Shown: positions 1-64,000 of the stretch, one piece after another
Position numbering within the stretch: position 1 is the stretch's first letter
Layout of the letters: every line of letters begins with the position of its first letter
IMG/VR virus record: IMGVR_UViG_3300035071_000047
Direction: 5' to 3' (one strand)
DNA from: an uncultured virus (IMG/VR IMGVR_UViG_3300035071_000047)
Lineage: Duplodnaviria > Heunggongvirae > Uroviricota > Caudoviricetes
Length of the DNA stretch: 64,000 nt
Notes under the pieces: model-generated
Database searches by the model: none
What the model was told of the DNA's origin: nothing
The model's input: only the letters and a program-made list of their open reading frames with translations
Program-made: the position numbers and the translations under genes

Positions 1-1044
1 GTCGGGCGGCAGCTCGACGTGCTCGACGACACCCTCCTCGTTGATCGTCGTGAGCACGCGGGTGCCGGTCGGGGTGACGCGCCAGCCGACGTTCACCGCG
101 AGGCGCCCAGTTCCACAGGTGTGGACCGCGCCGTCGTCGGGCAGGTCGACGGTCAGGACCGCGTACCACTCATCCTCATGCGACCCGATCCTCCGCAGCG
201 CGACCGCCGCCTCCTTCAGGATGGCGCCCGGTGGCAGCGGGCGGTGCATGACCATCGGCCACGACGCCCACACGGGTGCCTTCTTCGGCCCCTGCGACCC
301 GACGCGCAGGTGCAGGACGGTCCGCATGGCCTGCCGCCGGCTCGCACCGGGCGCACGCGGCCCACCGCCCTTGTCGAGCCACGCGCGCTCGTCCACGGGG
401 TCGATCCGGATCTGCGAGTCGGACCCGAAGATCTTCTCGACGGGTAGACCTCCCTGGATCTGCACGCCGACGCGCCCCTCGCCGCTCCAGCGGGAGAAGT
501 GGGGATCGGACGGGTCGGCACCCTCGTAGAGCGGCATCTTGCTCGCCTGCTCCGCGGCGGCCTCGACGAGCAGGTACGTCCCCCAGGCCCCCGCGTGCGG
601 CCCCTGGCTCCCAAGGCCGCTGTAGGCGCGCGCGCTGCGCCGCAGGTCGGCCGCCCTCTGCGCGATCTCGTCGCGCGCCGCCACGATCGTCGGATCTTCG
701 CGGAGCTTGTGGCGCGCCTCCTGGAGCTGGCGGCGCGCCGCGGACCGCGCCGCGCGCGCGGCGGCGAGCGCGGACCTCATCTCCTGCGACTCCGACCGAG
801 ACCGCGTCTTGGCGCGTGTCTTGAGGACGACCTGCAGCGCGACGTTCATCGCCGCGTCGGCCGCCTCGTAGGCGGCGAGCAGAGCGGGGACGTCGCCCGC
901 GGAGCTCTCGGCCAACCGGACGGCCGCGCGGCGACCGCGCTCGATCTCGATCAGGGTGTTGTAGTAGCGATGCGCGAGCCTCATCTGCTCGCGGACGAGC
1001 GTCGTGTTCGGGGCCAGTAGGCCGTATCGATAGACTCGAATCAT
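1..1044 (-). CDS. cas12m: Cas12m-like (type V-M / V-U1, TnpB-derived) CRISPR effector, N-terminal 348 codons; 3' end lies outside the window
   Basis: Hand translation (absent from the ORF track): MIRVYRYGLLAPNTTLVREQMRLAHRYYNTLIEIERGRR... long Ala/Arg helical hairpin ...AWGTYLLVE...FSRWSGEGRVGVQIQGG...LHLRVGS...PVWASWPMVMHRPLPPGAILKEAAVALRRIGSHEEWYAVLTVD...GRLAVNVGWR. This follows the Cas12m motif order as recalled (EQLWLAH, YWASFN, RFDGSGTIAVQLQ, VHRWLP, VALHLGWR). AAGGAG RBS at 1056-1051; alternative ATG at 1050. Adjacent to a repeat array. Confidence 0.85.
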   Translation of the reverse strand, partial: MIRVYRYGLLAPNTTLVREQMRLAHRYYNTLIEIERGRRAAVRLAESSAGDVPALLAAYEAADAAMNVALQVVLKTRAKTRSRSESQEMRSALAAARAARSAARRQLQEARHKLREDPTIVAARDEIAQRAADLRRSARAYSGLGSQGPHAGAWGTYLLVEAAAEQASKMPLYEGADPSDPHFSRWSGEGRVGVQIQGGLPVEKIFGSDSQIRIDPVDERAWLDKGGGPRAPGASRRQAMRTVLHLRVGSQGPKKAPVWASWPMVMHRPLPPGAILKEAAVALRRIGSHEDEWYAVLTVDLPDDGAVHTCGTGRLAVNVGWRVTPTGTRVLTTINEEGVVEHVELPPD

Positions 1045-1069
1045 GATCATCTCCTTATGTATGCGTCTC

Positions 1070-1314
1070 GTCGAGACATTTCAAACCGTCTCGATGGTTC
1101 TAGAGGACATCGTCCCACGTCGAGATACCAAAACCGTCTCGCTAGTTCTGCGACCGCGTCCATGAGTCGAGACATCCAAACCGTCTCGCTGGTTCTGTAA
1201 CTGGTTCAGGCATTCCTGCGCGCCTGGAACTTGTCGAGACTATCAAACCGTTTCGCTAGTTCTGAGAGCCTTGCACTGGACGGGTCGATACGCCCAAACC
1301 GTATCGCTGGTTCT
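1070..1314 (-). CRISPR. Degenerate CRISPR mini-array: 5 repeats (31-32 nt) and 4 spacers (17, 16, 36, 20 nt)
   Basis: Repeats at 1070-1101, 1119-1149, 1166-1196, 1233-1263, 1284-1314. Minus-strand consensus AGAACYAGCGAGACGGTTTGNNNGTCTCGAC has a CGAGAC/GTCTCG stem followed by 3' AC, like Cas12m repeats. Spacers are unique. Confidence 0.88.
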
Positions 1315-2120
1315 TACTCCTCGAATGGGTCCACCTTCAAGCTATCGACCATCTTGTCGAACTCCGTCGGGTCATTCTCGACGACGACGAATCGTCGCCC
1401 TAGCTTGCGGGCCGCGTGCGCCGTCGTTCCCGAGCCGGCGAACGGGTCGAGGACCCACTCGCCAGGATCCGTGTGCACCTCGATCGGCACCTCCATGAGC
1501 CGCTGCGGCTTCTGGTTCACGTGCGTCTTGCCGCGCAGGATCTCCGTCACGTCGGTCCACACGTTCGTGCGGCGCAGGAACTCGCTCTTGGCAGGATGCT
1601 CAGGATCGTAGCCGGCGTAGCCACGCTTCTCATCGAGCAACGGGACCGTAAACTTGCGCGGCTTCTTGTGGTCGCCAAGAACGAGGTACGCGAGCTCCTC
1701 GCGCGTGAAGAGGTAGCCCCACTGGATGCCGTACGCGCGCTTCTTCTTCCACGTGATGGGCGTCGACAGTGCGTAGCCCGTCTGCAGCTCGACCTCGACG
1801 AGGTAGCGGAGGAACGGTCGAAACGGAGGTGTCTTGCCGTCGCGCGGCAGACCGACGCCTCCCCAGCAGTACAGGGCCGATCCAGGGAGGCTCATGTCCT
1901 GGATACGCTGAGTCCAGTTGATCATCCACGCGCAAAACTGCCGGTCGTCGACGTCGATCCGGTCCCACGTCTCGTCAACGATGTTGCCATACGGTGGGTC
2001 CGCGATCACGAGCGGGAGCGGTCCGGCAGTGTCGGAGACGAGTCGCAGGACGTCCGGGTCGGGAAACGCTCCACGGATGGCGATCCCGTCGCCGAAGGAC
2101 ACGCGCATCGGGCTAGTCAC
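1314..2120 (-). CDS. DNA methyltransferase, N6-adenine/N4-cytosine (beta class)
   Basis: IADPPYG catalytic motif precedes HVNQKP and VLDPFAGSGTT (SAM-binding). Confidence 0.9.
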   Translation of the reverse strand: MTSPMRVSFGDGIAIRGAFPDPDVLRLVSDTAGPLPLVIADPPYGNIVDETWDRIDVDDRQFCAWMINWTQRIQDMSLPGSALYCWGGVGLPRDGKTPPFRPFLRYLVEVELQTGYALSTPITWKKKRAYGIQWGYLFTREELAYLVLGDHKKPRKFTVPLLDEKRGYAGYDPEHPAKSEFLRRTNVWTDVTEILRGKTHVNQKPQRLMEVPIEVHTDPGEWVLDPFAGSGTTAHAARKLGRRFVVVENDPTEFDKMVDSLKVDPFEE

Positions 2121-2337
2121 GGCGCTTCGGCTCCAGCGTCGTCCACCACGCGTGCCCGCAGTCGAGGCACGTCATGTTGGTGAGCGTGACGACGTGGTAG
2201 CCGCGACGGACGCGGCGCTTCGACTCGCGCTGCGGCGCGTTCGGGACGACGCGACACCCGAGAATCGACGAAGTCTTGCCATATTGGCCGCGCCGACACT
2301 TCGGGCATTTGGTGGCGATGGGACGACCGGTGGTCAC
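2113..2337 (-). CDS. Small zinc-ribbon protein
   Basis: CPKC...CLDCGH; overlaps neighbouring genes. Confidence 0.55.
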   Translation of the reverse strand: MTTGRPIATKCPKCRRGQYGKTSSILGCRVVPNAPQRESKRRVRRGYHVVTLTNMTCLDCGHAWWTTLEPKRRD

Positions 2338-2557
2338 GCGTACCTCGACGCGCGCGACCAGTCCACCGTGCGCCTGCGGCGGCGGAGTAGCTCCGGGTGC
2401 TCGCCCGGTATCCAGAAGAGACCGATCGATCTAAACCCGCTTCCGCTCAGGAACGCGCGAGCCTCCTCGAGATCTCGGAAGCGCGGCTTGCCGTTTGGTC
2501 GGGTCGCCCACGCGCCGGCGGGACACCAAGTCGATCGTCTCGCGGGTCGACGGGTCG

Positions 2558-2884
2558 TCACGACTTCACCGGATCCGGTAACTTGAGCACCCTGCGTATC
2601 GCGGGCTCGTCCTTCAGTTCGAGCGCCAGCGCGGCCTGGTCCTCCGCGTCGACCGTCTCGTCGAACTCGCCGTCGATGACGCGCGCGGCGACGGTGTTGA
2701 GCGAGGCGTCGCGAAGCGCGTCGACGAGGGCGCATTTTGGTGCGGCGTGCTCGCTCTTGAAGTCGTGGAACTCCCCGGCGCGGGCGCGATCGCAGATCGA
2801 CCGGATTTTGTAGACCTTGGTGGCGCCGCACGACGGGAGGAGTGCCTCCAGCTCGGCGACGAGGTCGGTGCGCGTGTCCTTCAC
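2558..2884 (-). CDS. Hypothetical phage protein
   Basis: GTG start overlapping the upstream stop; normal composition (GEFHDFKS...IDGEFDET). Confidence 0.6.
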   Translation of the reverse strand: MKDTRTDLVAELEALLPSCGATKVYKIRSICDRARAGEFHDFKSEHAAPKCALVDALRDASLNTVAARVIDGEFDETVDAEDQAALALELKDEPAIRRVLKLPDPVKS

Positions 2885-3156
2885 CTGCACTCCTTGATCT
2901 GTTTGAGGATCGCCGCGATCGCCGGGTGCTCGTCGCTCGGTAGCGCGGCGCCGCCCTTGTACCTGACGGCCACCACGCGGCACCGGACCAGGATGTCGAT
3001 CATCTCGTCGATGTCGCCGACCGACGTCGCGATCGGGAAGGAGTCGTCGCCGATGACGACCGTGACGTCCGCCTCGCGCTTGTCGCCGCAGGACAGGGAG
3101 ACCTCGAGCTCGCCGTCGTCGGTCTCCCACTCGGTGTGAAAGTCGGGGCGGATCAC
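2881..3156 (-). CDS. Hypothetical protein
   Basis: Coupled ORF, MIRPDFHTEWETDDG. Confidence 0.55.
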   Translation of the reverse strand: MIRPDFHTEWETDDGELEVSLSCGDKREADVTVVIGDDSFPIATSVGDIDEMIDILVRCRVVAVRYKGGAALPSDEHPAIAAILKQIKECR

Positions 3157-3710
3157 CAGTGCTCCCGCCCCCAGTCGCCGAGCCGCTCGTCCATCTGCGC
3201 CTCGGTCTCCGGGTTGAGATGGTGACCCTCTACCATCGTCAGGTAGAACTCGCGCCATCGCTTCCTGAAGCGCTCGTCGGGATGCTTGAATCCGAGGATC
3301 TGCGCGCCGTGCATCAGGTGGTTCAGGTAGTGCGAGGCGAGCTCGTCGCGGTTGTCCATGAATCGCTTCACGGCTTCCGCCCACTGCGCGTCGTCGGCGA
3401 AGACGTCGAGGCTCATGAACGTGTCGGCGCGCTCGCCCCACTCGAGCAGGCGGCCATACTTGCCGGCTAGGAACACGCACGCGCGGTAGGCGATGCAGAT
3501 CGGCTTGCACGCGTGGTGCTTCGCGACGCCGTCCGGCCCTCGAGCACCGAGGAACAGAACGCTCTGCTGTTGCAGCGGTAGAGCGATGCACCACGCAGGC
3601 TGGACGGAGACGGCGCGACTCGTCGCGGACGGCAGAGCGCCGGGTCGGTCCGGGTCCACGCCGGGGCAGACCAGGATCATCGGGATCGGAGTCGTCTCGG
3701 TGGTCGTCAC
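3153..3710 (-). CDS. Hypothetical phage protein
   Basis: Motif-rich ORF (QQSVLFLGARGPDG, HLMHGAQILGFKHP, HLNPETEAQMDERLGD); GGAGG RBS. Confidence 0.7.
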   Translation of the reverse strand: MTTTETTPIPMILVCPGVDPDRPGALPSATSRAVSVQPAWCIALPLQQQSVLFLGARGPDGVAKHHACKPICIAYRACVFLAGKYGRLLEWGERADTFMSLDVFADDAQWAEAVKRFMDNRDELASHYLNHLMHGAQILGFKHPDERFRKRWREFYLTMVEGHHLNPETEAQMDERLGDWGREHW

Positions 3711-3981
3711 GACCCCTCCATCTTCTTGAGGTAGAGGATCTCGGACGTGACGAGCCCGGCGAACGCGAACCACGGGTTCGTCCTCTCGTCGTCGGTTGAC
3801 TTTTGGAGGAGCCGGTGGAGGCTCTTGAACGCGCCGTCGAAGTCGCCCTTCAGGATGTCGCGGCAGATCATCTTGGGGACTGCCGTCCCAGTCCCGTTCG
3901 CCGTGTCGATCTGTCCGCCGGCGACGGCGATGCGCATGATGGCGTCCCACCGTCGGTCTACCGCGTGGTCGTCCGCGACCT

Positions 3982-4524
3982 TCACGACCCGCCCCGCTTT
4001 GCCGTGCAGGTGTCCGCGGCCGCATCGAGCCCATCGCGCACGACCTGCTTGATCAGCGCGATCGCGGCGCGCTCGTCGCCGCCTCGACTCATGTTCATGT
4101 GGACGAGCGTCGCGACGCGTAGCGCGCGTTCGTCGTCGGTGGTAGCGGGGACGCCCGACTGGGCGTCGACGAAAGCGCCAGCAGCGGCGCCGCGAAGCGA
4201 TATTTTGGCCATGGTCTCCTCCTGGAACACGCATCCTCGATCGAATCGGTGGGCGGCGCGCGTGCGACGGCACGCGACGCAGAGGTCTTGGAGTGGCGAT
4301 CGGTTTCTCCACGGGCAGGCGCACACGTCGTCTGCCTCGGGGTCCGGGTCGAGCGGCTTGTAGCAACCGTACGCGTCGCGGCCGATCCCGCCATCTCCGA
4401 AGCAGATCGGCGTGTCCCAGTGCATGAGACCGCGCTCCTTGAGGCAGTACCCGCACCCGCACTCGCACGAGCCGCCGTACTCGCAGCTCCCGTGAGTGCC
4501 GTTGCAGTGGAAACCATTGCCCAT
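3982..4524 (-). CDS. Cys-rich hypothetical protein; possible internal start at 4212
   Basis: Many CxC/CxxC motifs in the N-half; GGAGGAG RBS before the in-frame ATG at 4212. Confidence 0.45.
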   Translation of the reverse strand: MGNGFHCNGTHGSCEYGGSCECGCGYCLKERGLMHWDTPICFGDGGIGRDAYGCYKPLDPDPEADDVCACPWRNRSPLQDLCVACRRTRAAHRFDRGCVFQEETMAKISLRGAAAGAFVDAQSGVPATTDDERALRVATLVHMNMSRGGDERAAIALIKQVVRDGLDAAADTCTAKRGGS

Positions 4525-4536
4525 TCTCAGCGATCC

Positions 4537-4845
4537 TCAGCTTCGCGACGCCGCTATCCTGCGACCGACGGCCAGCTCGACCGAGATGACCATCGGGGTT
4601 CCGCAGATCGGACACGGCCTGTCGGCGCAGACGTCGACGCGCTCCTTCGCTACACAGTTATCCACGCGTTCCTCCGCCTTCCAGTATCGCTGAAGCGCCT
4701 TCAGGTGTCGTTCGCTCATCTCCTCAGCACTCTTCCTCTTCTCACGCTCGCGTTGCCACTGGAGTATAAAATAGGTAACAGCGAGTGTGGACGCGACGAA
4801 CCACACCATCAGCATGATCCCGGCGATTGTAGTGATCTGGATCAT
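4537..4845 (-). CDS. Membrane-anchored protein with CPICG motif (paralog of 5316-5642)
   Basis: N-terminal hydrophobic helix; PCPICGTPM. Confidence 0.6.
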   Translation of the reverse strand: MIQITTIAGIMLMVWFVASTLAVTYFILQWQREREKRKSAEEMSERHLKALQRYWKAEERVDNCVAKERVDVCADRPCPICGTPMVISVELAVGRRIAASRS

Positions 4846-5312
4846 AACGGCTTTCCGCTCGGGTGCCCCGCGTTCCACGCGCGCACGAAGTTGTCCGCGA
4901 TCTCTCTGACCGACTTTGTGATCGCGTCGAGATCGTCGCCGCGATGTCTGCCGACGCGAACGAGCAAGCTGTAGTAGCGCCGCTTCGTGACGGCCATCTC
5001 GGGCCGGAAGTCAGCCGGCCCGTCGCCGAAATCGATCGCCTCGCCGACCTCGTAGGGGAGGCTCACCAGCAACGGGTCGACGTCTCCACACTTGGCGACC
5101 TGTTCGACGAGCTGCAGGGCGGCCACGAGGAACACGCGGCAAAATCTCCTGCGATCTGCGACCGCCGTCGCCACGGACGGGATCTCTTCCTCCGTCGTCG
5201 ACACGACGAAGCTCGCTGTCGGCGACCCGTCCGTGAATCGCACGAAGAGTTTCATTGGCGTATCGACGCCCGCTACGGCCCCGCGAAGAGTGATTTCTTT
5301 GGCCACGATCAT
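4842..5312 (-). CDS. Hypothetical protein
   Basis: Coupled ORF in the operon. Confidence 0.55.
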   Translation of the reverse strand: MIVAKEITLRGAVAGVDTPMKLFVRFTDGSPTASFVVSTTEEEIPSVATAVADRRRFCRVFLVAALQLVEQVAKCGDVDPLLVSLPYEVGEAIDFGDGPADFRPEMAVTKRRYYSLLVRVGRHRGDDLDAITKSVREIADNFVRAWNAGHPSGKPL

Positions 5313-5315
5313 CTC

Positions 5316-5642
5316 CTACTTCTTGCTCGACTCGGTCGCGTCCCGCGGTGGTGTCATGACGATCGCGACCAATGTTCTGCGCCTGCGCACGGCAAGGTCG
5401 ACGGCGAAGTCCATCGGCGTTCCGCAGATCGGGCACGGCTGGTCGGAGGAGGGAGCACCTACGGCCTGTCGTCGACGCGCGTCGCTTCGACTTTCTTCAT
5501 CTCGGTACGACTGGACCGCCTCCTCGGCGTCCTGTCGCCGTCTACGCTCATCCAGCCATGCGAAGAGTAGGATGGTGGCGACGATCGTCGCGACAACGAG
5601 CCAGATCTGAATGAGGATCGCGTCGGCGACGGTGAGTGTCAC
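5316..5642 (-). CDS. Membrane-anchored protein with CPICG motif (paralog of 4537-4845)
   Basis: N-terminal hydrophobic helix; PCPICGTPM. Confidence 0.6.
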   Translation of the reverse strand: MTLTVADAILIQIWLVVATIVATILLFAWLDERRRRQDAEEAVQSYRDEESRSDARRRQAVGAPSSDQPCPICGTPMDFAVDLAVRRRRTLVAIVMTPPRDATESSKK

Positions 5643-6235
5643 AGCGCCTCCCCACTCTCTCGGTCGAAGGCGCGGCGAACTAGATGCGTGAGCAGCTTCC
5701 AGCTCTCCTGGCTCCCGTCGTATCGGAAGACGCGTCCGTGGTGGCGCGAGCCACCATCGGCGAAACTCGTGTTCCACGGCTGCGCGACGCAGACGACGAG
5801 GCCGTTCGGGCGCTTCGTGAGCCACGGTAGGAAGTACTCGGGCCAGTCGTCGACGAGGACGCGGCCGTACATGATCGACTTGTCCTGCGTGACGGTGACC
5901 GGCGTGCCCGGCAGGTGCGTCTGCGCCCACTGCAGCTTCTCGCCCCACGCGCTCGGGGCACCCGCGGGCCCTTTGGTCAGCACCATGAGGGAGAAGCCGA
6001 CCGTCTTGAGGTGGTGCGCGACGGTCATCCCGAGCGGGTGCTCGGGCAGGTCGCGCCAGAAGCCGGGGACCTGCTGGATCAGCTTCCGTCGGGCCGTCAC
6101 GTACGATGGCTCGTCGTCGCGATCGTAGGGTGACTCGATCGGCGCGCGGATGAAGGCGAGTCGCTCGCGCATGCCGCGGTCGTAGTCGACGACGGTGCCG
6201 TCCAGGTCGATGAGGGCGATCTTGTCGGTGTCCAT
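5639..6235 (-). CDS. HAD-superfamily 5'(3')-deoxyribonucleotidase-like protein
   Basis: LIDLDGTVVD motif I, GFWRDL, EKLQW, DKS...VLVDD, QPWN. Confidence 0.8.
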   Translation of the reverse strand: MDTDKIALIDLDGTVVDYDRGMRERLAFIRAPIESPYDRDDEPSYVTARRKLIQQVPGFWRDLPEHPLGMTVAHHLKTVGFSLMVLTKGPAGAPSAWGEKLQWAQTHLPGTPVTVTQDKSIMYGRVLVDDWPEYFLPWLTKRPNGLVVCVAQPWNTSFADGGSRHHGRVFRYDGSQESWKLLTHLVRRAFDRESGEAL

Positions 6236-6447
6236 CGTTCGCTACTTCTCCGGATTCGGCGTACTGGGCCAATCGTACGTCTTGCCGTCCATCTTCAGTC
6301 CGATCAGCTCCGTCGATCCCATCCCGACCGCAAACATGACAGCGAAGCGCGCGTACGCGAGCGCGTCATCGTGGTTGTCGCCGTCGAATTTGTCGCCGTA
6401 GGCGAGGCAGAAGAGCACGCGCTCACGCGGATCGGTCGGGAGCGGTC

Positions 6448-6669
6448 TCATGGGCCCACTCCACTTCCGCCGCACGTCGGGCACGGGTGTCGCTTCTTGA
6501 ACGCGAGGACGAGCTCGGCGCGCGAGTGGACGCCGAGCTTCGTGTACGCGCGACGCAGGAGCGTTCGCGTCGTGGCATAGGCGATGCCCAGCTCCGCGGC
6601 CATCTCCTTGTCGGTCTTGGCTTGCTGTAAGAGGCGGACCAGGTCGAGCTCGCGCGGCGTGAGCTTCAC
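6448..6669 (-). CDS. LuxR-type HTH regulator with C-terminal CxxC
   Basis: LTPRELDLVRLLQQAKTDKEMAAELGIAYATTRTLLRRAYTKLGVHSRAEL. Confidence 0.85.
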   Translation of the reverse strand: MKLTPRELDLVRLLQQAKTDKEMAAELGIAYATTRTLLRRAYTKLGVHSRAELVLAFKKRHPCPTCGGSGVGP

Positions 6670-7370
6670 GGCGTCCTCACGTACGGCTTGCACCGCTCGA
6701 GGACGTCGCGCACGAGGGCCAGATCGAATCGGTCGTTGTCGTCCCGGACGCCGCTCTCCATGTCGATCCAGGTGACGTGGTCGTGACGTACGCTCTTGAT
6801 GAGCGATTCGACGGTGGATGGTCTGATCCCGCCCGCGAACCCCATGCTCACGTCACGCGCGGGCCAGCTCGTTGGATAGACGGCCTCGATGCCACGGCCG
6901 GCGGACGCATCGAGGAGGATGGACGCGCGTCCACCTCCGGCTTGGATCGCACGGACGTCCTGCGCGGCGATCTCGAGCAGGGCCTCCTCGCGGACTTGAA
7001 GGATGAACTCGAAGAAGCGTATCCAGCGAGGCGCGATCGCCACGAGTCCGAGAGCGGGCGGCGCGTAGCCGTTCACCTGGACGCGTTGGAACGGGACGCG
7101 TCCCGTGACTCCGGCGCGATTGACCTGGAGCATCAGGTAGTCGTCGCGCCCGTTGAGCGTGCCGCGCGCGCTCGCACCGCAGAGGTGAAGCGACGTTCGC
7201 ATCTCCGGCAGCGAGTCGATCCACTCCTGGCTCGGGTAGCGCGGCGTCCCGTGTCGCTTCTCGGAGTAGAGGATCCCCCACTCGACGAACGGGAACGCGT
7301 GAGTCAGCGCGAGGAGCGAGTTTGGGTCGACGCGGTCGTCGGCGCCGGAGATGGTGACGCGGGAGATCAT
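6666..7370 (-). CDS. TIM-barrel protein of phosphoribosylanthranilate isomerase-like type seen in large phages
   Basis: VTISGAD, FPFVEWGIL, RYPS, SLHLCG, LLDASAGRG, GFAGGI, WIDMESGVR. Confidence 0.75.
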   Translation of the reverse strand: MISRVTISGADDRVDPNSLLALTHAFPFVEWGILYSEKRHGTPRYPSQEWIDSLPEMRTSLHLCGASARGTLNGRDDYLMLQVNRAGVTGRVPFQRVQVNGYAPPALGLVAIAPRWIRFFEFILQVREEALLEIAAQDVRAIQAGGGRASILLDASAGRGIEAVYPTSWPARDVSMGFAGGIRPSTVESLIKSVRHDHVTWIDMESGVRDDNDRFDLALVRDVLERCKPYVRTP

Positions 7371-7999
7371 TCGCCGACCACTTCGTGCGAGATCGGTTCA
7401 CCGTGCTCGTTCTTCGGGTGCGACGGATCGGTCGCGTGTGCGCCGCAGAGCGCGCTCGGGAAAGTCTCGCCCGCGCCGACCTCCCACGTGATGGCTCGGT
7501 CGCGGCAGTCGAGCTTGAAGCACGTCGGGAACAGGTCTGGCCTCAGCGGAGACGGCTTCGCCCACTGGAGCGAGCCGTGCGGCGACGTGCCCGGATACAT
7601 GCTTCTGATCGAGATGTTGACCTGTTTTCCAAACATAGGCTCCACCATCTCCGTGACGATGTTATCGAGTTCATCGAAGTCGCCTCGCGACGAAACGTCG
7701 GGATTGCTCAGCGCCGTTCGGATCCTGGATTCGTACGACTTCCACTTTTCCACGATCTGCTGCGCGTCGTCGCGGGCCTCCACGATCGACATGAGCTCCC
7801 GGAACCTGGATCCCATGCTGTGGTTCGGACCGCAGGCGGCGATGCGGACCTGGCGGCCGAGCGCGCGCCACTGAGTCTCGCCTGTCTTGAGTCGATCGAT
7901 CTCGGCGAGCAGCTCCTGAGCTTCGTGGCCGCGGAGGTCGCCGTACGCAGCCTGCTTCCGGAGGCTCGCGAGACGTTCGTCAGAGATTCGTTCTTTCAC
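7367..7999 (-). CDS. Hypothetical protein
   Basis: GGAGG RBS and GTG start; coupled to neighbours. Confidence 0.55.
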   Translation of the reverse strand: MKERISDERLASLRKQAAYGDLRGHEAQELLAEIDRLKTGETQWRALGRQVRIAACGPNHSMGSRFRELMSIVEARDDAQQIVEKWKSYESRIRTALSNPDVSSRGDFDELDNIVTEMVEPMFGKQVNISIRSMYPGTSPHGSLQWAKPSPLRPDLFPTCFKLDCRDRAITWEVGAGETFPSALCGAHATDPSHPKNEHGEPISHEVVGE

Positions 8000-8216
8000 C
8001 GCGCACCTCCCACGTAGCGACCAACCGGCTTGCGCCGGTACTGGCTCTTCTCGTGCGTCGCGGCCCTGGCGTGCCCGAGATCCACAAGTGCATCGTCGAG
8101 CGCGACGCAGAGCGCCGACCCCGGGCGCACGTAACGCGTCAGCAGGTTGTCGATCGACGACATCACGCACTCGATCTCGGCCTGCGCGAAGTCACGCGAC
8201 GATCGCTTGGACATCG

Positions 8217-8528
8217 TCACGCGACACCTCCCTTAACTGCGGATTCAGGCTTCCAGATTTCCAGCTCCAACGCGAGGTCGTCGGCTCGCTTCTTCTGCTT
8301 GACGGCGTCGTCGACGGCGACCCTAAGGCTAGCGCGCAGCTTTTCCACTTCTGCACGCAGAGTCTCAATCTCCGACTGTGATTTGATGAAAACCATCGCG
8401 TGCCCATTCGGGCAGAACATGGCATCTCCAGTCTCTCTCCGCTTGAGCACGATTCGTTTCAAGAAATGGAATCGGATCCCGCAGTAGATGCAGTCGATGT
8501 GCTCAAGTTCGTTGTCCGCGTCGACCAT
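8217..8528 (-). CDS. Zn-ribbon plus coiled-coil protein
   Basis: CIYCG...FCPNGH followed by a heptad segment. Confidence 0.6.
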   Translation of the reverse strand: MVDADNELEHIDCIYCGIRFHFLKRIVLKRRETGDAMFCPNGHAMVFIKSQSEIETLRAEVEKLRASLRVAVDDAVKQKKRADDLALELEIWKPESAVKGGVA

Positions 8529-8876
8529 TTATGCCTCCTTGCGCGCTCTGCGTAGGACCTTCAGGTCGTACTCATCGAGTCCGGCGGCCTTCAGCTCGTC
8601 GATCGTGATACCGGCGGATTTGAGGACCTCGATCACAAGGCTAGCTCGGTCGATACGTCGCTGAGACTCGGCGAGCGCGACGGCGAACCCGCACATCCAC
8701 TCGGCTTTGCACTTTTCGGCAACTTCGACGTCGACGCGCAGACGCTCACTGCGCTGCCCTCGATGGTACGCGTTGATCTCCGCGCGCGTCGTGAACGGCG
8801 TCGACAGGTGGCGGTGGCAGAACCGCTTGCCGACGACGTGTCCGTCGTCGCAGCCGGGGTAGTCGCAGCCGTTCAT
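8529..8876 (-). CDS. Hypothetical protein
   Basis: CDYPGC...FCHRH at the N-terminus; coupled ORF. Confidence 0.55.
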   Translation of the reverse strand: MNGCDYPGCDDGHVVGKRFCHRHLSTPFTTRAEINAYHRGQRSERLRVDVEVAEKCKAEWMCGFAVALAESQRRIDRASLVIEVLKSAGITIDELKAAGLDEYDLKVLRRARKEA

Positions 8877-9138
8877 TGTCCGTAGCTCCCGAGCGTCTTG
8901 TTCCTCGCGCGATCGATCGCGACCTCCTTGGTCAGCCGCTCGTCGCCGACACATGGGCACCACTTTCCGTCGAGGCACTGATCGATCGACCACGTCGAGT
9001 CCATCGCGCGGGCGACGCGAAACGTCCCGCGCGATCCGGTGAACGTGAACGCGGTAGCGGATGCGACGAGCGACTCGAGGACGCGCACGCGTCGCTCGAT
9101 CGACTCGATCGCGGTTTTCGCGTCGGCGAATTCGGAGA

Positions 9139-9771
9139 TCACAGCGCCTCCAGCGCGTCCGCCTTCGCGTCCGCCTTCTCCACGATCGAACGCGGGATGA
9201 AGTCGAGGTCTCCGTAGCCGGAGACGCTGTAGCCGAGCAGCTGATAGAACTGGGCGACGTCGTACCGGTTCATCGGACCCATGTTCTTGCCCAGGTCGTT
9301 GAGGTTCACGCGTCCCGAGTCGACGATCCATCGTACGACGGCGTTCGCTCGAAACCGCGCGACCCCGTCGTCGTCGACGTAGATGGGCTGCATGGGCGGC
9401 CGACGCGGCTTCGTCGGCTTCTTTTTTGGCGTCGAGCTGGAGAGGATGACCGCGTCGACCATTCGTTTGCACGTGTGGGTGAGGCCGGGCGCGGTCCCCG
9501 TGTAGAACTGCGATGCGCAGGCGCCGCAAGTCAGATCAACGCCCATGTTGAGGCAGGCGACGGCGATCTCCTTGTGCGTGAGCCCGCTCGCCAGCTTCGG
9601 GCACTCGACGATGTCGTCGAGAGCGAGCTGCTCGATGAGCGCGAAGTCTTTGGCGCGCTCGACGGCGTGCTGGACGCACAGGTTGATCGGCTGTCCGTAG
9701 ACGACGGATCCGCGTGCGACCCGAGGCTTGTCGCAGTACTGACAGAGGACGGCGGCGGTCACGGTTGCCAT
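9139..9771 (-). CDS. Hypothetical phage protein
   Basis: CxxC motifs; C-terminal PMQPI...RFRANAVV...QFYQLLGYSVSGYGDL. Confidence 0.65.
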   Translation of the reverse strand: MATVTAAVLCQYCDKPRVARGSVVYGQPINLCVQHAVERAKDFALIEQLALDDIVECPKLASGLTHKEIAVACLNMGVDLTCGACASQFYTGTAPGLTHTCKRMVDAVILSSSTPKKKPTKPRRPPMQPIYVDDDGVARFRANAVVRWIVDSGRVNLNDLGKNMGPMNRYDVAQFYQLLGYSVSGYGDLDFIPRSIVEKADAKADALEAL

Positions 9772-10163
9772 CAGCCATTCTCCACGATGGCTCGCAGTCG
9801 CGAGACTTCGCGCTCCGCGCGAGCTAGCTGGTCGATGTGGAACTGTCGCTCCTTGGCCCTCTCCATGGGTCGCAGCTTGGCTTCCGCCTCCTCGGCGGTG
9901 GCGGCCCAGACGTAAACGTCGCACTCAGGGACTTCGCGTTCGGCGACGACGGGTCGGTCGTAACGCAGCTTCCAGCGTTTCAGTCCGATCGAGTACCCAT
10001 CTGGCGGCGGCCCGTCCAGGACGACCTCCTCGACTTCCAGGTTGGAGTAAGCCTGCGCGTACGCGTCGGCTCGCCCCTGGTCGGTGAATGCGGCATCGAA
10101 GACTCGGGCAGACTCTTCGCTGTACTCTACCGATCGCGTGATGATGTAGATCGTCTGGCTCAC
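9771..10163 (-). CDS. Hypothetical protein
   Basis: Coupled ORF with GGAGGG RBS. Confidence 0.55.
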   Translation of the reverse strand: MSQTIYIITRSVEYSEESARVFDAAFTDQGRADAYAQAYSNLEVEEVVLDGPPPDGYSIGLKRWKLRYDRPVVAEREVPECDVYVWAATAEEAEAKLRPMERAKERQFHIDQLARAEREVSRLRAIVENG

Positions 10164-10838
10164 TTCGACCCTCCGATCGTCGCCTTGCGGCGACCGCTGC
10201 TGATCTCGTCGCGCACGAAGAACCAGCCCTTGTCGGTGATCCGACCGGCACCGTCGGTGAACCCGACGTCGCTCAGGATTCGTCGGTGGGTCGACGTGGA
10301 CTGGGAGACGCCTCGCTCTTTCGCCTGCGCGAGCCCGAGGAGCGCGTCCCACTGTCCGCGCGTGAGCTGGACGGACGTCGCGAGCGCCCTCCTCCCGGCC
10401 GGAGTACGAGCGAAGTGACCGCCGACCAGGTCACGTCCGACGAGGACGGCCCACCCTCGGTCGACACACGCGCAGGCCGCCATGTAGCTGCCACCCTTCA
10501 TGCGCGCGCCGTCGGATGGCCGATCGGGCATACGCTCGAGGACGCGTCGCTGGGCGTGGGTGAGGACCTCCAGGCGAGCTGTCATCGTTTCTCCCAGTCG
10601 GTGAGCGACATCCAAACTCGCGCAGCGGCCCACGCTGTCCTTGTGGCCTTCGCCAAGGTTGCCTCGGCGCCACCTCTCCTCGACTCGTTGTCGACAACGA
10701 AGTCCCATCGAAAGAGACCGCCTTCGCCTTTGGCGATGCAGATGCCCAGGCGCTCACCTTTGTAGACCCACGTCGTCCGACACGACGTCGTCTTCCATTT
10801 CAGCTCATTAAGCTTTGGCCAGCCGTTCTTGCGGGCGG

Positions 10839-11318
10839 TCATGGCTCTTCCTCCCAGTCGACGAGCGGCTGGATCGTCGCGAGCTCGGCGCGCGCCTCGA
10901 TGAGGCGTCGCTCGTGATAACGGACGTCGCGTTCGAGACGGATCCGCTTCTCCTCCGTGGGCGTCGGCGCGTGGTCGGGGTGTCTGCGCTTGCGCCAGCC
11001 GCGAATCGTGAAGCGTCGACCGTTCGTCGTCTCGATGCCCTCGATCGTCGAGGAGGGCTCGGCGTAGAGGGCGAAGCACCTCTGCCCCTTGAGTCGCTCG
11101 GGGTCGGCGCATCCGAAAGTGGCGCAGACCTCCGCGAAGAATTCCCTCGTCTCAGCTTTGTCGCGGAACGCGAGACCGCCGAACGTCTGGACCCAGCCGG
11201 CTCCTTCGAGCACGACCGACACGGTCCAGAGCTCGTGGTCTCTGTCCAGGCCGGCGAACGCGCTCACGACCGTCGCGGGCACACGGAGCTGATCTCGCGC
11301 GCGCTTGGTGCTCATCAT
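10839..11318 (-). CDS. Hypothetical phage protein
   Basis: Coupled ORF (WVQTFGG, LKGQRCFAL). Confidence 0.6.
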   Translation of the reverse strand: MMSTKRARDQLRVPATVVSAFAGLDRDHELWTVSVVLEGAGWVQTFGGLAFRDKAETREFFAEVCATFGCADPERLKGQRCFALYAEPSSTIEGIETTNGRRFTIRGWRKRRHPDHAPTPTEEKRIRLERDVRYHERRLIEARAELATIQPLVDWEEEP

Positions 11319-11755
11319 TCCCCGATCTCCGAAAGTACAGCGCTCAGCTCGTCGATCTGATCGTGGAGCTGGGCGTGCGTAACGCTCTGCTCTCTATTTT
11401 GCTTCGCACAGGTGCGAACGCCGTGAGCCGCGTCGGCGAGTCGTTTCAGTTTCGCGCGTAGCGCCGCGATCTCGTCCTGGACGTGAAGCTCGGCAACTGT
11501 GCGGACCTCGCCGGCTATGGGCTCGTCGCGGTAAGGATGATCACGCGGATCGAGCTTCTTTAGGACCTCGTCGATCGACTCCTTGACGCGGACGCGGTGG
11601 CTTCCCGCGAAGTACAGGATGGTGCCGTCGAGCTCGTTGCTCGCGTCACGGTTCTCTCCGATCCCGAGGATCCATGCGGGGGCAACGACGACGCGTCCAC
11701 CGACATACCCGTGGAGCTCGATCATCATCCCGCCCAGACGGCAGCGATCGGTCAT
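11315..11755 (-). CDS. FlbD-like N-terminal domain protein
   Basis: MIELH...VVVAPAWILGI...TILYFAG...VRVKESIDEVLKKL resembles the FlbD pattern. Confidence 0.5.
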   Translation of the reverse strand: MTDRCRLGGMMIELHGYVGGRVVVAPAWILGIGENRDASNELDGTILYFAGSHRVRVKESIDEVLKKLDPRDHPYRDEPIAGEVRTVAELHVQDEIAALRAKLKRLADAAHGVRTCAKQNREQSVTHAQLHDQIDELSAVLSEIGE

Positions 11756-11970
11756 GTCTTCCCTCCTCCCTTCTTCAGAAACCGTCGTGCCGTGAGGACG
11801 CCGAGCTCGATGATCGTACTGAGCGACACCGTCCTCGAACCCGCGGGCCGTAGCTCGGCGGGGAAGAGGGCCATCCCGTGCTCGTACAGCTCGTCTCGCA
11901 GCGACATCAGCGCGTCGTACGCGCGTTTCGTCACTTTGATGGACCGGTACTCGGGTTCTTCGTTCGCCAT
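11752..11970 (-). CDS. Putative ribbon-helix-helix DNA-binding protein, first gene of the leftward operon
   Basis: RSIKVTKRAYDALMSLRDEL...SLSTIIELGV fits a strand-helix-helix pattern. Confidence 0.5.
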   Translation of the reverse strand: MANEEPEYRSIKVTKRAYDALMSLRDELYEHGMALFPAELRPAGSRTVSLSTIIELGVLTARRFLKKGGGKT

Positions 11971-12009
11971 GTCTTGACGTTTCTACTTGGTTCTGCCAAG
12001 GTAGTCAAG
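11971..12009. promoter_or_regulatory. Divergent promoter region inside an imperfect palindrome
   Basis: CTTGAC GTTT CTACTTGG TTCTG CCAAGGTAG TCAAG. Minus strand TTGACT-17-TAGAAA; plus strand TTGACG-17-CAAGGT. Located at the strand switch. Confidence 0.5.
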
Positions 12010-12082
12010 TGCAGATGAGGGAAGAGATCGCAACATGGATCGGCCTGGCGAGTCGGCCTAACCGGGGTTAGAGACGAAAGAC

Positions 12083-13087
12083 ATGCGAACCGACGACCTC
12101 GACCCCACTCCGACCCCGCTCTCCGGGGCCCTCGTTGCCCCCTCGGGGGTGGGGTCCGAGCTCATTTCGCGACCTCGGCGCGACCCCAATCGAAATCCAG
12201 CGACGATCTTCATCGCCACGCGGCTCTCCGAGAGGAGCAAAGGGACGATGCGCGAGGCCCTCGAGCGCATCGCGAAGGTCCTCGAGCTCCCGATGACGCC
12301 CGAGGAGATCCCGTGGGAGACCTTCGGGTTCGAGCGTACGAGCTTCGTTCGTAGCCGACTCCTCGCCGCGTACGGCCCCTCCACGGTCAAGCTGACGCTC
12401 TCCGCTCTTAAAGGAGTGCTCCGAACCGCCCGGCGGCTCGAGCTCATCAACCACGAGCAGTTCGCGAATGCGACCGACTGGGAGAAGGTCAGGGGGAGCC
12501 GGTTGTCGCGTGGACGCGCGCTCTCGAGCGAGGAGATCGCAAAATTACTCGCGTTCTGCCGATCGCAGGCCGATCCCTACGGCGCGTTCCTCACGGCGCT
12601 CTTCTCGACCCTGATCGGGCTCGGTCTGCGCGCCAGCGAGACCTGCCAGCTCACCCTCGGCGCCTACGACGCGGACGCGCGTGTCCTGCGCGTCCTGCGC
12701 AAGGGAAACAAGGAGGTCGAGCTCGCCGTCACCGAGGAGGCCGCGGCGATCGACCGCTGGCTCGTCGTGCGCAAGACGCTCAACGTGAGCACACAGTGGC
12801 TGTTTTTGCGGCCGATGAAGGACGGCGGCCTGCGCGTGGTCCCCCCGAACGTGAAGGGCCTCCAGTACCTCTGCCAAGAGGTCGCGACCGGGGCCGACAT
12901 CAAGAAATTCAGCCCTCACGACTGCCGGCGGACGTTCGGGACGCGGCTCCTCGACCAGGGGATCGACCTGTCGACGGTGCAGCGCCTCATGAGTCACGAG
13001 AGCCCCGACACGACGGTCAGGTACGACAAACGGCAGGCGAAGACGGATGCCGAGACGCGCGCGCGAGTGAGGGTGCTCGGGTCATGA
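12083..13087 (+). CDS. Tyrosine recombinase/integrase (XerC/Cre-like)
   Basis: GLRASE (R), RKGNK (K), SPHDCRRTF (HxxR), MSHESPDTTVRYD (H, Y). Confidence 0.93.
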   Translation: MRTDDLDPTPTPLSGALVAPSGVGSELISRPRRDPNRNPATIFIATRLSERSKGTMREALERIAKVLELPMTPEEIPWETFGFERTSFVRSRLLAAYGPSTVKLTLSALKGVLRTARRLELINHEQFANATDWEKVRGSRLSRGRALSSEEIAKLLAFCRSQADPYGAFLTALFSTLIGLGLRASETCQLTLGAYDADARVLRVLRKGNKEVELAVTEEAAAIDRWLVVRKTLNVSTQWLFLRPMKDGGLRVVPPNVKGLQYLCQEVATGADIKKFSPHDCRRTFGTRLLDQGIDLSTVQRLMSHESPDTTVRYDKRQAKTDAETRARVRVLGS

Positions 13088-13533
13088 AGGTAGGTCCCAA
13101 AATTCCAGGCCGAAATGCGTCGAAACGTCACGAAGATCTCGTCGATCGGATTCGATGGCGCGCAGCTGAATATCTTCAGTCGTTCGGGTACGCGCTGGAG
13201 ATCGGTGGCGACTTCGTCATGATCCCAGGAGACGGTGGACTCGCGAGCTGTGGCCGCTGGGCCGCTCGTCCAGATGTTTGGGTTGTGTCCAAGTTGCTTA
13301 CTTATGGATCGATCGCTGTCGAGGTTGGCAGAACCAGCGAACCGGACAAGTGGCGAGGTGTTTGCCCTATGATTCACGTGAGTTTTCTTGGCGGCGTCGC
13401 CCTTTTTGATGGTTGTGGTGGGGCCTTTGAGACGGATGTCGTCCGGGCGATCTGTTGCGCCGTTGCTCCCGGAGAGCCCGATCAACGATCGCCGTTTTGG
13501 TGGCTCAAACAAGGCGCGGAGGATCGGTCATGA
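13084..13533 (+). CDS. Putative PD-(D/E)xK-like nuclease fold protein
   Basis: RPDVWV...IAVEVG; visibly more AT-rich than its flanks. Confidence 0.4.
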   Translation: MKVGPKIPGRNASKRHEDLVDRIRWRAAEYLQSFGYALEIGGDFVMIPGDGGLASCGRWAARPDVWVVSKLLTYGSIAVEVGRTSEPDKWRGVCPMIHVSFLGGVALFDGCGGAFETDVVRAICCAVAPGEPDQRSPFWWLKQGAEDRS

Positions 13534-13838
13534 GCGACGAAGAAGAGCCGCGCCCGCGCGGCATGTTCGAGGCGCTCTTCAGCGCCCCGACGCCGGAGCA
13601 GATGAAGGAGGTGCGCAAACAGCGCCTCGAGCGCCACAAGGCGATGATCGGCTTCGCGCGCGCCGCCTCACCGATCGTCAAGCAGATGCAGGAGAAGGCG
13701 CGCGAGCTCGACTCCCTCTACAGCGCCGGCTTCGAGTCGGGGCTCGATCCGCTCCGCGGGGTGATGGACCGTAACCGCCGGATCCGAAAGCAGATCGCGC
13801 TGCTGCTCGACACGCTAGAAGGGCTGGCGGAAGGATGA
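13530..13838 (+). CDS. Hypothetical helical protein
   Basis: GGAGG RBS; coupled ORF. Confidence 0.6.
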   Translation: MSDEEEPRPRGMFEALFSAPTPEQMKEVRKQRLERHKAMIGFARAASPIVKQMQEKARELDSLYSAGFESGLDPLRGVMDRNRRIRKQIALLLDTLEGLAEG

Positions 13839-14016
13839 CTCCGTTCGAGTGGACCCTCAGCGGGTTCATCGCCGGCCTCCTGGTGGGGCGCGTCTGGCAG
13901 TACGTGCGGAGCGAGCGCGCCGTCCGCGAGACGCTGCGGTCGCTGCGCGACCTCATGAGGCTCAGTCCACCCAAGGCGCTGGAGACGTTGGATCGCGTCC
14001 TGAAGACAGGTGACCG

Positions 14017-14349
14017 ATGATCGGACGGTACGACGCTGAAAAAGGCGTGATTTGCCTGGAAATGACGCCGGAGGAGGCGCTCAAGTCACTTTGTGGTCTT
14101 TCCTCCGAGTGGACCAACAAATCGACAGAGGCTCTCCTGCGTGGCGTGGAGCAGTTCCGCGAGCACGAGGCGCTCGCTGCGCTCCGCGGACCTGGCGAAC
14201 CATACGTCCACCTGTCTCCAAGGGAGGAATCGGCTGAAAAAACAGTCGTTCCGGTGGACGAGTTCGGCGGAGCTCGCGTCGTTTTCAACACAGATGGGAG
14301 CGTCGATCTCTTCGGCACAATCGCGCTGAACATGGAGTCCGAGAAATGA
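14017..14349 (+). CDS. Hypothetical protein
   Basis: Coupled ORF. Confidence 0.55.
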   Translation: MIGRYDAEKGVICLEMTPEEALKSLCGLSSEWTNKSTEALLRGVEQFREHEALAALRGPGEPYVHLSPREESAEKTVVPVDEFGGARVVFNTDGSVDLFGTIALNMESEK

Positions 14350-14748
14350 ACAAACTCCACCTCCGACTGGTCCCCGATCCGTGCGATCGGTTCCACCTGA
14401 CGACGTGCGGGCTCAACGTCATCAACGCCGCCAAGGCACTCGCTCGCGCCCGTCGGAACGAGGCGACTCGGATCGTCAAAGTGTGGGAAAAACGGCTCGA
14501 TCTCGCGGTCGCCGCCCTCGAGAAGGAGGAGCGGATCGAGCCTACCGACGCGCAGATCAGGCGCCTGACGGACGGTGCGCGGTGAGTCGCCTCCAGCGCA
14601 AGATCCGTCGTCGCGCGAAGAGCGACGGCTACAGGGAGTCGCACGCAGCGCGCTCGTCGTACGCCGCGAAGAAGTGGACCGAGGAGCACGGTACGCCGCC
14701 AGATCCGGAAGCCTACTCGAAGGCTCGAACCAAGACGGGAGACGCGAA

Positions 14749-15048
14749 ATGATCCGCGACGTGATGGCGCTCCTGCGCGTGCACCAGGCGGTCTACGTCG
14801 AGGGTCGCTACGGGCGGATCTGGGACTTCGACGGCGCCGAGATGGACGGCGTCCACGCCATCGTCGTCGTTCGTACACCGCACGGGTCCGAGGTCGTCGC
14901 GGGTCGCTTCTACGTGCGCCCGATCGAGACCGACGAAGAGTTCGCACGGCTCCGCGAGTTCGAGCGCCTCGCGCGAATCGACGGTCGTTGGTACGACGAC
15001 GGTCCTCCCAGCGAGAGCCGATACCAGCGCGCGCGGAGGGTGGCGTGA
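14749..15048 (+). CDS. Hypothetical protein
   Basis: GGGAG RBS; coupled ORF. Confidence 0.55.
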   Translation: MIRDVMALLRVHQAVYVEGRYGRIWDFDGAEMDGVHAIVVVRTPHGSEVVAGRFYVRPIETDEEFARLREFERLARIDGRWYDDGPPSESRYQRARRVA

Positions 15049-15305
15049 TCGGCGTCGTCCTCCCGCCGGGACCCACGAGCGAGCAGATCGCGCGGAACAC
15101 CCGGCACTGCCTCCGGCACTACGCCTACTGGCACCCGTGCTTCGCTGATCTGCTTCGTGCGCACCCCGAGAGCGACGAGGAGCGCGAGCACCGCGAGCAG
15201 ATCTGGGACTGGGACGTGAGGTTCCACGCGGAGGGAGCGCGACGATGAGCGAACCGACCAAAACGTTTACCAAGACCGAGCTATGAGGACCGAAAGGAGC
15301 GCGCG

Positions 15306-15842
15306 ATGCTGCCTGTGAAGTGCGTGTGCGGCGAAGAGCACGATCTCTCGGACATGGAGCCGATCTTGCGGGCTCCGCAGGCGGTCCTCGACGCCGCAAC
15401 GCGGGATCGCGGACGCGTCGAAGGGGACAGGAACCTCTGCGTCCTGCGCGACGACGGGGAGGCGATCAACCGGTGGTTCGCGCGCGTCCTCGCCCCGGTC
15501 CCCGTCGCCGGCCGGCAGGACCCGTGCTGCTGGGGGATCTGGGTCGAGCTCTCGCACGAGAACTTCGGTGCGCTCGCGGCGCTCTGGGACGACCCGCCGA
15601 CCAACCACGCGCCGATCGCCGCAACGCTCGCCAACGACCTCGGCGGAGACTACCCGCCCTCCCTCGGCCTACCGGGGACCATCCGCTTCCGGGACCCGAA
15701 GAAGATCCCGTTCCTCACGCTCGACGCGGCAGTGGACCACCCGTTCGCGCGGGAGATGCGCGAGGGCGTCCGGCCCGAGCGCATGCTCGAGTGGTTCGCG
15801 CCGTGGCTCCACGCGAGCGGACGCATGGGTCCGGCGTCGTGA
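15306..15842 (+). CDS. DUF2199-family protein
   Basis: CVCGEEH...DLCV-like segment...WFARVLAPVPV...WGIWVELSHENF...LAN...P...HPFAREMREG; AAGGAG RBS. Confidence 0.75.
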   Translation: MLPVKCVCGEEHDLSDMEPILRAPQAVLDAATRDRGRVEGDRNLCVLRDDGEAINRWFARVLAPVPVAGRQDPCCWGIWVELSHENFGALAALWDDPPTNHAPIAATLANDLGGDYPPSLGLPGTIRFRDPKKIPFLTLDAAVDHPFAREMREGVRPERMLEWFAPWLHASGRMGPAS

Positions 15843-16008
15843 GCCGTCATCTCGTCATCCGGATCCCGATCGTGGACGCAGCGCCCGAGCCGACCGAGAC
15901 CCAGAAGATGTACGTCGCGATCGCCCTGCGGGAGAGGTTGCAAGCGTTTCTCGGGCAGATCCGGACGGACGACTTGTTCGACCTCGACGCGATGGAGGTC
16001 GATTTCGA

Positions 16009-16554
16009 ATGACCAACAAGCACGGCCACAACTGGATCTGGCCCGCGCGGCGACACGCGATCTACGCCCGCGACGGGCACGCCTGCGTCTACTGCGGCAA
16101 GGGACGCAGCGACCCCGACGTCGCGTACCTGACGATCGACCACCTCGTCGCGCACGACGCGGGCGGCAGCAACGCGAGCGCGAACCTCGTGACCGCGTGC
16201 GACCGGTGCAACTCGCGCCGGCAGCACAAGACGCTGCGCGCGTGGCTCGCGGACCTGCGCGAGCGCGGCGTCGACGTCGAGGCGGCCCGCCGGCGGATCC
16301 GGCGCGCGCGCCGGCGCAAGGTCGACCTCGCGCTCGGTAGACGCCTCTTCGCCGAGCAGCGGCGATGCCGCGCGACGTGCGACGAGAGCTCGGTTGGTTT
16401 TCTAGCGACGCAGCTCGCGAGTCTCGTGCTCGGACCGCCCGGTCTCCTCTCTCCGCTCGCGCCTCCCGAGAAACCGTACGTGATGCCCACGTGCGTCGTC
16501 ACCGGCGCGCCCACGTCGATCTGCGACTGCGGCGACCACCTCGTTTCGGAGTGA
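16009..16554 (+). CDS. HNH endonuclease
   Basis: RDGHACVYCG...LTIDHLVAHDAGGSNASANLVTACDRCNSRR. Confidence 0.9.
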   Translation: MTNKHGHNWIWPARRHAIYARDGHACVYCGKGRSDPDVAYLTIDHLVAHDAGGSNASANLVTACDRCNSRRQHKTLRAWLADLRERGVDVEAARRRIRRARRRKVDLALGRRLFAEQRRCRATCDESSVGFLATQLASLVLGPPGLLSPLAPPEKPYVMPTCVVTGAPTSICDCGDHLVSE

Positions 16555-17202
16555 TCCATGGTCTACCACCTCGTCAAATGTTCGGAGTGCGAAGGTGTCC
16601 TGAACGACGTCGGCGACCAGGTCGCGGACCTCCTGGTAGGCGTACCGACCCGGAAGCACAAACCGACGTGCACGTCGCTCGCGGCGCGCGTCGAGCGCGG
16701 CGAGACGCTGAGCGACGCCGAGGTGCTCGTGCGGGTGATCGCCGAGTGGCGAGAGAGGAACGGTGCGACGTGACCGAGAATGACCTTCGCGCGCTGCGGC
16801 TCCTCGTCACGCAGACGCGCCTGATCGGCCCGCAGCATTTCGGGACGCTCCTGTGGCCGAACACGCGCGTCGGCGGGAGCAACTGCTCGGCACCGCTCGC
16901 GCGATCCGCGGGGAAGGTCCTGAACCGCCTCAAGGCGCGCGGGTACGCGGAGTGGACGTCGGAGCGGGACCCGACGACGGGTCGCGCGACGGAGTGGGGA
17001 TGGCACGCGACGCGCGCTGGTCGAGGGAGGATCTGATGAAGCTCGACGAAGGACTGCGCGCGGCGCTCGCGGCGAACCCCGAGGTGCTCGCCGTCCTCGA
17101 CGCGGCGATCGCGTTCGCGGAGACGGAGTCGGCGCTCTGCCTCACGAACAGGAGGGCCCGCGCGCTTGTGCGAGCGGTGCGGAAGCTCCCGAAGGTGCGG
17201 AC

Positions 17203-18669
17203 GTGATCCGCGTCGACCCCTGGCTCACGCTCGACCGCGGCCTCGCGGTGGAGCTACTCGCGGTCGACGTCGTCGACGTCCGCGACGTCCGTCGCCACTG
17301 CCTCGTGCTCGCGGCGTGCTCGGTCGCGGAAGCGCGCCGGTGCCTGGTGCGTGCTGCGAAGTGGCAGCGGATCGGCGGTAGCGACCACGTCGAAGCTCGC
17401 GCCGACGCGGTGACCGGCGCCCTCGCCGAGGCTTGCGCGTGGCTCGTGCGCGCCGCGGCCGACCGCGAGCGAGCGCGGACGCTCCCCGCGTCGGGACTGC
17501 GCGGGTTCACGCTCTGCAGCGGGTTCACGCTCTGCAACGCTCGCAGCGGCCAGGGGGAGCTCCACTGCCCGCGCCTCGCGACGCGGGCGCACCCGGACCC
17601 CGACGGCGCGACCCCGCTGTGCGATCTGCACGCGTGCGAGGAGTGCTCCGGGCCGTACGACCCCGCGGACCAGACGTGGGCGTGGGCGCGTCCCGCGCGC
17701 ACGCCGGACATCCTGGACGCGCTCGCGTCGCACGAGGACCCGTTCGAGGTCGTCTCTCGCCTCGCCGCGCTCGAGGACGAGCGAGGTCCGCTGCCACCCG
17801 GCGGCGCGACGGGCGGCGTCGTCGCGCGCGCTCGGCGCGAGGCGCGAGGCGAGAAGCTCCCGTCGGCGGCGATTCGAGCGCGCGATCGCGTCCGATCGGT
17901 CTTCCAGGCGTCGGAGTCGCCTGCTCCGGGGCTCCCGCACGGTTTCGCCGCGTTCCACTGGTCCGACACCCTACCCACGCGGTGCCCGTTCTGCCTCCAG
18001 CCGCGGCCGACCGCGGACGAGCCGGCGTGCTGCGCAGGGTGGGCCGACGTCCGAGCGTTTCCAGAATCGCCCCCTCCGGCTCCTGGGCGCCCCCAGGACG
18101 CTCGATCGCCGTCGGGGACGACCACTGGGTGCCCCCCGGCCGCCCCGGCGCGTCTGGAGCCGATTCTGGACGTGGGGGTGACGTGCGCCGGGGTGGCGAC
18201 CGCGTCGTCGTCGGCCCATCAGGCGGTCCGCGCGTCGGAACGCGACGAATCTCTTGATCTATCGCGTCCGCCCCCCGGCGGCTACGGCTACAGCCCGAAC
18301 GCGATGCGCAAGCTCTTCTGGCGCGAGACGCGTGCGCTACGGCTTCTTGACTTGGACCAGGACGCGGCGTGGGACGCGGCGTGCGCGATCTTGCGCGAAA
18401 ACGGCGAGGACGTGGACGATCTGCTCCGCCGCGCCGCGACGCGCGTCGACGCCTGGCGGAAGGTCGCCGACGTCCCCCCGACGCCTTCCGACGCTGTACC
18501 GACGCCCGCGCGCACCGAGCAGGACGCGCGAAAACGCAGGACGATCCACCTCGATCCCGTCGTACGGTGCGATGTCTACTGGCGCCCCGATCCGCCCCGG
18601 TGCTCGTGCTGGGTCGACGAATCCGATCCGGCCTGCTTGGTGCACGGGCGTCCCCAAGGTCGAAAATGA
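17203..18669 (+). CDS. Cys/Pro-rich hypothetical protein
   Basis: 488-aa ORF coupled to the upstream gene; several CxxC motifs and a low-complexity middle. Confidence 0.5.
   Translation: MIRVDPWLTLDRGLAVELLAVDVVDVRDVRRHCLVLAACSVAEARRCLVRAAKWQRIGGSDHVEARADAVTGALAEACAWLVRAAADRERARTLPASGLRGFTLCSGFTLCNARSGQGELHCPRLATRAHPDPDGATPLCDLHACEECSGPYDPADQTWAWARPARTPDILDALASHEDPFEVVSRLAALEDERGPLPPGGATGGVVARARREARGEKLPSAAIRARDRVRSVFQASESPAPGLPHGFAAFHWSDTLPTRCPFCLQPRPTADEPACCAGWADVRAFPESPPPAPGRPQDARSPSGTTTGCPPAAPARLEPILDVGVTCAGVATASSSAHQAVRASERDESLDLSRPPPGGYGYSPNAMRKLFWRETRALRLLDLDQDAAWDAACAILRENGEDVDDLLRRAATRVDAWRKVADVPPTPSDAVPTPARTEQDARKRRTIHLDPVVRCDVYWRPDPPRCSCWVDESDPACLVHGRPQGRK
17501..17536 (+). repeat. 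Perfect 18-bp tandem duplication
   Basis: GCGGGTTCACGCTCTGCA x2, in frame (GFTLCS/GFTLCN). Confidence 0.9.
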
Positions 18670-18678
18670 ACGGTTGCG

Positions 18679-19491
18679 ATGGTTTGGAAGCCTAAGTCTG
18701 CACGTTTTCAACAGGTCCAGCAGCTCCAGGAGCGGTACGCGTGCGCGGTCGACGCCCGCGCCGCCGCCGACGCCGTCCGCGGGGTGACCACGGCGCGCGC
18801 GACGCGCCAGCGGGTCGCGAAGGACTGCCGGTGCTCGAGGTGCCGTCCGCCCGCGTGCGCCGCCCTCGAGACGGTCCCCGCGGACCAGGCGATCGCCCTC
18901 GAACTGGCCAGACGGACGGAGAAATTTGGGCACTGCTGGTTCTGCGGCGCGGAGTTCGACGGCTTCGCGGACCGCCCCGATCACCTGCTGCTCCCCCGCG
19001 CGCGGGGCGGTGTACGGGTCTCCAGCAACGTCGTGCGCGCGTGCTACCGCTGCGGTCGCGACAAGGGTGACGCGACGGTGGAGGAGTACCGGGCCGGGCT
19101 CTCGCAAGCGCGCGGAGAGTCCGTCGTTTTCGACGGAGAGCGGCGCGGTTTCTGTCCCCGCGCGCCGCACGACGGGAGCATCGCGGACCGCCCCGAGAAC
19201 GTCGCGCGGATCCGCTGGGGCGACGGCGCGAGCTCCGCACCGTCCACGTGCGAGGCGCTCGTCCCGCGCGCCGCGGTGAGCGAGGGGCCGCTCGGGTCCA
19301 CGGGTGAGACGAGCATCGCGACGCACTTTTCGCCGCGGATCCTCGCAAATGGGCGCGTGCGCGCCGCGGAGATCTGCGCCGTCGCGTGCGACGCGCCGCG
19401 CGCGCTCCCGCCGCGGATGCGGCGCCCGCGCCGTCACCTCCGCGCGGGGCGCCTGGTGCGCGCGCCGTCGTACCGCGTCCACGCTCGGTAA
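18679..19491 (+). CDS. Degenerate HNH-domain protein
   Basis: CWFCG...DHLLLPRARGG...SNVVRACYRCGRDKG...TVEEYR; the final Asn/His is replaced by Gly. Confidence 0.6.
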   Translation: MVWKPKSARFQQVQQLQERYACAVDARAAADAVRGVTTARATRQRVAKDCRCSRCRPPACAALETVPADQAIALELARRTEKFGHCWFCGAEFDGFADRPDHLLLPRARGGVRVSSNVVRACYRCGRDKGDATVEEYRAGLSQARGESVVFDGERRGFCPRAPHDGSIADRPENVARIRWGDGASSAPSTCEALVPRAAVSEGPLGSTGETSIATHFSPRILANGRVRAAEICAVACDAPRALPPRMRRPRRHLRAGRLVRAPSYRVHAR

Positions 19492-19970
19492 CTTATCGTA
19501 AGTACGGACCGCGTCCGCGCGCAGCGAACCGCGGTGACCGACGCGCCGATCCGGGCGTCCGATCGGCGCGCGCGCTCCCCGATCGCGACGTTCGGCGACG
19601 CGGTCCTACGCGGCGAGACCCGAGATCCGCGCGCGGTTTCGCGGGCTCCCGCGGCGCGGGTGAATCTGGCGGGCGTGCCCGCCGGACGCGCGATCCGCCG
19701 CGCTCCCGAGACGCCGTCTCGACGCCCGCTCTACCCCCGCTCTGCGCCGGTTCAACGCCCGTTCAAAGCCGGATCCGAACGTTTTTCAGCTCAGGGAGGC
19801 CCGATCGGAGACGTTCGGAGCCGCTCCCAGGGGCGTCCAGGCGGGTCGGGGGAGGCTCTCCCGGGCGTCCCGAGGCGCGCCTAGGGACGTCCAGGCGTCG
19901 AAACGCGCCGATCGTGCGCCCGATCGCACCGTCCGCGCCTGCGAACGCCCGCGCGCCACCTCGGATCGGT

Positions 19971-20067
19971 GTGAACTAGTGTTCACGGTGCGTAAACTTC
20001 GCACCAAGCGCGAACGATCGTTCGCAGATCTGTCCGGTCTTGCATTTTTCAGATCTAGCCTTATCGT
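19971..20067 (+). promoter_or_regulatory. Palindrome cluster and putative sigma-70 promoter of the early-like region
   Basis: GTGAAC-TAGT-GTTCAC, GGTGCG-N7-CGCACC, perfect GCGAACGATCGTTCGC; TTGCAT(20040)-16-TATCGT(20062). Confidence 0.45.
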
Positions 20068-20153
20068 GTAGTTACGGGATTCGTCCCGTTGGCGGACGTA
20101 TTGCAGAACGCCACTCTGCCGCGCACGCGGCCCACACCAAAAGGGGACCTACC

Positions 20154-21803
20154 ATGTCATACATTCTCGCAACCTCTCTCGCGTGCGTCCACGTGGACGA
20201 CGCGCACATGCTCGACGCGGCCGAGACGCTCCGGAACGGCGTCGACGGCACGGCGTCTCACCCCCTCGCGATCTGGCAAGTGTTCGCCGCTGGCGCGCCG
20301 CGGTCGATCGTGACGATCCCGGGGATCGGTCTACCCGATCCGCTTCCCACGCTCGCGACGTCGAGCGCGCCTGCCCCCGTTGCAGTGCCCGCGATCGCGT
20401 CCACGGAGCCGGCTCCCGCCCCCACGAGCGCCCCGGCGGACGACACCGCGCCCCCTAGCGCGCCCGCTCCGGTCGTCGCCGCGGGCGAGGTCGACCAGGT
20501 CGCGAAGGTGCGGATCGACGCGCAGCAAGCCGCGCTCCGCGCCGCGGGCGTCAAGGGGATCGGATACAAGGGTGAAGGGGGCGACGGCGAGCAGTTTTTC
20601 GCGAACGGTACCCGCATGATGGCGAGCGGGTACGACACGCAAGCGGCGCGCAAAGCGGAACATGACGCCATGATGGATCTTCGCGACGCGGCGGACGCAC
20701 TGGCCGATCGCGTGCGCGCCGAGAAGCGCCGTGACGAAGTCGTGACCGCGGGCGAGGTCGGCCGGTCGATCGTCGTGAACGGGAAGATCACCGCACTCGA
20801 CGGGTACGCCTTGGGCGAGCACGCGATCCGCGGCCTACTGCAACGGATCGATTCGGACGCGACGGGCTACGTCTTCGGTCTGCGCGAGCGGATCGCGCGC
20901 CTGGTCGGCGAGGCGAGCGCCGCGGGCGCGGACCGCGGCGCGATCCTGGCCGTCGCCGCCGAGGACAAGGCGAAGATCGCCGAGGTCTTGCAATACGAGT
21001 GCACGCGCCCGCACGTGCGCGACCAGCGCGTCACGATGCGTCTCCGCGACGCGGACCGCGACTGTTACGCTACGCTCGGTCCCAAGTACTCCGAGGCCGA
21101 CGCACCGCGGGCGATCGATCGGCTCTTCCCGCACCTCCCCCGCGGCGCAAAGGGATCCTGGTCGTACGACAAGGCGTCGACGCAGTGGGAGCTACGGTGC
21201 GAGACGTTCACGTCGACGCCCGTCGTCGACCAGGCCGTGGGCGAAGCCTACAGCGCGTACGCCTCTTTCACGTCGCGCGACAACGGGACGAGCCGCTTTC
21301 GTGGTGGAGGCGGGATCATGCTCCTCCGATGCCTTAACGCGAGCACGTACGCGGCCGACGTCTCCGAGGTCGCCCGCGTGCACCGCGGCGACGTACTCGG
21401 CGACGTGGGCGTCATGATGCGCGGCGCAATGGCCGCGATCACGACGCTCGCCACGGCGTGGGGGGAGAACCGCGAGACGGTGATCGTCGCCCCGGAAAAG
21501 GTCACCACGATCGAGGACGTCATTCCCGGCTTCTACCGCCATCTACTCCGCGATCGGTCGTCCGAATTGGTCGGCGTGCTCCCCGGCAAGGTGGAGGAGC
21601 ACGTCACGGGGCTGACGCGCGCCTTCGCGGGCGAGCGTCGCGACGCGGACCGTCTCGTGCGGTCCGACCTCGCGCAAGGGTGGACCCGCTACGTCCAGGA
21701 TCAGGCGAGCGACGTACGACGCGACGCAGAAGCCGCGATCGGTGCGTGGCTGGTCAACGGTCGACGCGTCGGGTGGACGGGCGCGCGCGAGGCGAGCCGC
21801 TAG
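20154..21803 (+). CDS. DUF932/DUF945-like domain protein
   Basis: YATLGPKYSEAD and SFTSRDNGTSRFRGGGGIMLLRCLNAST...RVHRG resemble the DUF932 core (NSHDGS...RxxCxN...H); start follows AAAAGGGGACCTACC. Confidence 0.6.
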   Translation: MSYILATSLACVHVDDAHMLDAAETLRNGVDGTASHPLAIWQVFAAGAPRSIVTIPGIGLPDPLPTLATSSAPAPVAVPAIASTEPAPAPTSAPADDTAPPSAPAPVVAAGEVDQVAKVRIDAQQAALRAAGVKGIGYKGEGGDGEQFFANGTRMMASGYDTQAARKAEHDAMMDLRDAADALADRVRAEKRRDEVVTAGEVGRSIVVNGKITALDGYALGEHAIRGLLQRIDSDATGYVFGLRERIARLVGEASAAGADRGAILAVAAEDKAKIAEVLQYECTRPHVRDQRVTMRLRDADRDCYATLGPKYSEADAPRAIDRLFPHLPRGAKGSWSYDKASTQWELRCETFTSTPVVDQAVGEAYSAYASFTSRDNGTSRFRGGGGIMLLRCLNASTYAADVSEVARVHRGDVLGDVGVMMRGAMAAITTLATAWGENRETVIVAPEKVTTIEDVIPGFYRHLLRDRSSELVGVLPGKVEEHVTGLTRAFAGERRDADRLVRSDLAQGWTRYVQDQASDVRRDAEAAIGAWLVNGRRVGWTGAREASR

Positions 21804-21917
21804 CCGCATCGCGAGAAGTGTAGGACGTCGCGAGGCCGCGAGCCTCGCGCGTCCGGGCGAGCCGATCCAGACTCTGGACGTCTCGCCCGGGCGCGAGCCC
21901 GAGCAAAAGGGGACCTC

Positions 21918-22172
21918 ATGTCTACAGAGACACCAGTGGCCAACGTGCCGCGCAAGCGCGACTATCGCGACGTCTGGCTTTGCGTCGACTGTACGATCTT
22001 GTCCGTCAACGGCGACGCGAGCGGGATCGATCCTGCGCGGCTCACGGCGTGTGAGTCGGGCCTGGATCGACTAGGCGAGATCTCGCCGAATTGGACGAAC
22101 GACGAAGAGAACGGTTGCGGCTCGCGACTCGCGGGCGAAATGCACCGGTTCGCCCATTGGGAGGCGTCGTGA
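21918..22172 (+). CDS. Hypothetical phage protein
   Basis: WLCVDC...NG...CGSRLAGEMH; AAAAGGGGACCTC leader. Confidence 0.65.
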   Translation: MSTETPVANVPRKRDYRDVWLCVDCTILSVNGDASGIDPARLTACESGLDRLGEISPNWTNDEENGCGSRLAGEMHRFAHWEAS

Positions 22173-22795
22173 GCGCCGCCCCCTGCGAACTCCGCGGCGA
22201 CGCCGCGCGGACGGTCCTGCGCGGACTGCGGCTCGCGGGCGCGTCGATCGTCGTCCAGCGTCGCTCGCACCACGCGAGCGACTGCGGCCACGAGATCCGC
22301 GGCATGTGCGAGCGCATGGGCGATTGCCGATGCCTGCGCGTCGCCCGCCTGCGCGTCCCGCGCGCGGGTGACTGGTTGCTGCTCTTCGGCGACTGCGCCG
22401 AGGGTCCGACGGTGCGCCTACAGGGCCCGTACACCGCAGAGACGCCGCTCACCTACGGCGGCGGATTTTGGGCAAAGGTGGAAGTGTGAGCCGGATAGCG
22501 ATCGACCTGTCGCCCGCGGCGTGCGAGCTACTCGAAACGGACGACGACGCCAAGCTAGCCATGCGCGGTCTTGCCGTGCACGGGGCCGCACTCCTCGCCA
22601 CGCGCGAGGCGTGGACCGCCGTGGCGGATGAATTCGAGACGCACTTCGCCTCGGGTGAGTACGTGACGGACAATCCAGGATCCGCCAAGCGGTGCGCACT
22701 CGCGGCCGCGAAGAAGATCCGCAAAGTGCTTGCCATCGGAATCAATAATGACTAACTTCTAGACGCTGGACACTGTCTAAAAAGGGGACCTACCA

Positions 22796-23236
22796 ATGCA
22801 CGAAGCCGTGCGACTGATCGTTGGAGCGCGAGGAGACTACCGTCGACGGAGCCATCCGATCGACGAGGCGTATACGTGGCTGGAGGCCGCGCGCGTCAAA
22901 GGGCTCGTGACGGTGCACGTCGCGAGCATCGGCGAGGTGGACCAGCATGAGAGCTGGACGCTGGCTCCCGTCTCGCCCGAACGCCACGCCACGCTGGCGA
23001 GGCTCGCGGACGGGATCCTGATCCACGCGGGACACCGGACGCTCGCCAGTGACTTGGAATGGCTCGTCGACGCCGGGCTCGCGGAGTGGGTCGACGTCGT
23101 CGTGACCTACCGCGACGCCGGAAACCCCGTCCGTAGCTCGCGCACGTGCGCGCAGATCACGAAGATGGGATCCGACGTGCTCGACTCGGGTGGCACGGTG
23201 CCCCGGTTCGAATTTCGACGCGGCGAAACTGTCTAA
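22796..23236 (+). CDS. Hypothetical protein, tandem paralog 1
   Basis: WTLAP...LARLADG..HAGHRTLASDLEWLVDAGLAEW, shared with the next gene. Confidence 0.75.
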   Translation: MHEAVRLIVGARGDYRRRSHPIDEAYTWLEAARVKGLVTVHVASIGEVDQHESWTLAPVSPERHATLARLADGILIHAGHRTLASDLEWLVDAGLAEWVDVVVTYRDAGNPVRSSRTCAQITKMGSDVLDSGGTVPRFEFRRGETV

Positions 23237-23254
23237 ATAAAAAGGGGACCTACC

Positions 23255-23659
23255 ATGCACGATGCGATCAAGGCGATCGTCCAGAACGACGGTAAGCCGC
23301 TCACGACGCGGAACGATACGAGCCCGCGCGGGCTCCTACGAACCTTGGAGGAAGGCGAGCGGCTCGGGCTCGTCCGCGCCTACCGGTCGTCGATCGGAGA
23401 GTCAAACGAGCGCGCCACGTGGACGCTCGTGGCGCCGAACGCCGCGCAACGCGCGGCGCTCGCGCGGCTCGGGGACGGCCTGATCGGTGCGGGACACCGC
23501 GCCATGGCGGACGATCTGAAATGGCTCGTCGACGCGGGACTCGCCGAGTGGTGCACCGTCCGCATTACCTACGCCAACGACAGTCGGGCGACCCTCACGT
23601 GCGCGACGTTGACGCCCGCGGGTGTCGCGGTGCGCGAAGCCGTTCCGGTGTCGACGTGA
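23255..23659 (+). CDS. Hypothetical protein, tandem paralog 2
   Basis: WTLVAP...LARLGDG..GAGHRAMADDLKWLVDAGLAEW. Confidence 0.75.
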   Translation: MHDAIKAIVQNDGKPLTTRNDTSPRGLLRTLEEGERLGLVRAYRSSIGESNERATWTLVAPNAAQRAALARLGDGLIGAGHRAMADDLKWLVDAGLAEWCTVRITYANDSRATLTCATLTPAGVAVREAVPVST

Positions 23660-24197
23660 GTTCGATCTATCGGCTCATCGCGGCCGTACAGTGCGCGATC
23701 ACGGACTACGACGGGAGCGGAGACCATACGCGCCACGACGGAGGCGCGGCGGACGATTGCATTCGGTGCAAGCTCGTTGCGGCGCTGCCGCCTGGTGCGC
23801 AGAACGAGATCGATGCGTTGGAGCGCGCGCGCAACGTGCTCACGTGCCCTCACTGCGCCGCAGAGTACCGTCGCGAACCTGGACAGAGTGGCATCCGTCT
23901 ATGCCGCAAGTGTGAGCGACCGGTCGACGCGAATCCTGCTCCCGTCTCGCGTCCTGTCGCAGACATGGTCTCGACGGCGCGCGCCGCGTCGGACGAAACC
24001 ATGGTGCAGGCTTACGTCACGATCCGCGGCGGAGGACACTTCATTTGCTACCTGGTTCCGGAGATCTGTCTCCTTCAGGTGGAAATGATCGCCCGCTCCT
24101 GTCAACCGATTAGCGTCTGCCTGGACGAACCCGAGAACGAAGACGGTGAGCGCCCGTGCGGGTGGACGATGGTAGCTCGCTGGACGCCGGAGATGTC

Positions 24198-24791
24198 ATG
24201 AACGCGCCGACCGTGAACCGCACTCCCGCTCACTGCACCTTCTGCGGCTGGCTCGTCCCCGCGGAAGGCGTCACGATCGTCAAGAACGATCACCCGTGTG
24301 ACGGCGCGAAGCCGGCGCGCTGCAAGGATTCCGCGTGCGTCTCACACCTCTTGTGCGACGCCTACGGTCGCACGATCTGTTTTCACCGCAACATCCACCC
24401 GGCGCGCGTCGACGGCTGTCACACGTCGTGCCTCGACTGCGGCGCACACGTCATCGTTGAGACGGCGCAGTACGCGAGCGGGCAGACGCCCGCCGAGGAC
24501 GCGGCGAAGATGCGCGCGCAGTGCGATGCGGCGCATCCGATCCCGACGGACTACGCGCCGTCGCACCAGACGCCCGAGACGATCCGAGGCTTCGTCAACG
24601 TCTGTTATGCGCTCGTTCAAACGATCGAGGCAACAGGCGGTATCGAAGGAAACGGCGAAAACGATGATTTGGCGCCGTGCGGCGATCCAGAGTGGGTCGA
24701 CCTCGCGAGCGCGTACCTCACCGCGTGTACCGCGCTCGACGTCGACCCGCTGGTCAACGGGAAACGTGAGAAGGGGGAGAAAAAATCGTGA
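24198..24791 (+). CDS. Cys-rich hypothetical protein
   Basis: CTFCG, CLDCG; C-terminal DPEWVDLASAYLTAC. Confidence 0.6.
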   Translation: MNAPTVNRTPAHCTFCGWLVPAEGVTIVKNDHPCDGAKPARCKDSACVSHLLCDAYGRTICFHRNIHPARVDGCHTSCLDCGAHVIVETAQYASGQTPAEDAAKMRAQCDAAHPIPTDYAPSHQTPETIRGFVNVCYALVQTIEATGGIEGNGENDDLAPCGDPEWVDLASAYLTACTALDVDPLVNGKREKGEKKS

Positions 24792-24984
24792 CTCTCCTGA
24801 TCGACCACGCGCTAGGTACACCTCGCCCGTCCGCTGGCGAGCAGTGGCGCGCCGCGGACGGTAGCCGAGTCGTCGTCATTGACGGCGTACATGACGGGTA
24901 CGTGGACGCTCACAATAAGCATACGAATCGAAGGACAACGATCCAGCTCACTACGCTCGTGAGTCGCTACCGAAAGGTGCCGTC

Positions 24985-26058
24985 ATGAGGCATACGAGCG
25001 CCGACCTTCCCGCGCTCGCGCGAGCCGCGGGACTCGCCGGGGAGGAGTGGTTCGCCTGGACGGGGAGCGACGCCGTCCAGGCGATCGTCAACGCGAGCGA
25101 TGACGTACACGCCGAGCCGATCGAAGCGGCGTTCAACGACGGCGTACGCGAGCGGCGTCTCACCGTGGACGGTTGGCGCGTCGCGTGGACGACGGCGCCG
25201 GAGGACTACGACACGTACGGCACCGAGACGATCGAGGTGTGCGGTCCGTACCACGGCAAGACGCTCCGCAAGGTCTTGGTCGACCCGAGACGCGCGACCT
25301 ACCAGTTTGACCGCTACGGGTCTGGACTCCACCCGACGTGGGACGAGGACCCGCGCGAGACGGACCGGAAGATCGCCGAGCGCATCGCCGCGGACAAGGC
25401 AGAGCGCGAGGTGCGCGAGGCGAAGCGCGCCGACGGGATCGCGTGGCTCCAAACGTTGGACGCAGCCGCGATCGACGACGACAGTAGCGAGGCGTTCGAC
25501 ACGTTCGAATCGCGAGGCGTCGGGTACACCGAGGTCCGCGCGGAGCGCGCGCGCCGGGCGAAAGCAGCGGCGGACGCGGAACGCGCCGCGACGTGGGCGC
25601 GCATCCGCGCGACGATCCCGGATGGCGCGACGATCGTGGACGACGGCGCGCCGGGCGAGCGCGGCGTGTACGGTCTGATCCCTGGTCGCGACCCGTGCGT
25701 CTGGCGCGACGTGCGGATCGTCCCGAGCTACGACGATCCGGACAAGGGCGAGGTGCGCGACGAGTCGGGCGAGGACGTTGGTAGTCCTCTCCTCGTCGCC
25801 GACTACCTCGCGAGCGGGCGCCTACGGCTCACTCGCGATGGGGAGATCTTCCCTCCGCGTGCGGTCGTCTTGCGCGCGGGCGGCTGGAGTCGATTGCGCG
25901 AGATCCGCCGCGTGGAAGCCGTCGGAAAAGTGGTGTGGGTCACGCGAGCTATGTTTGCGAGCGACTTCATGGTGCTCGACGACGCCGGGCACCTCGTGCG
26001 GTCAAAGAAGGTGGCGGAGACAGCGGCCGCGATCGCGGCGAAAGGAGGTGTGGCGTGA
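24985..26058 (+). CDS. Hypothetical protein (357 aa)
   Basis: Long coupled ORF (YQFDRYGSGLHP). Confidence 0.7.
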   Translation: MRHTSADLPALARAAGLAGEEWFAWTGSDAVQAIVNASDDVHAEPIEAAFNDGVRERRLTVDGWRVAWTTAPEDYDTYGTETIEVCGPYHGKTLRKVLVDPRRATYQFDRYGSGLHPTWDEDPRETDRKIAERIAADKAEREVREAKRADGIAWLQTLDAAAIDDDSSEAFDTFESRGVGYTEVRAERARRAKAAADAERAATWARIRATIPDGATIVDDGAPGERGVYGLIPGRDPCVWRDVRIVPSYDDPDKGEVRDESGEDVGSPLLVADYLASGRLRLTRDGEIFPPRAVVLRAGGWSRLREIRRVEAVGKVVWVTRAMFASDFMVLDDAGHLVRSKKVAETAAAIAAKGGVA

Positions 26059-26276
26059 TCATTGACGACGATCAAGAGATCACGTTTTACAACGTCACGA
26101 TCACCGTCCCGCTAGGCGGCGAACGTGATGCAGCAAAGAACGCCTATACGAAGCTATGCGAAGCGTTAGCCAGTATCGGCGCGGACTGGGAAACGGATAC
26201 GTTTACGACGTCGACTGATCCGAAAGACGGACACGTCTCTACGGACGTCCTATTTCCAGAGGAAGAGAAATTGTGA

Positions 26277-26436
26277 CACTCGACCGGTGAGCCCACGTGG
26301 CTCGCCCGTCGAAGCGAACCGCTCGCCCGTCTATCTGCGCGCGCCCGTGACCGTCACCCCCTTTTCGGGCTCGGTCTCGCGCGGCCGCGCGGGCGGTTCG
26401 CTCCGGCGAACAACCGAAACAACGAAAGGGGACACC
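26277..26436 (+). other. Structured intergenic leader, putative cis-regulatory RNA
   Basis: 14-bp stem 26313-26326/26389-26402 (one GU) with inner helices; upstream hairpin TCGAC...GAGCC/GGCTC...GTCGA. Confidence 0.5.
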
Positions 26437-26766
26437 ATGTCGATCGATACCCTCATGGGTAAGAAACCGAACCGGATCGAGCGGATGGTCGGGATCGTCG
26501 AGGAGAGGCTGGCCGCGCTCGACGAGGCGAAGCGCGCCGAGATGACGAAGGCGCTCACGCTCACGCACGAGGAGCACTTCGCCTTCCAGACCGCGCAGTC
26601 GCACGCGCACGCGGGAGGTAAGCTCACGCTCGACGAGGCGCAGGCGGTCTACGCGGCGCTTGGCGGCGAGCAGTACGCGTCGACGGCCGACGGCTGGCCG
26701 GAGTCGACGACGCTCGCGATGCGTATCACCGTGACGAAACTCATGGGCGAGCTACTGAGGCACTGA
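26437..26766 (+). CDS. Hypothetical protein
   Basis: AAAGGGGACACC leader; helical ORF. Confidence 0.7.
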   Translation: MSIDTLMGKKPNRIERMVGIVEERLAALDEAKRAEMTKALTLTHEEHFAFQTAQSHAHAGGKLTLDEAQAVYAALGGEQYASTADGWPESTTLAMRITVTKLMGELLRH

Positions 26767-27605
26767 CCGCGATGCCGGACCATAGGAGAGCGATCAGGGA
26801 AGAGCGGGAGCTGCGCGCGCTGCGCCTCCTGGAGGATAGCGTCCGGCGGACCTTCCCACACGGGGCGACCTTCGCGCGGGAGCTGGAGTACGTGTCGGAG
26901 GTGCGCACGACGCCCATCGCGACGTCGCACCACGAGATCCACCTCTGCGCGACGGGGACGGACGACGTCCTCTATCGTCTCGACGTGTCGGGTAAGTCGT
27001 CGGCCGAGATCCAAGCCGTCTACGACGGGTGGATCGCCGGTCTCGACCGGTCGCGCTTCTATCTGTCCGACGTTGTCGTCGAGGCGGGTCGATGAGACGC
27101 AACGTCGAGTGCTGGTACCAGATCTTCCGCTGGCGCCTGGAGATGTACGGCTCCGAAGTCGGCGCCGTGTGGGCGCGAACGCAGAACGAGGCGTGCGCCC
27201 GTGCGCGCGAGGCGTTCGGACCGGGGAGCTACACGGCACGCGCGCTGCCAGACGACGCCGCGAAGCGCGCTGCGAAGACCGACGTCGACCGCGCGATCGC
27301 GTTCGGGGCCACCTACGACCGCGGGGAAGAGGTCTACTTCCGATGAAACCCGGATCGATAGCCTCGTTCCGATCCGCCGCGGAGCTTCCCGACCGCGACG
27401 ACGACGAGGAGACGCAGAAGCGCGAGGGTCACTGGAAACCGTGTATCGCGCATCCGCATGGCGAAGGGTCGCACGAGATCATGTCTGGCGAGCTACGGTG
27501 CGTCTACTGCGGTACGCCGCTCCTGCAACCGCGGTGCAACGGATGCGATCGGTGGATATCGATCGTCGATGCGCGCGACGGTGAGACGCGGTGCGAGGTG
27601 TGTCG

Positions 27606-27980
27606 GTGACTCGCGGTCGCCTCCCTCGCCCCACCTGGACCGTCGCGCACCCCGAGCTGCGTGGCGTGTACGTCGGCGGCTGCGTCGCGCGCGGCGTCGG
27701 ATCGTCCTTCCGGGCGAAGGCGCACGCGCACATCAGCGGCGGATGGCGCGGGTGGATCTGCTTTCGGTCCGACCGATGGCTGTCCGTCGTCGCGCTCTGG
27801 AAACACGAGCTGGCCCACGTGGTCACGCGCCAGGGTCACACCGAGGCGTGGCGACGGTTCCTGTTGCAGATCGGCGGCACGCTGGATCCGGTCACCGTGA
27901 ACGGCAAGAACGTCCTTCGGTCGTATCATCCAAAAACGAGACGACTGCTCGACGTGGCTTGCGGCGACGGCGAGACGTGA
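27606..27980 (+). CDS. SprT-like/zincin HExxH metalloprotein
   Basis: LWKHELAHVVTRQGHTEAWRR (HExxH...GH...W). Confidence 0.6.
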   Translation: MTRGRLPRPTWTVAHPELRGVYVGGCVARGVGSSFRAKAHAHISGGWRGWICFRSDRWLSVVALWKHELAHVVTRQGHTEAWRRFLLQIGGTLDPVTVNGKNVLRSYHPKTRRLLDVACGDGET

Positions 27981-28311
27981 TTATCTGAATTCTGGACACT
28001 AAAAAAGGGGACCTGAACATGACGACGAAGCTGGACGAGGCGGAGCGCGACGTGGTGACGGCGCTTCTTCAGGTAGCTCACGCCGCGAGCACGCTGCTCG
28101 ACGAGTCAAAGAAAAAGACGGTCGACACGCGTACCGATCCGCTCGCTCGCGCGATCGCAGGTTCGGGGCGCGAGTGCCTCATCATCGTCCAGACGCGCGA
28201 CGCTGAGACGCTTCGCGCCGCGCTCGACGTCTGGCACGCGGCCGAGGACGTCCGCGCCGCCGAGATGGTTCGCGCGCTGCGCGGCGACGACGCGCCGGCC
28301 GGGGTGACGTC

Positions 28312-28974
28312 GTGAGCGAGTGGACCGTGAGACTACTCGGCGACAAGCTCGGCCACGTCGACGAGCGCATCTCATTGCTCGCCCCCTGCGGAATGGGCGC
28401 CGACGAGGCGAATACCTGCGCACCTAGTGCCGCAGACGTCGCGCGCCTCGCGGACGTCGGATCGGTCGCCTTCGTGGACAGGGGCGACCACCCGACCCGG
28501 ATCGAGTCGATCTACCGCGTCACGCGCGGGCGGTCGGCGACGCTGATCCTGGGTCGGGAAGGTCTGGGCGAGGCGGACGAGGCCGACTTTCTCGATTGGG
28601 TCGACTACGTCTCCGAGCGGATCGACGAGGCGACCGGATTGGACGTCACCGTAGGGGTCTGTCGACCGCGCGACGTCCAGACGGACGCGGTCACGGAAAC
28701 CCTGGAGAGAGAGTACGTACTCTCGGCGGTTCAGGACTTGTGGGGCACCTATTGCGCTGAGGGCGGGTCGGGGAGGGTGAAGCCATGCTACGGCTACCAG
28801 ATCGTCGGCCGCGGCGGCGAGGTCCTCGACTCGTGCTGGGGATTCTACGGGGAGCTGGAGTACGTTCGCGGCGAGGCGCGATCCGCGGCGGAGAGTACGG
28901 ACGATCCCACGATCGAGCGAGCGGCCGAAGAGCTGGCGGGGCGGGTGACGTACGCCGGGCCGGTGATGTCGTGA
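28312..28974 (+). CDS. Acidic hypothetical phage protein
   Basis: C-terminal YGYQI...GEVLDSCWGFYG motif. Confidence 0.6.
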   Translation: MSEWTVRLLGDKLGHVDERISLLAPCGMGADEANTCAPSAADVARLADVGSVAFVDRGDHPTRIESIYRVTRGRSATLILGREGLGEADEADFLDWVDYVSERIDEATGLDVTVGVCRPRDVQTDAVTETLEREYVLSAVQDLWGTYCAEGGSGRVKPCYGYQIVGRGGEVLDSCWGFYGELEYVRGEARSAAESTDDPTIERAAEELAGRVTYAGPVMS

Positions 28975-29521
28975 GCGCGCCGCGCAAGGGGATCGACGGG
29001 TACAGGCAGCGCGGCGGGATGACGCCGAGCAAGGCGCCGCCGAAGACGAAGAGGAGCGCGATTGGCCGCGTCACGAAGATCGGTCGTATCCCGTGCGCTC
29101 ACCCCGGACCCTACCACCTCGGTTCAGACGGGCTATCGATCGTCCGCCCCCATCCGCAAGCCGATTCATGCTTCGCGCGGACGCAGGGGTACGTCATCGC
29201 CAAAGTCGAAGAGTGGGCGCGTCCGGCCGCGGCGGACATCGTTGCAGCCATGAACGCGGCCGACGTCACGATCGGGGATCGCGCGACGTACTACAAGGGC
29301 AAGCGCGACGTCTGCCCCCACTGCGGCAACCTCGACTCTCGGTTCATGCAGGACAACGGGTGCCGGCGAGCGGATCCACTGTTCACACTCCTTTGCGTCG
29401 CGCGAGTGAAACCGGGCGACGACGCATTTGGGGGCGACGCGGATCCGCCGCTCGACGTCGACGCGGCTGGGACGGTCGCGTGCGGTATGCAGTGGAATCC
29501 GGGAGAGCACGAGGCTTCGTC

Positions 29522-30130
29522 GTGAGGTGCGCCATCCTCGCCAACGGCGATCTGGAGTTCGCGCTCGATCCCGAAGACGACCGCGAGGAGGTCCGCTCTT
29601 GGTGCGGGGACCGGTGGACCGACCTGCTCGACGCATGCGGCCTCATCGGCAACGGGTGGACGTCGGTTGCCCCCGAGTGGATCGGCGCCCTCACGGACGC
29701 GCCGATCGTGACGAACGACTTCACGCTGTCCGATAGCGGCGAGACGACAGTGCATGGGCGCGTCTGGTGGTTCCCGAACTACTGCGTCGAGGACCCGATC
29801 GAGACGCTCGTCGACACGGGGCGCGTCGTGTTCACGTACGCGAAGCCAGTCACCGAACCGCCGCCCCCGCCGGTGACCTGGCCCACGGAGAATCAACGGC
29901 GCTTCGCCGAGGTCTACGCCGTGAAGCTCGCCGAGGCGATCGCCCGTCACCCCGAGGAATACGCCTACAAGGTCGACAAGATCCCGGGCGTCATCGCGAA
30001 GATGATCCCCGCGCTCGCCCGCGGGAGCGCGAACGTGGAAGGAGCGGCGAAGGCGACGGCGCGCGCGCTCAAGATCAAGGCGACGATCGGCGGGATCAAG
30101 GCGTTTCTGTCGGAACCGGAGGGACAATGA
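29522..30130 (+). CDS. Hypothetical phage protein
   Basis: PEWIGALTDAPI...VWWFPNYCVEDP..L...GRVVF. Confidence 0.6.
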   Translation: MRCAILANGDLEFALDPEDDREEVRSWCGDRWTDLLDACGLIGNGWTSVAPEWIGALTDAPIVTNDFTLSDSGETTVHGRVWWFPNYCVEDPIETLVDTGRVVFTYAKPVTEPPPPPVTWPTENQRRFAEVYAVKLAEAIARHPEEYAYKVDKIPGVIAKMIPALARGSANVEGAAKATARALKIKATIGGIKAFLSEPEGQ

Positions 30131-30362
30131 GGAAACGTTGGAATCACGGAGACCGCGTGCGCGTCGCGATACCCCGTCCGAACGAATACGCGCGCGGCGC
30201 CGCCGAGGCACTCGACGGCAAGATGGGGACGATCGACGAGGTGCGCGGCGACGGTGCCCGCTACCTCGTCGCGTTCGATGAGCCGGCCGTGCCGTGGCAC
30301 GCGAACGCGCTCCCGATACGCGCGTTCTGGTTCGAGGGAGACGAATTGGCGGAGGTCACACC

Positions 30363-30800
30363 ATGAGCGCACAATCGTCCGTCAATCGCGTTCCCGTCGC
30401 CTCAATCACGATCACGCGCGCCGAGGGCCGCTCACACGAGTGCGGTAAGACCGTCACGGTGACATCGTGGGCGAGCGCGAAGGCGATCCTCTTCTCCTGG
30501 TCGATGACGGCGCCGCGCGACCTCGGCTACCACAAGTGCGACTTCGTCGTCACGTGGGCGGACGGCGAGACGCACGAGGGGCGCTACGACCTCAAGCACT
30601 ACACGTGCGAGTCGCCGAACCTAGCGCGCCACGTAGCCTGGTTTTACTCGTGCTACGGTCTGCGCCGGATCCCGCCCCACTACGACAACGACAAGGACCG
30701 CGAGCGGTTCATCGCGCACGTGCACGAGGTCATGTCGCAAGAGGAGATCGCCGGCTGCCTGGACCGACTCGACCGCTACGATCTGGACGGTGAATCGTGA
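30363..30800 (+). CDS. LPD25-like (polyvalent-protein) domain protein
   Basis: GYHKCDFVVTWADGETHEGRYDL matches the GYxKxxF...YEGRYD pattern; GGAGG RBS. Confidence 0.55.
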   Translation: MSAQSSVNRVPVASITITRAEGRSHECGKTVTVTSWASAKAILFSWSMTAPRDLGYHKCDFVVTWADGETHEGRYDLKHYTCESPNLARHVAWFYSCYGLRRIPPHYDNDKDRERFIAHVHEVMSQEEIAGCLDRLDRYDLDGES

Positions 30801-31282
30801 TCCGCCACGCCGTCACGCACATCCAGAAGGACGGCCTTCGCGTCCTCACGCGCGGCGCGCAGGGGCGCAACCTGCACGACGCGCGACCGGAGGCCGAGGC
30901 GTGGCTCGCGGGTTTCCTGAAGGAGACCGACTCCAACCGGATCGCGGAGATCTACGGCGCGCAGGCGGTCGGTACCTTCCGTGTCGACCCGTTCGACTGC
31001 TGGAACAGCGGCGACCCGAAGGGGATCTACGTCCGCCGCACGGGCATCGACGACGCGCGCGAGGACGTCGCCCTGCGCGCCAACGTCATCGGGAAGGCGT
31101 CGCGCCGTCCGGGCGCTCCAACGCTCTCCGCCGAGTCGAGCCGTGAGACGCTCCTCGCGTGGCTCCAGTGGTGCGACCCGAACGGGTGCCACGTCGACGA
31201 GCTGGCCACGGCGGATGGGTTCGAACCGATGACGATCGACGAGGCGTGGGAGCAAGTCACTACGCTACTGGAGGACGCATGA
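30797..31282 (+). CDS. Hypothetical phage protein
   Basis: AQGRN...DPKG; C-terminal LLAWLQWCDPNG. Confidence 0.6.
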   Translation: MIRHAVTHIQKDGLRVLTRGAQGRNLHDARPEAEAWLAGFLKETDSNRIAEIYGAQAVGTFRVDPFDCWNSGDPKGIYVRRTGIDDAREDVALRANVIGKASRRPGAPTLSAESSRETLLAWLQWCDPNGCHVDELATADGFEPMTIDEAWEQVTTLLEDA

Positions 31283-32500
31283 TCATCGACGACGTCCCGG
31301 CGCTCCTCGTCGACGTCATCGCGGACTGCGTCGTCCGCGAGGCGGAGGACATCTTTCGTCACCCGTTTCCACCTCCAGTCCGTGAGGCGTTCTGCGCCCA
31401 CATGGAGAAGAGGGCCGAGCACGTCTACGCGAGAAATCAGGGGTGGGCGAAGAAGATCCGCGGACGCGGCAATCGAGGGCGCGACACGCTCTACGTGTTC
31501 ATGCGCCACTGGCTCGCGGCCGAGATTCGCGCGACCTACCCAGGACTTGCTGACCGCGAGCCGATAAAATTTCGATCGTTCGCGAACGGAGAGATACCAT
31601 GATCGTCTACACCGAGATCCGGATCTCCGTCGCGCACGAGACCTACGGTGACTGTGGACCCGTGAACATCCGAGGCGACCTTCGTGCCGGCCTGTTGGCG
31701 ACCATCACGCACGGTATGCTCATCGTCGACAGCGGACGTTTGCTCGAATATCGCGCCGAGATCGACGTCGGTACGACGCGGCCGGACGGTTCGATGCCGG
31801 GGCAGCGATGAGCGCCTACCGCTCACGCATCCTCGAACGCCTGCGCGTCGAAGGACGACCCGAGATCGACCCGCGCCACGTCGAGGGCTACATGCGGCTC
31901 GACCACGCCACGCTCGACGGCATCGGCGCAGAAGAATTTGCGGACGAGGTCCGGATCGCGATCACGTGCATCGACGAGGGTGGCGCGAGGCAGGCCGAGG
32001 TCCTCGCGCGGTCGTTCGGACTGGAGAAGGCGTCGTGAGTATGAGCCGAATTCACCGCGAAGCGATCCTGTACTACGCATCGGTCGATTCGAACGATCCG
32101 AAGAAGTATGCGATACCAACCGAGCAAACCGTCCGTGATCTCGTAGAGCTTGGTCACGTGGTGATGATCTCAGCGCCTTACCCATACGCCCCGTCACACG
32201 CACACCTCACCGAGACCGGTCGTGCCATTGCCGCATGCGGCACGCACTGCCTCAACGGACTCCAGTGCGTCAAGGATTACGGTAGCTGCATCTGCCTGTG
32301 CGCCGGGTGCTCGCCATGAGTCGCGCCGTCACCGTGTCGCTCACACCCGCCGAGATCGAGGCGCTCCTCCAGGCTCTCGGCAACTCGCTGACCGGGGACC
32401 CGGACGACGAGACGGCGATCCTGGGCACCGGTACGCGCATCCGATCCGCCTACCGAGGTCAATCGAAGCTCATTCGCGCGCTCAACCAGTCGAGGTTCTC

Positions 32501-33295
32501 ATGATCCGAAAAGATCTCGTCCAGCTCGCCCACCCCTACAAGGACGCGATCGACCCCACCGGGTGGTGGGCGAGCGAGAAGCTCGACGGCGTGCGCGCGA
32601 CGTGGGACCCGCTCCGACGAAAGCTCCTGTCCCGCTACGGCAACACGTTCGAGGCGCCCGCCTGGTTCACGGAGAAGCTACCGCTGGGCCTCCCCCTGGA
32701 CGGTGAGCTCTGGCTGCGCCGCGGCGTCGGCGCGCTCCCGGAGGCCGTCTCGATCGTCAAGAGCGGCTCGCGCGACAAGGGTTGGAACCGGATCAAGTAC
32801 ATGTTGATCGACGTGCCGGACTCGCGCGTGGGCCTGTTCGAGGCGCGGCACGACCGCCTGGTCGACGCGACCCGCCGGATGCGGGCCGCGCACGTGGAGG
32901 TCATCCCGCAGACGCTCTGCCGCGGCCGCGCGCACCTCGACGCCATGATGACGGCGCTACTTCGCGAGCGCGGCGAAGGCGTCATGCTGCGCCGCGCGCT
33001 CTCTGTCCACGAGAAGGGCCGGTCGCACGACCTCCTGAAGGTGGTCCGCTTCTACACGGCCGAAGCGGTCGTCGTCGACTACTCGCCCGGCGAGGGTCGA
33101 CACGAGGGCCGCGTCGGCGCGCTCATGTGCCGGCTGTCCAACGGTGTGACGTTCGACATCGGGACCGGGCTCACGGACAGGCAGCGCGACAAGCCGCCGC
33201 GCCGAGGGTCCAAGATCACGTTCAAGTACAAGAGCAAGACGGCGGACGGCAGGCCGTACGCGGCGAGCTACGTCACGACTCGCGACTACGAATAA
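32501..33295 (+). CDS. Minimal ATP-dependent DNA ligase (NTase + OB fold)
   Basis: SEKLDGVRA (motif I), LDGELW (III), GEGVMLR (IV), LLKV (V), FDIGTGLTD...ITFKY (OB domain). Confidence 0.92.
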   Translation: MIRKDLVQLAHPYKDAIDPTGWWASEKLDGVRATWDPLRRKLLSRYGNTFEAPAWFTEKLPLGLPLDGELWLRRGVGALPEAVSIVKSGSRDKGWNRIKYMLIDVPDSRVGLFEARHDRLVDATRRMRAAHVEVIPQTLCRGRAHLDAMMTALLRERGEGVMLRRALSVHEKGRSHDLLKVVRFYTAEAVVVDYSPGEGRHEGRVGALMCRLSNGVTFDIGTGLTDRQRDKPPRRGSKITFKYKSKTADGRPYAASYVTTRDYE

Positions 33296-35160
33296 GTCGC
33301 CACTCGACACCGTCGAAGTCGGCATTACGTTCGAAACGGGGACCTAGCATGAAGGACACGTACATTCGCTTTCGCAGTCCGTCCGAGCGGATCGCGGCGG
33401 CCGGCGGAGCGGGTCGGGCGATGCTCGCGCGACGATGCTTCACCGTTCGTTTCTTCACCGGGTGGTTCAAGTGCTGCGACGACGGCAACTGCCGCGAGTG
33501 CCCGCCGAAGACGTACAACACGATCGACGAGGCGCTCGCGGACATCCACCGTCGTCCGTCGTGGGGGTGGTCCGCCGCCGACGTCTTCTCGGCGACGGTC
33601 ATCCCGCACGGCGATGACGATCGGCCCGACTACGTGGTCGGCACGATCGTCGCGAACGGGCAGGTCGGCGAGTTCGAGGTTGCATCGTGAGCCGCCTCCA
33701 CCTCGTCCCGCCCGGCTCAAACGTATGCAACTGGCAGACCGAGTACGGCACGGCAGGGTCTCCGAAGTACTGCAGCAAGCCGGCCGGCAGAGACGGCATG
33801 TGCGCCGGCCACCGGCGCGACTGGCGCGAGCTGTACCCGCACCTCCCGCTACCGAAGTTCATGTCACGCTCGGACGTTCGACGGATCTACACGTTCGACG
33901 TCGAGGTCTACGATCCCGAGGCGGACGACTTCGACCTCGTCGGCTCCGTCCTCCTGCCCGACCACGCGCTCCGCCACGAGGTCGAGCACGCGCTGGCAGC
34001 GGTCGGCGTCTACTGCCCGAGGGGCGCCGACGAGCTGACGTGGGAGGTCGCCAGCGGGGCGCGTGTCACCGTACGCGACGGATTCCTGTCGTGGGACGCG
34101 CCGTCTGACGACCCGATCGGCCTCATCCACGACGGCGATGGGCGCATCTTGGTCCGGATGTACGGGAGGACGTCGTGAGGTACGTCGCCAAGCCAGGGTG
34201 GGACACGCCCGAGTCGCGCGCGTGGCTACGCGAGCAGTTCGAGTTCGTCGTCTGCGAGGAGTGCCGTCGCGGCGAGCGGGCGCACGTCGCCGTCAACTTC
34301 GGTCTCGACCCGTTTGCGCTCTGCCGGCCAACCAAGCAAACGAATGAGCTGTCGCCGATGCAGGCGATCGTGTTTCAGAGGTTGCCGTGAGCGGCGTGCG
34401 ATCGATCAACCGGGCCGTCGAGGAGGCCGTGCAATGACGACGGAATCTGTCGAGGAGATCCGCGCGCGATTCGAGCGCGAGACGTGGGGGATCTGGGTCA
34501 CGATGGCCGACGGTAGCGGGAAGTGGTCCGAACGTAGCGGCTATCCGGTCACGTACACCGAGGAGCAGGCAAACGAAGCTCTGCAGCACGTCGTCTCGCC
34601 ACCAGGCGGCATATGCAGGGAAGCGCGTCCATTTCCGAAAGTGAGCCCCGGCAGCCGCGAGGACCGGCTACAGCAGTTTCTTCTCGACCACGGCCGCATC
34701 GTCGTGGCCCCGTTCGGCCACGGCGAGACCATCGAGCGATTCGCTCGCGTGGCCGTCGATTCGGACGGCGACGTCGCCTGGACGACGCACGAGGAGATTC
34801 ACGACGCGTCCGACTCTGCCCTGGCGGATCTGATGCAGGGCTGGGCGTGCGACGGTCTGATCGATCTGGACACCGGCTACCGCTACGAACTGGTCGTACG
34901 CGGCAACTGGGAGAGGAAGTACTGATGCCTCGCTACATCGTCACGAAGATCCAGTCGGCTAGTGCCGCATACGTGTGGGTCGTCGACGCCAGGTCGCGGC
35001 GCGCGGCCACAAAAGCGTCAAAGGACGGACCGCCAGTGTTCGCAAAAGAACTATACGCGGTAGAGTCTAGCGACATCACCGTGGAATTGGAGCACGTCTC
35101 CAAGCCGAGGCCGAAGCGAAGTAGGCGTGGCGTTTTCAACGGTAGACGGGTTGGGCGGCC

Positions 35161-35877
35161 ATGATCCACGGAGCTGGCGCCGTGACCGTCCACGCAAATT
35201 GCGGCGTCGACGCGTGCAACCTCTGTCGCAAGCGCGACGGAGACGACATGCAGGACGCCTTCACGGCAGACCTCGCGACCGGAGACGTCGTCTGCCAGGA
35301 GTGCTGGACGCCCGAGGAGATCGCGGCGATCGAGGCCGCCGAGGACGGGTCCACCGTCGAGGTCTTCCGCGAGTACTCGCACGGCTGGGACACGCCGCTC
35401 GTCTGCGAACGGTGCCACCTCGCTATCCCCGTCTACCTCGACGCGAAGCCGAGCCCGGACGACGCGGAGACGCAGCGCGTGTGGGATGCGATGAACATCC
35501 GCTGGCGCGCGCGCGACGACAAAGAAGAGCTGTACCTCCGCCGGTGCTCGGAGCTGTCGGCACAGCAGCTCCTTGACGAGCTTGGTGTCCCGCGCGGCAT
35601 CCTGTCGCTGAACGGGCGCCTGCACCACCTGCGCCTACGACTGGAGACGACGACGACGGACGCGAAGCCCGTCCGCGTGGACCTCGCAGCCGACGCCGAC
35701 CTCACGGCGCTCGCGAGCGCGCTGCCCGTGGGGGCGTGGGTGCCCGCGACGAGCGGCGTGTCGATCGACTGCGGTCCCATCCGCCTGCGGTGCGAAGGGG
35801 GTAGTCGCGAGGAGAAGGTGGCGCTCGTCCGGTTCCTGAAGGCCGTGCGCGACGCGATGACGAGAGGTGCGCCGTGA
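35161..35877 (+). CDS. Cys-containing hypothetical protein
   Basis: VCQECW...LVCERCH. Confidence 0.55.
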   Translation: MIHGAGAVTVHANCGVDACNLCRKRDGDDMQDAFTADLATGDVVCQECWTPEEIAAIEAAEDGSTVEVFREYSHGWDTPLVCERCHLAIPVYLDAKPSPDDAETQRVWDAMNIRWRARDDKEELYLRRCSELSAQQLLDELGVPRGILSLNGRLHHLRLRLETTTTDAKPVRVDLAADADLTALASALPVGAWVPATSGVSIDCGPIRLRCEGGSREEKVALVRFLKAVRDAMTRGAP

Positions 35878-36342
35878 GGGCCGCCATCACGTACAGCGTC
35901 GAGAACCTCCCGCACCCCTTCGACGAGAAGCAGCGCGCGCAGGGGATCCACGCGTGGTGTATCGTGAAAAACGTCCAGCCTGCGATGGGGATCGCGACGG
36001 CGGAGCCCGTCGCGTACTTCAACTTCGACAGCGAGGCGAAGACGTTCCAGGGACACGTCCTCGCGGAGGGCCTCGACGGCAGGCTCGTCACGATCGATCG
36101 CGACATGCGGGAGTTCCTCCTGCGCTTCCGCACGGAGATCCCGTGAGCGGGGGCGCCGACGAGTACCGCAAGGACGGCGAGCCGGCCACGATCGACCTCG
36201 CGCGCGCGCGAAAGTTCGCGCAGATGTACGCACCGACCGCCGATGACCACGCGGTGGACCAGCTCGCCAAGATGCTGGCCCACGTCTACAACGAGGGCTG
36301 GGCCGACGCGCGGTGCGCCGACCGAGACGACGGGAGATCGAC

Positions 36343-36837
36343 ATGAACCGCTTCCTCTTCCTTTTCCTAGCTTCCTGCGGCGGCTCCGCGTTCACGACGC
36401 TCGAGGCGACGCCGCCCGCGAGCTCTCCGGACGCGGCGACCGCCTCCGACGGCGGAGTCGCCGCCGACGCGGGGACGGGCGCGAACGTCGCGGACGGTGG
36501 ACACCCCATCACGGCCCACGACGCAGCCGCCGCCGGGTCGTCCGACGCGGTCGCGCCGGACGCGGCGTCGATCTGCTCACCCGTCCCGACCCCGGGACCC
36601 GCGTGGGCGTGCGGCTCGCAGATCGAGCAGGGGTACTACGTCTTCTGCGTCGTCAACTCGCCCTTCGGCGAGTCCGAGGAGGCGATGCCGCCGACCTGCC
36701 GCGCGTGCATGGAGTTGTTCACGTGCGAGTGCCTGATCGACGCGATCAAGACGAACGTCCCGCACCCGTGCGGCACCGGCGTCGTCCCGAGCTGCACGCT
36801 GCTCGCGAAGGGGGAGGTAAGCGTCACCTGTCCGTAG
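36343..36837 (+). CDS. Putative lipoprotein with Cys-rich C-terminus
   Basis: MNRFLFLFLASCGG lipobox, DA/DG-rich linker, about 10 Cys. Confidence 0.7.
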   Translation: MNRFLFLFLASCGGSAFTTLEATPPASSPDAATASDGGVAADAGTGANVADGGHPITAHDAAAAGSSDAVAPDAASICSPVPTPGPAWACGSQIEQGYYVFCVVNSPFGESEEAMPPTCRACMELFTCECLIDAIKTNVPHPCGTGVVPSCTLLAKGEVSVTCP

Positions 36838-36838
36838 T

Positions 36839-36966
36839 TTCGTCCGTCCGAGTCGACGCCGGCCCATCGCGCCTTATGCGGAGCGTCGAGGGTAATAGGT
36901 CCCCACCCGTTTCCTTTCACGGCGTGGAAGCCGCGCGATGTGCCGGCGTCGACTCGGGAGAACGAA
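36839..36966 (+). ncRNA. Putative structured small RNA / long hairpin element
   Basis: CCGAGTCGACGCCGGC-C-CATCGCGC (36848-36872) pairs with GCGCGATG-T-GCCGGCGTCGACTCGG (36933-36957), 24 of 25 bp, enclosing two small hairpins; intergenic. Confidence 0.55.
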
Positions 36967-36968
36967 CG

Positions 36969-37301
36969 ATGAAAACAAGAACGAGACCCGATCCGCCTTG
37001 CTGCTCGGATGCCATCAAGTGGCTCCGGGCACGCAGGATCGACCTCGGGTCGCTCACCGGCCAGGACGCCCGCGCGCTCGCCGCGATCGCTCACTGCTGG
37101 CGCCTCTACGCCTCGTCTGATGACGACGGGCGGCGTGCGGCGATCGACGCGATTCGTGCGCTCTGCCTCGCGATGCAACCGAAGTGTTGGGTGTTCGCGC
37201 GCGAGCTGATCCCATACGAACTCGACTGGAGCGATACCGATCGACTGTGGCCGCACCCGCCAGACGGAGATATCCGGTATCTGCCTCCGAGATTGCCATG
37301 A
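36969..37301 (+). CDS. Hypothetical protein
   Basis: GGGAG RBS; LTGQDARALAAIAHCWRLY. Confidence 0.6.
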   Translation: MKTRTRPDPPCCSDAIKWLRARRIDLGSLTGQDARALAAIAHCWRLYASSDDDGRRAAIDAIRALCLAMQPKCWVFARELIPYELDWSDTDRLWPHPPDGDIRYLPPRLP

Positions 37302-37777
37302 AGAGCGCCGTTTTAGCCGTCTCACTCCTCGCATGTGCGCCAACGATTGGTGCACTCCAGATCACGACGACGTCCGCGACGAGCACGGGTGAGCGCGCCA
37401 TCCAGGCCGCCGCGATCGCGATCGACGCGGACCGTCGGTATCTGTCCGGACAGCCGGCCGCGGCGGGGGACGCCGGCCGCGCCGCGTTCCGCGCCGCGTG
37501 CCTCGAACGTCAAGTCGACCGCGAGATGCTGCTCGACCAGCTCCACTCGCGCGCGCAGGTCCACGCCTTCGCGTGGAAGGACTGGTACGAACGACACTGC
37601 GTCCCGCTCGGTCTGCCCGACGGCACGTTCGTCGCGCTGGCGGAGACCGGCGCCGACGCCTCCGCGGCGTACCTCTGTCCCGCGAGCGCGGGCGCGCCAC
37701 CGACGCGCGCGTACGAGCGAAGCGACGAGGAGAGGCTCGCGCAGCAACAGCGCGACGCGTGCGAGGCGGCGCAGTGA
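37298..37777 (+). CDS. Putative lipoprotein
   Basis: MKSAVLAVSLLAC lipobox-like signal. Confidence 0.55.
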   Translation: MKSAVLAVSLLACAPTIGALQITTTSATSTGERAIQAAAIAIDADRRYLSGQPAAAGDAGRAAFRAACLERQVDREMLLDQLHSRAQVHAFAWKDWYERHCVPLGLPDGTFVALAETGADASAAYLCPASAGAPPTRAYERSDEERLAQQQRDACEAAQ

Positions 37778-38114
37778 GCGAAACATTTCTATGGAGGAGC
37801 GTCGGCGTCGCCGAGTGGAGCCTACTTCGCCCGATGACGGCCGAGGAGATTGACGACGTTGGCAGGTTCCTGCGATCGCTCGGTCACGACGTCCGCGTCC
37901 ATCGGACGGACTCGGGCTACATCTACTGGAGCTTCTTCGACACGGGCGTCGATGAACCGACTCGGCTGAGTCTGCAACCTCAGATCGCGATGCGTCTGGA
38001 CCACCTCTTTCGAAAGGACGTGGAGATGCCGACCTTGCATTGGGACGGTGTACGCGTGCGCGTCGACGCCGTCCGCGCCCTGAACGAGCACGTCCAATAG
38101 CGATAGAGGATCAA

Positions 38115-38756
38115 ATGAAGAAGCATCAGATCGGATTCGGTATCGTGGCGTGGGACGGTGACGAGCGCAGGAGCAACCGGTACGGCGCGATCGTGCTTCA
38201 CCACATGCCGTACAGTGGTTCTGATCGAGTGAAGCCGTCGATCGACGCGGGAGCAGTCGCCTCGTACCGCGGTCAGCGAGTCCGCCTGTTCGCCAGGATC
38301 GTCGAGTCCCGCGTCAGCGGTCACGCCGGCGACGCGGGACTCCGCATCCGGCCCCCGACCGAGTCGCCCGAGGTCGGGCGGGAGGTCGATCTCGGGGTCG
38401 GACTGCTCGACTCCGAGCCGGTCTCATGGAGCGGTCTCCCGGCCGTCGTCCTTCGCCCCGGTGACGATCGGCCGGAGCTGTGGATCGACCCGCGAAAGCT
38501 CTACGTCATCCACGATCAGACCGTCGAGCTCTCCGTCGCGCCGACGGACGACGACTTCACGCCGGCTCCGGTCATCGTCTGCAGTGAGGGCGCGTTCGAC
38601 AACGGCGACGGGAGCTTCCAGTTCAAGAAAGTCACGACGCCGGGGACCATCGAGCCGACGATCACGAAGGTCGGTGACGGGCTCTTCGTGCTCGAGCCGC
38701 CCACGTCGATCCCAGGCTCGTTTGGTCGACGACTGCCGTACCGGCCGTCCAAATGA
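38115..38756 (+). CDS. Hypothetical phage protein
   Basis: WDGDERRSNRYG, SGHAGD, LRPGDDRPELWIDPRKLY...HDQTVEL. Confidence 0.7.
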   Translation: MKKHQIGFGIVAWDGDERRSNRYGAIVLHHMPYSGSDRVKPSIDAGAVASYRGQRVRLFARIVESRVSGHAGDAGLRIRPPTESPEVGREVDLGVGLLDSEPVSWSGLPAVVLRPGDDRPELWIDPRKLYVIHDQTVELSVAPTDDDFTPAPVIVCSEGAFDNGDGSFQFKKVTTPGTIEPTITKVGDGLFVLEPPTSIPGSFGRRLPYRPSK

Positions 38757-39211
38757 TCTGGCGTTCTCGCTGCGAGGGAGTCCCACTGCGCGAGCCCGGG
38801 TGGGGCCACCCACCCGACGATGGTGGCGACGGTCTCTGCGCGGCGTGCCGCGCCTCCGCGGCGAAAGCGCAGGAGTCGGCGCCCACCACGTGGGACCGCT
38901 TCGCGCTCGTCCGCGGCGACAGGCTGGAGCACTACAACTCCACGACCCAGTGCCGCATGTGCGGCGACGAGCCAATCGTCCTCGCGCGACTGACCCTGGA
39001 CGACGCCGGTCCGTACTGGGGGTGGCGGTACAGCATGCACCCGTCGAACGGGGAGCACCGCGGCCGCCTTTCGATGATCTACCCGTGGCGACAGGCGGTC
39101 GAGATCTGCTTCCCCTACGGCCCCTACGCCGAAACCGCGCGCGGGCGAGGGTGGATCGTCCGCGCGCGTGCGGAGATCCTGCGACCCGCCGCGCACCCAG
39201 AGTCCGGATGA
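38753..39211 (+). CDS. Hypothetical phage protein
   Basis: YWGW...SMIYP...VEICFPYGP.AE..RGRG. Confidence 0.65.
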   Translation: MIWRSRCEGVPLREPGWGHPPDDGGDGLCAACRASAAKAQESAPTTWDRFALVRGDRLEHYNSTTQCRMCGDEPIVLARLTLDDAGPYWGWRYSMHPSNGEHRGRLSMIYPWRQAVEICFPYGPYAETARGRGWIVRARAEILRPAAHPESG

Positions 39212-39255
39212 ACCGCAACCACAACTGAAGTACCATCGACCGAGGGAGACCCACC

Positions 39256-39603
39256 ATGGCCAACGCCGTCGCGAAGAAGCAATCGAAGCCCGTCCTGCTC
39301 AACCTCTACAAGCTGTTCAAGACGGAGGACGACGCGCTCCACTTCCACGTGAACGTGGACCACGAGGAAGCGGAGCCCGTCTCGGTGACCGTCCACGACA
39401 CCGAGACTGCCGAGGAGATCACGCTCGCCCTCGACGAGGAGGGCGTCGACGAGATCGTCGCGATCCTCACCAAGGCGAAGCACGCGCTGCGACAGAACGC
39501 GCTCGGCGTCGTCCAGAAGAGCGACCCGCACGAGGAGTACGAGAGCGAGGGAGGTGGCGAGGAGGAAGAGGAAGAAGAGGAGGAGGAAGGGGACGATGAG
39601 TAA
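39256..39603 (+). CDS. Acidic protein with poly-Glu tail
   Basis: Ends EGGGEEEEEEEEEEGDDE; GAGGGAGACCCACC leader. Confidence 0.75.
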   Translation: MANAVAKKQSKPVLLNLYKLFKTEDDALHFHVNVDHEEAEPVSVTVHDTETAEEITLALDEEGVDEIVAILTKAKHALRQNALGVVQKSDPHEEYESEGGGEEEEEEEEEEGDDE

Positions 39604-39869
39604 GATCGCTGGCGCCGATGACAAAAAGGGCGACGAAAGGTAGCCCGCTCGACGCCGACGGCGAGTGCTTACGATCGGGTGATCGCGTCGAGAGCACGTC
39701 GCAGTACGACGCAGACAGCGTCCACCACGGCGTCGTCATTCGAATCGAAGAGGCGTCGCTCGTCGTCGTCCGACACGACGCCAGCTGTTGCCCGAGACCG
39801 CCTCCGGCGTATCGAGAGATGCGCAGCGCGGCGTTCCTGTGGCGCATGGATCGCATATCTTGACGTTCG

Positions 39870-39912
39870 GAAAGATCGATCGTCTTCACGTCTGAGGCCG
39901 ATCGAATCTTTC
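39870..39912 (+). terminator. Intergenic hairpin, possible terminator or processing site
   Basis: GAAAGAT CGATCG...CGATCG A ATCTTTC inverted repeat right after a stop codon. Confidence 0.35.
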
Positions 39913-39974
39913 TGCTATACGCTCGTATTGCAAGCTGCTAGGCTTCCTTCCGGGAGACACGGGAGAACGCGGAC

Positions 39975-40460
39975 ATGAGCAAGACCAAGGAGCGCGGGCC
40001 CCTCGACGGGGAGCTCGTGCAGAGCGAAGATCCGCCCGGCAGGAAGCCGGAGTACCTCTACGGCGGGTTCGGGCCCGTCCAGGCCGAGCGCGTCCGCGTG
40101 GAGCGCGAGCGGGCGCGCCTGCACAAGCGGATGCTCAAGCTCCGCTCGTTCGAGCTGCCGAACCCGGCCCTCGTCGTAGGCTCGCTCGAGATGGCGATCG
40201 AGTACCTCGACAAGGCGACCGCCGAACTGAAGAAGATCCCGAAGGGGTGGAAGCCCGCGCGCGGCACGTTGGGGCTGACGCCGGTCGACGTCGGAACGAA
40301 GGTGGCGATCCGCCCGGGGTCCGTCGACCGCTACAAGGACGTCCTCGACGACCCCACGCAGGCCATGAAGGTGACGAAGGTCGCCGGCACGCGCGTCGTC
40401 TGTCGCGTGAAGGGGACGCTCATCATGATCCCGCGCGTGCACGTACGGGTCGTGCCGTGA
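39975..40460 (+). CDS. Hypothetical protein with possible C-terminal SH3/KOW-like domain
   Basis: VGTKVAIR...KVTKVAGTRVVC...IPRVHVR. Confidence 0.6.
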   Translation: MSKTKERGPLDGELVQSEDPPGRKPEYLYGGFGPVQAERVRVERERARLHKRMLKLRSFELPNPALVVGSLEMAIEYLDKATAELKKIPKGWKPARGTLGLTPVDVGTKVAIRPGSVDRYKDVLDDPTQAMKVTKVAGTRVVCRVKGTLIMIPRVHVRVVP

Positions 40461-41438
40461 CCCCGGCCACCGCTTCCGAGTTCCTGGCGACGGTGTGGCA
40501 GACTGCAGTATCCTCCCCCGCGGAGCGACTCGCGTTCGCGCGATGCCACGTCGAAATCGAAATCATCGACGAGACGCGCCGAATGCTCGTGGTAGATCCG
40601 GTGACTCGCATATGGTTCTCGCGCGAGATCCTGCCGCTCGTCGATTTCAGTCGCGTCGACGTGTACCCGGAGCGACTCGTCCGCGTCCGCTCGCCCGACC
40701 GGACCACCGCATACCTCTTTGGCCTGATATCGGAAGACGGGAAGAGTAGCATCAGGTCCCACGTCGACGATCCCGCCAGCGTCGCGATCACGATCGCCTC
40801 CACTACGCCGGACGTCAGCAAATTCCTACCGGAGTCGCCGCTGCGCCTGAAGCCTGGACACTTCTACCGCGCGCGCGACGGCGCGATCTGGTGCTGCTAC
40901 GGCGTGAACCCACGGGAGCCCGTCCACGCTCGCGCGCGCTGCGTCCTCGTCGCCAGCCACCGCCTCGAGTACTTCTACGAGGATGGCCGCTACGACCGCG
41001 AGGGGAAGCGCGAGCACACGCTCGTCGAGGAGGTCGCCGCGCCATGAGCGAGATCGACGACGAGCGCCGCGACGACCCGAACCCGGCGATGACACTGATC
41101 GTCGGACGACTCAATGAAGCTCTGGAGGACGCCGAGGACTGGTTCGCCGCGTACAACAAGACAGGCGTCCTCGTGAGAGTCGACCTCGATCCCGAGAACA
41201 AGGCGCGACTCCTGTTCGCCAAGCGTGGCAGTCGGTGGGGGTTCGTCGTCGAGGACGAGAGGGGCGGTCGCGTGGACCTCGTCCACAAAGGTAGCATCCG
41301 GCACAAGCTCCTCGCGTCAGAGAAACTGGAGGAACTGCGCCTCGCGATCGACGTGGCGGCCGACGAGCGTATGCGCGCGCTACAGGAGGCTACCGTCCGA
41401 ATTCAGACGTTTCTACGATCCCAAACTCAGGAGTCACC

Positions 41439-42035
41439 ATGACCGACGCAGACAAGACGACCACGGACGCCACCTTCAAGACCGTCGGCGAGGCGATGAA
41501 CGCCGACAACAACATCGTGAAGGACGTCGGCGCGGACGTCCGCGAGCGCAACCGCTGGGGCATGGTCCGCCAGGACACGCTCGCCGAGTGGGTCGAGACG
41601 GAGAAGGGGAAGAAGGTGTTGAACGCCTGGATCGCCAGGCACGTCGACCCGTCGGCCGACTTCGTCCCCACGGTCATGGAGGCCAGCGACAGCACGGTCG
41701 CGCGCGCGTTCTTCGACGCGAAGCCGTCGGCCGTCGTCCGTCGCCGCTGGGGCACCATCTCCGAGGAGCAGCTCGTCGCGGAGCTCACGAAGGCCGGCGA
41801 GGAGGGTCCGTTCGTCGTCCTCAGCAACCACCTGCGCCGCCACTTCAAGGCGTCGCCGACGGCGCTGTGCAAGGTCGAGGACGGCAGGTGCGCCGTCTTC
41901 CTCGGCAAGACGCCCGACTGGTACCGGCCGGAGAACCGCGCGCCGTACGAGCCGCCGGGAGACGACCCGTGGCAGAAAAACATGTTCGCCGTGTGGCTGG
42001 AGGACGGCGAGCCGACGAGCGAGCCGGAGCTGTAG
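41439..42035 (+). CDS. Hypothetical protein
   Basis: AGGAG RBS; strong GC3 codon bias. Confidence 0.7.
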   Translation: MTDADKTTTDATFKTVGEAMNADNNIVKDVGADVRERNRWGMVRQDTLAEWVETEKGKKVLNAWIARHVDPSADFVPTVMEASDSTVARAFFDAKPSAVVRRRWGTISEEQLVAELTKAGEEGPFVVLSNHLRRHFKASPTALCKVEDGRCAVFLGKTPDWYRPENRAPYEPPGDDPWQKNMFAVWLEDGEPTSEPEL

Positions 42036-43348
42036 GCCGTGGGACTCATCGGAGGAAAGAGGCGCTACGACCCGAACGACAGCGAGTACGTCGGTCGTCG
42101 TGGTGCGTGGTGGTCAGTCACGTGCAAGAGCGACCCGCGCTTCAACATGAGCGGCGACGCGTCCGGGACGTGGGACGCGATGATGAAGAGCGGCGCCGCG
42201 ATCGAGGCGAAGATCAAGGAGCTTGGTCTCGCCGAGTCGGAGATCCCGAAGGACATCGAGTACAGCGGGGGAAAGCCGTGAAGAAGCGGATCTATCGCAT
42301 CGTGGACGAGTCCGGGCACCAGCCGGCAGAGACGACGGAGGATCTCGGCGAGGCGAAGCGCATGCGCGATGCGATGGATCGCGTCCCGAAGAGCGGCCGG
42401 TGCGTCATCGGTGTCTACGCGCTGGTCGGCGAGATCGGGCCGCACGAGACGACGTCGACGAAGGGTGGTCACGCGAGGCAACCGAGATGAGCGTCGAAGA
42501 GCGGCAAGGTCCGTGTGACGGTTCGCACTCTGCCTGTTCGGTGTGCCGGACGATCCGATCGGAGGTCGATGCCGACATCATAGAGAAGATCGCTACATGG
42601 CTCGACGGGCTGGAGTCGTGTCTGGCGTACTTCGCACCAGTCGTGACCCGGCGGAGGTCTGCGCGTCCCTACGTGTCCCCTTCACGGAACGAGACGCCGG
42701 AAAGGAAGTGAGGCATGGGCCAGTGGGAGGACACGCCCGACGAGTGGACCGAGGAGATCGACGCCGCGTTCCCGACACGTAGCGGGTCGCATGAGGAGTA
42801 CGCGACGGCCCTGCGTATGGTTGGGAACCGCCACTCAAAGGGCGCGCTCGTCGCGCTCGTCAACTGGCTCCTCGTCCGATCGAAACAGCCTGTCCACAAC
42901 TGAGAAGGAGAAGCTGTAATGGCGGGTGCTAATCCGACGACAGCGCTCGGTTCGGGATACGTAGTGAAGGCTAACAGCCCAAGAGTACAAGTACGCAAAG
43001 CGCACGGCATCTGGCAGGTTCTCATCCACAAGAATGGCGAGACGTGGGCGGAGATTGTGGCGGAGCTTGCGACCGAGGGCATGGCTAGAACTGTCCGACG
43101 TCACATTCTAGTGTCCCCCGACGGAACGACGCGCCGGAGAAGGGGTGAGTGATGGCAGGTTTGAACGGCGCGTTCCACAAGCACCTCGACGTGTGCCGCA
43201 GGTGTGCCGATCACCCGTTCAACCTTTGCCCGATCGGCGCGAAGGCACTGGAGCAAGAGGCAAAGGAGGCGATGGCGTCGTTTGGCGGTCTCGTGGATCT
43301 GTCCACAATTCGTCAAGACGGACGTGGAAAACGATAAGGACGGTGGTC

Positions 43349-45688
43349 GTGGGCGAAGCTCGTCGAAAGCGCAGGCTGCTCGAGAAGGCCAACGGAAAGT
43401 TGGACGCGACGCGCGGCGCCTTGGCCGAATCAGAAGTCAAGGCCGTGGAGGCCAAGCGCAACCTCGACGAGGCCCAGCGTGGGCTCGATCAAAACAGAGC
43501 GGAGATCGACCGGATCACGCGACATCTCCAGCGAGAGATCGACGACCTGTGCGACCGCATCGGTCCCACCGTCCTACCGAAGGACGACGACGCCGTCGCA
43601 AAATTCTTCGTCGAGAACGACGTCGAGACGATGGACGCGGAGACGAGAGATCTCCGCCTTGCCGCCACCATCGTTCCGCTCATCGAGCGTCAGACGGACA
43701 CCTGCCGCGAGGTGGCCGCGTTCCTAGACACGCTCGACAGTGAGTTCGTGCAGGTCGAGGACCCGCTCAAGCTTCGTCTCACCGCGGAGATCGTCGCCAT
43801 CGTCTACGCCCGGCGCCTGATGACGACGTCGGCGGAGACGGAGGGTCGGTTCGTCCCGTTCAAGGAGATGGATTTCGCCAAGCACATGACGCCGAAGAGC
43901 ACGGTGCGCCACGCGAAGAAGGCGCTCGAGGCGTTTCTTCGGGCGCACGAGGTCGGACTGTCCGGGCCGGCGCTCAAAGCCAAACAGAAGCTCGACAAGG
44001 TCGACCCGCGCGTCCGGCTCCAGATCGAGAAGAACCTAGACGCAGACGGCAAGACGCGGCGCGATTTTGAGCTGACGCGCGACAACGTCATGCCCGCCTT
44101 CGAGACTCTCTACCCGGAGGTGCTGAGACACAACCGCACGGCGGCGTTCTCGAAGCTCTTCGAGCTCATCCACGCCGACCTGCTCACTGCGTCTTCGTTC
44201 GCCGGGCGCGAGCTGGCCGTCGACGTGATGGCGTACATCCTGGCCGAGCGGTTCGTTCAAGACGGGATCGTCAACGCGTTTGAGGAGACGGAACGAGGGT
44301 CACACCTGTTCGCGTCGAAGGACGGTACGAAGATCAAGTTCAACGATACAGACCCGCCGCTCACTGGGACAGCGCGTGAGGCGATGCTGGCATTCAACGA
44401 GCTATCGTACGAAGACCAGATCGAATTTATCAAAAAGGCAAAAAACCATAGTAGCGAGAATGCGCCCGCAGCGTTCGCCATGGTTGGTGACCATGAAAGT
44501 ATCCAAGATGCGTTCGATTTCGCATACGGAACTATCCTCGGTGAAATGTCCGATGAGGGCATCGCCAAAATAGCGACCCTCATGTTCGTGGAGGAGGCGC
44601 TCCTGCGGAAGCAGCGATCGGCGACGGAGGACCGCGAACGACACTCCGTGAGTGCCAACGGTGGGATCAGCTTCGGAAATCTCGACAAGAAGCCCACTCC
44701 GTTCCTCGACCACGCCCAGCTCTGGAGCGACCAAGAGCTGACTCGCGTCGGTCTCTCCCTCTGGACCAACACGTACAGGTTAGGCGCGTGCGACCAGGAG
44801 GTATTCGTCGCCGCGCGTGAGGTCGCCAAGGCGTGGGGTAAGGAGGCGCGGGAGCGTGGGGTGAAGGTCAACGGGTCGCGCGAGAACGTCGTCGAGGCCG
44901 TCGTCGGGTGGTCGGCGAAGTGGGCGGTCCACGCGTTCCAGCGCATCGCGACGTCACACACCTACGCGGCCGCCCTCATGTGCTCCGACGCGGACCGGTC
45001 GATCCTCGACGACCTCGAGATGCAGTGGCACGCCTTCATGGTCCTGGTGCCCGACGGGATCCTCGCGTACGAGGACGACCGCGGCGTCACCGTCGCGTAC
45101 GGCCGCGTCCTCGTCGCCTCGTACGACGGAGCCGCCTCGTTCGTCCTGCTCAACCAAGACGGCGGCCCGTCGAGCCACCGCATCTTCGTCCAGATCGCCG
45201 AGAACCTCGCCGACCTGCTCGAGATCAAGGAGGTCGAGCCGATCGAGGCGTTCGAGACGTCCGACGCGGAGCTCGCCGCGACCGAGCGTGCGCGGGCGCA
45301 GGTGCAGCGGATCATCGTCATGGCCAAGCGCCTCGTCGCAGGGCTCCTGCTCGCGCTCCAGAACCAGGACAACTTCAAGTCCAAGACCTACCCCGCGCGC
45401 GAGAACAAGAAGCCGCGTGAGCGCGAGGAGCCGACCCACCGCGTCGTCTTCGTCGGCTCGCCGCTCAAGATCGACTGCCGAAAGTCGGTCGCCGACTACA
45501 TCCGCAACGGGTCGCCGAAGAAGAAGGGTATGCCGCCGCAGGTCCAGGTCCTCGTTCGCGGGCACTACAAGCGGCAGGTCGTCGGCGTCGGGCGAAAGGG
45601 ACGGAAGGTGATCTTCATCCAGCCGTTCTGGCGCGGGCCCGAGGACGCGCCGATCCTCACGAGACCCAAGAAACTGGACGCGAACTAG
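43349..45688 (+). CDS. Large multidomain phage protein with C-terminal RGH motif
   Basis: MGEARRK start after AAGGA; coiled-coil N-terminus; C-terminus VRGHYKRQVVGVGRKGRKVIFIQPFWRGPEDAP. Confidence 0.75.
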   Translation: MGEARRKRRLLEKANGKLDATRGALAESEVKAVEAKRNLDEAQRGLDQNRAEIDRITRHLQREIDDLCDRIGPTVLPKDDDAVAKFFVENDVETMDAETRDLRLAATIVPLIERQTDTCREVAAFLDTLDSEFVQVEDPLKLRLTAEIVAIVYARRLMTTSAETEGRFVPFKEMDFAKHMTPKSTVRHAKKALEAFLRAHEVGLSGPALKAKQKLDKVDPRVRLQIEKNLDADGKTRRDFELTRDNVMPAFETLYPEVLRHNRTAAFSKLFELIHADLLTASSFAGRELAVDVMAYILAERFVQDGIVNAFEETERGSHLFASKDGTKIKFNDTDPPLTGTAREAMLAFNELSYEDQIEFIKKAKNHSSENAPAAFAMVGDHESIQDAFDFAYGTILGEMSDEGIAKIATLMFVEEALLRKQRSATEDRERHSVSANGGISFGNLDKKPTPFLDHAQLWSDQELTRVGLSLWTNTYRLGACDQEVFVAAREVAKAWGKEARERGVKVNGSRENVVEAVVGWSAKWAVHAFQRIATSHTYAAALMCSDADRSILDDLEMQWHAFMVLVPDGILAYEDDRGVTVAYGRVLVASYDGAASFVLLNQDGGPSSHRIFVQIAENLADLLEIKEVEPIEAFETSDAELAATERARAQVQRIIVMAKRLVAGLLLALQNQDNFKSKTYPARENKKPREREEPTHRVVFVGSPLKIDCRKSVADYIRNGSPKKKGMPPQVQVLVRGHYKRQVVGVGRKGRKVIFIQPFWRGPEDAPILTRPKKLDAN

Positions 45689-45758
45689 CCGTGCGAGCCA
45701 ACCATAGATCAACGCTTCCTAGCCGCGGTAGGATGCTCCGCTACCCAAGGAGCGAACC

Positions 45759-46166
45759 ATGTCATCCACGCTGAAGATCGCGTCCATCAAAAAGATCACG
45801 GCCGAGGAGGAGAAGGAGGCGTACACCGACCTCGCGCGCGCAAATTTCGAGGCCGTGTACCTGAACCTCAAGGCGCAGGGCCAGGCGTCGCCCATCGCGG
45901 CCCAAGCGAACGACCTCCTCCTGCGCGAGCTGCTCATCTTCGCCGCGGACACGGCCGCGGACGAGGGGTCCACGGAGGACCAGTTCTTGGACACGCTGAC
46001 CGAGGCGTTCGAGATCGCCAACCAGGACGACGACGAGACGGACGACGGTGAGGTGACGGACCCCGTCGCCAACATCACCAACCTGTCCGCCGTGAAGTCG
46101 CCACGCGTTCCTGGCGGACTGCCGACGGGGGAGGTGGCGACGGCCGACAACGACGAGACGGACTGA
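45759..46166 (+). CDS. Acidic hypothetical protein
   Basis: AAGGAG RBS; D/E-rich C-half. Confidence 0.7.
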   Translation: MSSTLKIASIKKITAEEEKEAYTDLARANFEAVYLNLKAQGQASPIAAQANDLLLRELLIFAADTAADEGSTEDQFLDTLTEAFEIANQDDDETDDGEVTDPVANITNLSAVKSPRVPGGLPTGEVATADNDETD

Positions 46167-47092
46167 ACACGAGGCTCTGAAGGCTCTGGGGAGAGCCGGA
46201 AACGAGGGAGACGATGATAACGATCGCGGCCATGGGCCAATGCGAGTCATGCCAAGCCGAGCGACCGATGAAGCTGCTCGTTCAGAGCTTGGGTCGGAGT
46301 GAACGACATTGCATCATTCCATTACTCTACACTTACCCGGTCCTCCCAGACGGGTGGGCCATGTCCAGCGTCCACAACCCGCGTCTCACGTGCGCCGAAT
46401 GCGCCTCCGGCGAGTGGGGACTCTGGAGCTCACAAGGCGGAGGAGGGTGGGAGAGAGATTACAATGATGCCGGCGAACCAGTCCCGCGACGCTTCGCTTC
46501 CGCGGTAGTGGCACGTCGTTTCGCGGACGCCTACCGGCCTTCACACGAAGCGCGGAAGCTCACGGCAACACCGTTGGCAAAATGAGCCCCGAGACGCTCT
46601 ACGCGCTCACGCGAGCCATGCTCGCCCAGGCCAACATCCGCATGTACGACGGGTGGCGCGTCTGCGACCCGACCTCCTCGGGACCCATCCTCGCCGCCGT
46701 CCGCGACCACGCGAAGTTCTACCGCGTCGGCGACATCGACATGTGCAATTTTTGGTCGAGAGACAAACCACTGCTGACGATCCTGTCGACCGATTTCGGG
46801 ATCGTCCGTGCCTACCGATCCAATGAACTCGACACCATCCTCGACGCCATCAAACGAACGAACGTCCACGGCGAGGTCTGTACGCTCGTTCCTGCGCCGT
46901 GGGTGTGGCCCAACGTTGCGCACCTGCCACAGCAGCCCGACATCTTCTACGCCAGAAAACTAGCCTCTGCGTGGCTCGTCTTCGGGCCAGGGCGCGGCGA
47001 TCGACGCGGTGTACTGGAGGTGATGTCATGACGTTCAAACCGTGGGCGATGAAGATCGCGGGCGTCAAACCTGTCAAACAAAAGGATCTGTC

Positions 47093-47896
47093 GTGACTGC
47101 CCGACCCTTCGTCAAGACCGTCGGAGGCAAGCGGAAGCTCGTCCCCGCCATCCGCGAGCTCGTGCCGCCCTCGTTCAACTGCTACTTCGAGCCGTTCGTC
47201 GGTGGTGGCGCCCTCTTCTTCGACCTGCTCCCGGAGCGCGCCACCCTCGTCGACCTGAACCTGAAGCTGATCGTCGTCTACCGCGAGCTGCGAGATCATC
47301 CAGAAGCGGTCATCGCGCACCTGCGGACGCTCGAGAATACACGCGAGTGTTTTGACCGAATCCGCGCGCGAAACTTCGACAGGGGGACACTCTCGGAGCG
47401 TGCGGCCGAGTACATCTTCTGCAACAAGGTCGGATTCAATGGGCTGTACCGCGAGAACCGGAGCGGCCAGTTCAACACGCCGTTCGGACGGTACGACAAT
47501 CCGACGATCTGCGACGAGGAGAACCTGCGCGCCGTCTCCGCGGCGCTCCAAGGCGTCTTCCTCTGGAGCGTCGACTTCCACGGCGTCGAGCAGCACGTGC
47601 ACGAGGACGACCTCGTCTACTTCGACCCGCCGTACGCGCCCGTATCGAAGACGAGTAACTTCGTCGGATACACGCGGTTCAGCTTCACCGACGAGGACCA
47701 GAAGAACCTCCGCGACCTCGCGCTTCGACTCAAGCGCGACCGCGGCGCGCACGTCATCCTGTCGAACAGCTGTGCGCCGATCATTCGGGAGCTGTACGCG
47801 GGTCCAGACTGGACCGTGCGCGAGGTCTCCGCCGCGCGGTCGATCAACAGTGACGCGGAGAAGCGCGGGGCCGTGACCGAGCTGCTCATCACGTGA
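47093..47896 (+). CDS. Dam/D12-class N6-adenine DNA methyltransferase
   Basis: GGKRKL...YFEPFVGGGALFF, FNGLYREN..GQFNTPFG, VYFDPPY, ILSNS, ELLI. Confidence 0.93.
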   Translation: MTARPFVKTVGGKRKLVPAIRELVPPSFNCYFEPFVGGGALFFDLLPERATLVDLNLKLIVVYRELRDHPEAVIAHLRTLENTRECFDRIRARNFDRGTLSERAAEYIFCNKVGFNGLYRENRSGQFNTPFGRYDNPTICDEENLRAVSAALQGVFLWSVDFHGVEQHVHEDDLVYFDPPYAPVSKTSNFVGYTRFSFTDEDQKNLRDLALRLKRDRGAHVILSNSCAPIIRELYAGPDWTVREVSAARSINSDAEKRGAVTELLIT

Positions 47897-48073
47897 GGAG
47901 TGAGGGAGTAGAAGATATATGAGCGACGCGAAGCAGCACGTATTCGTCCATCGCGGCCCGATGCGCACTCCACTAGAGCTATGTCTCACGTGCGGTCACA
48001 TTTTTGCCAACACCAGGTACCACGACGGTCGCACGAAGAGGGAGGCTCCGCGCGCGACGCGCAAGAAGGTACG

Positions 48074-50305
48074 ATGACCAAGAAATCCCCGATCGTCCTC
48101 GTCGGCCACGTCTCCGCCGAGCAACTCAACGACCCGCATCCGGAGGACCCGGCGGTCGGCAAGTGGTACTGGCTCCGTCTGAAAGACGGTGAGCACCTGG
48201 CGTGCGTCGTCCGCGTCGGATCGAACTTCCTGGAGATGAGGACGGTGAACGAGAGCGCTCGCCGCGTGCACGTCGACAAGTTCTTCAAGAACTGCCGCCA
48301 CGAGCCCAACCCAGAGGCGGTCATCGACCGCGAGGTGAGAGGGTACGACGCGCACATCCGCGCCCTGATGGAGGAGATCCGGTCGGTCACCATGCGGCTC
48401 GGCGTCGGCGAGTCGGCGGCCCTCCCCGGTCGTGGTGAGCCGAGCGAGACGCGGGCGCTCGCCGTCATCGGCCGATCAGAGCCGATCGACGGCTACAAGA
48501 AGGCGCTCGTCAAGGCGAAGAAGGAGACGCTCCCGGAGCTGTTCAAGAAGGTCGAGCGCGCGCACGAGGGGCTCGCCACGTGGATGACGGCGCGCCTCAT
48601 CCCCATGAAGGCGCAGTCCGGGTCACTCGAGGAGAGCATCGAGAAGATTGAGAATCGCATCTTCAGCGTCGAGCTGTACGCCGGCTTGAGCGAGAAGGTC
48701 AAGCAGGTCAAGGACGGCGAACCGGCCGCCATGACGGAGCCCGTCCACCTCATGCAGCGCCGCGCGTACATGGATGAAGAGTGTCTCGCCCAGTACGAGG
48801 TGGGCGGGATGGACTTCAGAGATCTGGATCAGTTCGACCGTTGGTTGATGCGACCGAGCAACCTGGACAGGCTGCTACCGCACCCGAGATGCGTCGTCGC
48901 GTTCCGCGTCCGCGGGGAGCGCAAGGCGCGCGAGTACGACGAGGACGAGTACGGCGGGATCTTCGAGTACGTCCACTTCGTCCTCCAGATGGAGGAGGCG
49001 GACAAGCTGACGTTCCTATACATCCGCAACGGCGACCAGCTCTTTCGACTGAGCACCAAGATCGAGTTCGGTCCCAAGCTGTTCCCCGACGTCAACCGGC
49101 AGCTGCTCAACGCGGGGCGCAAGCTGTGGGCGAAGGACGACCGCGACGGCTGGAAAGTGCTCACAGAGGACGAGTACCTCGCGATCAAGGAAGAGGAAGA
49201 GACTCGAATCGCGGAGGACCAGAAGAAGTACGACGAGTGGAAAGAGCGCGTCGCCGAGATGACGCCTGCCCAGAGGAGAGAGGAGTCGCACTTCGGTCCG
49301 CACGTCCACACGTGGTGGGATCGCGACAAATACCACCCGTACAACCAGGACAGCGTCTACTACGACGACATCACCAAGGCGATCCGGGCGGAGCTGGAAC
49401 AGCACAATCGACTCGTGCTCGTCCTGCAGGGCCTACTTGATCGGTCGCCCGTCCTGCACCCTCACCCGCCGTGGTCGCTCTGGAACGCCGACAGCTTCGC
49501 CCAAGCCCTCGTCCTGCACTACGACGACGACCGGGCGCTCACGACCGGCGCTGCGCCCGACTTCGCCGCATACCGAGACCGCCTCAACGCGTCGATCGGG
49601 CCCGGGTCGATCACGGTCGGTCAGCAGGCGATCTGGCGAGCCATAGAGAGAGAGAAAGAGCGGGAGTCGGAGCGCAGTCGGCGCATGCGTCGCAGTCGCG
49701 GGGAAGGACCCGGCAAACTGGCTCACGTCGTCGCGGTGTCGCACCGGTCCAAGGCCATCACGTACAAGTGGACGCGCAAGCGGCAGAAGTGGGGGATGGA
49801 CGACGACAGCGATTCTCGGGAGATCGGCTGCGCGTTCACGACGAAGATCCGCAACGTCCTCAACGTGAGCGCGTACAAGCCTGGCGACTTCAAGACGTTC
49901 TTTGCGGACCCGCGCACGCGTGCGGACTATCTCCAGTGGGCGCCGCTCCTCCTGGAAGCCGAAGAGTACCACGCGGGCAACCGCGAGGTGACCGCGTGCA
50001 GGGTTGCCCCGCCGAGACAGAAGACGGAGGAGGGTGCGCGCGCGTACGCGAGGCGTAAGAAACTCAAGGCACTCGTCGGCGTCGCCGTGAAGCTCGTCCG
50101 CGACGTCACGATGCGGAGCGGCCACGTCTACAAGAAGGGGACCCTCTGGCGCGTGGATCGTATCGAACGAGGAGAGCTCGTCATCTACGGCATCAAGCCG
50201 AACGGCGAGCGAGACGTCGAGGACCGACACATCTACCGAATCTCCGAGTACAGCTTCGAGCGCGTCGACGGGATACCGAACGAGAAAGAGGAGAACGAGT
50301 CATGA
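48074..50305 (+). CDS. Large hypothetical phage protein (about 743 aa)
   Basis: Long ORF with strong codon bias (RIFSVELYAGL, QRRAYMDEEC, FLYIRNG, LQGLLDRSPVLHPHP). Confidence 0.8.
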   Translation: MTKKSPIVLVGHVSAEQLNDPHPEDPAVGKWYWLRLKDGEHLACVVRVGSNFLEMRTVNESARRVHVDKFFKNCRHEPNPEAVIDREVRGYDAHIRALMEEIRSVTMRLGVGESAALPGRGEPSETRALAVIGRSEPIDGYKKALVKAKKETLPELFKKVERAHEGLATWMTARLIPMKAQSGSLEESIEKIENRIFSVELYAGLSEKVKQVKDGEPAAMTEPVHLMQRRAYMDEECLAQYEVGGMDFRDLDQFDRWLMRPSNLDRLLPHPRCVVAFRVRGERKAREYDEDEYGGIFEYVHFVLQMEEADKLTFLYIRNGDQLFRLSTKIEFGPKLFPDVNRQLLNAGRKLWAKDDRDGWKVLTEDEYLAIKEEEETRIAEDQKKYDEWKERVAEMTPAQRREESHFGPHVHTWWDRDKYHPYNQDSVYYDDITKAIRAELEQHNRLVLVLQGLLDRSPVLHPHPPWSLWNADSFAQALVLHYDDDRALTTGAAPDFAAYRDRLNASIGPGSITVGQQAIWRAIEREKERESERSRRMRRSRGEGPGKLAHVVAVSHRSKAITYKWTRKRQKWGMDDDSDSREIGCAFTTKIRNVLNVSAYKPGDFKTFFADPRTRADYLQWAPLLLEAEEYHAGNREVTACRVAPPRQKTEEGARAYARRKKLKALVGVAVKLVRDVTMRSGHVYKKGTLWRVDRIERGELVIYGIKPNGERDVEDRHIYRISEYSFERVDGIPNEKEENES

Positions 50306-50745
50306 GCAACGACAAAGAGACGTCCACGTCCACCATCATCCTGATGATCCTAGGAGTCGTCGGACTCCTAGGCGTCCTGACTTTCGCCGGGTGCTGGGCG
50401 GGTCCGCAGTGGGGCGTCTACGAGCAGCGTCTCGCCGGAGAGGCCGAGCTGCAGAAGGCCGAGTTCAGCAAGCGCGTCGCCGTCCAGGAGGCACAGGCAA
50501 AGAAGGACTCCGCGGTCCTGCTCGCCGAAGCCGAGGTCTCGCGCGCGGAGGGCGTCGCCCGCGCCAACAAGATCATCGGCGACAGCCTCAAGGGGAACGA
50601 GGCGTACCTGCGATACCTATGGATCCACTCCATGGAGGACACGAAGAACCAGGTGATCTACGTCCCGACGGAGACCAACCTGCCGATCCTGGAGGCCACG
50701 CGGAACACGCCCCCAGCGCCGCCGCCGGTCACCGACAAGAAGTAA
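50302..50745 (+). CDS. Small SPFH/HflK-related membrane protein
   Basis: TM helix, GEAEL..AE, RAEGVARANKIIGDSLKGNEAYLRYLWI, VIYVPTETNLPILEA. Confidence 0.75.
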   Translation: MSNDKETSTSTIILMILGVVGLLGVLTFAGCWAGPQWGVYEQRLAGEAELQKAEFSKRVAVQEAQAKKDSAVLLAEAEVSRAEGVARANKIIGDSLKGNEAYLRYLWIHSMEDTKNQVIYVPTETNLPILEATRNTPPAPPPVTDKK

Positions 50746-51100
50746 CGATGGCCGTCCTCGAGATAGCGATCCTGTCGGCCACCGTGATCGTGCTCGGGTC
50801 GCTCAAGCTGGCCGACGCGATCAACAAGCGCGAGATGGAAGATAACGGTGAGCCAAAGCCACTTAAGTCGTCGGACGTGTACCCGTTTCAGAGAATCATC
50901 ATCGGTCTACCGTGCGTCAAATGCGGCGCGGAGAGCAAGTCCGGTGTACCGGATTCGACGGGTAGCAGATGGAAGGTACGGCCTGCGGGGCCGAGTGCCC
51001 CCGTCAAGTGCCCGGACCCGATCTCGTGTCGAGCCAAGCAGGAGCACTTTCACGTGACATGTGACACGTGCGGCCTCACGTGGTTCATGTCGACCAAGTC

Positions 51101-51379
51101 ATGATCCGCCACCGCACCAAGGCGCTCGCGCTCGACGCCGTCTTCCTGGTCCTCTTCGGTCACTACCTTCTCGACCCGAACGAGACAGTCGGGTGGCGCG
51201 TCGTCGACGCCACGCTCTTCACGTTCTCCGTCTTCGGCCTGGTGCAGTCCGCGAACGACGCGCGGGCGAACGACGCGGTGCCGGAGAAGGAGCGTCGTCG
51301 GGTGGAGCTCCTCCTGATGATCTTACTCGGCGCGCAGGCGCTCAAGATCTGCTTGTGGCTCGCGACGGTGGTACGCTGA
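51101..51379 (+). CDS. Small protein with three predicted TM helices (holin-like candidate)
   Basis: Three hydrophobic segments; directly upstream of a muralytic gene. Confidence 0.45.
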   Translation: MIRHRTKALALDAVFLVLFGHYLLDPNETVGWRVVDATLFTFSVFGLVQSANDARANDAVPEKERRRVELLLMILLGAQALKICLWLATVVR

Positions 51380-51384
51380 TCGTC

Positions 51385-52143
51385 ATGACGGCCCAGGTCT
51401 CCCCGGTTCGCTCGCGCGCGGTCACGAAGCTCGTCCACGGTTGGTCGCCCGACAGTGTCCAGTACCAGGCCAGCTCCGGTGGCTACGCGTGGACGCCCGA
51501 GGACTACGCGACGCTCGAGAGCCTGTCGCGGGCGCGCGGCGTGGACCCGACCGTGCCCGCGCTCCTCTTCCTCGAAGAGAGCAGCCTGAATCCGCACCAA
51601 CCAGGTCCTCCCGGCAGCGGCGTCGCAGGACTCAACCAGACGCTCCCTGGCCACGTCGGCGTACCCACGGCGCAGTGGCTCACGATGTCCGCCGCGGAGC
51701 AGATGCCGCGCATCTTCGCGTGGTGGGACAAGCAGGTGCAGTGGCCGGTGTCGGCGGGGACGCTCCTCGCCCTGAACTTCCTGCCCGGGCAGTTCGCGAA
51801 CGTCGGCGCCGCCGCGAACCCGAACGCCGTCCTCGCGGGGATCAACGGTCCCTACGCGAGCTACTACGGCGACAACAGCTCGCTCGATCCCCAGCACACG
51901 GGGGTCATCACGCCGGCGACGTGCGGGCTGCGCCTGCAGAACGTGGCCGCCGCCTCGAGCAAGTGGAGGGCGTTCAAGGCGAACCTCTCCCAGTCGAATC
52001 CGGCGCCGACCCCGTTCGACTGGGGCCGCGTCGCCCTCGTCGCGGTCGGCGGGGTCGTCCTCGGCGGGGCCGCCTACCTCGTGACGCACGCGCCGCCGCG
52101 ACCCATCCGAAAACGCCGACCGATGCGACGCGCGTACGCATAG
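51385..52143 (+). CDS. Lytic transglycosylase/lysozyme-like protein with C-terminal membrane anchor
   Basis: LEESSLNP...AGLNQTLP...MSAAEQ...NFLP...YGDNSSLDPQHTGVIT; C-terminal VALVAVGGVVLGGAAYLV followed by a basic tail. Confidence 0.7.
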   Translation: MTAQVSPVRSRAVTKLVHGWSPDSVQYQASSGGYAWTPEDYATLESLSRARGVDPTVPALLFLEESSLNPHQPGPPGSGVAGLNQTLPGHVGVPTAQWLTMSAAEQMPRIFAWWDKQVQWPVSAGTLLALNFLPGQFANVGAAANPNAVLAGINGPYASYYGDNSSLDPQHTGVITPATCGLRLQNVAAASSKWRAFKANLSQSNPAPTPFDWGRVALVAVGGVVLGGAAYLVTHAPPRPIRKRRPMRRAYA

Positions 52144-52332
52144 CAAAGGAGAGAAGCAGGTGAAGAGAGTCATCGACGTGGTCCCGGAGTCCGACCTCGA
52201 AGCCGCGCAGCGACGCAAGCGAGAGTCCGACGAGGCGATCGCGGAGGGTCGCCCGACCCTCAAAACGAACGTCCTCGGCGTCAAGCTCGCGCAGTCGCTC
52301 CTCGCCAAGAGCGTCAAGAAGAAGGGGGCCTG

Positions 52333-52550
52333 ATGGCTAGACTGACTTCGTCGCAGCGTACGTTTACGCGGACGTTAGTGGATCGCGCCGGACGCTCCGT
52401 CGTGGTGCGCGTCGTGATCGACGAAGGGAAGCTCTCGACCGCGTCATCGCTCGGTTGGCCAACAAAGTACGAAGCTCATCGACACAGAGGTCGGCCGTAG
52501 CCGCCGACGGCGTCATCCGCGTCACGATCGAGCAAGATCCGGCGCGATAG
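52333..52550 (+). pseudogene. Possibly frameshifted small gene
   Basis: Removing 2 nt at CTCTC (52432-52436) joins MARLTSS...IDEGKL to DRVIARLANKVR...EQDPAR*. Confidence 0.3.
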
Positions 52551-52583
52551 ACACCGCGACCGTTCTGCGCCTATCCTCCGAGG

Positions 52584-53522
52584 ATGAACGCTGCCCAACC
52601 CAAAACGTTCGGCCTCGGCTGGGTCAAGGACGCGTCTCACAAGCGGACGCAGAAGAGCAGCTACGAGCTGCTCGGTACCTCTCCGGTCGTCCCCGCAGCG
52701 AGCTCGCTCGAACAGTACGAGGCCGCGTGCCTCGACCAGGGTCGGAGCGGGTCGTGCGGCGGGCACGGGACCGCACAAGCCATCTTCGTCTCCTGCGCCG
52801 CGGCCCGCAAGCCGCTCCTCTGGACGCCGAGTCCCAGGGGGGTCTACGCCATCACGCGCCAGATCGCGCGCATCCAAGGTCTGCCCGCGAATGCACCCCT
52901 CCCAGTGCTCACCGACTCGGGCGTCATGCCGGCGGACATCATGACCGCGGTGACGTGGGGTATCCACAAGATGGCAGCACCGACGCCCGACGGCCGAAAC
53001 TCCGACGTCTGGTCGCTCGACGACGTGCGCGGCCTCCCGAACGCACCGCCCGCCAACGTCAACGACGAGGAGGACATCGCCAGCTTCGAAGCGGACGCGC
53101 TCACCGTCGTCACGGGCGAGTACCGCATCCTCGAGACCGCGAGCGACGTCATCACGCAGATGTGTGCCGCGCTCAGCGGCGTCGGGGCGCTCCAGAACGG
53201 GGTCCCGTGCGCCGTCGGGTTCGGCGGGTTCGTCGACGGGGCCGTCATGGACTGGAAGGCGGGCGACCCGCCGCTCACCAAGTTCGACACGTCGGACCCG
53301 CGCGGCGGCGGCCACTGGTTCTGCAAGTCGAGCTACTCCACCGGCCACTTCAACGGCTACGTCAAGCGCGTCTTCCGCGTCATCAACTCGTGGGGCGCGG
53401 ACTACGGCGACCGCGGCCACTTCGAGGTGACCGAGGACTGGGTCTACCAGCAGGTCCCCATGGGCTGCGACATCTACCCGTTCCACGTCGCCGACGTCTC
53501 ACCGAAGAAGGTGGCCGCGTGA
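52584..53522 (+). CDS. Papain-like (C1) cysteine protease
   Basis: GLGW propeptide-like start, DQGRSGSC (Q, C), GGGHW (H), VINSWGADYGDRGHF (N). Confidence 0.85.
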   Translation: MNAAQPKTFGLGWVKDASHKRTQKSSYELLGTSPVVPAASSLEQYEAACLDQGRSGSCGGHGTAQAIFVSCAAARKPLLWTPSPRGVYAITRQIARIQGLPANAPLPVLTDSGVMPADIMTAVTWGIHKMAAPTPDGRNSDVWSLDDVRGLPNAPPANVNDEEDIASFEADALTVVTGEYRILETASDVITQMCAALSGVGALQNGVPCAVGFGGFVDGAVMDWKAGDPPLTKFDTSDPRGGGHWFCKSSYSTGHFNGYVKRVFRVINSWGADYGDRGHFEVTEDWVYQQVPMGCDIYPFHVADVSPKKVAA

Positions 53523-53911
53523 AGATCCTCCTCGCTACGATCCTCCTCAGCCTCGTCGCCCTCCTCGGCTTCCAGTGCGTCCCGTCGCCCACCGTCCCCG
53601 ACGCGGGTGGCGCGGCGGACGCGGGGTGCGACGACGCGACCCCGCTCGAGGCCAAGAAGTGTCCGCCCTGCAACTGCGCGGCCGACGCAGGGCGCGACGC
53701 AAACCCGTCGCCGGCGCCCGTCGGCGACCTCGCCGACCAGGCGTGCAAGAACATCGCGCAGTGGTGCTCCGAGGGGAGGGCGGCCAACTGCGCCAGCGAG
53801 CTGCGCGCGCTCGCGCCGTCCCGTCTCGTCACGCTCGACCTGAAGGCGTGCGCGGCCGCCAAGAGCGCCGCCGACGTCCGCCGGTGCGGTCCGTTCCACT
53901 GTAACCCGTGA
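53519..53911 (+). CDS. Secreted or lipoprotein-like Cys-rich protein
   Basis: Hydrophobic signal ending in C, DAG repeats, multiple Cys. Confidence 0.65.
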   Translation: MKILLATILLSLVALLGFQCVPSPTVPDAGGAADAGCDDATPLEAKKCPPCNCAADAGRDANPSPAPVGDLADQACKNIAQWCSEGRAANCASELRALAPSRLVTLDLKACAAAKSAADVRRCGPFHCNP

Positions 53912-54455
53912 GGCGGAAGGCGCCTCGAGTGAACACGCGAGACGGCCAGGACGAGTCACCCTCGCTCCTGGCCGTTCTCTTTGAGGTGACACGATGCGTT
54001 GGCGACGGAGGCGGCACCAGAAGGCCCGCCGGACGATGCGGGAGGCGCGCGCCGCCCAGGACCGACGGTGGATCGCCCACGTGCGCGACGCCGAGCTCCA
54101 CGAGACGACCCTCCTGCAGATGGCGCTCTACGACGCGCCCATCCACGGCTTTTTCCATCCCGATGACGTACCCTACATCGTCGACGACCTGCCGTTGACG
54201 ACGAACGATCGAGTCTTTCACCAGGAGCACGCGCGATGAAGTTCTGCATCCCCATGTACCCCATCGTTGAAGCTAGAGACGCCGCCGAGGCGGAGGCGAT
54301 CCGAGTGAAGCTCGAGGCGTTCCTCAAGCAGCCACTCATTGTAGCGACCATCAGGGCGCAGGGGGTCCCCATGCAGTCTGCGACGGTTGACAAGCCTTAC
54401 GTCGTCGCCGAGCCCGCGCGCGCGACGGGCGGGCAGCGCAGGTAAGGAGCCTCGA

Positions 54456-55619
54456 ATGAGCAAGGCGCGTCGGGAGACCCTGAAGCTGGTCTCCGTCACC
54501 ATCTCGAACAATTCGTCGACGATCGAGCAGGCCATCACGTCCGTCGCCCCGCACGTCGACGAGGTCGTCCTGATCGACACGGGGATCACGGACGACACGA
54601 AGGAGCGCGTCGTCGTCGCGGCCGAGGCGACGCCGGTCCGCGTCGTGAAGTACCAGTGGATCGAGGACTTCGCCGACGCGCGCAACTTCGCGCTGCGCAT
54701 GGCCAAGACGTCCGACGCCCAGTGGGCGCTCATCGTGGACTCGGACGAGTGGCTCACGTTCCCGAACGGGATCGACCTCAAGGCGCGCCTGCGCGAGGTC
54801 CAGCAGACGAGCGACCGCGTCGTCCACGTCCCGGACGAGATCCGCAGCTACCACAAGATCCGGTTCATCCGCGTCCCCGCGACCAAGGCGTTCGTCGGCA
54901 GGACGCACGAGGTCTACCCGGGCACCGGCCCGCGCTGGGAGGACGTGACGTTCGGCGAGCACGTGAAGACGTCCGAGCAGTTCCAGCGCAAGTTCGAGCG
55001 CGACGAGCGCATCCTCATGGAGGAGACGGCTGCCGCCCCGGCCGACCAACGCTGGTGGTACTACCTCGGCGACACGCGCAAGAACCTGAAGAAGATCGAC
55101 TCTGCGCTGGCTGCGTACATCAAGGCGGGGCAGTGTGACGGGTGGGACCAGGAAGGCGCGTGGGCCTGGTACCAGGCCGCGTGGATCTACGGCGAGAAGA
55201 AGGACAGCGCGCGCGCGCTGTGGGCGTGTCAGGAGGGACTGCGTCGCCACCCAGGGATCGCGGAGCTCGCGTGGACCGCCGCCCACTTCTGCTACTGGCT
55301 CGGTCGCTACCACCACGCCGTTTCGTACGCCAGCGCGGCGGTCGCGCTCGGGATGCACGCGGGGTGCGCGGGCGCGCTCGACCGCACCGGCTTCCAGTGG
55401 GCGCCCGCGCTCTGGGAGAAGCCGTACGAGGTGCTCATGTACGCGTACGAGAAGATGGGCCAGCCCGCGCTCGCCGCCGAGGCCGCCGAGCTGTTTCACC
55501 AGGCGATCGCGGCGCGCGAGACCCACCAGCCGAAGTTTCAGCCCGCGACGACGACGACCAAAGTGTCCATGAGCGATGCGATCCTGCGCTCAGTCGCGGA
55601 AAACGCGCAGACCGGGTAG
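54456..55619 (+). CDS. Glycosyltransferase family 2 with C-terminal TPR
   Basis: DEVVLIDTGITDDT, WIEDFADARNFAL, LIVDSDEW (DxD), GRTHE, RWWYYLG TPR helices. Confidence 0.88.
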   Translation: MSKARRETLKLVSVTISNNSSTIEQAITSVAPHVDEVVLIDTGITDDTKERVVVAAEATPVRVVKYQWIEDFADARNFALRMAKTSDAQWALIVDSDEWLTFPNGIDLKARLREVQQTSDRVVHVPDEIRSYHKIRFIRVPATKAFVGRTHEVYPGTGPRWEDVTFGEHVKTSEQFQRKFERDERILMEETAAAPADQRWWYYLGDTRKNLKKIDSALAAYIKAGQCDGWDQEGAWAWYQAAWIYGEKKDSARALWACQEGLRRHPGIAELAWTAAHFCYWLGRYHHAVSYASAAVALGMHAGCAGALDRTGFQWAPALWEKPYEVLMYAYEKMGQPALAAEAAELFHQAIAARETHQPKFQPATTTTKVSMSDAILRSVAENAQTG

Positions 55620-55629
55620 ACTGAGGCTC

Positions 55630-57243
55630 ATGCGTGCACATCTCGTACGGGCTGGCCAGCAGGCAAACGCGTGGTCGGCAGGGCTCAACGGTTGCGCTCC
55701 ACCGGGGATGTTCGACGACGACACCGTCATCGCCGCCGCGGCCAACTGTGGAGCCAGCTACGCCCAGGCCAACGCCGCGACGATCGGCGCCGTCTTCGGA
55801 CAGGCGTTCGTCGACGCTGCTAAAGCGTACGGCCTCACCATGGGAGCGCTGGCCGCCGTGGGTACGGCCGCGGCCTTCGGTGTCCCGTGGGCCGAGGCGT
55901 CCATCATCCTCGCTGGTAACGTGTGTTCGGAGCTCCTTGGAGCCGTAGGTATCATCGTCGCTGGCGCAAACTCCATCCCGATCGTCGGAACGATCGTCGG
56001 CGCCATCGTCGCCCTCATCGCGGGCTTCGCGTCGCTCATCCACACCTGCTCCGTCCAGATCACGAACGGCAACACGTACCACTGCGACGACTACATCAAC
56101 ATCAACCTGCGCAACGCGACCGACTGGCTGAAACAGGCCAAGTCGAAGGACCTCGTCGGCAAACGACCCGTCTGGATGGCCAACCAGTTCGACCTCTTCC
56201 TCGCGAACCCGGTGTGGATGTACAACAACCAGCAGCTGCTCGCGATCTCACAGCCGCCGCCGCCCGACCCGAACGACACGGGCGGCCCTGGACCCATCTA
56301 CTACCAGATGCCGGGCGCGTTCGAGCTGCTCAACCGAGCCCAGATCGCCATCGCAACTCAGGTTGTGGCTGCCACCCCGGGGCAGCTACCGTTCTGGAAG
56401 AACGTCCCGTACCCAGGGCTTTTGATCCCGAACCCTGACGCCGATTGGCAGCCGGGGGGGAACGAACCTGGAATCCTGACGACCTGGCAACCGGGGAAGA
56501 TCACGACTCAGCTCGACCCGTCCAACCCGCTGGGTGGAACGCAGACGTCGACCTACGAGGCGTGCCCGTACCTCACGAACTTCCCCGAGGGCGTCAACCT
56601 GACCGCCGGCATGTACATGCTCCAGATCATGTACCCGGCTCTCACCAAGAGCCAGTGCGACAAGATCTTCGCCACCGTCCAACCGATGTACGACGACGTT
56701 CGGTCGCAGGCGATGTCGTGGGCCAACACGCAGTGCCCGTGCCCCTACTTGCCAGACCTCGGACCCGGCTCGTCGTGGAACCTGACGGTCGAGGACGCGA
56801 CGGCCGTCATCAACGCGTGGACGGGTCCCCTCGACGGAAGCTGCGTCTCGGCCCCTGGACCGAAGATGGCGATCCTGCAGGCGCTCGCGGACGTCCAGTG
56901 TCCAGCTCCGACCGCCACCCAGGTCCAGGCGCTGGACAAGAGCGGGACCCTCAGCGACTCCGACGCGCAGGTGATCGTCCAGCGCTGGTCGTACGAGGGC
57001 AGGGGGGCGTGCGTCGGCGGTCGCGTCGTGGAACCCGCGGCGTCCTCCGCGGCGACGAAGGTCGCAAAGACGGCCGCGGTCGCCGCGGGCGTCGGAGCGC
57101 TGGGCGTCCTCGCCTTCGCGCACGTGAACCACATGACGTTCGTCGGGGCCGCGCGCCACCTCGGGTCGAAGGTCGCCACCGGGACGGAGCGGCTGGCCAA
57201 GAAGGTCTTCCCGCCCGCGCACCGACTGAAGAGGGCGAGGTAA
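55630..57243 (+). CDS. Putative virion or membrane protein
   Basis: Hydrophobic N-terminal helices (IPIVGTIVGAIVALIAGF), Pro/Cys-rich body, C-terminal TM plus basic tail. Confidence 0.6.
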   Translation: MRAHLVRAGQQANAWSAGLNGCAPPGMFDDDTVIAAAANCGASYAQANAATIGAVFGQAFVDAAKAYGLTMGALAAVGTAAAFGVPWAEASIILAGNVCSELLGAVGIIVAGANSIPIVGTIVGAIVALIAGFASLIHTCSVQITNGNTYHCDDYININLRNATDWLKQAKSKDLVGKRPVWMANQFDLFLANPVWMYNNQQLLAISQPPPPDPNDTGGPGPIYYQMPGAFELLNRAQIAIATQVVAATPGQLPFWKNVPYPGLLIPNPDADWQPGGNEPGILTTWQPGKITTQLDPSNPLGGTQTSTYEACPYLTNFPEGVNLTAGMYMLQIMYPALTKSQCDKIFATVQPMYDDVRSQAMSWANTQCPCPYLPDLGPGSSWNLTVEDATAVINAWTGPLDGSCVSAPGPKMAILQALADVQCPAPTATQVQALDKSGTLSDSDAQVIVQRWSYEGRGACVGGRVVEPAASSAATKVAKTAAVAAGVGALGVLAFAHVNHMTFVGAARHLGSKVATGTERLAKKVFPPAHRLKRAR

Positions 57244-57245
57244 CG

Positions 57246-57569
57246 ATGGGTACATGGGGAACGAAGCCACTCGACAGTGACGACGCAGGAGATCTGGTAG
57301 ACAAGATCGCCCACCCGCTCATCCGGAACATCGAGCGCGTCGCCACGAGTCGATCGCGGGACATGTCGGACGAGTACCAGACGGCTCGCGCATCCATCGA
57401 GATCCTCGTCCGCATGGACCAGGGGTTTCGCGGCTTCAAGAAGGAAGCCGTCTTGGCGCTCCGCCGGATGCTCGACGACGCAGAGTGGATCGAGGCGTGG
57501 AAGAGACCGAAGGAGATCCGATCCGAGTTGATGCGTCAGCTCCAGATCGTACAGCGTGCGAGGGACTGA
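57246..57569 (+). CDS. DUF4259-like protein
   Basis: MGTWGTKPLDSDDAGD N-terminal signature. Confidence 0.65.
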   Translation: MGTWGTKPLDSDDAGDLVDKIAHPLIRNIERVATSRSRDMSDEYQTARASIEILVRMDQGFRGFKKEAVLALRRMLDDAEWIEAWKRPKEIRSELMRQLQIVQRARD

Positions 57570-57733
57570 ATGCCCACGTACTTAGCGCTCGGTCCCGTCT
57601 GTCTTCGTCACCCGTACGCGCTGCCGCACGCAGGCCCATTCGCGTGGACATGCCTCTTCTGCAGGCGCGAGCTGGGCAACAAGAAACCAGATCAGAACGG
57701 GAATGTTCGGTACCACTCAAGACTCGAGTCGAC

Positions 57734-58225
57734 GTGAGCCTCAACTCCATCCAGGGCACCCTCGTGAACGTCCGCGCGCAGGCCGACGACGCGCAGAGCC
57801 TCGTCGACGCGGGCGACAGGGAGCCCTCCGACAAATCCGCGATCGACGACTACCGCAGGGCCGCGAGCCGCGCGGACACGGTCGCCACGCTCTGCCAGAA
57901 CGTCACCGGGATCGTCGTGCAGGAGGTCCCGTCGACGGCGGGGTACGACGCGGCCGTCGCGAGCGAGGTGGACGCCGCCTCCGCGAGCGACTCCGAGGCG
58001 GGCCACGCGACCACACGAGCCGCCGCCCGCGCGGCGGCCGTCGCCGGTGTCGCCGCTGCCAGGAGCGCCATCAGCTACGCCACCGCGGCCGCGAGCAAAG
58101 TGCCCGCGACCCCGCGGGTCACCGTCGGGTGGTTCGCGGCGGCCGTCGTCGTGGTCGCCGCGGGAGCCTTCGTGTTCGCCAAGTACCGCCCGAAGAGGAC
58201 CGTGCCCCGGATAGCGTACCCATGA
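57734..58225 (+). CDS. Ala-rich protein with C-terminal membrane anchor
   Basis: GWFAAAVVVVAAGAFVFAKYRPKR. Confidence 0.6.
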   Translation: MSLNSIQGTLVNVRAQADDAQSLVDAGDREPSDKSAIDDYRRAASRADTVATLCQNVTGIVVQEVPSTAGYDAAVASEVDAASASDSEAGHATTRAAARAAAVAGVAAARSAISYATAAASKVPATPRVTVGWFAAAVVVVAAGAFVFAKYRPKRTVPRIAYP

Positions 58226-59097
58226 GCGCCTTCGAATCGTTCGTCTCCAGGGCGAAGCTGGCCCCCGTCCTGTCGGTGCAGCACGAGATCGAACTCCTGC
58301 GCCGCGCGAAGTCAGGCGACGCGCGCGCCCTCGACTCGGTCGTCCAGTCCAACTTCCGGTACGTCCTGCAGATCGCCCGGAGGGTCCCGCGCCGTGGCGT
58401 CCCGATCGAGGACCTCGTGTCGGAGGGGAACGTCGCGCTCGCTCACTCCATCCCACGGTTCGACTGCGACCGCGGGTTCCGGCTCATCACGTACGCATCG
58501 CGGTACATCTTCGCCCGCATGAACGAGTACGTCCGCGTGCGACGCGACGGGCTCGTCGGGGGTCTCGGCTCCGGGACGATCCGCTACCGAGCCTTCTACA
58601 AGGTCAAGCGCCACAGCTCCCAACTCGAGGCGCTCGGGCTGTCGAAGGACGAGGTCGTCCACCGACTCTCCGAGTCGTTCGGGGTGAAGGTGTCCGAGGT
58701 CGAGAAAGTTCTCGCCCGTCACGCCGTCGCCTTCCTCTCGACCGCGACCGTCGTCAGCACCGACAGCAGCACAGGCAAGAGCGTCACGATCGAAGATCAG
58801 ATCGCGGACGACGGGCCGACCGCAGACGAGCGGATCGCGCAGACCCAGGACGTCATTCGTACCGCCGTCCAGGTCCACACCGCGCTCCAGACCCTCACGG
58901 ATCGCGAGCGCACGATCGTCCGATCTCGGCACATGGAGGAGACGGGTCGATCGCTCTCGGATCTCGGGCGCGAGCTCGGTCTGTCCAGTGAGCGCGTTCG
59001 TCAGATCGAGGTCGTCGCCCTGGGCAAGATGCGTCGGTTCCTCGAGAGATCTCGTCGGTCGCGCCCGACGGAGCGAGTGGTACGCTTGGCGGTATGA
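58222..59097 (+). CDS. RNA polymerase sigma-70 family factor (RpoH/RpoD-like group)
   Basis: Region 2 SNFRYVLQIARR...EDLVSEGNVAL...RFDCDRGFRLITYA; region 4 LTDRERTIV...SLSDLGRELGLSSERVRQIEVVALGKMR. Confidence 0.92.
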   Translation: MSAFESFVSRAKLAPVLSVQHEIELLRRAKSGDARALDSVVQSNFRYVLQIARRVPRRGVPIEDLVSEGNVALAHSIPRFDCDRGFRLITYASRYIFARMNEYVRVRRDGLVGGLGSGTIRYRAFYKVKRHSSQLEALGLSKDEVVHRLSESFGVKVSEVEKVLARHAVAFLSTATVVSTDSSTGKSVTIEDQIADDGPTADERIAQTQDVIRTAVQVHTALQTLTDRERTIVRSRHMEETGRSLSDLGRELGLSSERVRQIEVVALGKMRRFLERSRRSRPTERVVRLAV

Positions 59098-60014
59098 CGA
59101 ACCGCTGGCTCGACAAGGCGACGATCTACACGGCCGCGTACGCGCGTGTGTTCGGTGCGGCACCCAGCCGACACGGCGTCATGTTCGGCCTGTCGGTCGC
59201 CGAACACGAGACTCGCTGCGGCGACGCGCTCGGCGGCAACTGGGGCGGCACGACCGCGGGCCAGCTCACCCCCTACGACCGCGCTGCCCTGCGAGCGGCG
59301 GGACTTTCGCCGTCCAACGAGGCCGACCTGCCCAAGGCGCAAGCTCTCCTCGGTCCGCGACCCAACATGATCCTCGGTCGCGACACGTCGGCCCAGAGCG
59401 GGTGGTACTGGATCTGGTTCTTCCATCCGGCCACGCCCGTCGATGGCGCCGCGTACTTCGTGAAGGTGCTGCTGCAGCAGCGACCCGCCTGTCGCGCCGT
59501 CGTCGACGACCCGACCGGGACGCTCGACGCGCTCGCGCGCGCCATGTACGCCTCGCACTACTTCCTCGGGGTCTTCAACCCGCACGCCGTCGTCACCTAC
59601 AAAGGCAAGCAGATGCCGGGAGACGAGGCGAACATCGAGGCGTACCGCGACGCGATCGTCGCGATCGAGCAGGTCATCGAGGAGAGCCTCGCGGGCTGGG
59701 TCCCCAACGGACCGACGACTGTCCCGACGGAGCCGCCGTTCGACCTGTACGAGGTGATCGGCTACCAGGCGGCCCTCACGTGGCTCGCGCGGAAGATGGG
59801 TCACCCCGAGTTCGATCCGAGAGGGGTCGACGGCGACGCGGGGACCAAGACGCGCGCCGCCGTCCACGAGTTCCAGACCTACGTCCGCCTCCCGATCGCC
59901 CTGACCCCGGCTGCGGGACACATGGACGAGTCCACGCGCATCGCGCTCGTGAAGGCGATCGAGATGGCGTCGCCCGCCACGACACCAGCGCCGCCTCCCA
60001 TCCCATCGACCTGA
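59094..60014 (+). CDS. Endolysin-like protein: putative lysozyme-fold domain plus peptidoglycan-binding domain
   Basis: AEHETRCG...NWGG...DGAAYFVKVL...LARAMYASHYF; C-terminal YQAAL...GVDGDAGTKTRAAVHEFQ...GHMDESTRIAL. Confidence 0.7.
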   Translation: MTNRWLDKATIYTAAYARVFGAAPSRHGVMFGLSVAEHETRCGDALGGNWGGTTAGQLTPYDRAALRAAGLSPSNEADLPKAQALLGPRPNMILGRDTSAQSGWYWIWFFHPATPVDGAAYFVKVLLQQRPACRAVVDDPTGTLDALARAMYASHYFLGVFNPHAVVTYKGKQMPGDEANIEAYRDAIVAIEQVIEESLAGWVPNGPTTVPTEPPFDLYEVIGYQAALTWLARKMGHPEFDPRGVDGDAGTKTRAAVHEFQTYVRLPIALTPAAGHMDESTRIALVKAIEMASPATTPAPPPIPST

Positions 60015-60128
60015 TCTCGCTCGAGATCCGAGCGACCTCCTCGGGCTCGCAAGGGGGCTCCGTGTGAGGTACTCTGCCATGAGGTCCGCCGCACGCCGCG
60101 TCGAGCGACCGCATCGAGGAGAAGGTTC

Positions 60129-60563
60129 ATGCGCTACGTCAAGATCCCGCAGGACGTCGTCGTGGTCATCAAGGGAGCCCCCGTCCCGGTCCCTCAAGGA
60201 CAGCCCCAGCCGCCGCCCGTCGTGCAGACGATCCCGGTCGCGTTCGCAGCCTGCCTCGGCTCGTGGCTCGACGACCGACGCGTGGGCCGCAGCCACCAGA
60301 CGCTCCGGTACGCGGCGCGCATCGACAACAAGATGCAGAACCTGAACCCCGGCGACGAGCTCGTACTCGAGGACACCGAGTGGGCGTTCCTCTGCGAGAT
60401 CGTCCGCGAGCGAGAGATGGGCAACGAGTACAACGTGCCGCTCATGCGGCGCGCGATGGTGATGCTCGACGCCGTCCTCGACGCGCCCAACGACGAGGAG
60501 AAAGCGGCGAAGAAGACCGCGACCAACTCCGAGACGAAGACGGCCGTCGCTCAGCCTGACTGA
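60129..60563 (+). CDS. Hypothetical protein, possible fibre chaperone
   Basis: GAGGAG RBS; directly upstream of the fibre-like gene. Confidence 0.6.
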   Translation: MRYVKIPQDVVVVIKGAPVPVPQGQPQPPPVVQTIPVAFAACLGSWLDDRRVGRSHQTLRYAARIDNKMQNLNPGDELVLEDTEWAFLCEIVREREMGNEYNVPLMRRAMVMLDAVLDAPNDEEKAAKKTATNSETKTAVAQPD

Positions 60564-60682
60564 CCCAATGATCCTCTCTCGGTCCACAATCTCGCGACCG
60601 CGCCGGACGCTCGTCCGTCGCGGTCGCTCGTGGATCGCCTCGTCTCGACCCACGCCTCGACTGACCACGAAGGAGAACTGCG

Positions 60683-63673
60683 ATGTCACTCGTTCCCACC
60701 CAGATCGTCTACGGCGGCCCGTCGGGACTGCAGGCTCAGGATGCGGCGCTCGCGTGGGACGACACCCACAAGACGATGAGCATCGGCGCCATCGGGATCG
60801 TCGCGAGCATCCTGTTCAACCCAGGGGTACCGCTGGCGCGCATCCTCGTGGGGACGCCGACCTCGGACGTACCCACCGCTGACATCCTCGTCCAGGCGCA
60901 GGCCCCGTTCGCGAGCGCGTCCGTCAACCAGACGCCGGGGAACATCAACCTCAACATCCCCGCGCCCATCGGCGGGGCGGCCCACAGCGGCATCAACCTC
61001 CAGGACAGCGGCGTCACGTGGCTGACGTTCCAGCGGACCGCGTCGCTGTCGAACATCTCGTTCGCGGCCAGCGGGTCGCCCAAGCTGAGCCAAGCGGTGC
61101 GTGTGTCCGGAAATGGACAGCAGTTCCTCTTCCAGGCGCAGACCGCGTCCCAGGCCAACGGGATCGGCGGAAACCTGGTCATGGACGGCGGCGACGCGCC
61201 CGGCATGAACGGCGTCGGCGGGCAGATGATCCTGACCGGCGGGTTCGGCGCCGCGACGGGCGGCAACGTCCAAGTCACGGGCGGACAGGGCGGCGTCACG
61301 GGCGGAAGCATCCTCTTCAACTCGGGCGTCGGACCCAACGCGGGGAGCGTCCTGTTCGGATCGGGCGGCACCATCTGGCTCTCGTTCAAGAACACGGGCG
61401 GGTCGACGAGCATGCAGCTCTCCTCGACCGCGCCGCATTTCACGTTCAACCAAGTGGCCGCGACGAGCGGCGCTGGTGTGCCATGGGTCATTGCGGCCCA
61501 GAGCACGTCGGCGGTGGCCGCGGGCGGGAACATGTCCCTGCAGGCCGGCAACTCGACCGGCATCGGAGGCACGGGCGGCAACCTCCTCCTCTCCGCCGGC
61601 AACGGGTCCACGCCGGGCAGCACACAGATGCAGACCGGCGGCAACACATGGCTCACCTTCGCGAACGCCGGTGGTTCCTCTGGTCTCCTGTTCGCGGAGA
61701 CGGCGCCACTGCCCGTTATCCGGCAGCTCGTCGCCACCGCAGCCCCTGGCGCGCAGCTCACGATCGCCTCTCAGAGCTCGTCCAGCGTCGGCCTGGCCGG
61801 CGGACCGCTCCTCCTCACCTCGGGCACCGGCGGAGGCGCGAGCGGCAATGGTGGCAACATCACCATCCTCGCAGGGAGCGGCGGATCGGGTAGCGGTGCG
61901 AGCGGGAGCATCCTGCTGAGCACAGGCAGCGGGGTCACGGATGGATCCATCCAGCTCCAAAAGTTCGGGACGACGTGGCTGACGTTCGCGACGGCCACGG
62001 GCGCCACCTTCGCTACCACAGCTCCGACGCCGACCGTGTCCCAGGCCACCACCAGTACTGGAAACGGCGCAGTATTCACGATCCGAGCGCAGTCCACGAC
62101 CGCCGCGAACGCTACGGGCGGCGTACTGTTCTTGACCGCCGGATCCAACACGGCAGGAACGAACGGTATCGGTGGCGACGTGATCGTTGCGGCCGGCGCA
62201 GGAAAGAACACGAGCACCGGAGCAGGAGGAAACATCGTCCTTGCCGTGGGTAACGGGTTCACGCACGGCAGCGTCCAGGTTCAGGACTCAGGCTCGACTT
62301 GGCTCACCTTCTCAGCCGTCGGCTCGGCCACCGTCACCTTCTCTCCTACCGCGGTCACGCCGTCCATCGGACAAGCCAACACGTCTTCTGGCAGCGGAGC
62401 CCTGCTCAGTCTCTACGCGCAGACTACGACGGCCGCAGGGGCCACTGGAGGGAATCTCCTCCTCTCTGCCGGGTACAACACGGTCGGAACCAACGGAATG
62501 GGAGGTGACGTCGTCATCACTTCCGGCGCTGGCAACGGCGCCGGCTCCGGCGCGGGTGGGCGCGTCATCCTCAACGCGAGCGGCGGCGCCACCGCGGGCG
62601 TCATCCTGTTCCAGGCTGCGGGCACGACGTGGCTCACGTTCTCCAAGACCGGATCGAGCACCAACGTCACCTTCAACTCCAACGCTCCGGCCGTGACGAT
62701 CTCCCAGGGAACCACGACGTCGGCGAGCGGCGTCACCATGGCCATCACGGCGCAGGGCACGTCGTTCGGCGGAGGCGTCGGCGGCAACCTGAGCGCTTCG
62801 GCCGGATCGAGCAGCGCTGGCGTCGGCGGCAACCTACTGCTCAATCCTGGCCACGGAACAACGAACGGCGACGTCCAGATCTTCGACGGTAGCAGCAACC
62901 TCGTCTTCCGCGTCGACGGACCCAACCGAACCAACAAGGTCAGTGGTCCACTCATCGGCGACAGCACGACGAACGACTCGCTCCGGTTCGGCGTCACGAC
63001 GCCGATCAGCCTCGCGGGCCGTTCGACGGACCTCACGCTGACGAACGTGCAGTACGCGAACCAGACCATGACGTTCAACGGGACGCCCGCGGCGGCGACC
63101 TTCAACCTCGTCCTGCCGAACGTCGCCGGGTTCACCAAGGTCTTCGACCTCACCTCGGTCACCCCGGGCGTCGCCACGATCTCGGCCAAGGCCGGGACGT
63201 CCTCCGTCCTGCTGTCGCCCGGACGCGCCACGACCGTCTGGTACGACGGGACCACGTTGCACGCGCTCACGGGGGCCGGACTCGTCGAGACGGATTCCGC
63301 GACCGATACGGGCGTCTCGCTCGTCATCGGCCCGTACACGACCCTGGTGGCCTCCGGCGTCTCCGTGACGCTCGCCGCGGGCGAGAAGCTCATCATCGAC
63401 GTGGCGAGCCTGCTGAACACGGCTGGATCCGGGGCCGGAACACTGGCCGCGCAGTACCAGGTCACGGTGGACGCGTCCGTCGTGTCGCACGACGCGATCT
63501 CCACGGACAATACGAGGACCGGGTACAACCAGCCCTACGCGCGGTCGATCGAGGTCACGGGCCTCTCCGCCGGAACGCACACGGTCGACTTCCAGGCCCG
63601 CACCGACAACACGAGCACGGCGACGTACATCGCGAACAACAACTCGCTCCGCGTCATGCGGTCGGCTGCGTGA
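60683..63673 (+). CDS. Gly/Thr/Ser-rich repetitive tail-fibre/adhesin-like protein
   Basis: Six repeats anchored on GxTWLTF, GGNLxLxAG motifs, C-terminal LSAGTHTVDFQAR; AAGGAG RBS. Confidence 0.75.
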   Translation: MSLVPTQIVYGGPSGLQAQDAALAWDDTHKTMSIGAIGIVASILFNPGVPLARILVGTPTSDVPTADILVQAQAPFASASVNQTPGNINLNIPAPIGGAAHSGINLQDSGVTWLTFQRTASLSNISFAASGSPKLSQAVRVSGNGQQFLFQAQTASQANGIGGNLVMDGGDAPGMNGVGGQMILTGGFGAATGGNVQVTGGQGGVTGGSILFNSGVGPNAGSVLFGSGGTIWLSFKNTGGSTSMQLSSTAPHFTFNQVAATSGAGVPWVIAAQSTSAVAAGGNMSLQAGNSTGIGGTGGNLLLSAGNGSTPGSTQMQTGGNTWLTFANAGGSSGLLFAETAPLPVIRQLVATAAPGAQLTIASQSSSSVGLAGGPLLLTSGTGGGASGNGGNITILAGSGGSGSGASGSILLSTGSGVTDGSIQLQKFGTTWLTFATATGATFATTAPTPTVSQATTSTGNGAVFTIRAQSTTAANATGGVLFLTAGSNTAGTNGIGGDVIVAAGAGKNTSTGAGGNIVLAVGNGFTHGSVQVQDSGSTWLTFSAVGSATVTFSPTAVTPSIGQANTSSGSGALLSLYAQTTTAAGATGGNLLLSAGYNTVGTNGMGGDVVITSGAGNGAGSGAGGRVILNASGGATAGVILFQAAGTTWLTFSKTGSSTNVTFNSNAPAVTISQGTTTSASGVTMAITAQGTSFGGGVGGNLSASAGSSSAGVGGNLLLNPGHGTTNGDVQIFDGSSNLVFRVDGPNRTNKVSGPLIGDSTTNDSLRFGVTTPISLAGRSTDLTLTNVQYANQTMTFNGTPAAATFNLVLPNVAGFTKVFDLTSVTPGVATISAKAGTSSVLLSPGRATTVWYDGTTLHALTGAGLVETDSATDTGVSLVIGPYTTLVASGVSVTLAAGEKLIIDVASLLNTAGSGAGTLAAQYQVTVDASVVSHDAISTDNTRTGYNQPYARSIEVTGLSAGTHTVDFQARTDNTSTATYIANNNSLRVMRSAA

Positions 63674-63978
63674 TGGTCACCCGCAAACCGGACATCCTCC
63701 TGCACAACGCGTACGCCGTCTGGTACCTGCCAGACGGCGGCGCGCTCGAGGTCGAGTACAAGGACTACGTGTGGATGGTCCGACGCTACCAGCGAGAGCG
63801 TCGTGGATCCGGCATCCTGCGTGTGACCGCGTACGTCAACGCCCCCGAGGAGGCGAAGATCATGCGTGTCGCTCGCGAGGGCCTGACCAAGATCGAGACG
63901 TTCGGCGGCGACGTCGACCGCGTCGCCAATCTCCCCGCGCGCATCACGACGTCCGTCTTTCGACCGAACCCGAGGTGA
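63670..63978 (+). CDS. Hypothetical protein
   Basis: Coupled to the fibre gene stop. Confidence 0.55.
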   Translation: MMVTRKPDILLHNAYAVWYLPDGGALEVEYKDYVWMVRRYQRERRGSGILRVTAYVNAPEEAKIMRVAREGLTKIETFGGDVDRVANLPARITTSVFRPNPR

Positions 63979-64000
63979 CCGATGAAGCTCATTCTCCTGC

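Follow-up and report, generated by a model that had tools for sequence, protein, structure and literature searches.

The left end of the window (the whole 64,000-nt stretch of an uncultured Caudoviricetes record, IMG/VR IMGVR_UViG_3300035071_000047, analysed here) almost certainly carries a type V-M (formerly V-U1) Cas12m locus, judging from sequence comparison and a modelled fold of the N-terminal ~350 residues by which the protein is known here. The locus sits on a mobile element from soil. It is the array itself that is unusual: placed upstream of the effector gene, it has very short spacers and repeats that have diverged but keep their structure, while the rest of the locus is of a known kind. 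The best overall explanation, which we consider moderately probable, is a V-M locus on a soil mobile element whose compact array serves as a minimal guide set.

A minus-strand frame at 1..1050 (350 aa, GC3 0.91–0.92) is open up to the left window edge, with in-frame ATG codons at 1044 and 1050. ATG 1044 is the likely start, since a Shine–Dalgarno-like AAGGAG, read from the sequence (1051..1056, minus strand), lies 6 nt ahead of it and the closest homologue, P0001, starts with MIRVYRYGL; the minus-strand gene starting at 1044 that the first-pass annotation proposed is thus supported. The window holds the 5′ part of cas12m (1..1044, minus strand, ~348 codons). The gene continues off the left edge, with ~250 codons missing as judged from homologues of ~600 aa. 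Logan contigs reach 155 nt (soil run X1) and 248 nt (X2) beyond window position 1, an exact 60-mer from the window has no copy in viral contigs, and scans guided by the protein sequence found relatives in viral, metagenome and genome contigs, none of them above 60% identity.

A phmmer search against PDB sequences gave five Cas12m-type matches, the best being 23vw (E 1.8e-21), with 8pm4 at E 2.8e-12 and 8hhl/8hio at E 5e-9; the matches are named Cas12m, Cas12m2 and UnCas12m4a, and 8pm4 was deposited as 'Transposase'. PADLOC labels the window protein Cas12u1 (E 1.5e-42). The AF2 model of the N-terminal ~350 residues (pLDDT 86, pTM 0.79) has 8pm4, 8hhl and 8hio as its top Foldseek matches (E ~1e-14, TM 0.64–0.66), and the best Cas12f or TnpB fold match reaches a TM of 0.31 at most. 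A 25-sequence family profile covers the Cas12m structures over their full length (E 1e-140 to 2e-53), whereas in TnpB and Cas12f the same profile finds only the C-terminal RuvC/TNB part (E 1e-6 or weaker). The homologues are 550–613 aa long and carry arrays, and most of the 24 that were aligned have the C-terminal RuvC-II/III and zinc-finger (TNB) part, P0092 being without the Cys motif. P0001 is also the closest full-length homologue (55% identity) and has Pro at RuvC-I and Ala at RuvC-II. Both the HMM and the structure comparisons point to Cas12m, so the earlier identification of a Cas12m-like effector stands.

At RuvC-I, the motif AVNVGWR lines up with the consensus VAIDxGWR, and the alignment places an Asn codon (91..93, minus strand) at the position of the catalytic Asp, as first proposed. 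DNA binding without cleavage is the norm for tested Cas12m proteins and is already known, not new. In the available text of PMC11013384, D-E-D, H-D-D and N-D-D Cas12m orthologues all bind DNA and none cuts it; the accessible part of PMC10442227 lists NED and DND RuvC clades; and an NDD orthologue with an optimum guide of 17 nt has been structurally solved, according to the portion available of a preprint (10.64898/2026.03.26.714355). Asn also occurs at the RuvC-I column in 12 of the 77 related locus proteins having a residue there. It adds little here, because non-cutting is the family norm, NED and NDD variants are published and these relatives share it. The suggestion of a dead Cas12 repressor is sound in that the protein is a Cas12m with Asn, but it loses its novelty: a dead Cas12 repressor on a mobile element is what Cas12m is already known as, and the window adds one more member.

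Directly upstream of the array, family scans identified an N6/N4 DNA methyltransferase gene (1314..2120, minus strand), whose start is overlapped by a small Cys-rich ORF of 74 aa (2113..2337, minus strand) with weak zinc-ribbon matches only. The methyltransferase gene and array–cas12m are probably co-transcribed. Scans with Pfam, NCBIfam, PHROG and PADLOC, covering up to 82 ORFs of the window, found no Cas1, Cas2 or Cas4, in agreement with the first reading. The same reading had placed the locus in a phage operon, which these data do not bear out: PHROG, Pfam and NCBIfam scans of 82 ORFs found no terminase, portal, capsid or tail family. The genes that the scans did identify are all of mobile-element type (an integrase, two DNA methylases, HNH, a ligase and a sigma factor), and a protease-like protein is common to 63 phage records, the 12 listed of these 63 all being ~300 kb. 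Megablast of positions 1–3000 and tblastn of an 847-aa protein gave no match, an ESM Atlas search gave weak leads only, and no Pfam family matched any of six large ORFs at E up to 1.

The array occupies 1070–1319 in the orientation of the gene, its five repeat copies beginning at 1070, 1119, 1166, 1233 and 1284 in plus-strand coordinates. Read on the minus strand, the first copy, repeat E (1284..1319), overlaps the methylase stop codon with its 5′ end and carries a compensatory T–A pair in stem II. It is followed by variable segment 1 (1269..1283, 15 nt), repeat D (1233..1268), which has one A–C mismatch in stem II, segment 2 (1202..1232, 31 nt), repeat C (1166..1201), the most canonical copy, segment 3 (1155..1165, 11 nt), repeat B (1119..1154), segment 4 (1107..1118, 12 nt) and finally repeat A (1070..1106), which has a 1-nt loop insertion and ends 25 nt before ATG 1044. 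These lengths are counted between 36-nt repeats; between the conserved 32-nt cores, segments 1 to 4 measure 19, 35, 15 and 17 nt, and segment 2 is the sole one of near-canonical spacer length. The periods are 51, 67, 47 and 49 nt compared to 71–76 nt (~73) in relatives, and each unit consists of ~32 nt of handle plus 15–19 nt of variable sequence (once 35 nt). The copies are 73–88% identical to one another, and the array is not a regular series of identical 36-nt repeats with ~36–37-nt spacers.

The window repeats nevertheless align in register with the 36-nt repeats of 21 relatives, including the terminal GAC. The two-stem pseudoknot covaries, with 86% of cells paired compared to 60% when shuffled and 28–43% with slid partners. 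Across the five window copies, 53 of 55 pair cells are still paired, and columns vary far less often in the stems (4 of 22) than elsewhere (11 of 15; Fisher p 0.0017). When a covariance model built only from the relatives' repeats (R2) was searched over the whole 64-kb window, copies B and C ranked first (26.7 and 26.6 bits; E ~5e-4), followed by copy D at 17.4 bits (E 0.065) and copy E at 10.8 bits (E 2), while copy A was absent from the matches. By their sequence, all five repeats qualify as true V-M crRNA scaffolds with a predicted two-stem pseudoknot ending in GAC, which upholds the report of a five-repeat array directly upstream of cas12m. DNA sites (iterons or operators) or generic intergenic hairpins, as a non-CRISPR origin of the repeats, are very improbable: their site before a gene, irregular spacing and internal dyad symmetry would suit operators, but the alignment to V-M repeats holds column by column and over both covarying stems, two copies are the best 64-kb matches to a model built without them, and the same 32-mer occurs in repeat–insert–repeat chains in the source samples.

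Since the repeats point the same way as cas12m, with the methylase stop codon on one side and the ribosome-binding site of cas12m on the other, the array most likely forms the transcribed leader of the cas12m mRNA. A scan of 900–2900 found no sigma-70-like promoter site, and its two terminator-like sites are at shuffle level. An MFE fold of the whole leader gave a z-score of 0.23, which is uninformative as the method cannot model pseudoknots, and no RNA run is listed among those that contain the window DNA.

We give an even chance to the compact array being a functional guide array. In Cas12m structures the crRNA–target heteroduplex is 17–18 bp (available text of PMC10442227 and PMC11013384), and the unique sequence behind the ~32-nt handle of each unit, 15, 17 or 19 nt long (35 nt in one case), would offer about the length that Cas12m pairs. 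By analogy with the family, the effector would use its crRNA to bind PAM-flanked DNA and act there as a silencing roadblock, without cutting. The array would then supply a few unchanging guides of minimal length, maintained by selection rather than spacer acquisition, and the guides would silence targets lying outside the window. Against such guides, the segments between full 36-nt repeats are only 11–15 nt long and may be too short, copies A and E score poorly with R2, and, as noted, no sigma-70-like promoter was found at 900–2900. Leader repeats are also missing from L009, the closest relative with visible upstream DNA (60% identity over residues 3–215).

Compact units recur among the relatives. 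In L067, 36 units follow one another in tandem, mostly at a period of 45–50 nt (extremes 40 and 54), each made of a core of ~30 nt and ~17 nt of unique sequence. This number comes from the covariance model; an nhmmer count of unit lengths, which found 2 repeats in L067 compared to 36, was dropped as insensitive. Further compact cases are the tail of the L002 array, L024, L041, L025 and the five-copy array upstream of the gene in L019/L020. In L002 and in L011/L016/L017, short, degenerate units trail normal arrays, and the way in which they end the otherwise normal L002 array looks like decay, which also weighs against a guide array.

This brings in the reading that the five copies are a decaying, functionless remnant and that the guides come from a normally spaced array in the same samples. 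Such an array probably exists. Three soil runs (X1–X3) contain the window DNA, and in these we compared the depth of the repeat-C core, its flanks and the insert-carrying contigs. The 32-nt core is present at 9- to 15-fold flank depth, and at least 10 different inserts of 27–40 nt lie between copies of the window repeat. The contigs carrying these inserts match the flanks in depth in all three runs (~9 compared to 8–10, 15 to 15, and 4–5 to 5–6). Since the same repeat surrounds other inserts at matching depth, a normally spaced array is probably nearby; the likely place is the replicon that carries the window, and there most likely directly past the left edge. The claim that the phage uses its own fixed guide set is accordingly doubtful. 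The mutual divergence of the window copies, unlike active arrays, their irregular spacing, the similar degenerate units behind the normal arrays of L002 and L011/L016/L017 and the occurrence of V-M loci without adaptation genes (PMC11013384, available text) would all fit a remnant. However, the substitutions avoid the stems, nearly all pairs are kept and one change is compensatory, the array fills exactly the space between two genes of one operon, and random deletion would not give the tight period of 46–47 nt seen over the 36 units of L067. Taken together, we regard a functionless remnant as unlikely.

Searches for targets gave no support for the proposed repression of host genes or rival elements and count against guides as well. 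On both strands of the window, nothing beyond chance was found for the variable segments: there was no seed of at least 11 nt, and a lone 13-mer match includes 4 repeat bases. In phage and plasmid records, the best match of the 31/35-nt segment had an E of 0.4, no better than chance, and an exact 20-mer of it has no match in viral contigs.

The position of the array allows another reading, namely that the repeats are a cis-regulatory leader, serving as Cas12m docking sites in its own mRNA rather than as a source of guides. The last repeat would be bound, the next 17–20 nt including the ribosome-binding site would be held in the guide channel, and the effector would throttle (or stabilise) its own translation, with the other copies titrating Cas12m. 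By a crude k-mer test, the array is downstream of the gene in 42 of 88 related loci, and same-strand repeats lie at most 300 nt upstream of the start in 7 of the 87 loci searched (L019, L020, L023, L033, L059, L063 and L076), with L019 and L020 being near-identical and sharing an upstream five-copy array. In the window, 25 nt separate the last leader repeat from the start codon; this distance is 28 nt in both L076 and L033, and 30 nt in L059. In the window AAGGAG falls at positions 14–19 of the would-be guide. L076 has a solo, diverged but structure-keeping repeat after a promoter-like TATGAT and a normal array downstream of its gene. Moreover, upstream repeat-like regulators are established for cas12a in the available text of two preprints (10.1101/2023.03.03.530964; 10.1101/2024.10.29.618823). 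The gap of 107–265 nt in L019, L023 and L063, on the other hand, means that occlusion of the ribosome site is not general, and five copies with unique segments exceed the need for one docking site. The CreR mechanism also relies on a partial match, flanked by a PAM, in the cas promoter. For 17 leader segments from six loci, a search reaching 700 nt turned up no such match of 10 nt or more, and the 64-kb window gave none either. The single seed of 9 nt, seen in L019, does not exceed chance. We think it rather unlikely that the repeats act as a leader of this kind.

The guide array and the leader may also be parts of one picture, which we offer tentatively and consider less likely than not: a second V-M array format, which grows or persists without Cas1–Cas2 and whose leader unit gives self-feedback. 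Here, the ~46–51-nt unit would equal the mature crRNA (~30-nt handle and ~17-nt guide), and the repeats would drift apart while compensatory changes keep the pseudoknot. In the leader type (window, L019, L059, L076 and L033), the last unit might make the cas12m mRNA itself a crRNA, whose 'guide' would be its own ribosome-binding site, giving direct feedback on effector translation. If units of 46–51 nt are loaded and functional, they would be the shortest possible natural cassette of multiplexed guides for a miniature effector that binds DNA, would be useful for compact Cas12m CRISPRi, base-editing and epigenome-editing designs, and would make one ask how arrays arise and persist when no adaptation module is present. 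Four diverged loci have a repeat 25–30 nt ahead of the start codon, and the model of RNA-level self-regulation that this suggests is simple and testable; we found no description of it for type V-M in the searchable literature. We likewise found no paper on compact or degenerate V-M arrays or their autoregulation; array variants may be described in the paper that founded type V-M (Wu et al. 2022, Mol Cell) or in the supplements to it.

Compared with known systems, the N-terminal 350 aa are alike in sequence and fold to MmCas12m2 (8HHL/8HIO), GoCas12m (8PM4) and PmCas12m (N-D-D RuvC). The locus shares with type V-M the 36-nt-type pseudoknot repeat ending in GAC, the lack of a tracrRNA and of cas1/2/4 nearby, homologues of ~600 aa with a zinc-ribbon C-terminus, and an Asn at RuvC-I as in the published NED/NDD variants. 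It differs from its V-M relatives in an array that is upstream, has units of 47–51 nt (one of 67 nt) compared to ~73 nt, and consists of diverged repeats. TnpB and TldR proteins have about 400–500 aa and one long guide RNA beside the gene, with no repeat array. Their likeness to the window protein is a distant homology confined to the RuvC/zinc-ribbon part (E 1e-6 or weaker), and we rejected this identity on the size and arrays of the homologues (550–613 aa) and an N-terminal half that matches only Cas12m.

CreR and other cr-like RNAs are degenerate repeats that precede cas12a and other cas genes and act on the cas promoter as autorepressors (10.1101/2023.03.03.530964; 10.1101/2024.10.29.618823; 10.1101/2023.03.10.532045, in their available text). 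The window resembles them in its degenerate, structure-preserving copies directly before the effector gene, an arrangement seen in a minority of related loci, and differs in having no PAM-flanked promoter match found and five units rather than one or two. We found no description of cr-like elements for V-M, and in the available text of a survey preprint Cas12m appears only in the reference list.

V-M systems are present on plasmids and prophages (review PMC11656645). Myxophage MV-1 carries one with eight spacers for which no targets were found, according to the available text of a preprint (10.64898/2026.09.14.751636), and Virus Rctr197k (KX853510), a 197-kb Caudoviricetes record, encodes a homologue of 33% identity followed by an annotated 1.5-kb CRISPR region. 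Like the window, both combine Cas12m and an array with no adaptation genes on a mobile element. MV-1 is a phage, whereas the window element has no hallmark gene among 82 ORFs, and in the accessible part of its description MV-1 keeps D-E-D, compared to the Asn at RuvC-I here. As far as these sources describe them, the arrays of MV-1 and Rctr197k are normal and lie beside or after the gene, whereas the visible array of the window is of the compact leader type.

The minus-strand frame at positions 1–1050 encodes 350 amino acids and runs without a stop codon to the window's left edge; as its GC3 is 0.91–0.92 in DNA of 66.7% GC overall, we take it to be a real gene. An AAGGAG motif at 1051–1056 lies 6 nt ahead of the ATG at 1044, and the closest homologue has the N-terminus MIRVYRYGL. 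Together these agree with the start proposed in the first-pass annotation, so the predicted cas12m start is most likely 1044. A protein search (8000 scored candidates) gave 98 homologues with E ≤ 0.001, many of them with PF07282 (the TnpB/Cas12 zinc-ribbon domain); most are 550–613 amino acids long, suggesting that ~250 residues of the window protein are missing, to the left, where RuvC-II, RuvC-III and the zinc finger would lie. Comparison of the 350 residues with all PDB sequences by phmmer returned five Cas12m-type matches, the best being 23vw (E 1.8e-21), 8pm4 (2.8e-12, deposited as ‘Transposase’) and 8hhl/8hio (5e-9), followed by a 76-amino-acid protein at chance level (E 0.61). A family profile made from the window protein and 24 of the 98 homologues covers Cas12m structures at full length (E 1.4e-140 to 1.8e-53), whereas it meets TnpB, Cas12f and their relatives in the C-terminal RuvC/zinc-ribbon part alone (E 1e-6 or weaker). 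The fold of the visible half also differs from these proteins, as the AlphaFold2 model (pLDDT 86, pTM 0.79) is nearest to 8pm4, 8hhl and 8hio (E ~1e-14, TM 0.64–0.66) and reaches TM ≤ 0.31 with Cas12f/TnpB structures. PADLOC calls the protein Cas12u1, the old name of V-M, the type of Cas12m CRISPR systems. The assignment of the visible half to Cas12m is secure.

In the window protein, AVNVGWR lines up with the family motif VAIDxGWR, placing Asn (codon 91–93) at the RuvC-I position. Among 24 aligned homologues this residue is Asp in 17, Asn in three, His in two, Pro in one and Glu in one; in 77 of 88 related locus proteins with a residue in the column, a set that includes near-duplicate loci, it is Asp (61), Asn (12), His (3) or Gly (1). 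The closest full-length homologue, P0001 (55% identity), has Pro at RuvC-I and Ala at RuvC-II, and has a small insertion in common with the window protein. Such variants are already published: PMC10442227 lists HEK/HQK, HDD, DED/NED and DED/DND/NED triads for Cas12m clades, and PMC11013384 reports that D-E-D, H-D-D and N-D-D orthologues alike bind, but do not cut, PAM-flanked DNA and that pre-crRNA processing is independent of the RuvC Asp. The structure of an N-D-D ortholog is described in a preprint (10.64898/2026.03.26.714355). Asn at this position is thus not rare; it is consistent with the family and does not alone set the window protein apart. The proposal that a mobile element here carries a Cas12m which binds without cutting appears right by family match, but the kind is already known; V-M systems borne by phages and prophages have been recorded before, in a review (PMC11656645), for myxophage MV-1 (preprint 10.64898/2026.09.14.751636) and, in GenBank, for Virus Rctr197k.

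Five repeat copies (A to E, from the one nearest the cas12m start) begin at plus-strand positions 1070, 1119, 1166, 1233 and 1284 and read on the minus strand, the direction of the gene. In this reading they match, column by column, the 36-nt repeats found 3′ of cas12m in 21 relatives, including a terminal GAC and two interleaved stems. The initial observation of a Cas12m-type protein with Asn at 91–93 and five upstream repeats is borne out, the protein by phmmer, PADLOC and AlphaFold2. The pseudoknot covaries, with 86% pairing cells compared to 60% after shuffling and 28–43% with partners slid, and both partners change in nine of the 11 pairs; it is consistent with base pairs of solved crRNAs in the N-D-D preprint (10.64898/2026.03.26.714355). 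An independent model, made from the 21 foreign repeats without the window copies, ranked B and C top across the whole window (26.7 and 26.6 bits, E ~5e-4), followed by D (17.4 bits) and E (10.8 bits), with A not listed; the weaker copies are recognised through their likeness to B and C, not independently. Across the five copies pairing is kept in 53 of 55 pair cells, stem columns vary less than others (4/22 versus 11/15, Fisher p 0.0017), and copy E has a compensatory T-A pair; selection seems to act on the structure of the repeat RNA. A lone repeat-like match at 8632–8667 on the plus strand, opposite to the array and within a minus-strand ORF, scores 17.7 bits (E ~0.06) with the independent model and with the model including the window copies (R1), equal to copy D, and is probably a chance match.

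A DNA methylase gene lies directly upstream (1314–2120, minus strand), and the array fills the space between its stop codon and the ribosome-binding site of cas12m; all genes predicted between 1 and 11970 share this strand. As no sigma-70-type promoter was found at 900–2900, co-transcription of the array with the methylase gene is the simplest assumption. The copies are 73–88% identical, and their periods are 51, 67, 47 and 49 nt versus 71–76 nt in relatives. Because conservation with the 36-nt repeat is lost over its initial four or five bases, the unit is a ~32-nt core followed by unique sequence of 19, 35, 15 and 17 nt. PMC10442227 and PMC11013384 limit Cas12m guide-DNA pairing to 17–18 nt, and the preprint with the solved crRNAs gives an optimum guide of 17 nt for its NDD ortholog. 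We put at about even odds that the compact array is a static set of minimal-length guides.

The same format recurs in relatives. After one Cas12m relative (L067:2853–4535), 36 tandem V-M-type units reach the contig end with a period mostly of 45–50 nt (extremes 40 and 54), each with a conserved core of ~30 nt, compensatory stem changes and ~17 nt of unique sequence; this array is entirely compact. A decaying remnant, in which the diverged leader copies would be what is left of ordinary units, is rather unlikely, as so tight a period is not expected of randomly decayed 73-nt units. Short-period stretches also occur in L024 (47–56 nt) and where the L002 array ends away from the gene (43–64 nt). 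L041:3549–3824 and L025:3909–4289 have them as well, and in these two near-identical short spacers recur, suggesting growth by duplication of repeat-spacer units instead of acquisition. At L022:3825–3932 the starts of three model matches (3825, 3861, 3897) are spaced by 36 nt, which leaves the repeats back to back without a spacer.

Leader repeats themselves recur: R1 (E 0.05 for 61 loci, 0.02 for 26) found repeats on the strand of the gene, at most 300 nt ahead of its start, in seven of 87 loci searched (L019, L020, L023, L033, L059, L063 and L076). R1 contains the window copies, making its window scores circular but not those of foreign loci. In L019/L020 five diverged copies stand 5′ of the gene, the periods being 63, 57, 48 and 64 nt, and no downstream array was detected there at the thresholds used. 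The distance from the end of the last leader repeat to the start codon is nearly constant in four loci (25 nt for the window, 28 nt for L076 and L033, 30 nt for L059) and is 107–265 nt in L019, L023 and L063; none was found in L009, the closest relative with upstream DNA. A cis-regulatory leader would be a second, similarly improbable alternative to the static guide set, at roughly one chance in five. At L076:4937–5003 and L033:332–444 a promoter-like site is followed by solo or paired diverged repeats and then by the cas12m start, and both loci have normal arrays downstream of the gene.

Three soil-metagenome runs (X1–X3) contain the window stretch, two of them possibly its source and so not independent. 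When run contigs were placed on window 1–2400, the bin with repeats B and C had depths of 80.5, 137.8 and 27.9 versus ~9, ~15 and ~4–5 in the flanks, and a 32-nt contig identical to the repeat-C core reached 232.5 in X2. At least 10 different inserts of 27–40 nt lie between two repeat copies, six of those listed being flanked by two repeat-C cores. The insert-carrying contigs have depths of 7.8–10.4, 14.6–15.2 and 5.1–6.5 per run, about equal to the flanks; the same repeat therefore also exists in roughly normally spaced units at equal abundance. Most simply, these likely form an array of the replicon itself, immediately beyond the window's left edge, which is the place of the array in relatives; they may instead belong to an equally abundant host or sister element. 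They undercut the first-pass reading of a lone mini-array with a fixed guide set, which is not supported. The variable segments had no exact 14-mer in the window, and a single 13-mer, which includes four repeat bases, was not convincing. For the long variable segment, the best match among phage and plasmid records was at chance level (E 0.4), and no viral contig had an exact match to its 20-mer.

The window clearly belongs to an element of mobile or viral-like kind, and a phage is plausible; the earlier phage identity is nevertheless not supported, as none of the 82 predicted ORFs, the majority without a family match, matched a terminase, portal, capsid or tail family. Those with matches include a tyrosine integrase (12083–13087), a second DNA methylase, of Dam type (47042–47896), an HNH protein, an ATP-dependent ligase, a 5′-nucleotidase-like protein, a LuxR-type regulator, a glycosyltransferase and a 464-amino-acid, RpoH-like sigma-70 family factor with regions 2 and 4 (57703–59097, plus strand), which also matches the MzaA model of a defence system. 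The sole clue to large-phage affinity, a hint, is a 147-amino-acid protease-like protein (50302–50745, plus strand; phrog_11227, E 1e-51), 63–67% identical to proteins of ~300 kb Klebsiella and Serratia phages; its tblastn matches are 63 phage records, and the 12 listed are all ~300 kb. Predicted genes left of 11970 are all minus-strand and those to the right almost all plus-strand, the two sets diverging at the gap beside the integrase. An 847-amino-acid ORF (43145–45688, plus strand) has no Pfam family, and a PHROG without assigned function matches residues 731–842; the ESM Atlas clusters closest to this ORF resemble AcrVA2 (anti-CRISPR V-A2), at a score of 0.85, below evidence level.

Most deserving of further attention is the leader array, which is compact and diverged yet keeps its RNA structure, together with the occurrence of similar arrays in relatives; no description of V-M arrays of this type was found in the literature searched. 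CreR RNAs self-target near the promoter, whereas no such target was found for 17 V-M leader segments from six loci. In relatives’ V-M loci the array is normally 3′ of the gene (a crude k-mer chain test places it there in 42 of 88, many of the remaining loci being too short to tell), and in Virus Rctr197k (GenBank KX853510) the annotated CRISPR region likewise follows the Cas12m homologue on its 3′ side, whereas the visible array of the window is 5′ of the gene.

Follow-up and report, generated by a model that had tools for sequence, protein, structure and literature searches.

Diverged type V-M repeats form a mini-array in the probable leader of a cas12m gene

We describe five diverged repeats that, to judge from their sequence, form a mini-array of type V-M guide scaffolds inside the leader of a cas12m gene, a design known for other CRISPR types and apparently undescribed for type V-M. 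In the window (the whole stretch of 64,000 nt that was analysed, IMG/VR record IMGVR_UViG_3300035071_000047), the direct repeats occupy positions 1070-1319 of the minus strand, between a DNA methylase gene and cas12m. The effector and the repeats are related to those of known V-M systems, the RNA structure of the repeats is conserved, and similar scaffolds recur in the leaders of related genes. The reading that we favour, with a confidence that stays a little below even, is that of a leader mini-array co-transcribed with cas12m, which Cas12m would bind and cut to give RNAs with short guides, probably as a feedback on cas12m itself.

Position of the array and its effector gene

The gene downstream of the array is identified by its sequence as a cas12m of type V-M. 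Its product (P0001) matches no Pfam family, but a phmmer search of the PDB retrieved 23vw (E 1.8e-21), 8pm4 (2.8e-12) and the Cas12m2 entries 8hio/8hhl (5e-9), and library representatives include 2407 relatives (E up to 0.001), of about 600-650 aa and at best 54% identical. The alignments of these relatives begin at residues 3-6 of the open frame, and a sequence AAGGAG stands 6 nt ahead of the second ATG in that frame (1050..1); the ATG at 1044 is therefore the likely start. Residues H269 and R270, whose counterparts in Cas12m2 read the last base of the repeat (PMC10442227), are invariant in 25 relatives. The RuvC-I position is occupied by an asparagine (N320, in LAVNVGWR), which would fit a binding-only enzyme (PMC11013384; PMC10691335), the second and third RuvC residues lying beyond the window edge. 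In a set of 99 N-terminal sequences, D occupies this position 63 times, N 16 times and H 3 times. Type V-M effectors are marked by an altered or inactive RuvC triad, with DED, HDD and NDD as variants. The features of the region, in their order along the minus strand, are the following.

1314..2120, minus strand: DNA methylase gene (Pfam PF01555, N6_N4_Mtase, E 2.3e-24; also PHROG DNA methyltransferase families)
1284..1319, minus strand: repeat 5, in the 36-nt register; stem CGATAC/GTATCG, compensated on both sides; descriptor score 0
1269..1283, minus strand: spacer 4, 15 nt in the 36-nt register (20 nt with a 31-nt repeat)
1233..1268, minus strand: repeat 4; covariance model 14.7 bits, E 0.51; A-C mismatch in the stem; pseudoknot C-to-U change that leaves a G-U pair
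1202..1232, minus strand: spacer 3, 31 nt (36 nt by the earlier count), the sole spacer of ordinary length
1166..1201, minus strand: repeat 3, nearest to the canonical repeat; 23.2 bits, E 0.0084, the best match of the window
1155..1165, minus strand: spacer 2, 11 nt (16 nt by the earlier count)
1119..1154, minus strand: repeat 2; 22.9 bits, E 0.0096; 5' tail of the family (GTCGC) kept; top stem pair lost
1107..1118, minus strand: spacer 1, 12 nt (17 nt by the earlier count)
1070..1106, minus strand: repeat 1, the last scaffold; loop longer by one base; G before the stem changed to T; descriptor score 0
1045..1069, minus strand: 25-nt leader that takes a spacer's place between the last scaffold and the likely cas12m start
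1..1044, minus strand: cas12m, N-terminal part of ~348 codons, cut by the window edge

A repeat search of the window gave start-to-start spacings of 48, 47, 67 and 51 nt. When the repeat is written as a degenerate pattern, the 64-kb window yields five matches, always within 1070-1314, and 100 shuffles yield none. As the first-pass annotation of this DNA had recognised, all five copies differ from one another, the blocks AGAAC, GGTTT and TCGAC are unchanged and the variation concentrates in the 3' half of the loop (GGGC, GATA, GGAT, TGGT and GAAAT). It needs correction for the longer loop of repeat 1, the A-C mismatch of repeat 4 and the missing top pair of repeat 2, and it had overlooked that cas12m has this array as its own leader. 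Tandem Repeats Finder catches part of the array (1070-1197, period 47, 2.7 copies).

The array reaches from the stop codon of one gene to within 25 nt of the start codon of the next. The methylase stop codon TAA (1316..1314) forms positions 4-6 of repeat 5, within its 5' tail, and the Shine-Dalgarno sequence AAGGAG (1056..1051) takes 'guide' positions 14-19 behind repeat 1. Between 900 and 2600 we found no sigma-70-like promoter and no terminator-like site on the minus strand (there is one on the plus strand), so that the simplest assumption is a single transcript of methylase, array and cas12m, with the array as the cas12m leader. The predicted fold of the whole 311-nt region is no better than that of shuffles (z 0.51), which we count against the leader reading. 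Rfam holds no family for the array region at E up to 1.

The window is a soil metagenome contig with a G+C content of 66.7% and is likely to be a mobile element or phage. Nearly all of its scanned ORFs are without families. The 66 ORFs include an integrase (12083-13087), an ATP-dependent ligase, two methylases, an HNH protein and a sigma factor, and one ORF strongly matches a PHROG labelled 'protease'. No capsid, portal or terminase was recognised among these 66 ORFs, and DNA from 1 to 8000 gave a single chance-like match of 51 nt with phage records. Nor does Pfam reveal a Cas1, Cas2 or Cas4 family among them, in a locus that runs on past the window edge; V-M loci are described as lacking adaptation genes in the accessible part of PMC10691335.

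Conservation of the scaffold structure

The repeats were compared with those of related loci, comprising 7 genomic, the best 80 of 297 metagenomic and 26 viral ones (the latter retrieved by an alignment query, a query with the single protein having found none in viral contigs). In these relatives the arrays lie downstream of the gene and on the same strand, and the repeats measure 36 nt and end in GAC. Twenty of them align without gaps, with covariation in a 6-bp stem and a 4-bp pseudoknot: 81% of the cells are paired, compared with 55.6% in shuffles (none of 500 reaching 81%) and 34-44% in slid controls, and nine of the ten pairs have changed on both sides. This architecture is the one solved for Cas12m2 (PMC10442227). 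The window repeats fit the same register, with the pseudoknot GAACC/GGUUU, the stem CGAGAC/GUCUCG, a G before the stem and AC at the end, and their unchanged blocks correspond to the pseudoknot, stem and closing elements of the V-M scaffold. Length, stem with pseudoknot, 3' AC and the conserved His and Arg of the effector all place the array with type V-M, whereas the near-identical repeats and uniform spacers of a canonical array are replaced by five different repeats with spacers of 15, 31, 11 and 12 nt.

A descriptor of the scaffold (stem, loop of 8-11 nt, pseudoknot, AC) is satisfied by all five copies. A covariance model, a check proposed at first pass, was trained on the relatives only, without the window copies, and run over 128 kb; it ranked repeats 3, 2 and 4 first, second and sixth; repeats 5 and 1 were absent from its matches (E up to 10). 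We count the latter result against the leader reading, as well as the loss from repeat 1, its key copy, of the G that pairs with A(-2) in Cas12m2. Conserved sequence and covariation nevertheless suggest that each copy would still be a scaffold to which Cas12m binds.

In the five window copies, 53 of 55 pair cells are standard pairs, the exceptions being the A-C mismatch in the stem of repeat 4 and the missing top pair of repeat 2. The arms of the pseudoknot are paired in 25/25 cells, two copies having changed C to U with a G-U pair kept. Pair 17-32 is GC in three copies, UA in one and unpaired in one, which bears out the double change that the first-pass annotation had pointed to in repeat 5 (CGATAC/GTATCG for CGAGAC/GTCTCG). 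This lone compensated pair is not significant by itself with five copies (it is reached in 100 of 500 shuffles), and the contrast in divergence between parts of the repeat therefore weighs more. Pairwise differences affect 66 of 94 cells (about 70%) in the 5' tail and the 3' half of the loop, and 25 of 270 (9%) in the scaffold; likewise 10/10 free columns vary as against 5/27 scaffold columns (Fisher p 8.6e-6), with the caveat that the two classes were drawn after the data had been seen. Independently of these classes, the 5' tail is the part of the Cas12m2 structure found to be disordered (PMC10442227).

The same tendency appears in the family as a whole. Among 263 diverged copies from 28 non-redundant loci (copies picked by identity alone, with the best 80 of 297 metagenomic loci included), stem pairs have changed on both sides in 178 cases, 137 of them still paired, where 65 would be expected if the sides were independent; the corresponding figures for the pseudoknot are 87 (56 paired) and 36.5. 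The divergence contrast together with the compensated stem pair points to selection on RNA structure, as first proposed from the window alone, and the family-wide data support such selection as general across type V-M.

Spacers, targets and a probable second array

The lengths given to the spacers depend on the register. With a 31-nt repeat they are 20, 36, 16 and 17 nt from spacer 4 to spacer 1, in agreement with the first-pass count; in the 36-nt register of the family they are 15, 31, 11 and 12 nt. Short spacers are a recurrent minority feature among V-M relatives. Of 180 spacers in 24 non-redundant loci, 123 measure 30-42 nt (mode 36-37 nt) and 33 measure 22 nt or less, the short ones often standing beside degenerate repeats and often at the far end of the array, and in one metagenomic relative (L028) well-kept repeats directly abut with no spacer between them. 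The duplex formed by Cas12m2 measures 17 bp, with 12 bp as an intermediate state (PMC10442227). For PmCas12m, 10.64898/2026.03.26.714355 reports that guides of 17 nt work best, that the mature RNA comprises about 33 + 17 nt, and that cuts fall after nucleotides 2-3 of the direct repeat and at guide nucleotides 17-18. Three of the window units (47, 48 and 51 nt) are close to one mature crRNA of about 50 nt, and the earlier wording that spacers have shrunk to what is used is fair for the units; it does not suit the spacers of 11 and 12 nt, since even when the first bases of the next repeat are counted, two guides reach only about 13-15 nt in the family register.

The first-pass annotation saw in the array a fixed guide cassette. 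On such a reading, four hard-wired guides would direct a binding-only Cas12m to DNA of the host or of rival elements for silencing, the position next to cas12m serving co-expression only. The retention of every scaffold by selection, the crRNA-like size of the units, the asparagine at RuvC-I and the reported ability of Cas12m to silence through binding (PMC11013384; PMC10442227) speak in its favour. So does the mutual dissimilarity of the four spacers, which resemble real spacers more than duplicated filler: the observed similarity is reached by 188 and 173 of 500 shuffles. Filler by duplication is thus unsupported in the window, and it is weak in a second relative, L050 (21/500 shuffles).

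No target has come to light for such guides. Within the window each of the four spacers occurs once at up to three mismatches, apart from chance-level matches, as the first inspection by eye had suggested, and a search with the PAM-proximal seed gave at best 10/11 nt, scattered and never adjoining the operon. The seed match at 45774-45789 is flanked by T-rich sequence, although position 2 is mismatched. Spacer 3 and the methylase gene share an inverted repeat (1213-1237/1556-1580, 76%), but only 14 of 20 guide positions pair in it, with mismatches in the seed, and we put it down to chance. In 113 related loci (up to three mismatches), spacers 4 and 3 have no match, and spacers 2 and 1 have 28 and 2, with two mismatches at best and none seen by the start of a cas gene. 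Phage and plasmid records and viral contigs were equally negative: the best match of spacer 3 in the records has an E value of 0.4, and neither a 22-nt word of spacer 3 nor the 20-nt spacer 4 matched in viral contigs. As the host genome lies outside the searched DNA, we consider the missing target weak evidence either way.

Other observations also speak against the fixed cassette. Spacers of 12 and 11 nt fall short of the 17 bp that a full R-loop of Cas12m2 takes, 12 bp being an intermediate (PMC10442227), and scaffolds are kept without guides in relatives too, as in the abutting repeats of L028. A comparison with related loci, suggested as a check at first pass, showed that L008 and L017, which are the closest relatives (47% and 60% identity), are without upstream repeats. 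The repeat itself had no match in viral or metagenome contigs, one of the scans of viral contigs having used a pattern that fits repeat 1 only. We therefore do not retain a fixed guide cassette as the main explanation and regard it as possible but doubtful.

A further point against fixed guides comes from the source samples, which probably contain an ordinary array with the same repeat. The window stretch is present in three soil-metagenome runs (X1-X3), none of the listed runs that contain it being an RNA run. Repeat 3 is where the contigs break: those of X1 cover 1-1193 and 1168-4361, and X2 shows the same pattern. Further contigs re-enter the repeat after inserts of 3-40 letters, most of 27-40, among the 12 that are listed. 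At least 10 different inserts are listed across X1-X3, with 19 more besides, and several start with the four letters that complete the 36-nt repeat. The depth of the repeat-bearing contigs is close to that of the window's contigs: 10.4 and 8-9 in X1, about 15 and 15 in X2, and 4.5-6.5 and 4-6 in X3. Repeat copies with inserts between them, at about the depth of the window's contigs, make it probable that the same genome carries an ordinary array, whose place, as in the relatives, would be downstream of cas12m; the contigs could also stem from an expanded allele or from another genome. If such an ordinary array exists, the mini-array is not the sole source of guides.

Leader scaffolds among relatives and a possible feedback on cas12m

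Scaffolds in the leader of cas12m are not confined to the window. Among 82 non-redundant relatives (the metagenomic ones drawn from the best 80 of 297), 9 have a scaffold-like element that ends 10-60 nt before the start codon, where 1.09 would be expected. In 7 of 40 loci (5 distinct), namely L028/L029, L047/L048, L050, L066 and L098, the downstream repeat of the locus itself is copied within 450 nt upstream of the gene, as against none in the reverse-complement control. A scan for clusters found upstream mini-arrays immediately before the gene in L019, L050 and L066, against a background of 7 clusters in 428 kb of the opposite strand. The loci L019, L028, L050 and L066 share the layout of the window, in which the stop codon of an unrelated gene is followed by diverged repeats with short spacers, a ribosome-binding site and an ATG; the upstream genes of L019, L050 and L066 have no Pfam family in common. 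Compensated changes are found here as well, with three stem pairs changed on both sides in the leader copy of L028 and two compensated copies in L050. A quick tree requires at least three origins for the four loci with upstream clusters, upstream repeats are lacking in L008 and L017, and an adjacent upstream cluster is found in 0/26 viral loci. All three findings argue against a single old origin, and we count them against the leader reading.

These data also bear on whether the array is only a decaying remnant, an old array, stranded beside cas12m, that no longer has a function and is eroding through deletions and point changes. In its favour, V-M arrays often show short spacers and degenerate repeats, as noted above, the loci are reported to do without adaptation genes, the array is missing from the nearest relatives, and one stem position is unpaired in each of repeats 2 and 4. 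Simple decay, however, accounts poorly for a divergence that is near saturation at free positions while it remains low in the scaffold, for pseudoknot arms intact in five of five copies, for the family-wide excess of compensated changes, for leader scaffolds about 8 times commoner than chance, and for a tight fit between stop codon and ribosome-binding site that recurs in four relatives. We consider a mere remnant unlikely.

A repressor of the CreR type, in which partial pairing of a guide with the cas12m operon promoter lets Cas12m repress its own transcription on DNA, as in types I-B, I-E and V-A, would have precedents in the degenerate mini-CRISPRs that act in this way beside effector genes of other types (10.1101/2023.03.10.532045, accessible text) and in the repeat-like sequences reported upstream of cas12a in about half of V-A loci (10.1101/2023.03.03.530964, accessible text), but it appears very improbable here, as the 64-kb window holds no PAM-proximal guide match above 10/11 nt elsewhere and none adjoining the operon, no sigma-70-like promoter was seen in 900-2600, and partial pairing is needless for a binding-only effector.

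We return to a leader mini-array that Cas12m would itself bind and process. On this reading the five repeats are old copies. They have drifted apart where the RNA can vary freely, in the 3' half of the loop and in the 5' tail, and retain the pseudoknot arms (GAACC/GGUUU), the 6-bp stem and the 3' GAC, which Cas12m reads. Cas12m is known to cut its pre-crRNA within the repeat (PMC11013384). In the transcript of the window, a cut before each scaffold and trimming behind it could yield crRNA-like RNAs about 46-52 nt long, of which about 13-18 nt would be guide. The cas12m message would keep the last scaffold, followed by the ribosome-binding site where a guide would otherwise stand. By occupying or cutting this leader, free Cas12m may damp its own synthesis, an effect that plentiful ordinary crRNAs would relieve. 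The short guides may in addition steer a binding-only Cas12m, with its N at RuvC-I, to fixed targets.

The geometry of the last scaffold suggests how translation could be affected. Guide positions 17-18 fall here inside AAGGAG, and with the Shine-Dalgarno sequence at positions 14-19 behind repeat 1, occupancy by Cas12m or a PmCas12m-like cut at positions 17-18 could block translation. The distance from the scaffold to the ribosome-binding site behind it is 9-43 nt in the other loci, so that direct occlusion or cutting of this site would not be general; a common denominator might be a bulky protein, or a processing site, near the initiation region. More speculatively, a PmCas12m-like cut in repeat 5 could sever the methylase message just before its stop codon. 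As one scaffold would be enough for feedback, the presence of five calls for a further reason. The most specific version of this mechanism holds that the leader scaffolds are a cis operator through which free Cas12m shuts off its own synthesis, with relief by crRNA load, liberation of short-guide RNAs and perhaps cleavage of the methylase message, by which the output of methylase, guide and effector would be coupled, and that such operators recur in about a tenth of V-M loci; we put it forward as a conceivable but rather unlikely model.

The closest known systems are the V-M arrays of MmCas12m2, GoCas12m, MsCas12m and PmCas12m, with which the window shares a homologous effector, the 36-nt register, the 6-bp stem, the pseudoknot, the 3' GAC and the orientation of array and gene. 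Guides in use there measure 17 nt (PMC10442227; 10.64898/2026.03.26.714355, accessible text). In ordinary V-M arrays, which are found downstream of cas12m, the repeats are identical and the spacers measure about 36 nt; according to PMC10691335, arrays are downstream of cas12 genes in almost all conserved associations. The window array differs in its upstream position within the leader, its five different repeats and its spacers of 11-15 nt beside one of 31 nt. The mobile genome of myxophage MV-1, which has a high-GC host, carries MvCas12m with an adjacent array and no adaptation genes, a likeness by description only; its array is reported with one consensus repeat and eight spacers, and the accessible text of 10.64898/2026.09.14.751636 describes no leader mini-array.

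Mini-arrays and single units by effector genes are already known in types I, II and V-A (10.1101/2023.03.03.530964), as are autorepression by CreR (10.1101/2023.03.10.532045) and multiplexed viral arrays (10.1101/2024.10.29.618823). The CreA and CreR RNAs of types I-B, I-E and V-A and the single units upstream of cas12a resemble the window array in having degenerate repeats beside the effector gene, conserved handle bases and short spacers, and the role proposed for them, control of the Cas level, is the same (10.1101/2023.03.10.532045; 10.1101/2023.03.03.530964, accessible texts). As described there, CreA and CreR act through a partial promoter match with a PAM, and the window array is without such a match; its scaffold within the mRNA leader points instead to action in cis at the RNA level. 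It has degenerate units by the effector gene with the handle kept, as crRNA-like RNAs do. The PAM-proximal match to a cas or toxin promoter that marks CreR was searched for in the 64-kb window and not found (best 10/11 nt), and we therefore file it as a crRNA-like regulatory array and not as CreR. Such mini-arrays usually have one or two repeats, only 12 with three or more being counted in the accessible part of that census, whereas the window array has five.

Viral Cracr arrays likewise contain several crRNA-like units with shortened spacers and reside on mobile elements. As set out in the accessible text of 10.1101/2024.10.29.618823, they hijack the Cas proteins of the host and target host cas or toxin promoters, and they cover types V-A, I-B, I-C, I-E and I-F, V-M not being among them; the window array has its cognate effector gene in cis. 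Within the texts searched, type V-M is mentioned only in a remark in the discussion of 10.1101/2023.03.03.530964; it does not occur in two of the supplementary files of that paper (other bioRxiv supplements may list V-M loci), and it is absent from the accessible texts of 10.1101/2023.03.10.532045 and 10.1101/2024.10.29.618823. A literature search on Cas12m and autoregulation retrieved nothing on leader arrays.

Cas12m, a compact, binding-only effector, is now under development as a tool for base editing, epigenome editing and gene circuits. If its leader indeed consists of guide scaffolds, nature would provide a ready-made single-transcript design and possibly a self-limiting expression switch, and units compacted to about the size of a mature crRNA indicate which part of the spacer matters. 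The family-wide compensated changes indicate that, in a type without adaptation genes, old repeats are kept for an RNA function and not by copying. If the leader reading holds, crRNA-like regulatory RNAs would be extended from types I, II and V-A to type V-M, and from control at the DNA level to control at the RNA level. Should the scaffolds prove to be a cis operator, a CRISPR effector would here be regulating itself at the RNA level by means of guide mimicry.

Genes around the array

The array under study lies near the end of a 12-kb block of small genes of unknown function on the minus strand, which terminates in the methylase gene, the array and cas12m. A tyrosine integrase gene is divergent from this block, and no element borders were found. 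From 13000 to 64000, the window carries a long series of plus-strand ORFs, nearly all of them without a Pfam or PHROG family; those with an assignment include the last five genes listed here.

12083-13087, plus: tyrosine integrase
18679-19491, plus: HNH
32222-33295, plus: ATP-dependent DNA ligase
47042-47896, plus: Dam-type methylase
50302-50745, plus: phrog_11227 'protease' (E 1e-51)
57703-59097, plus: sigma-70 factor

Candidate additional scaffolds

The 31-nt spacer between repeats 4 and 3 (1202-1232, minus) contains an inverted repeat, CAGGC ... GCCTG, with a 10-nt loop and followed by AAC, which faintly resembles one more decayed scaffold; the spacer gave no match to the descriptor of stem, pseudoknot and AC. 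A lone weak match to the V-M repeat covariance model at 8632-8667 (plus; 17.8 bits, E 0.11), ending 3' in GAGAC among minus-strand genes, is probably due to chance. In L008, one of the two nearest relatives of the window's cas12m, a perfect 9-bp hairpin (CTCGAAAAC..GTTTTCGAG; L008:1483-1510) occupies the place of a V-M scaffold, about 30 nt upstream of the start codon.

Arrays of viral and other relatives

Cas12m relatives are encoded on 26 viral contigs (L088-L113), most with downstream arrays. A 2026 preprint presents a myxophage Cas12m as the first in a phage (10.64898/2026.09.14.751636). At the viral locus L102 (5389-5790), seven repeats alternate with six spacers, each exactly 25 nt long, and this series adjoins stretches with 36-nt spacers. 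In the downstream array of another relative (L028:3750-3990), 36-nt repeats abut one another with zero spacer and are scaffold-only units, whose stems vary by two-sided changes (CGCGCG, CCCGCG, TCTCGC and TTTCGC, with matching 3' arms). Two further relatives carry tandem pairs of identical repeat-spacer units, spacers included (L050:3672-3795 and L006:5142-5285), which suggests that, in a type that lacks adaptation genes, arrays lengthen through duplication of units.

Follow-up and report, generated by a model that had tools for sequence, protein, structure and literature searches.

Several well-described systems bear on the interpretation of a long hairpin placed exactly between two genes. 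The early mRNA of phage T7 and the N leader of phage lambda carry RNase III processing hairpins with long imperfect stems, whose cleavage can free a ribosome site. In Neisseria, Correia-type MITEs are intergenic elements, about 100-150 bp in length, that end in long inverted repeats, and they are RNase III substrates when transcribed. The c4 RNA of phages P1 and P7 and the CI RNA of satellite P4 have loops that pair with repeated sites at ribosome-binding regions, and RNAs of the c4 type are processed by RNase P, not RNase III.

According to the available text of PMC12548453, translational coupling by RNA unfolding is known across positive intergenic spacings, with rpmI-rplT at +52 nt and f1 VII-IX as cases, and in a library screen predicted structure just 3' of the upstream stop codon correlated negatively with coupling. 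The start-associated sequences (SAS) of Cluster K mycobacteriophages were described by Pope et al. (2011; PMC3203893), in whose main text the carrier genes are for the most part separated from the gene upstream by over 50 bp. Their function is still called unknown in the available text of papers from 2024-2025 (PMC11373665, PMC12699233), and in our literature searches, the supplementary figures S3 and S4 of PMC3203893 aside, an RNA partner for these sequences was named in no paper found.

The hairpin considered here lies in an uncultured soil element, represented by the window (the whole stretch of 64,000 nt that was analysed, IMGVR_UViG_3300035071_000047). It is high-GC DNA (G+C 63-73 %) that encodes a tyrosine integrase, two DNA methyltransferases, an ATP-dependent ligase, two HNH endonucleases and sigma-factor-like genes, the rest being ORFans. 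A PHROGs scan for virion genes matched no capsid, portal or terminase family among 91 ORFs, and 'phage' is therefore a plausible label and no more. The gene map of the window is heuristic and based on GC3; on this map every predicted gene from ~12 kb onwards is on the + strand, so that + strand RNA is the expected one, and the majority of these genes have a 4-nt overlap with a neighbour. No part of the 12-52 kb region shows an enrichment of canonical promoters or terminators.

Two other features of the window are recorded here in their own right. Four 32-nt direct repeats at 1119-1315 (78-100 % alike, spacing 47-67 nt) sit in the gap that precedes the DNA methylase gene 1314-2120 of the minus strand and look like an iteron or operator array. 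A 996-aa ORF (60683-63673) has five copies of a ~325-nt internal repeat and no PHROG or Pfam match, and its product is possibly a fibre or beta-helix type of protein.

Anatomy and predicted fold of the hairpin

The hairpin is formed by an inverted repeat (36839-36872/36933-36966) with 34-nt arms that are 88 % complementary and 60 nt apart, 128 nt in total, and it is the longest among the 35 inverted-repeat pairs in the window whose arms are at most 200 nt apart. The locus is made up as follows.

36343..36837, + strand: upstream gene; start at 36343 or 36313 (uncertain), Cys-rich C-terminus, GC3 0.93
36839..36872, + strand: left arm of the inverted repeat, with its core at 36848-36872
36873..36932, + strand: interior of 60 nt, with two small hairpins in the predicted fold (36873-36890 and 36898-36932)
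36896..36904, + strand: TAGGTCCCC, which is exactly reverse-complementary to the leader core GGGGACCTA; some of its bases are paired in the predicted fold
36933..36966, + strand: right arm of the inverted repeat, with its core at 36933-36957
36956..36961, + strand: Shine-Dalgarno sequence GGGAGA of the downstream gene, 7 nt 5' of its ATG and within the base of the stem
36969..37301, + strand: downstream gene of 110 aa, a conserved small-protein family without a name; overlaps the next gene by 4 nt

The original prediction described an intergenic element closed by a stem of 24 of 25 bp (36848-36872/36933-36957), and both points hold. The core has 24 pairs in 25 positions, with C36864/T36941 as the lone mismatch, and the hairpin fills the 131-nt gap between the upstream stop codon TAG (36835-36837) and the downstream ATG (36969), leaving a single T on the left and CG on the right; that is, it begins 2 nt past the stop codon and ends 2 nt before the start codon. 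The ATG at 36969 is backed by a 40-sequence family alignment that includes 39 homologues of the 110-aa product, and the gap has a GC3 of 0.63-0.70 in all three frames compared with 0.85-0.93 for the flanking genes, indicating that it is non-coding. Neither flanking gene has a Pfam or PHROG match, and the Atlas yielded no usable one. On the GC3-based map the neighbouring junctions on the left (35874, 36143 and 36343) and on the right (37298 and 37774) are all 4-nt overlaps, and the hairpin gap, as the sole junction in the run 35182-38100 that lacks one, is thus the only break in a tightly coupled chain of genes.

The + strand of the hairpin has a folding energy of -77.0 kcal/mol (z -6.9), with none of 200 shuffles as good, and the minus strand one of -76.9 kcal/mol (z -7.7); the single G-U pair in the structure gives no discrimination between the strands. 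In the predicted fold G36956-G36958 and G36960 of the Shine-Dalgarno sequence have an unpaired probability of about 0, with or without 60-nt flanks, so that the folded RNA would bring the stop and start codons next to each other and conceal the ribosome site. The core together with the outer pairs exceeds the roughly two turns (at least 20 bp) of near-perfect double-stranded RNA that an RNase III substrate calls for. Within the interior, the apical loop UUCCUUUC (36911-36918) is the most accessible part of the hairpin in the predicted ensemble. Two interior hairpins had been proposed, and the minimum-energy fold does contain two, but the GGGT/ACCC hairpin that was to expose the antisense motif in its loop is not one of them: forcing it costs +6.0 kcal/mol, and three bases of the motif are paired with probability above 0.9.

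The region 36500-37300 contains no terminator-like site, the interior is 60 nt long and no T-run follows 3' on either strand, so the hairpin is not a canonical intrinsic terminator; no sigma-70-like promoter was found near the hairpin on either strand. A search of the whole window against Rfam gave no match at gathering score, and 36700-37100 gave only chance-level matches at E values up to 10, among which a match to MIR918 (28 bits, the gathering score being 268) was rejected as a generic match to a long hairpin. Other intergenic GC-rich hairpins that lack U-tails and come soon past stop codons are present in the window at 21848-21895, 26307-26408 and 60594-60627.

A leader motif at gene starts and its antisense copies

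The motif GGGGACCTA is present in five copies in the window where 0.18 are expected, and none of 100 shuffles reaches five. Its four + strand copies (20143, 22784, 23244 and 33338) each lie 2-3 nt ahead of an ATG, the same four ATGs (20154, 22796, 23255 and 33349) named in the original prediction, which was also right that the interior of the hairpin holds an exact reverse complement. This lone minus-strand copy, at 36896-36904, is not followed by a start codon, as had been noted, the nearest ATG being 27 nt off. The shorter form GGGGACCT (nine copies against 1.92 expected) leads six ATGs at a spacing of 1-4 nt, including those at 21918 and 28019, where the 8-nt match reported earlier is indeed found; two more copies, at 6065 (+) and 53452 (-), fall within coding DNA. 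The 8-mer AAAAGGGG is likewise over-represented, with six copies against 0.37 expected. In a wider form, AAAAGGGGACCT(ACC), the leader ends 0-4 nt before the ATGs at 20154, 21918, 22796, 23255, 28019 and 33349, and when the variant AAAGGGGACACC, which precedes the ATG at 26437, is included, all seven leaders end 0-4 nt before an ATG. These leaders, and two further features that carry antisense segments, are:

20139..20153, + strand: leader AAAAGGGGACCTACC, abutting ATG 20154 of a 550-aa gene with a 662-nt gap upstream
21905..21917, + strand: leader AAAAGGGGACCTC, ahead of ATG 21918
22779..22795, + strand: leader AAAAAGGGGACCTACCA, ahead of ATG 22796
23239..23254, + strand: leader AAAAAGGGGACCTACC, ahead of ATG 23255 (tandem paralogue of 22796)
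26425..26436, + strand: variant leader AAAGGGGACACC, ahead of ATG 26437
28002..28018, + strand: leader AAAAAAGGGGACCTGAAC, ahead of ATG 28019
33338..33348, + strand: leader GGGGACCTAGC, ahead of ATG 33349
13089..13098, + strand: second antisense copy GGTAGGTCCC, 1 nt past the integrase stop codon, in an unstructured stretch
26307..26408, + strand: second large intergenic hairpin, with 23-nt arms (83 %) and a 56-nt interior, upstream of the AAAGGGGAC-led gene 26437

All seven leader genes come after a gap and not an overlap, the gaps being 662, 114, 40, 18, 160, 38 and 53 nt on the heuristic map (four of the seven above 50 nt), and other genes use GGAGG or GGAGA. No shared promoter-like block was found upstream of the leader motif, and the tight spacing of the sense copies, 1-4 nt from the ATG, argues for a role at the RNA level. 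A stretch of 101 nt is 71 % identical between the genes 22796-23236 and 23255-23659; since they are tandem paralogues, each with a full leader, their two motif copies are not independent. Among the relatives GGGGACCT does not act as a start motif (eight copies in 227 kb, none of them adjoining a start), and the 18-nt sequence of leader plus ATG has no match in IMG/VR.

The motif resembles the start-associated sequences of Cluster K in several respects. As those are presented in the main text of PMC3203893, the leader AAAAGGGGACCT(ACC) shares with them the character of a short asymmetric motif a few nucleotides before starts (an ATG in seven of seven cases). It is also conserved beyond the Shine-Dalgarno core, sits on non-structural genes that follow gaps, and has a nearly single orientation, with a rare opposite-strand copy that is not tied to a gene start. 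It differs in that the consensus given in that text, GGGATAGGAGCCC, is unrelated to GGGGACCTA and lies beyond the two deviations allowed for a start-associated sequence (PMC3203893); there are also only seven copies here, and no 17-bp inverted-repeat ESAS lies upstream. Given its different sequence, the leader motif is an analogue of the start-associated sequences and not a member.

In Mycobacterium phage Anaya the lone opposite-strand SAS (L065:39871-39883) falls within a 10-nt loop at the apex of a hairpin predicted between gp96 and gp97 (hairpin region L065:39850-39900, positions 59849-59899 of the record). No reverse SAS with at most two mismatches was found in Pixie, Kratio or Unicorn, and the reverse SAS of ZoeJ is the ordinary SAS of a leftward gene. 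With one of five Cluster K subcluster representatives having a reverse SAS in a hairpin loop, we rejected such an arrangement as a general rule, and the Anaya case is therefore a curiosity.

The complementarity of the hairpin 9-mer to the leader stops at 9 nt, and in the predicted ensemble much of the 9-mer is occupied: the GGU of UAGGUCCCC has an unpaired probability of only 0.03-0.09, being paired with 36930-36932, the last two C's of the motif are mostly paired, and opening the 9-mer costs 5.25 kcal/mol. An interaction search of the start regions had been proposed as a check, and in a search of this kind the 17-nt segment 36892-36908 does pick out the six GGGGACCT leaders as the best six of 83 (-17.3 to -20.1 kcal/mol, the next being -14.8), a ranking that follows largely from how the motif was found. 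The apical loop UUCCUUUC with its closing bases can pair with AAAGGGGAC over 9 bp including two G-U pairs, and among the same 83 start regions the best target of 36909-36920 is the variant leader at 26437 (-14.2 kcal/mol against -11.5 for the next). When the whole interior was scanned for duplexes the leader genes were not singled out; 80 of 82 start regions reached -14 kcal/mol or better, compared with a mean of 77.7 for shuffled interiors.

Further antisense segments lie elsewhere in the window. Read on the minus strand, the 13089 copy has the look of a full leader, TTTTGGGACCTACC-TTC-ATG, and is followed by an ORF of only 22 codons that runs antisense to the 3' end of the integrase gene. 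The apex of the 26307-26408 hairpin contains, as CCCCTTTT (26358-26365), the one copy of the leader 8-mer AAAAGGGG that lies on the minus strand, and carries CCCCCTTTT, which is complementary to the 5' half of the leader. All six copies of the 8-mer GGGACCTA, both strands counted, fall in non-coding DNA.

We counted + strand loci from 12 kb on that contain at least 8 nt of the reverse complement of the 16-nt leader. Five such loci (13089, 13400, 26358, 36896 and 42675) fall in 6.8 kb of non-coding DNA and two in 45 kb of coding DNA; the 13400 locus looks like the tail end of a small hairpin with a T-run behind it. Two of the loci stand out, 13089 in its unstructured stretch and 36896 within the hairpin. 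Relative to permuted 16-mers the non-coding count is 5 against a mean of 0.60 (P 0.003) for fragments of at least 8 nt and 2 against 0.13 (P 0.012) for those of at least 9 nt, and an intergenic-DNA shuffle control gives P 0.006 and 0.01, respectively; homopolymer runs within the leader motif bias these exact-word controls. Across the whole window, fragments of at least 9 nt number 2 against 0.54 expected (P 0.1). When loci are counted by energy, with G-U pairs allowed, there are 2 against 0.27 at -18 kcal/mol (P 0.05), with no significant enrichment at looser cut-offs (P 0.26 at -16.5, 0.44 at -15 and 0.28 at -13 kcal/mol). The enrichment of antisense fragments is thus a real-looking but modest signal, and one that does not by itself identify a mechanism.

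Distribution of the hairpin and of its neighbouring genes

The hairpin region is present in five soil-metagenome DNA runs, and no RNA run was among those listed. Both arms with their flanks show no differences in Logan contigs from two other soil runs, and for the interior (36861-36941) the sole source is the assembly of the window itself; in runs X2-X5 the stretch 36872-36938 has no coverage. Logan contigs from two soil runs end within the left arm, one at 36856 and the other at 36860, and in one of the runs the sequence starts again at 36942, the base right after the only mismatch in the arm core; this break (36856-36942) could be a drop in coverage at a strong hairpin or could mark a variant interior.

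The hairpin is lineage-specific and single-copy, because neither IMG/VR nor a set of 185,579 species genomes has a match to its exact arm-gap-arm pattern and the window contains no second copy of an arm with fewer than two mismatches. The loop 22-mer also has no match in IMG/VR, and blastn-short comparison of the arms with the window and 61 related loci gave nothing above chance (the best matches being 13-nt words, E 0.1-0.4). None of the collections searched contained a close relative. DNA similarity searches of GenBank phages with 36000-38000 gave no match; an 847-aa protein had none by tblastn against phages or in an IMG/VR scan, and the flanking proteins gave only weak, non-syntenic matches in IMG/VR (L001-L003), none with a hairpin.

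The 110-aa product of the downstream gene has a much wider distribution. Among 5.8 billion proteins it has relatives in 39 other clusters, the best of them 62 % identical, and a relative is encoded at 58 metagenome loci and three MAG loci (L004-L064), from soil metagenomes and from MAGs labelled Gemmatimonadaceae, Actinomycetota and Myxococcales. Residues T30, D33, W87 and W94 are invariant in the family. When 14 neighbouring genes were tested, only the 36969 gene had homologues in the 58 related loci and the other 13 were not shared; the family has different neighbours at each locus, a moron-like behaviour. We surveyed 54 usable loci (51 metagenome and three MAG), leaving out seven of the 58 metagenome loci that have less than ~140 nt upstream (L013, L015, L024, L056 and L059-L061). 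None of the 54 has a comparable hairpin within 400 nt upstream of the homologue, the best inverted-repeat score being 21 in the window and at most 13 upstream of the homologues; the downstream gene family therefore has no need of one.

Very large palindromes are found on two of the related contigs. L010 has a palindrome at 144-379 with an 83-nt perfect inverted repeat and a 70-nt spacer, and L020 has, at 4020-4203, a hairpin with 35-nt arms placed 2 nt past a stop codon, followed by a palindrome with 14-nt arms and the loop GTAGGACCTAG. A kinship of the L020 hairpin to the window arm was considered and rejected, the match being a 13-nt word (E 0.4) with many equal matches elsewhere.

Candidate roles of the hairpin

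The anatomy points first to a role in cis, since the Shine-Dalgarno sequence of the downstream gene is held in the stem. The account we tentatively favour, while giving it somewhat less than an even chance, is that the hairpin acts in cis as an RNA structure between cistrons, where it couples or gates translation and probably serves as a substrate of RNase III. Under it a lineage-specific, self-folding spacer would act in cis on a polycistronic + strand mRNA, and translation of the 110-aa gene would depend on melting by ribosomes, on RNase III cleavage, or on both. Ribosomes ending at the TAG at 36835 would melt the outer stem that holds the Shine-Dalgarno sequence, as in translational coupling by 'RNA unfolding', and host RNase III would cut the 25-bp core, so that the halves of the operon transcript separate and the Shine-Dalgarno sequence is freed. 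A terminating ribosome should reach far enough to open the outer pairs of a stem that begins just past the stop codon, and a stem of 24/25 bp is long enough for RNase III, being a substrate of textbook length. We infer transcription, ribosome-dependent opening and cleavage of the hairpin, and the antisense 9-mer in its interior would be an incidental or at most a secondary feature.

Such a cis role is consistent with the exact filling of the gap, with the Shine-Dalgarno sequence in the stem base and with the position of the hairpin at the only break in an overlapping gene chain. It also accords with the expectation of a + strand RNA, with the non-coding GC3 of the gap and with the occurrence of similar hairpins without U-tails past stop codons, both in the window and, 2 nt past a stop, on L020. 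The cases of RNA-unfolding coupling covered in the available text of PMC12548453 (rpmI-rplT, f1 VII-IX and MS2 coat-lysis) share with this locus co-directional genes and a downstream ribosome site held in a stable structure, the opposite strand of which is supplied by the end of the upstream frame. Here the Shine-Dalgarno sequence is inside a stable predicted helix and the left arm starts 2 nt past the stop; the differences are a spacing of +131 nt and a far larger and more stable predicted structure (-77 kcal/mol). Compared with the RNase III hairpins of T7 and lambda, there is just one such site in 64 kb, and its cleavage is a prediction.

Several observations fit a cis role less comfortably. 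If the terminating ribosome opens the outer pairs only, the 25-bp core stays closed, and a 128-nt structure of -77 kcal/mol far exceeds what is needed to mask a Shine-Dalgarno sequence. The negative correlation between structure past the stop and coupling in the library screen, as given in the available text, points the same way (PMC12548453), as does the absence of the hairpin from 54 of 54 usable homologue loci, and a cis role explains neither the exact antisense 9-mer nor why antisense fragments are enriched.

The exact antisense 9-mer is what the original prediction sought to account for with an RNA acting in trans. In an extended form of that idea, the stem would be cut from the operon transcript, and two segments of its C/U-rich interior, UAGGUCCCC and the apical UUCCUUUC, would pair with the private leader AAAAGGGGACCUA at the ribosome-binding regions of seven genes and block or tune their translation, the segments at 13089 and 26358 being further anti-leader sites; we consider this doubtful, if the least doubtful of the alternatives to a cis role. 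The exact 9-nt complement, the top six ranks of 83 taken by the GGGGACCT leaders for 36892-36908, and the seventh, variant leader (26437) as best target of the loop 36909-36920 all speak in its favour. So do the position of the only minus-strand AAAAGGGG at the apex of the second large hairpin and the excess of antisense fragments in non-coding + strand DNA (P 0.003-0.05 depending on the test). The P1 c4 RNA, which the available text of PMC8198154 treats as an antisense RNA from the operon under its control, is a precedent, and the likeness would extend to a small structured RNA borne on the same operon transcript as its targets. The comparison with c4 and CI is qualified by the lack of an Rfam match to the hairpin, by the proposed processing by RNase III, and by the position of the 9-nt complement, which matches six leaders exactly though it lies outside the predicted open loop.

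Several results count against an anti-leader RNA: part of the motif is paired and its opening costs 5.25 kcal/mol, the GGGT/ACCC hairpin lies 6 kcal/mol above the minimum, and complementarity ends at 9 nt. The enrichment is also weak when counted by energy (P 0.05 at -18 kcal/mol and 0.26-0.44 at looser cut-offs) or as fragments of at least 9 nt in the whole window (2 against 0.54, P 0.1), the exact-word controls are biased by homopolymer runs, and the hairpin has no promoter, terminator or Rfam family. The anatomy is thus best explained by a cis-acting structure, with a regulatory RNA possible but not favoured by the predicted fold. A more specific proposal, that the RNase III-excised hairpin would be the RNA partner of the SAS-like motif, with UAGGUCCCC/UUCCUUUC and the 13089 and 26358 segments pairing with AAAAGGGGACCUA so that seven genes are switched down together, is in our view unlikely.

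It is similarly improbable that the hairpin is a palindromic insertion at the DNA level, that is, a MITE-like or recombination-derived foldback at a mosaic junction of two gene modules, which would have no RNA function and be tolerated since it folds out of the mRNA. Its 34-nt terminal inverted repeats (88 %) around a 60-nt core, 128 nt in all, are reminiscent of Correia MITEs. It lies at a junction where synteny ends (one of 14 neighbouring genes has homologues in the 58 loci), the downstream gene family is found in many unrelated contexts, and large palindromes are present in the related contigs L010 and L020. Correia elements differ, however, in that this hairpin is single-copy, without a second copy of its arm in the window or the 61 related loci, and belongs to no family in the collections scanned, its arm-gap-arm pattern being absent from IMG/VR and the 185,579 species genomes. 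The flanks (GTAGT/CGATG) show no target-site duplication, and a placement from stop+2 to start-3 with a Shine-Dalgarno sequence inside one arm looks selected.

Least probable by a clear step is a reverse-oriented module, in which GGGACCTA would be a DNA site, active in either orientation, for a phage regulator or a minus-strand transcript start antisense to the upstream gene, or the interior an invertible segment between the 25-bp arms: the confinement of all six GGGACCTA copies to non-coding DNA on either strand, the full leader with an ATG 3 nt on at the minus-strand 13089 copy and the Logan contigs of two runs that break in the arms, compatible with a variant interior, are outweighed by the lack of a start codon past the 36904 copy, an ORF of only 22 codons at 13085, no sigma-70-like promoter on either strand, the 1-4 nt spacing of the sense copies that suggests an RNA-level role, contigs in which no strand-changing joint is reported at the hairpin, and a 60-bp spacer that is very short for recombinase-mediated inversion.

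If the hairpin acts only in cis, as we tentatively prefer, it would be a neat though unremarkable instance of translation or processing gated by structure within the operon of a mobile element. Actinophages have been known to carry start-associated sequences since 2011, and a private start motif that resembles them is present in an uncultured high-GC soil element unrelated to the Cluster K phages. Should the antisense copy be functional, an operon-embedded RNA complementary to the start motif would offer a directly testable mechanism; and were the hairpin truly the partner of the motif, it would amount to an anti-RBS RNA regulon encoded by a phage and might answer the question of what start-associated sequences bind.
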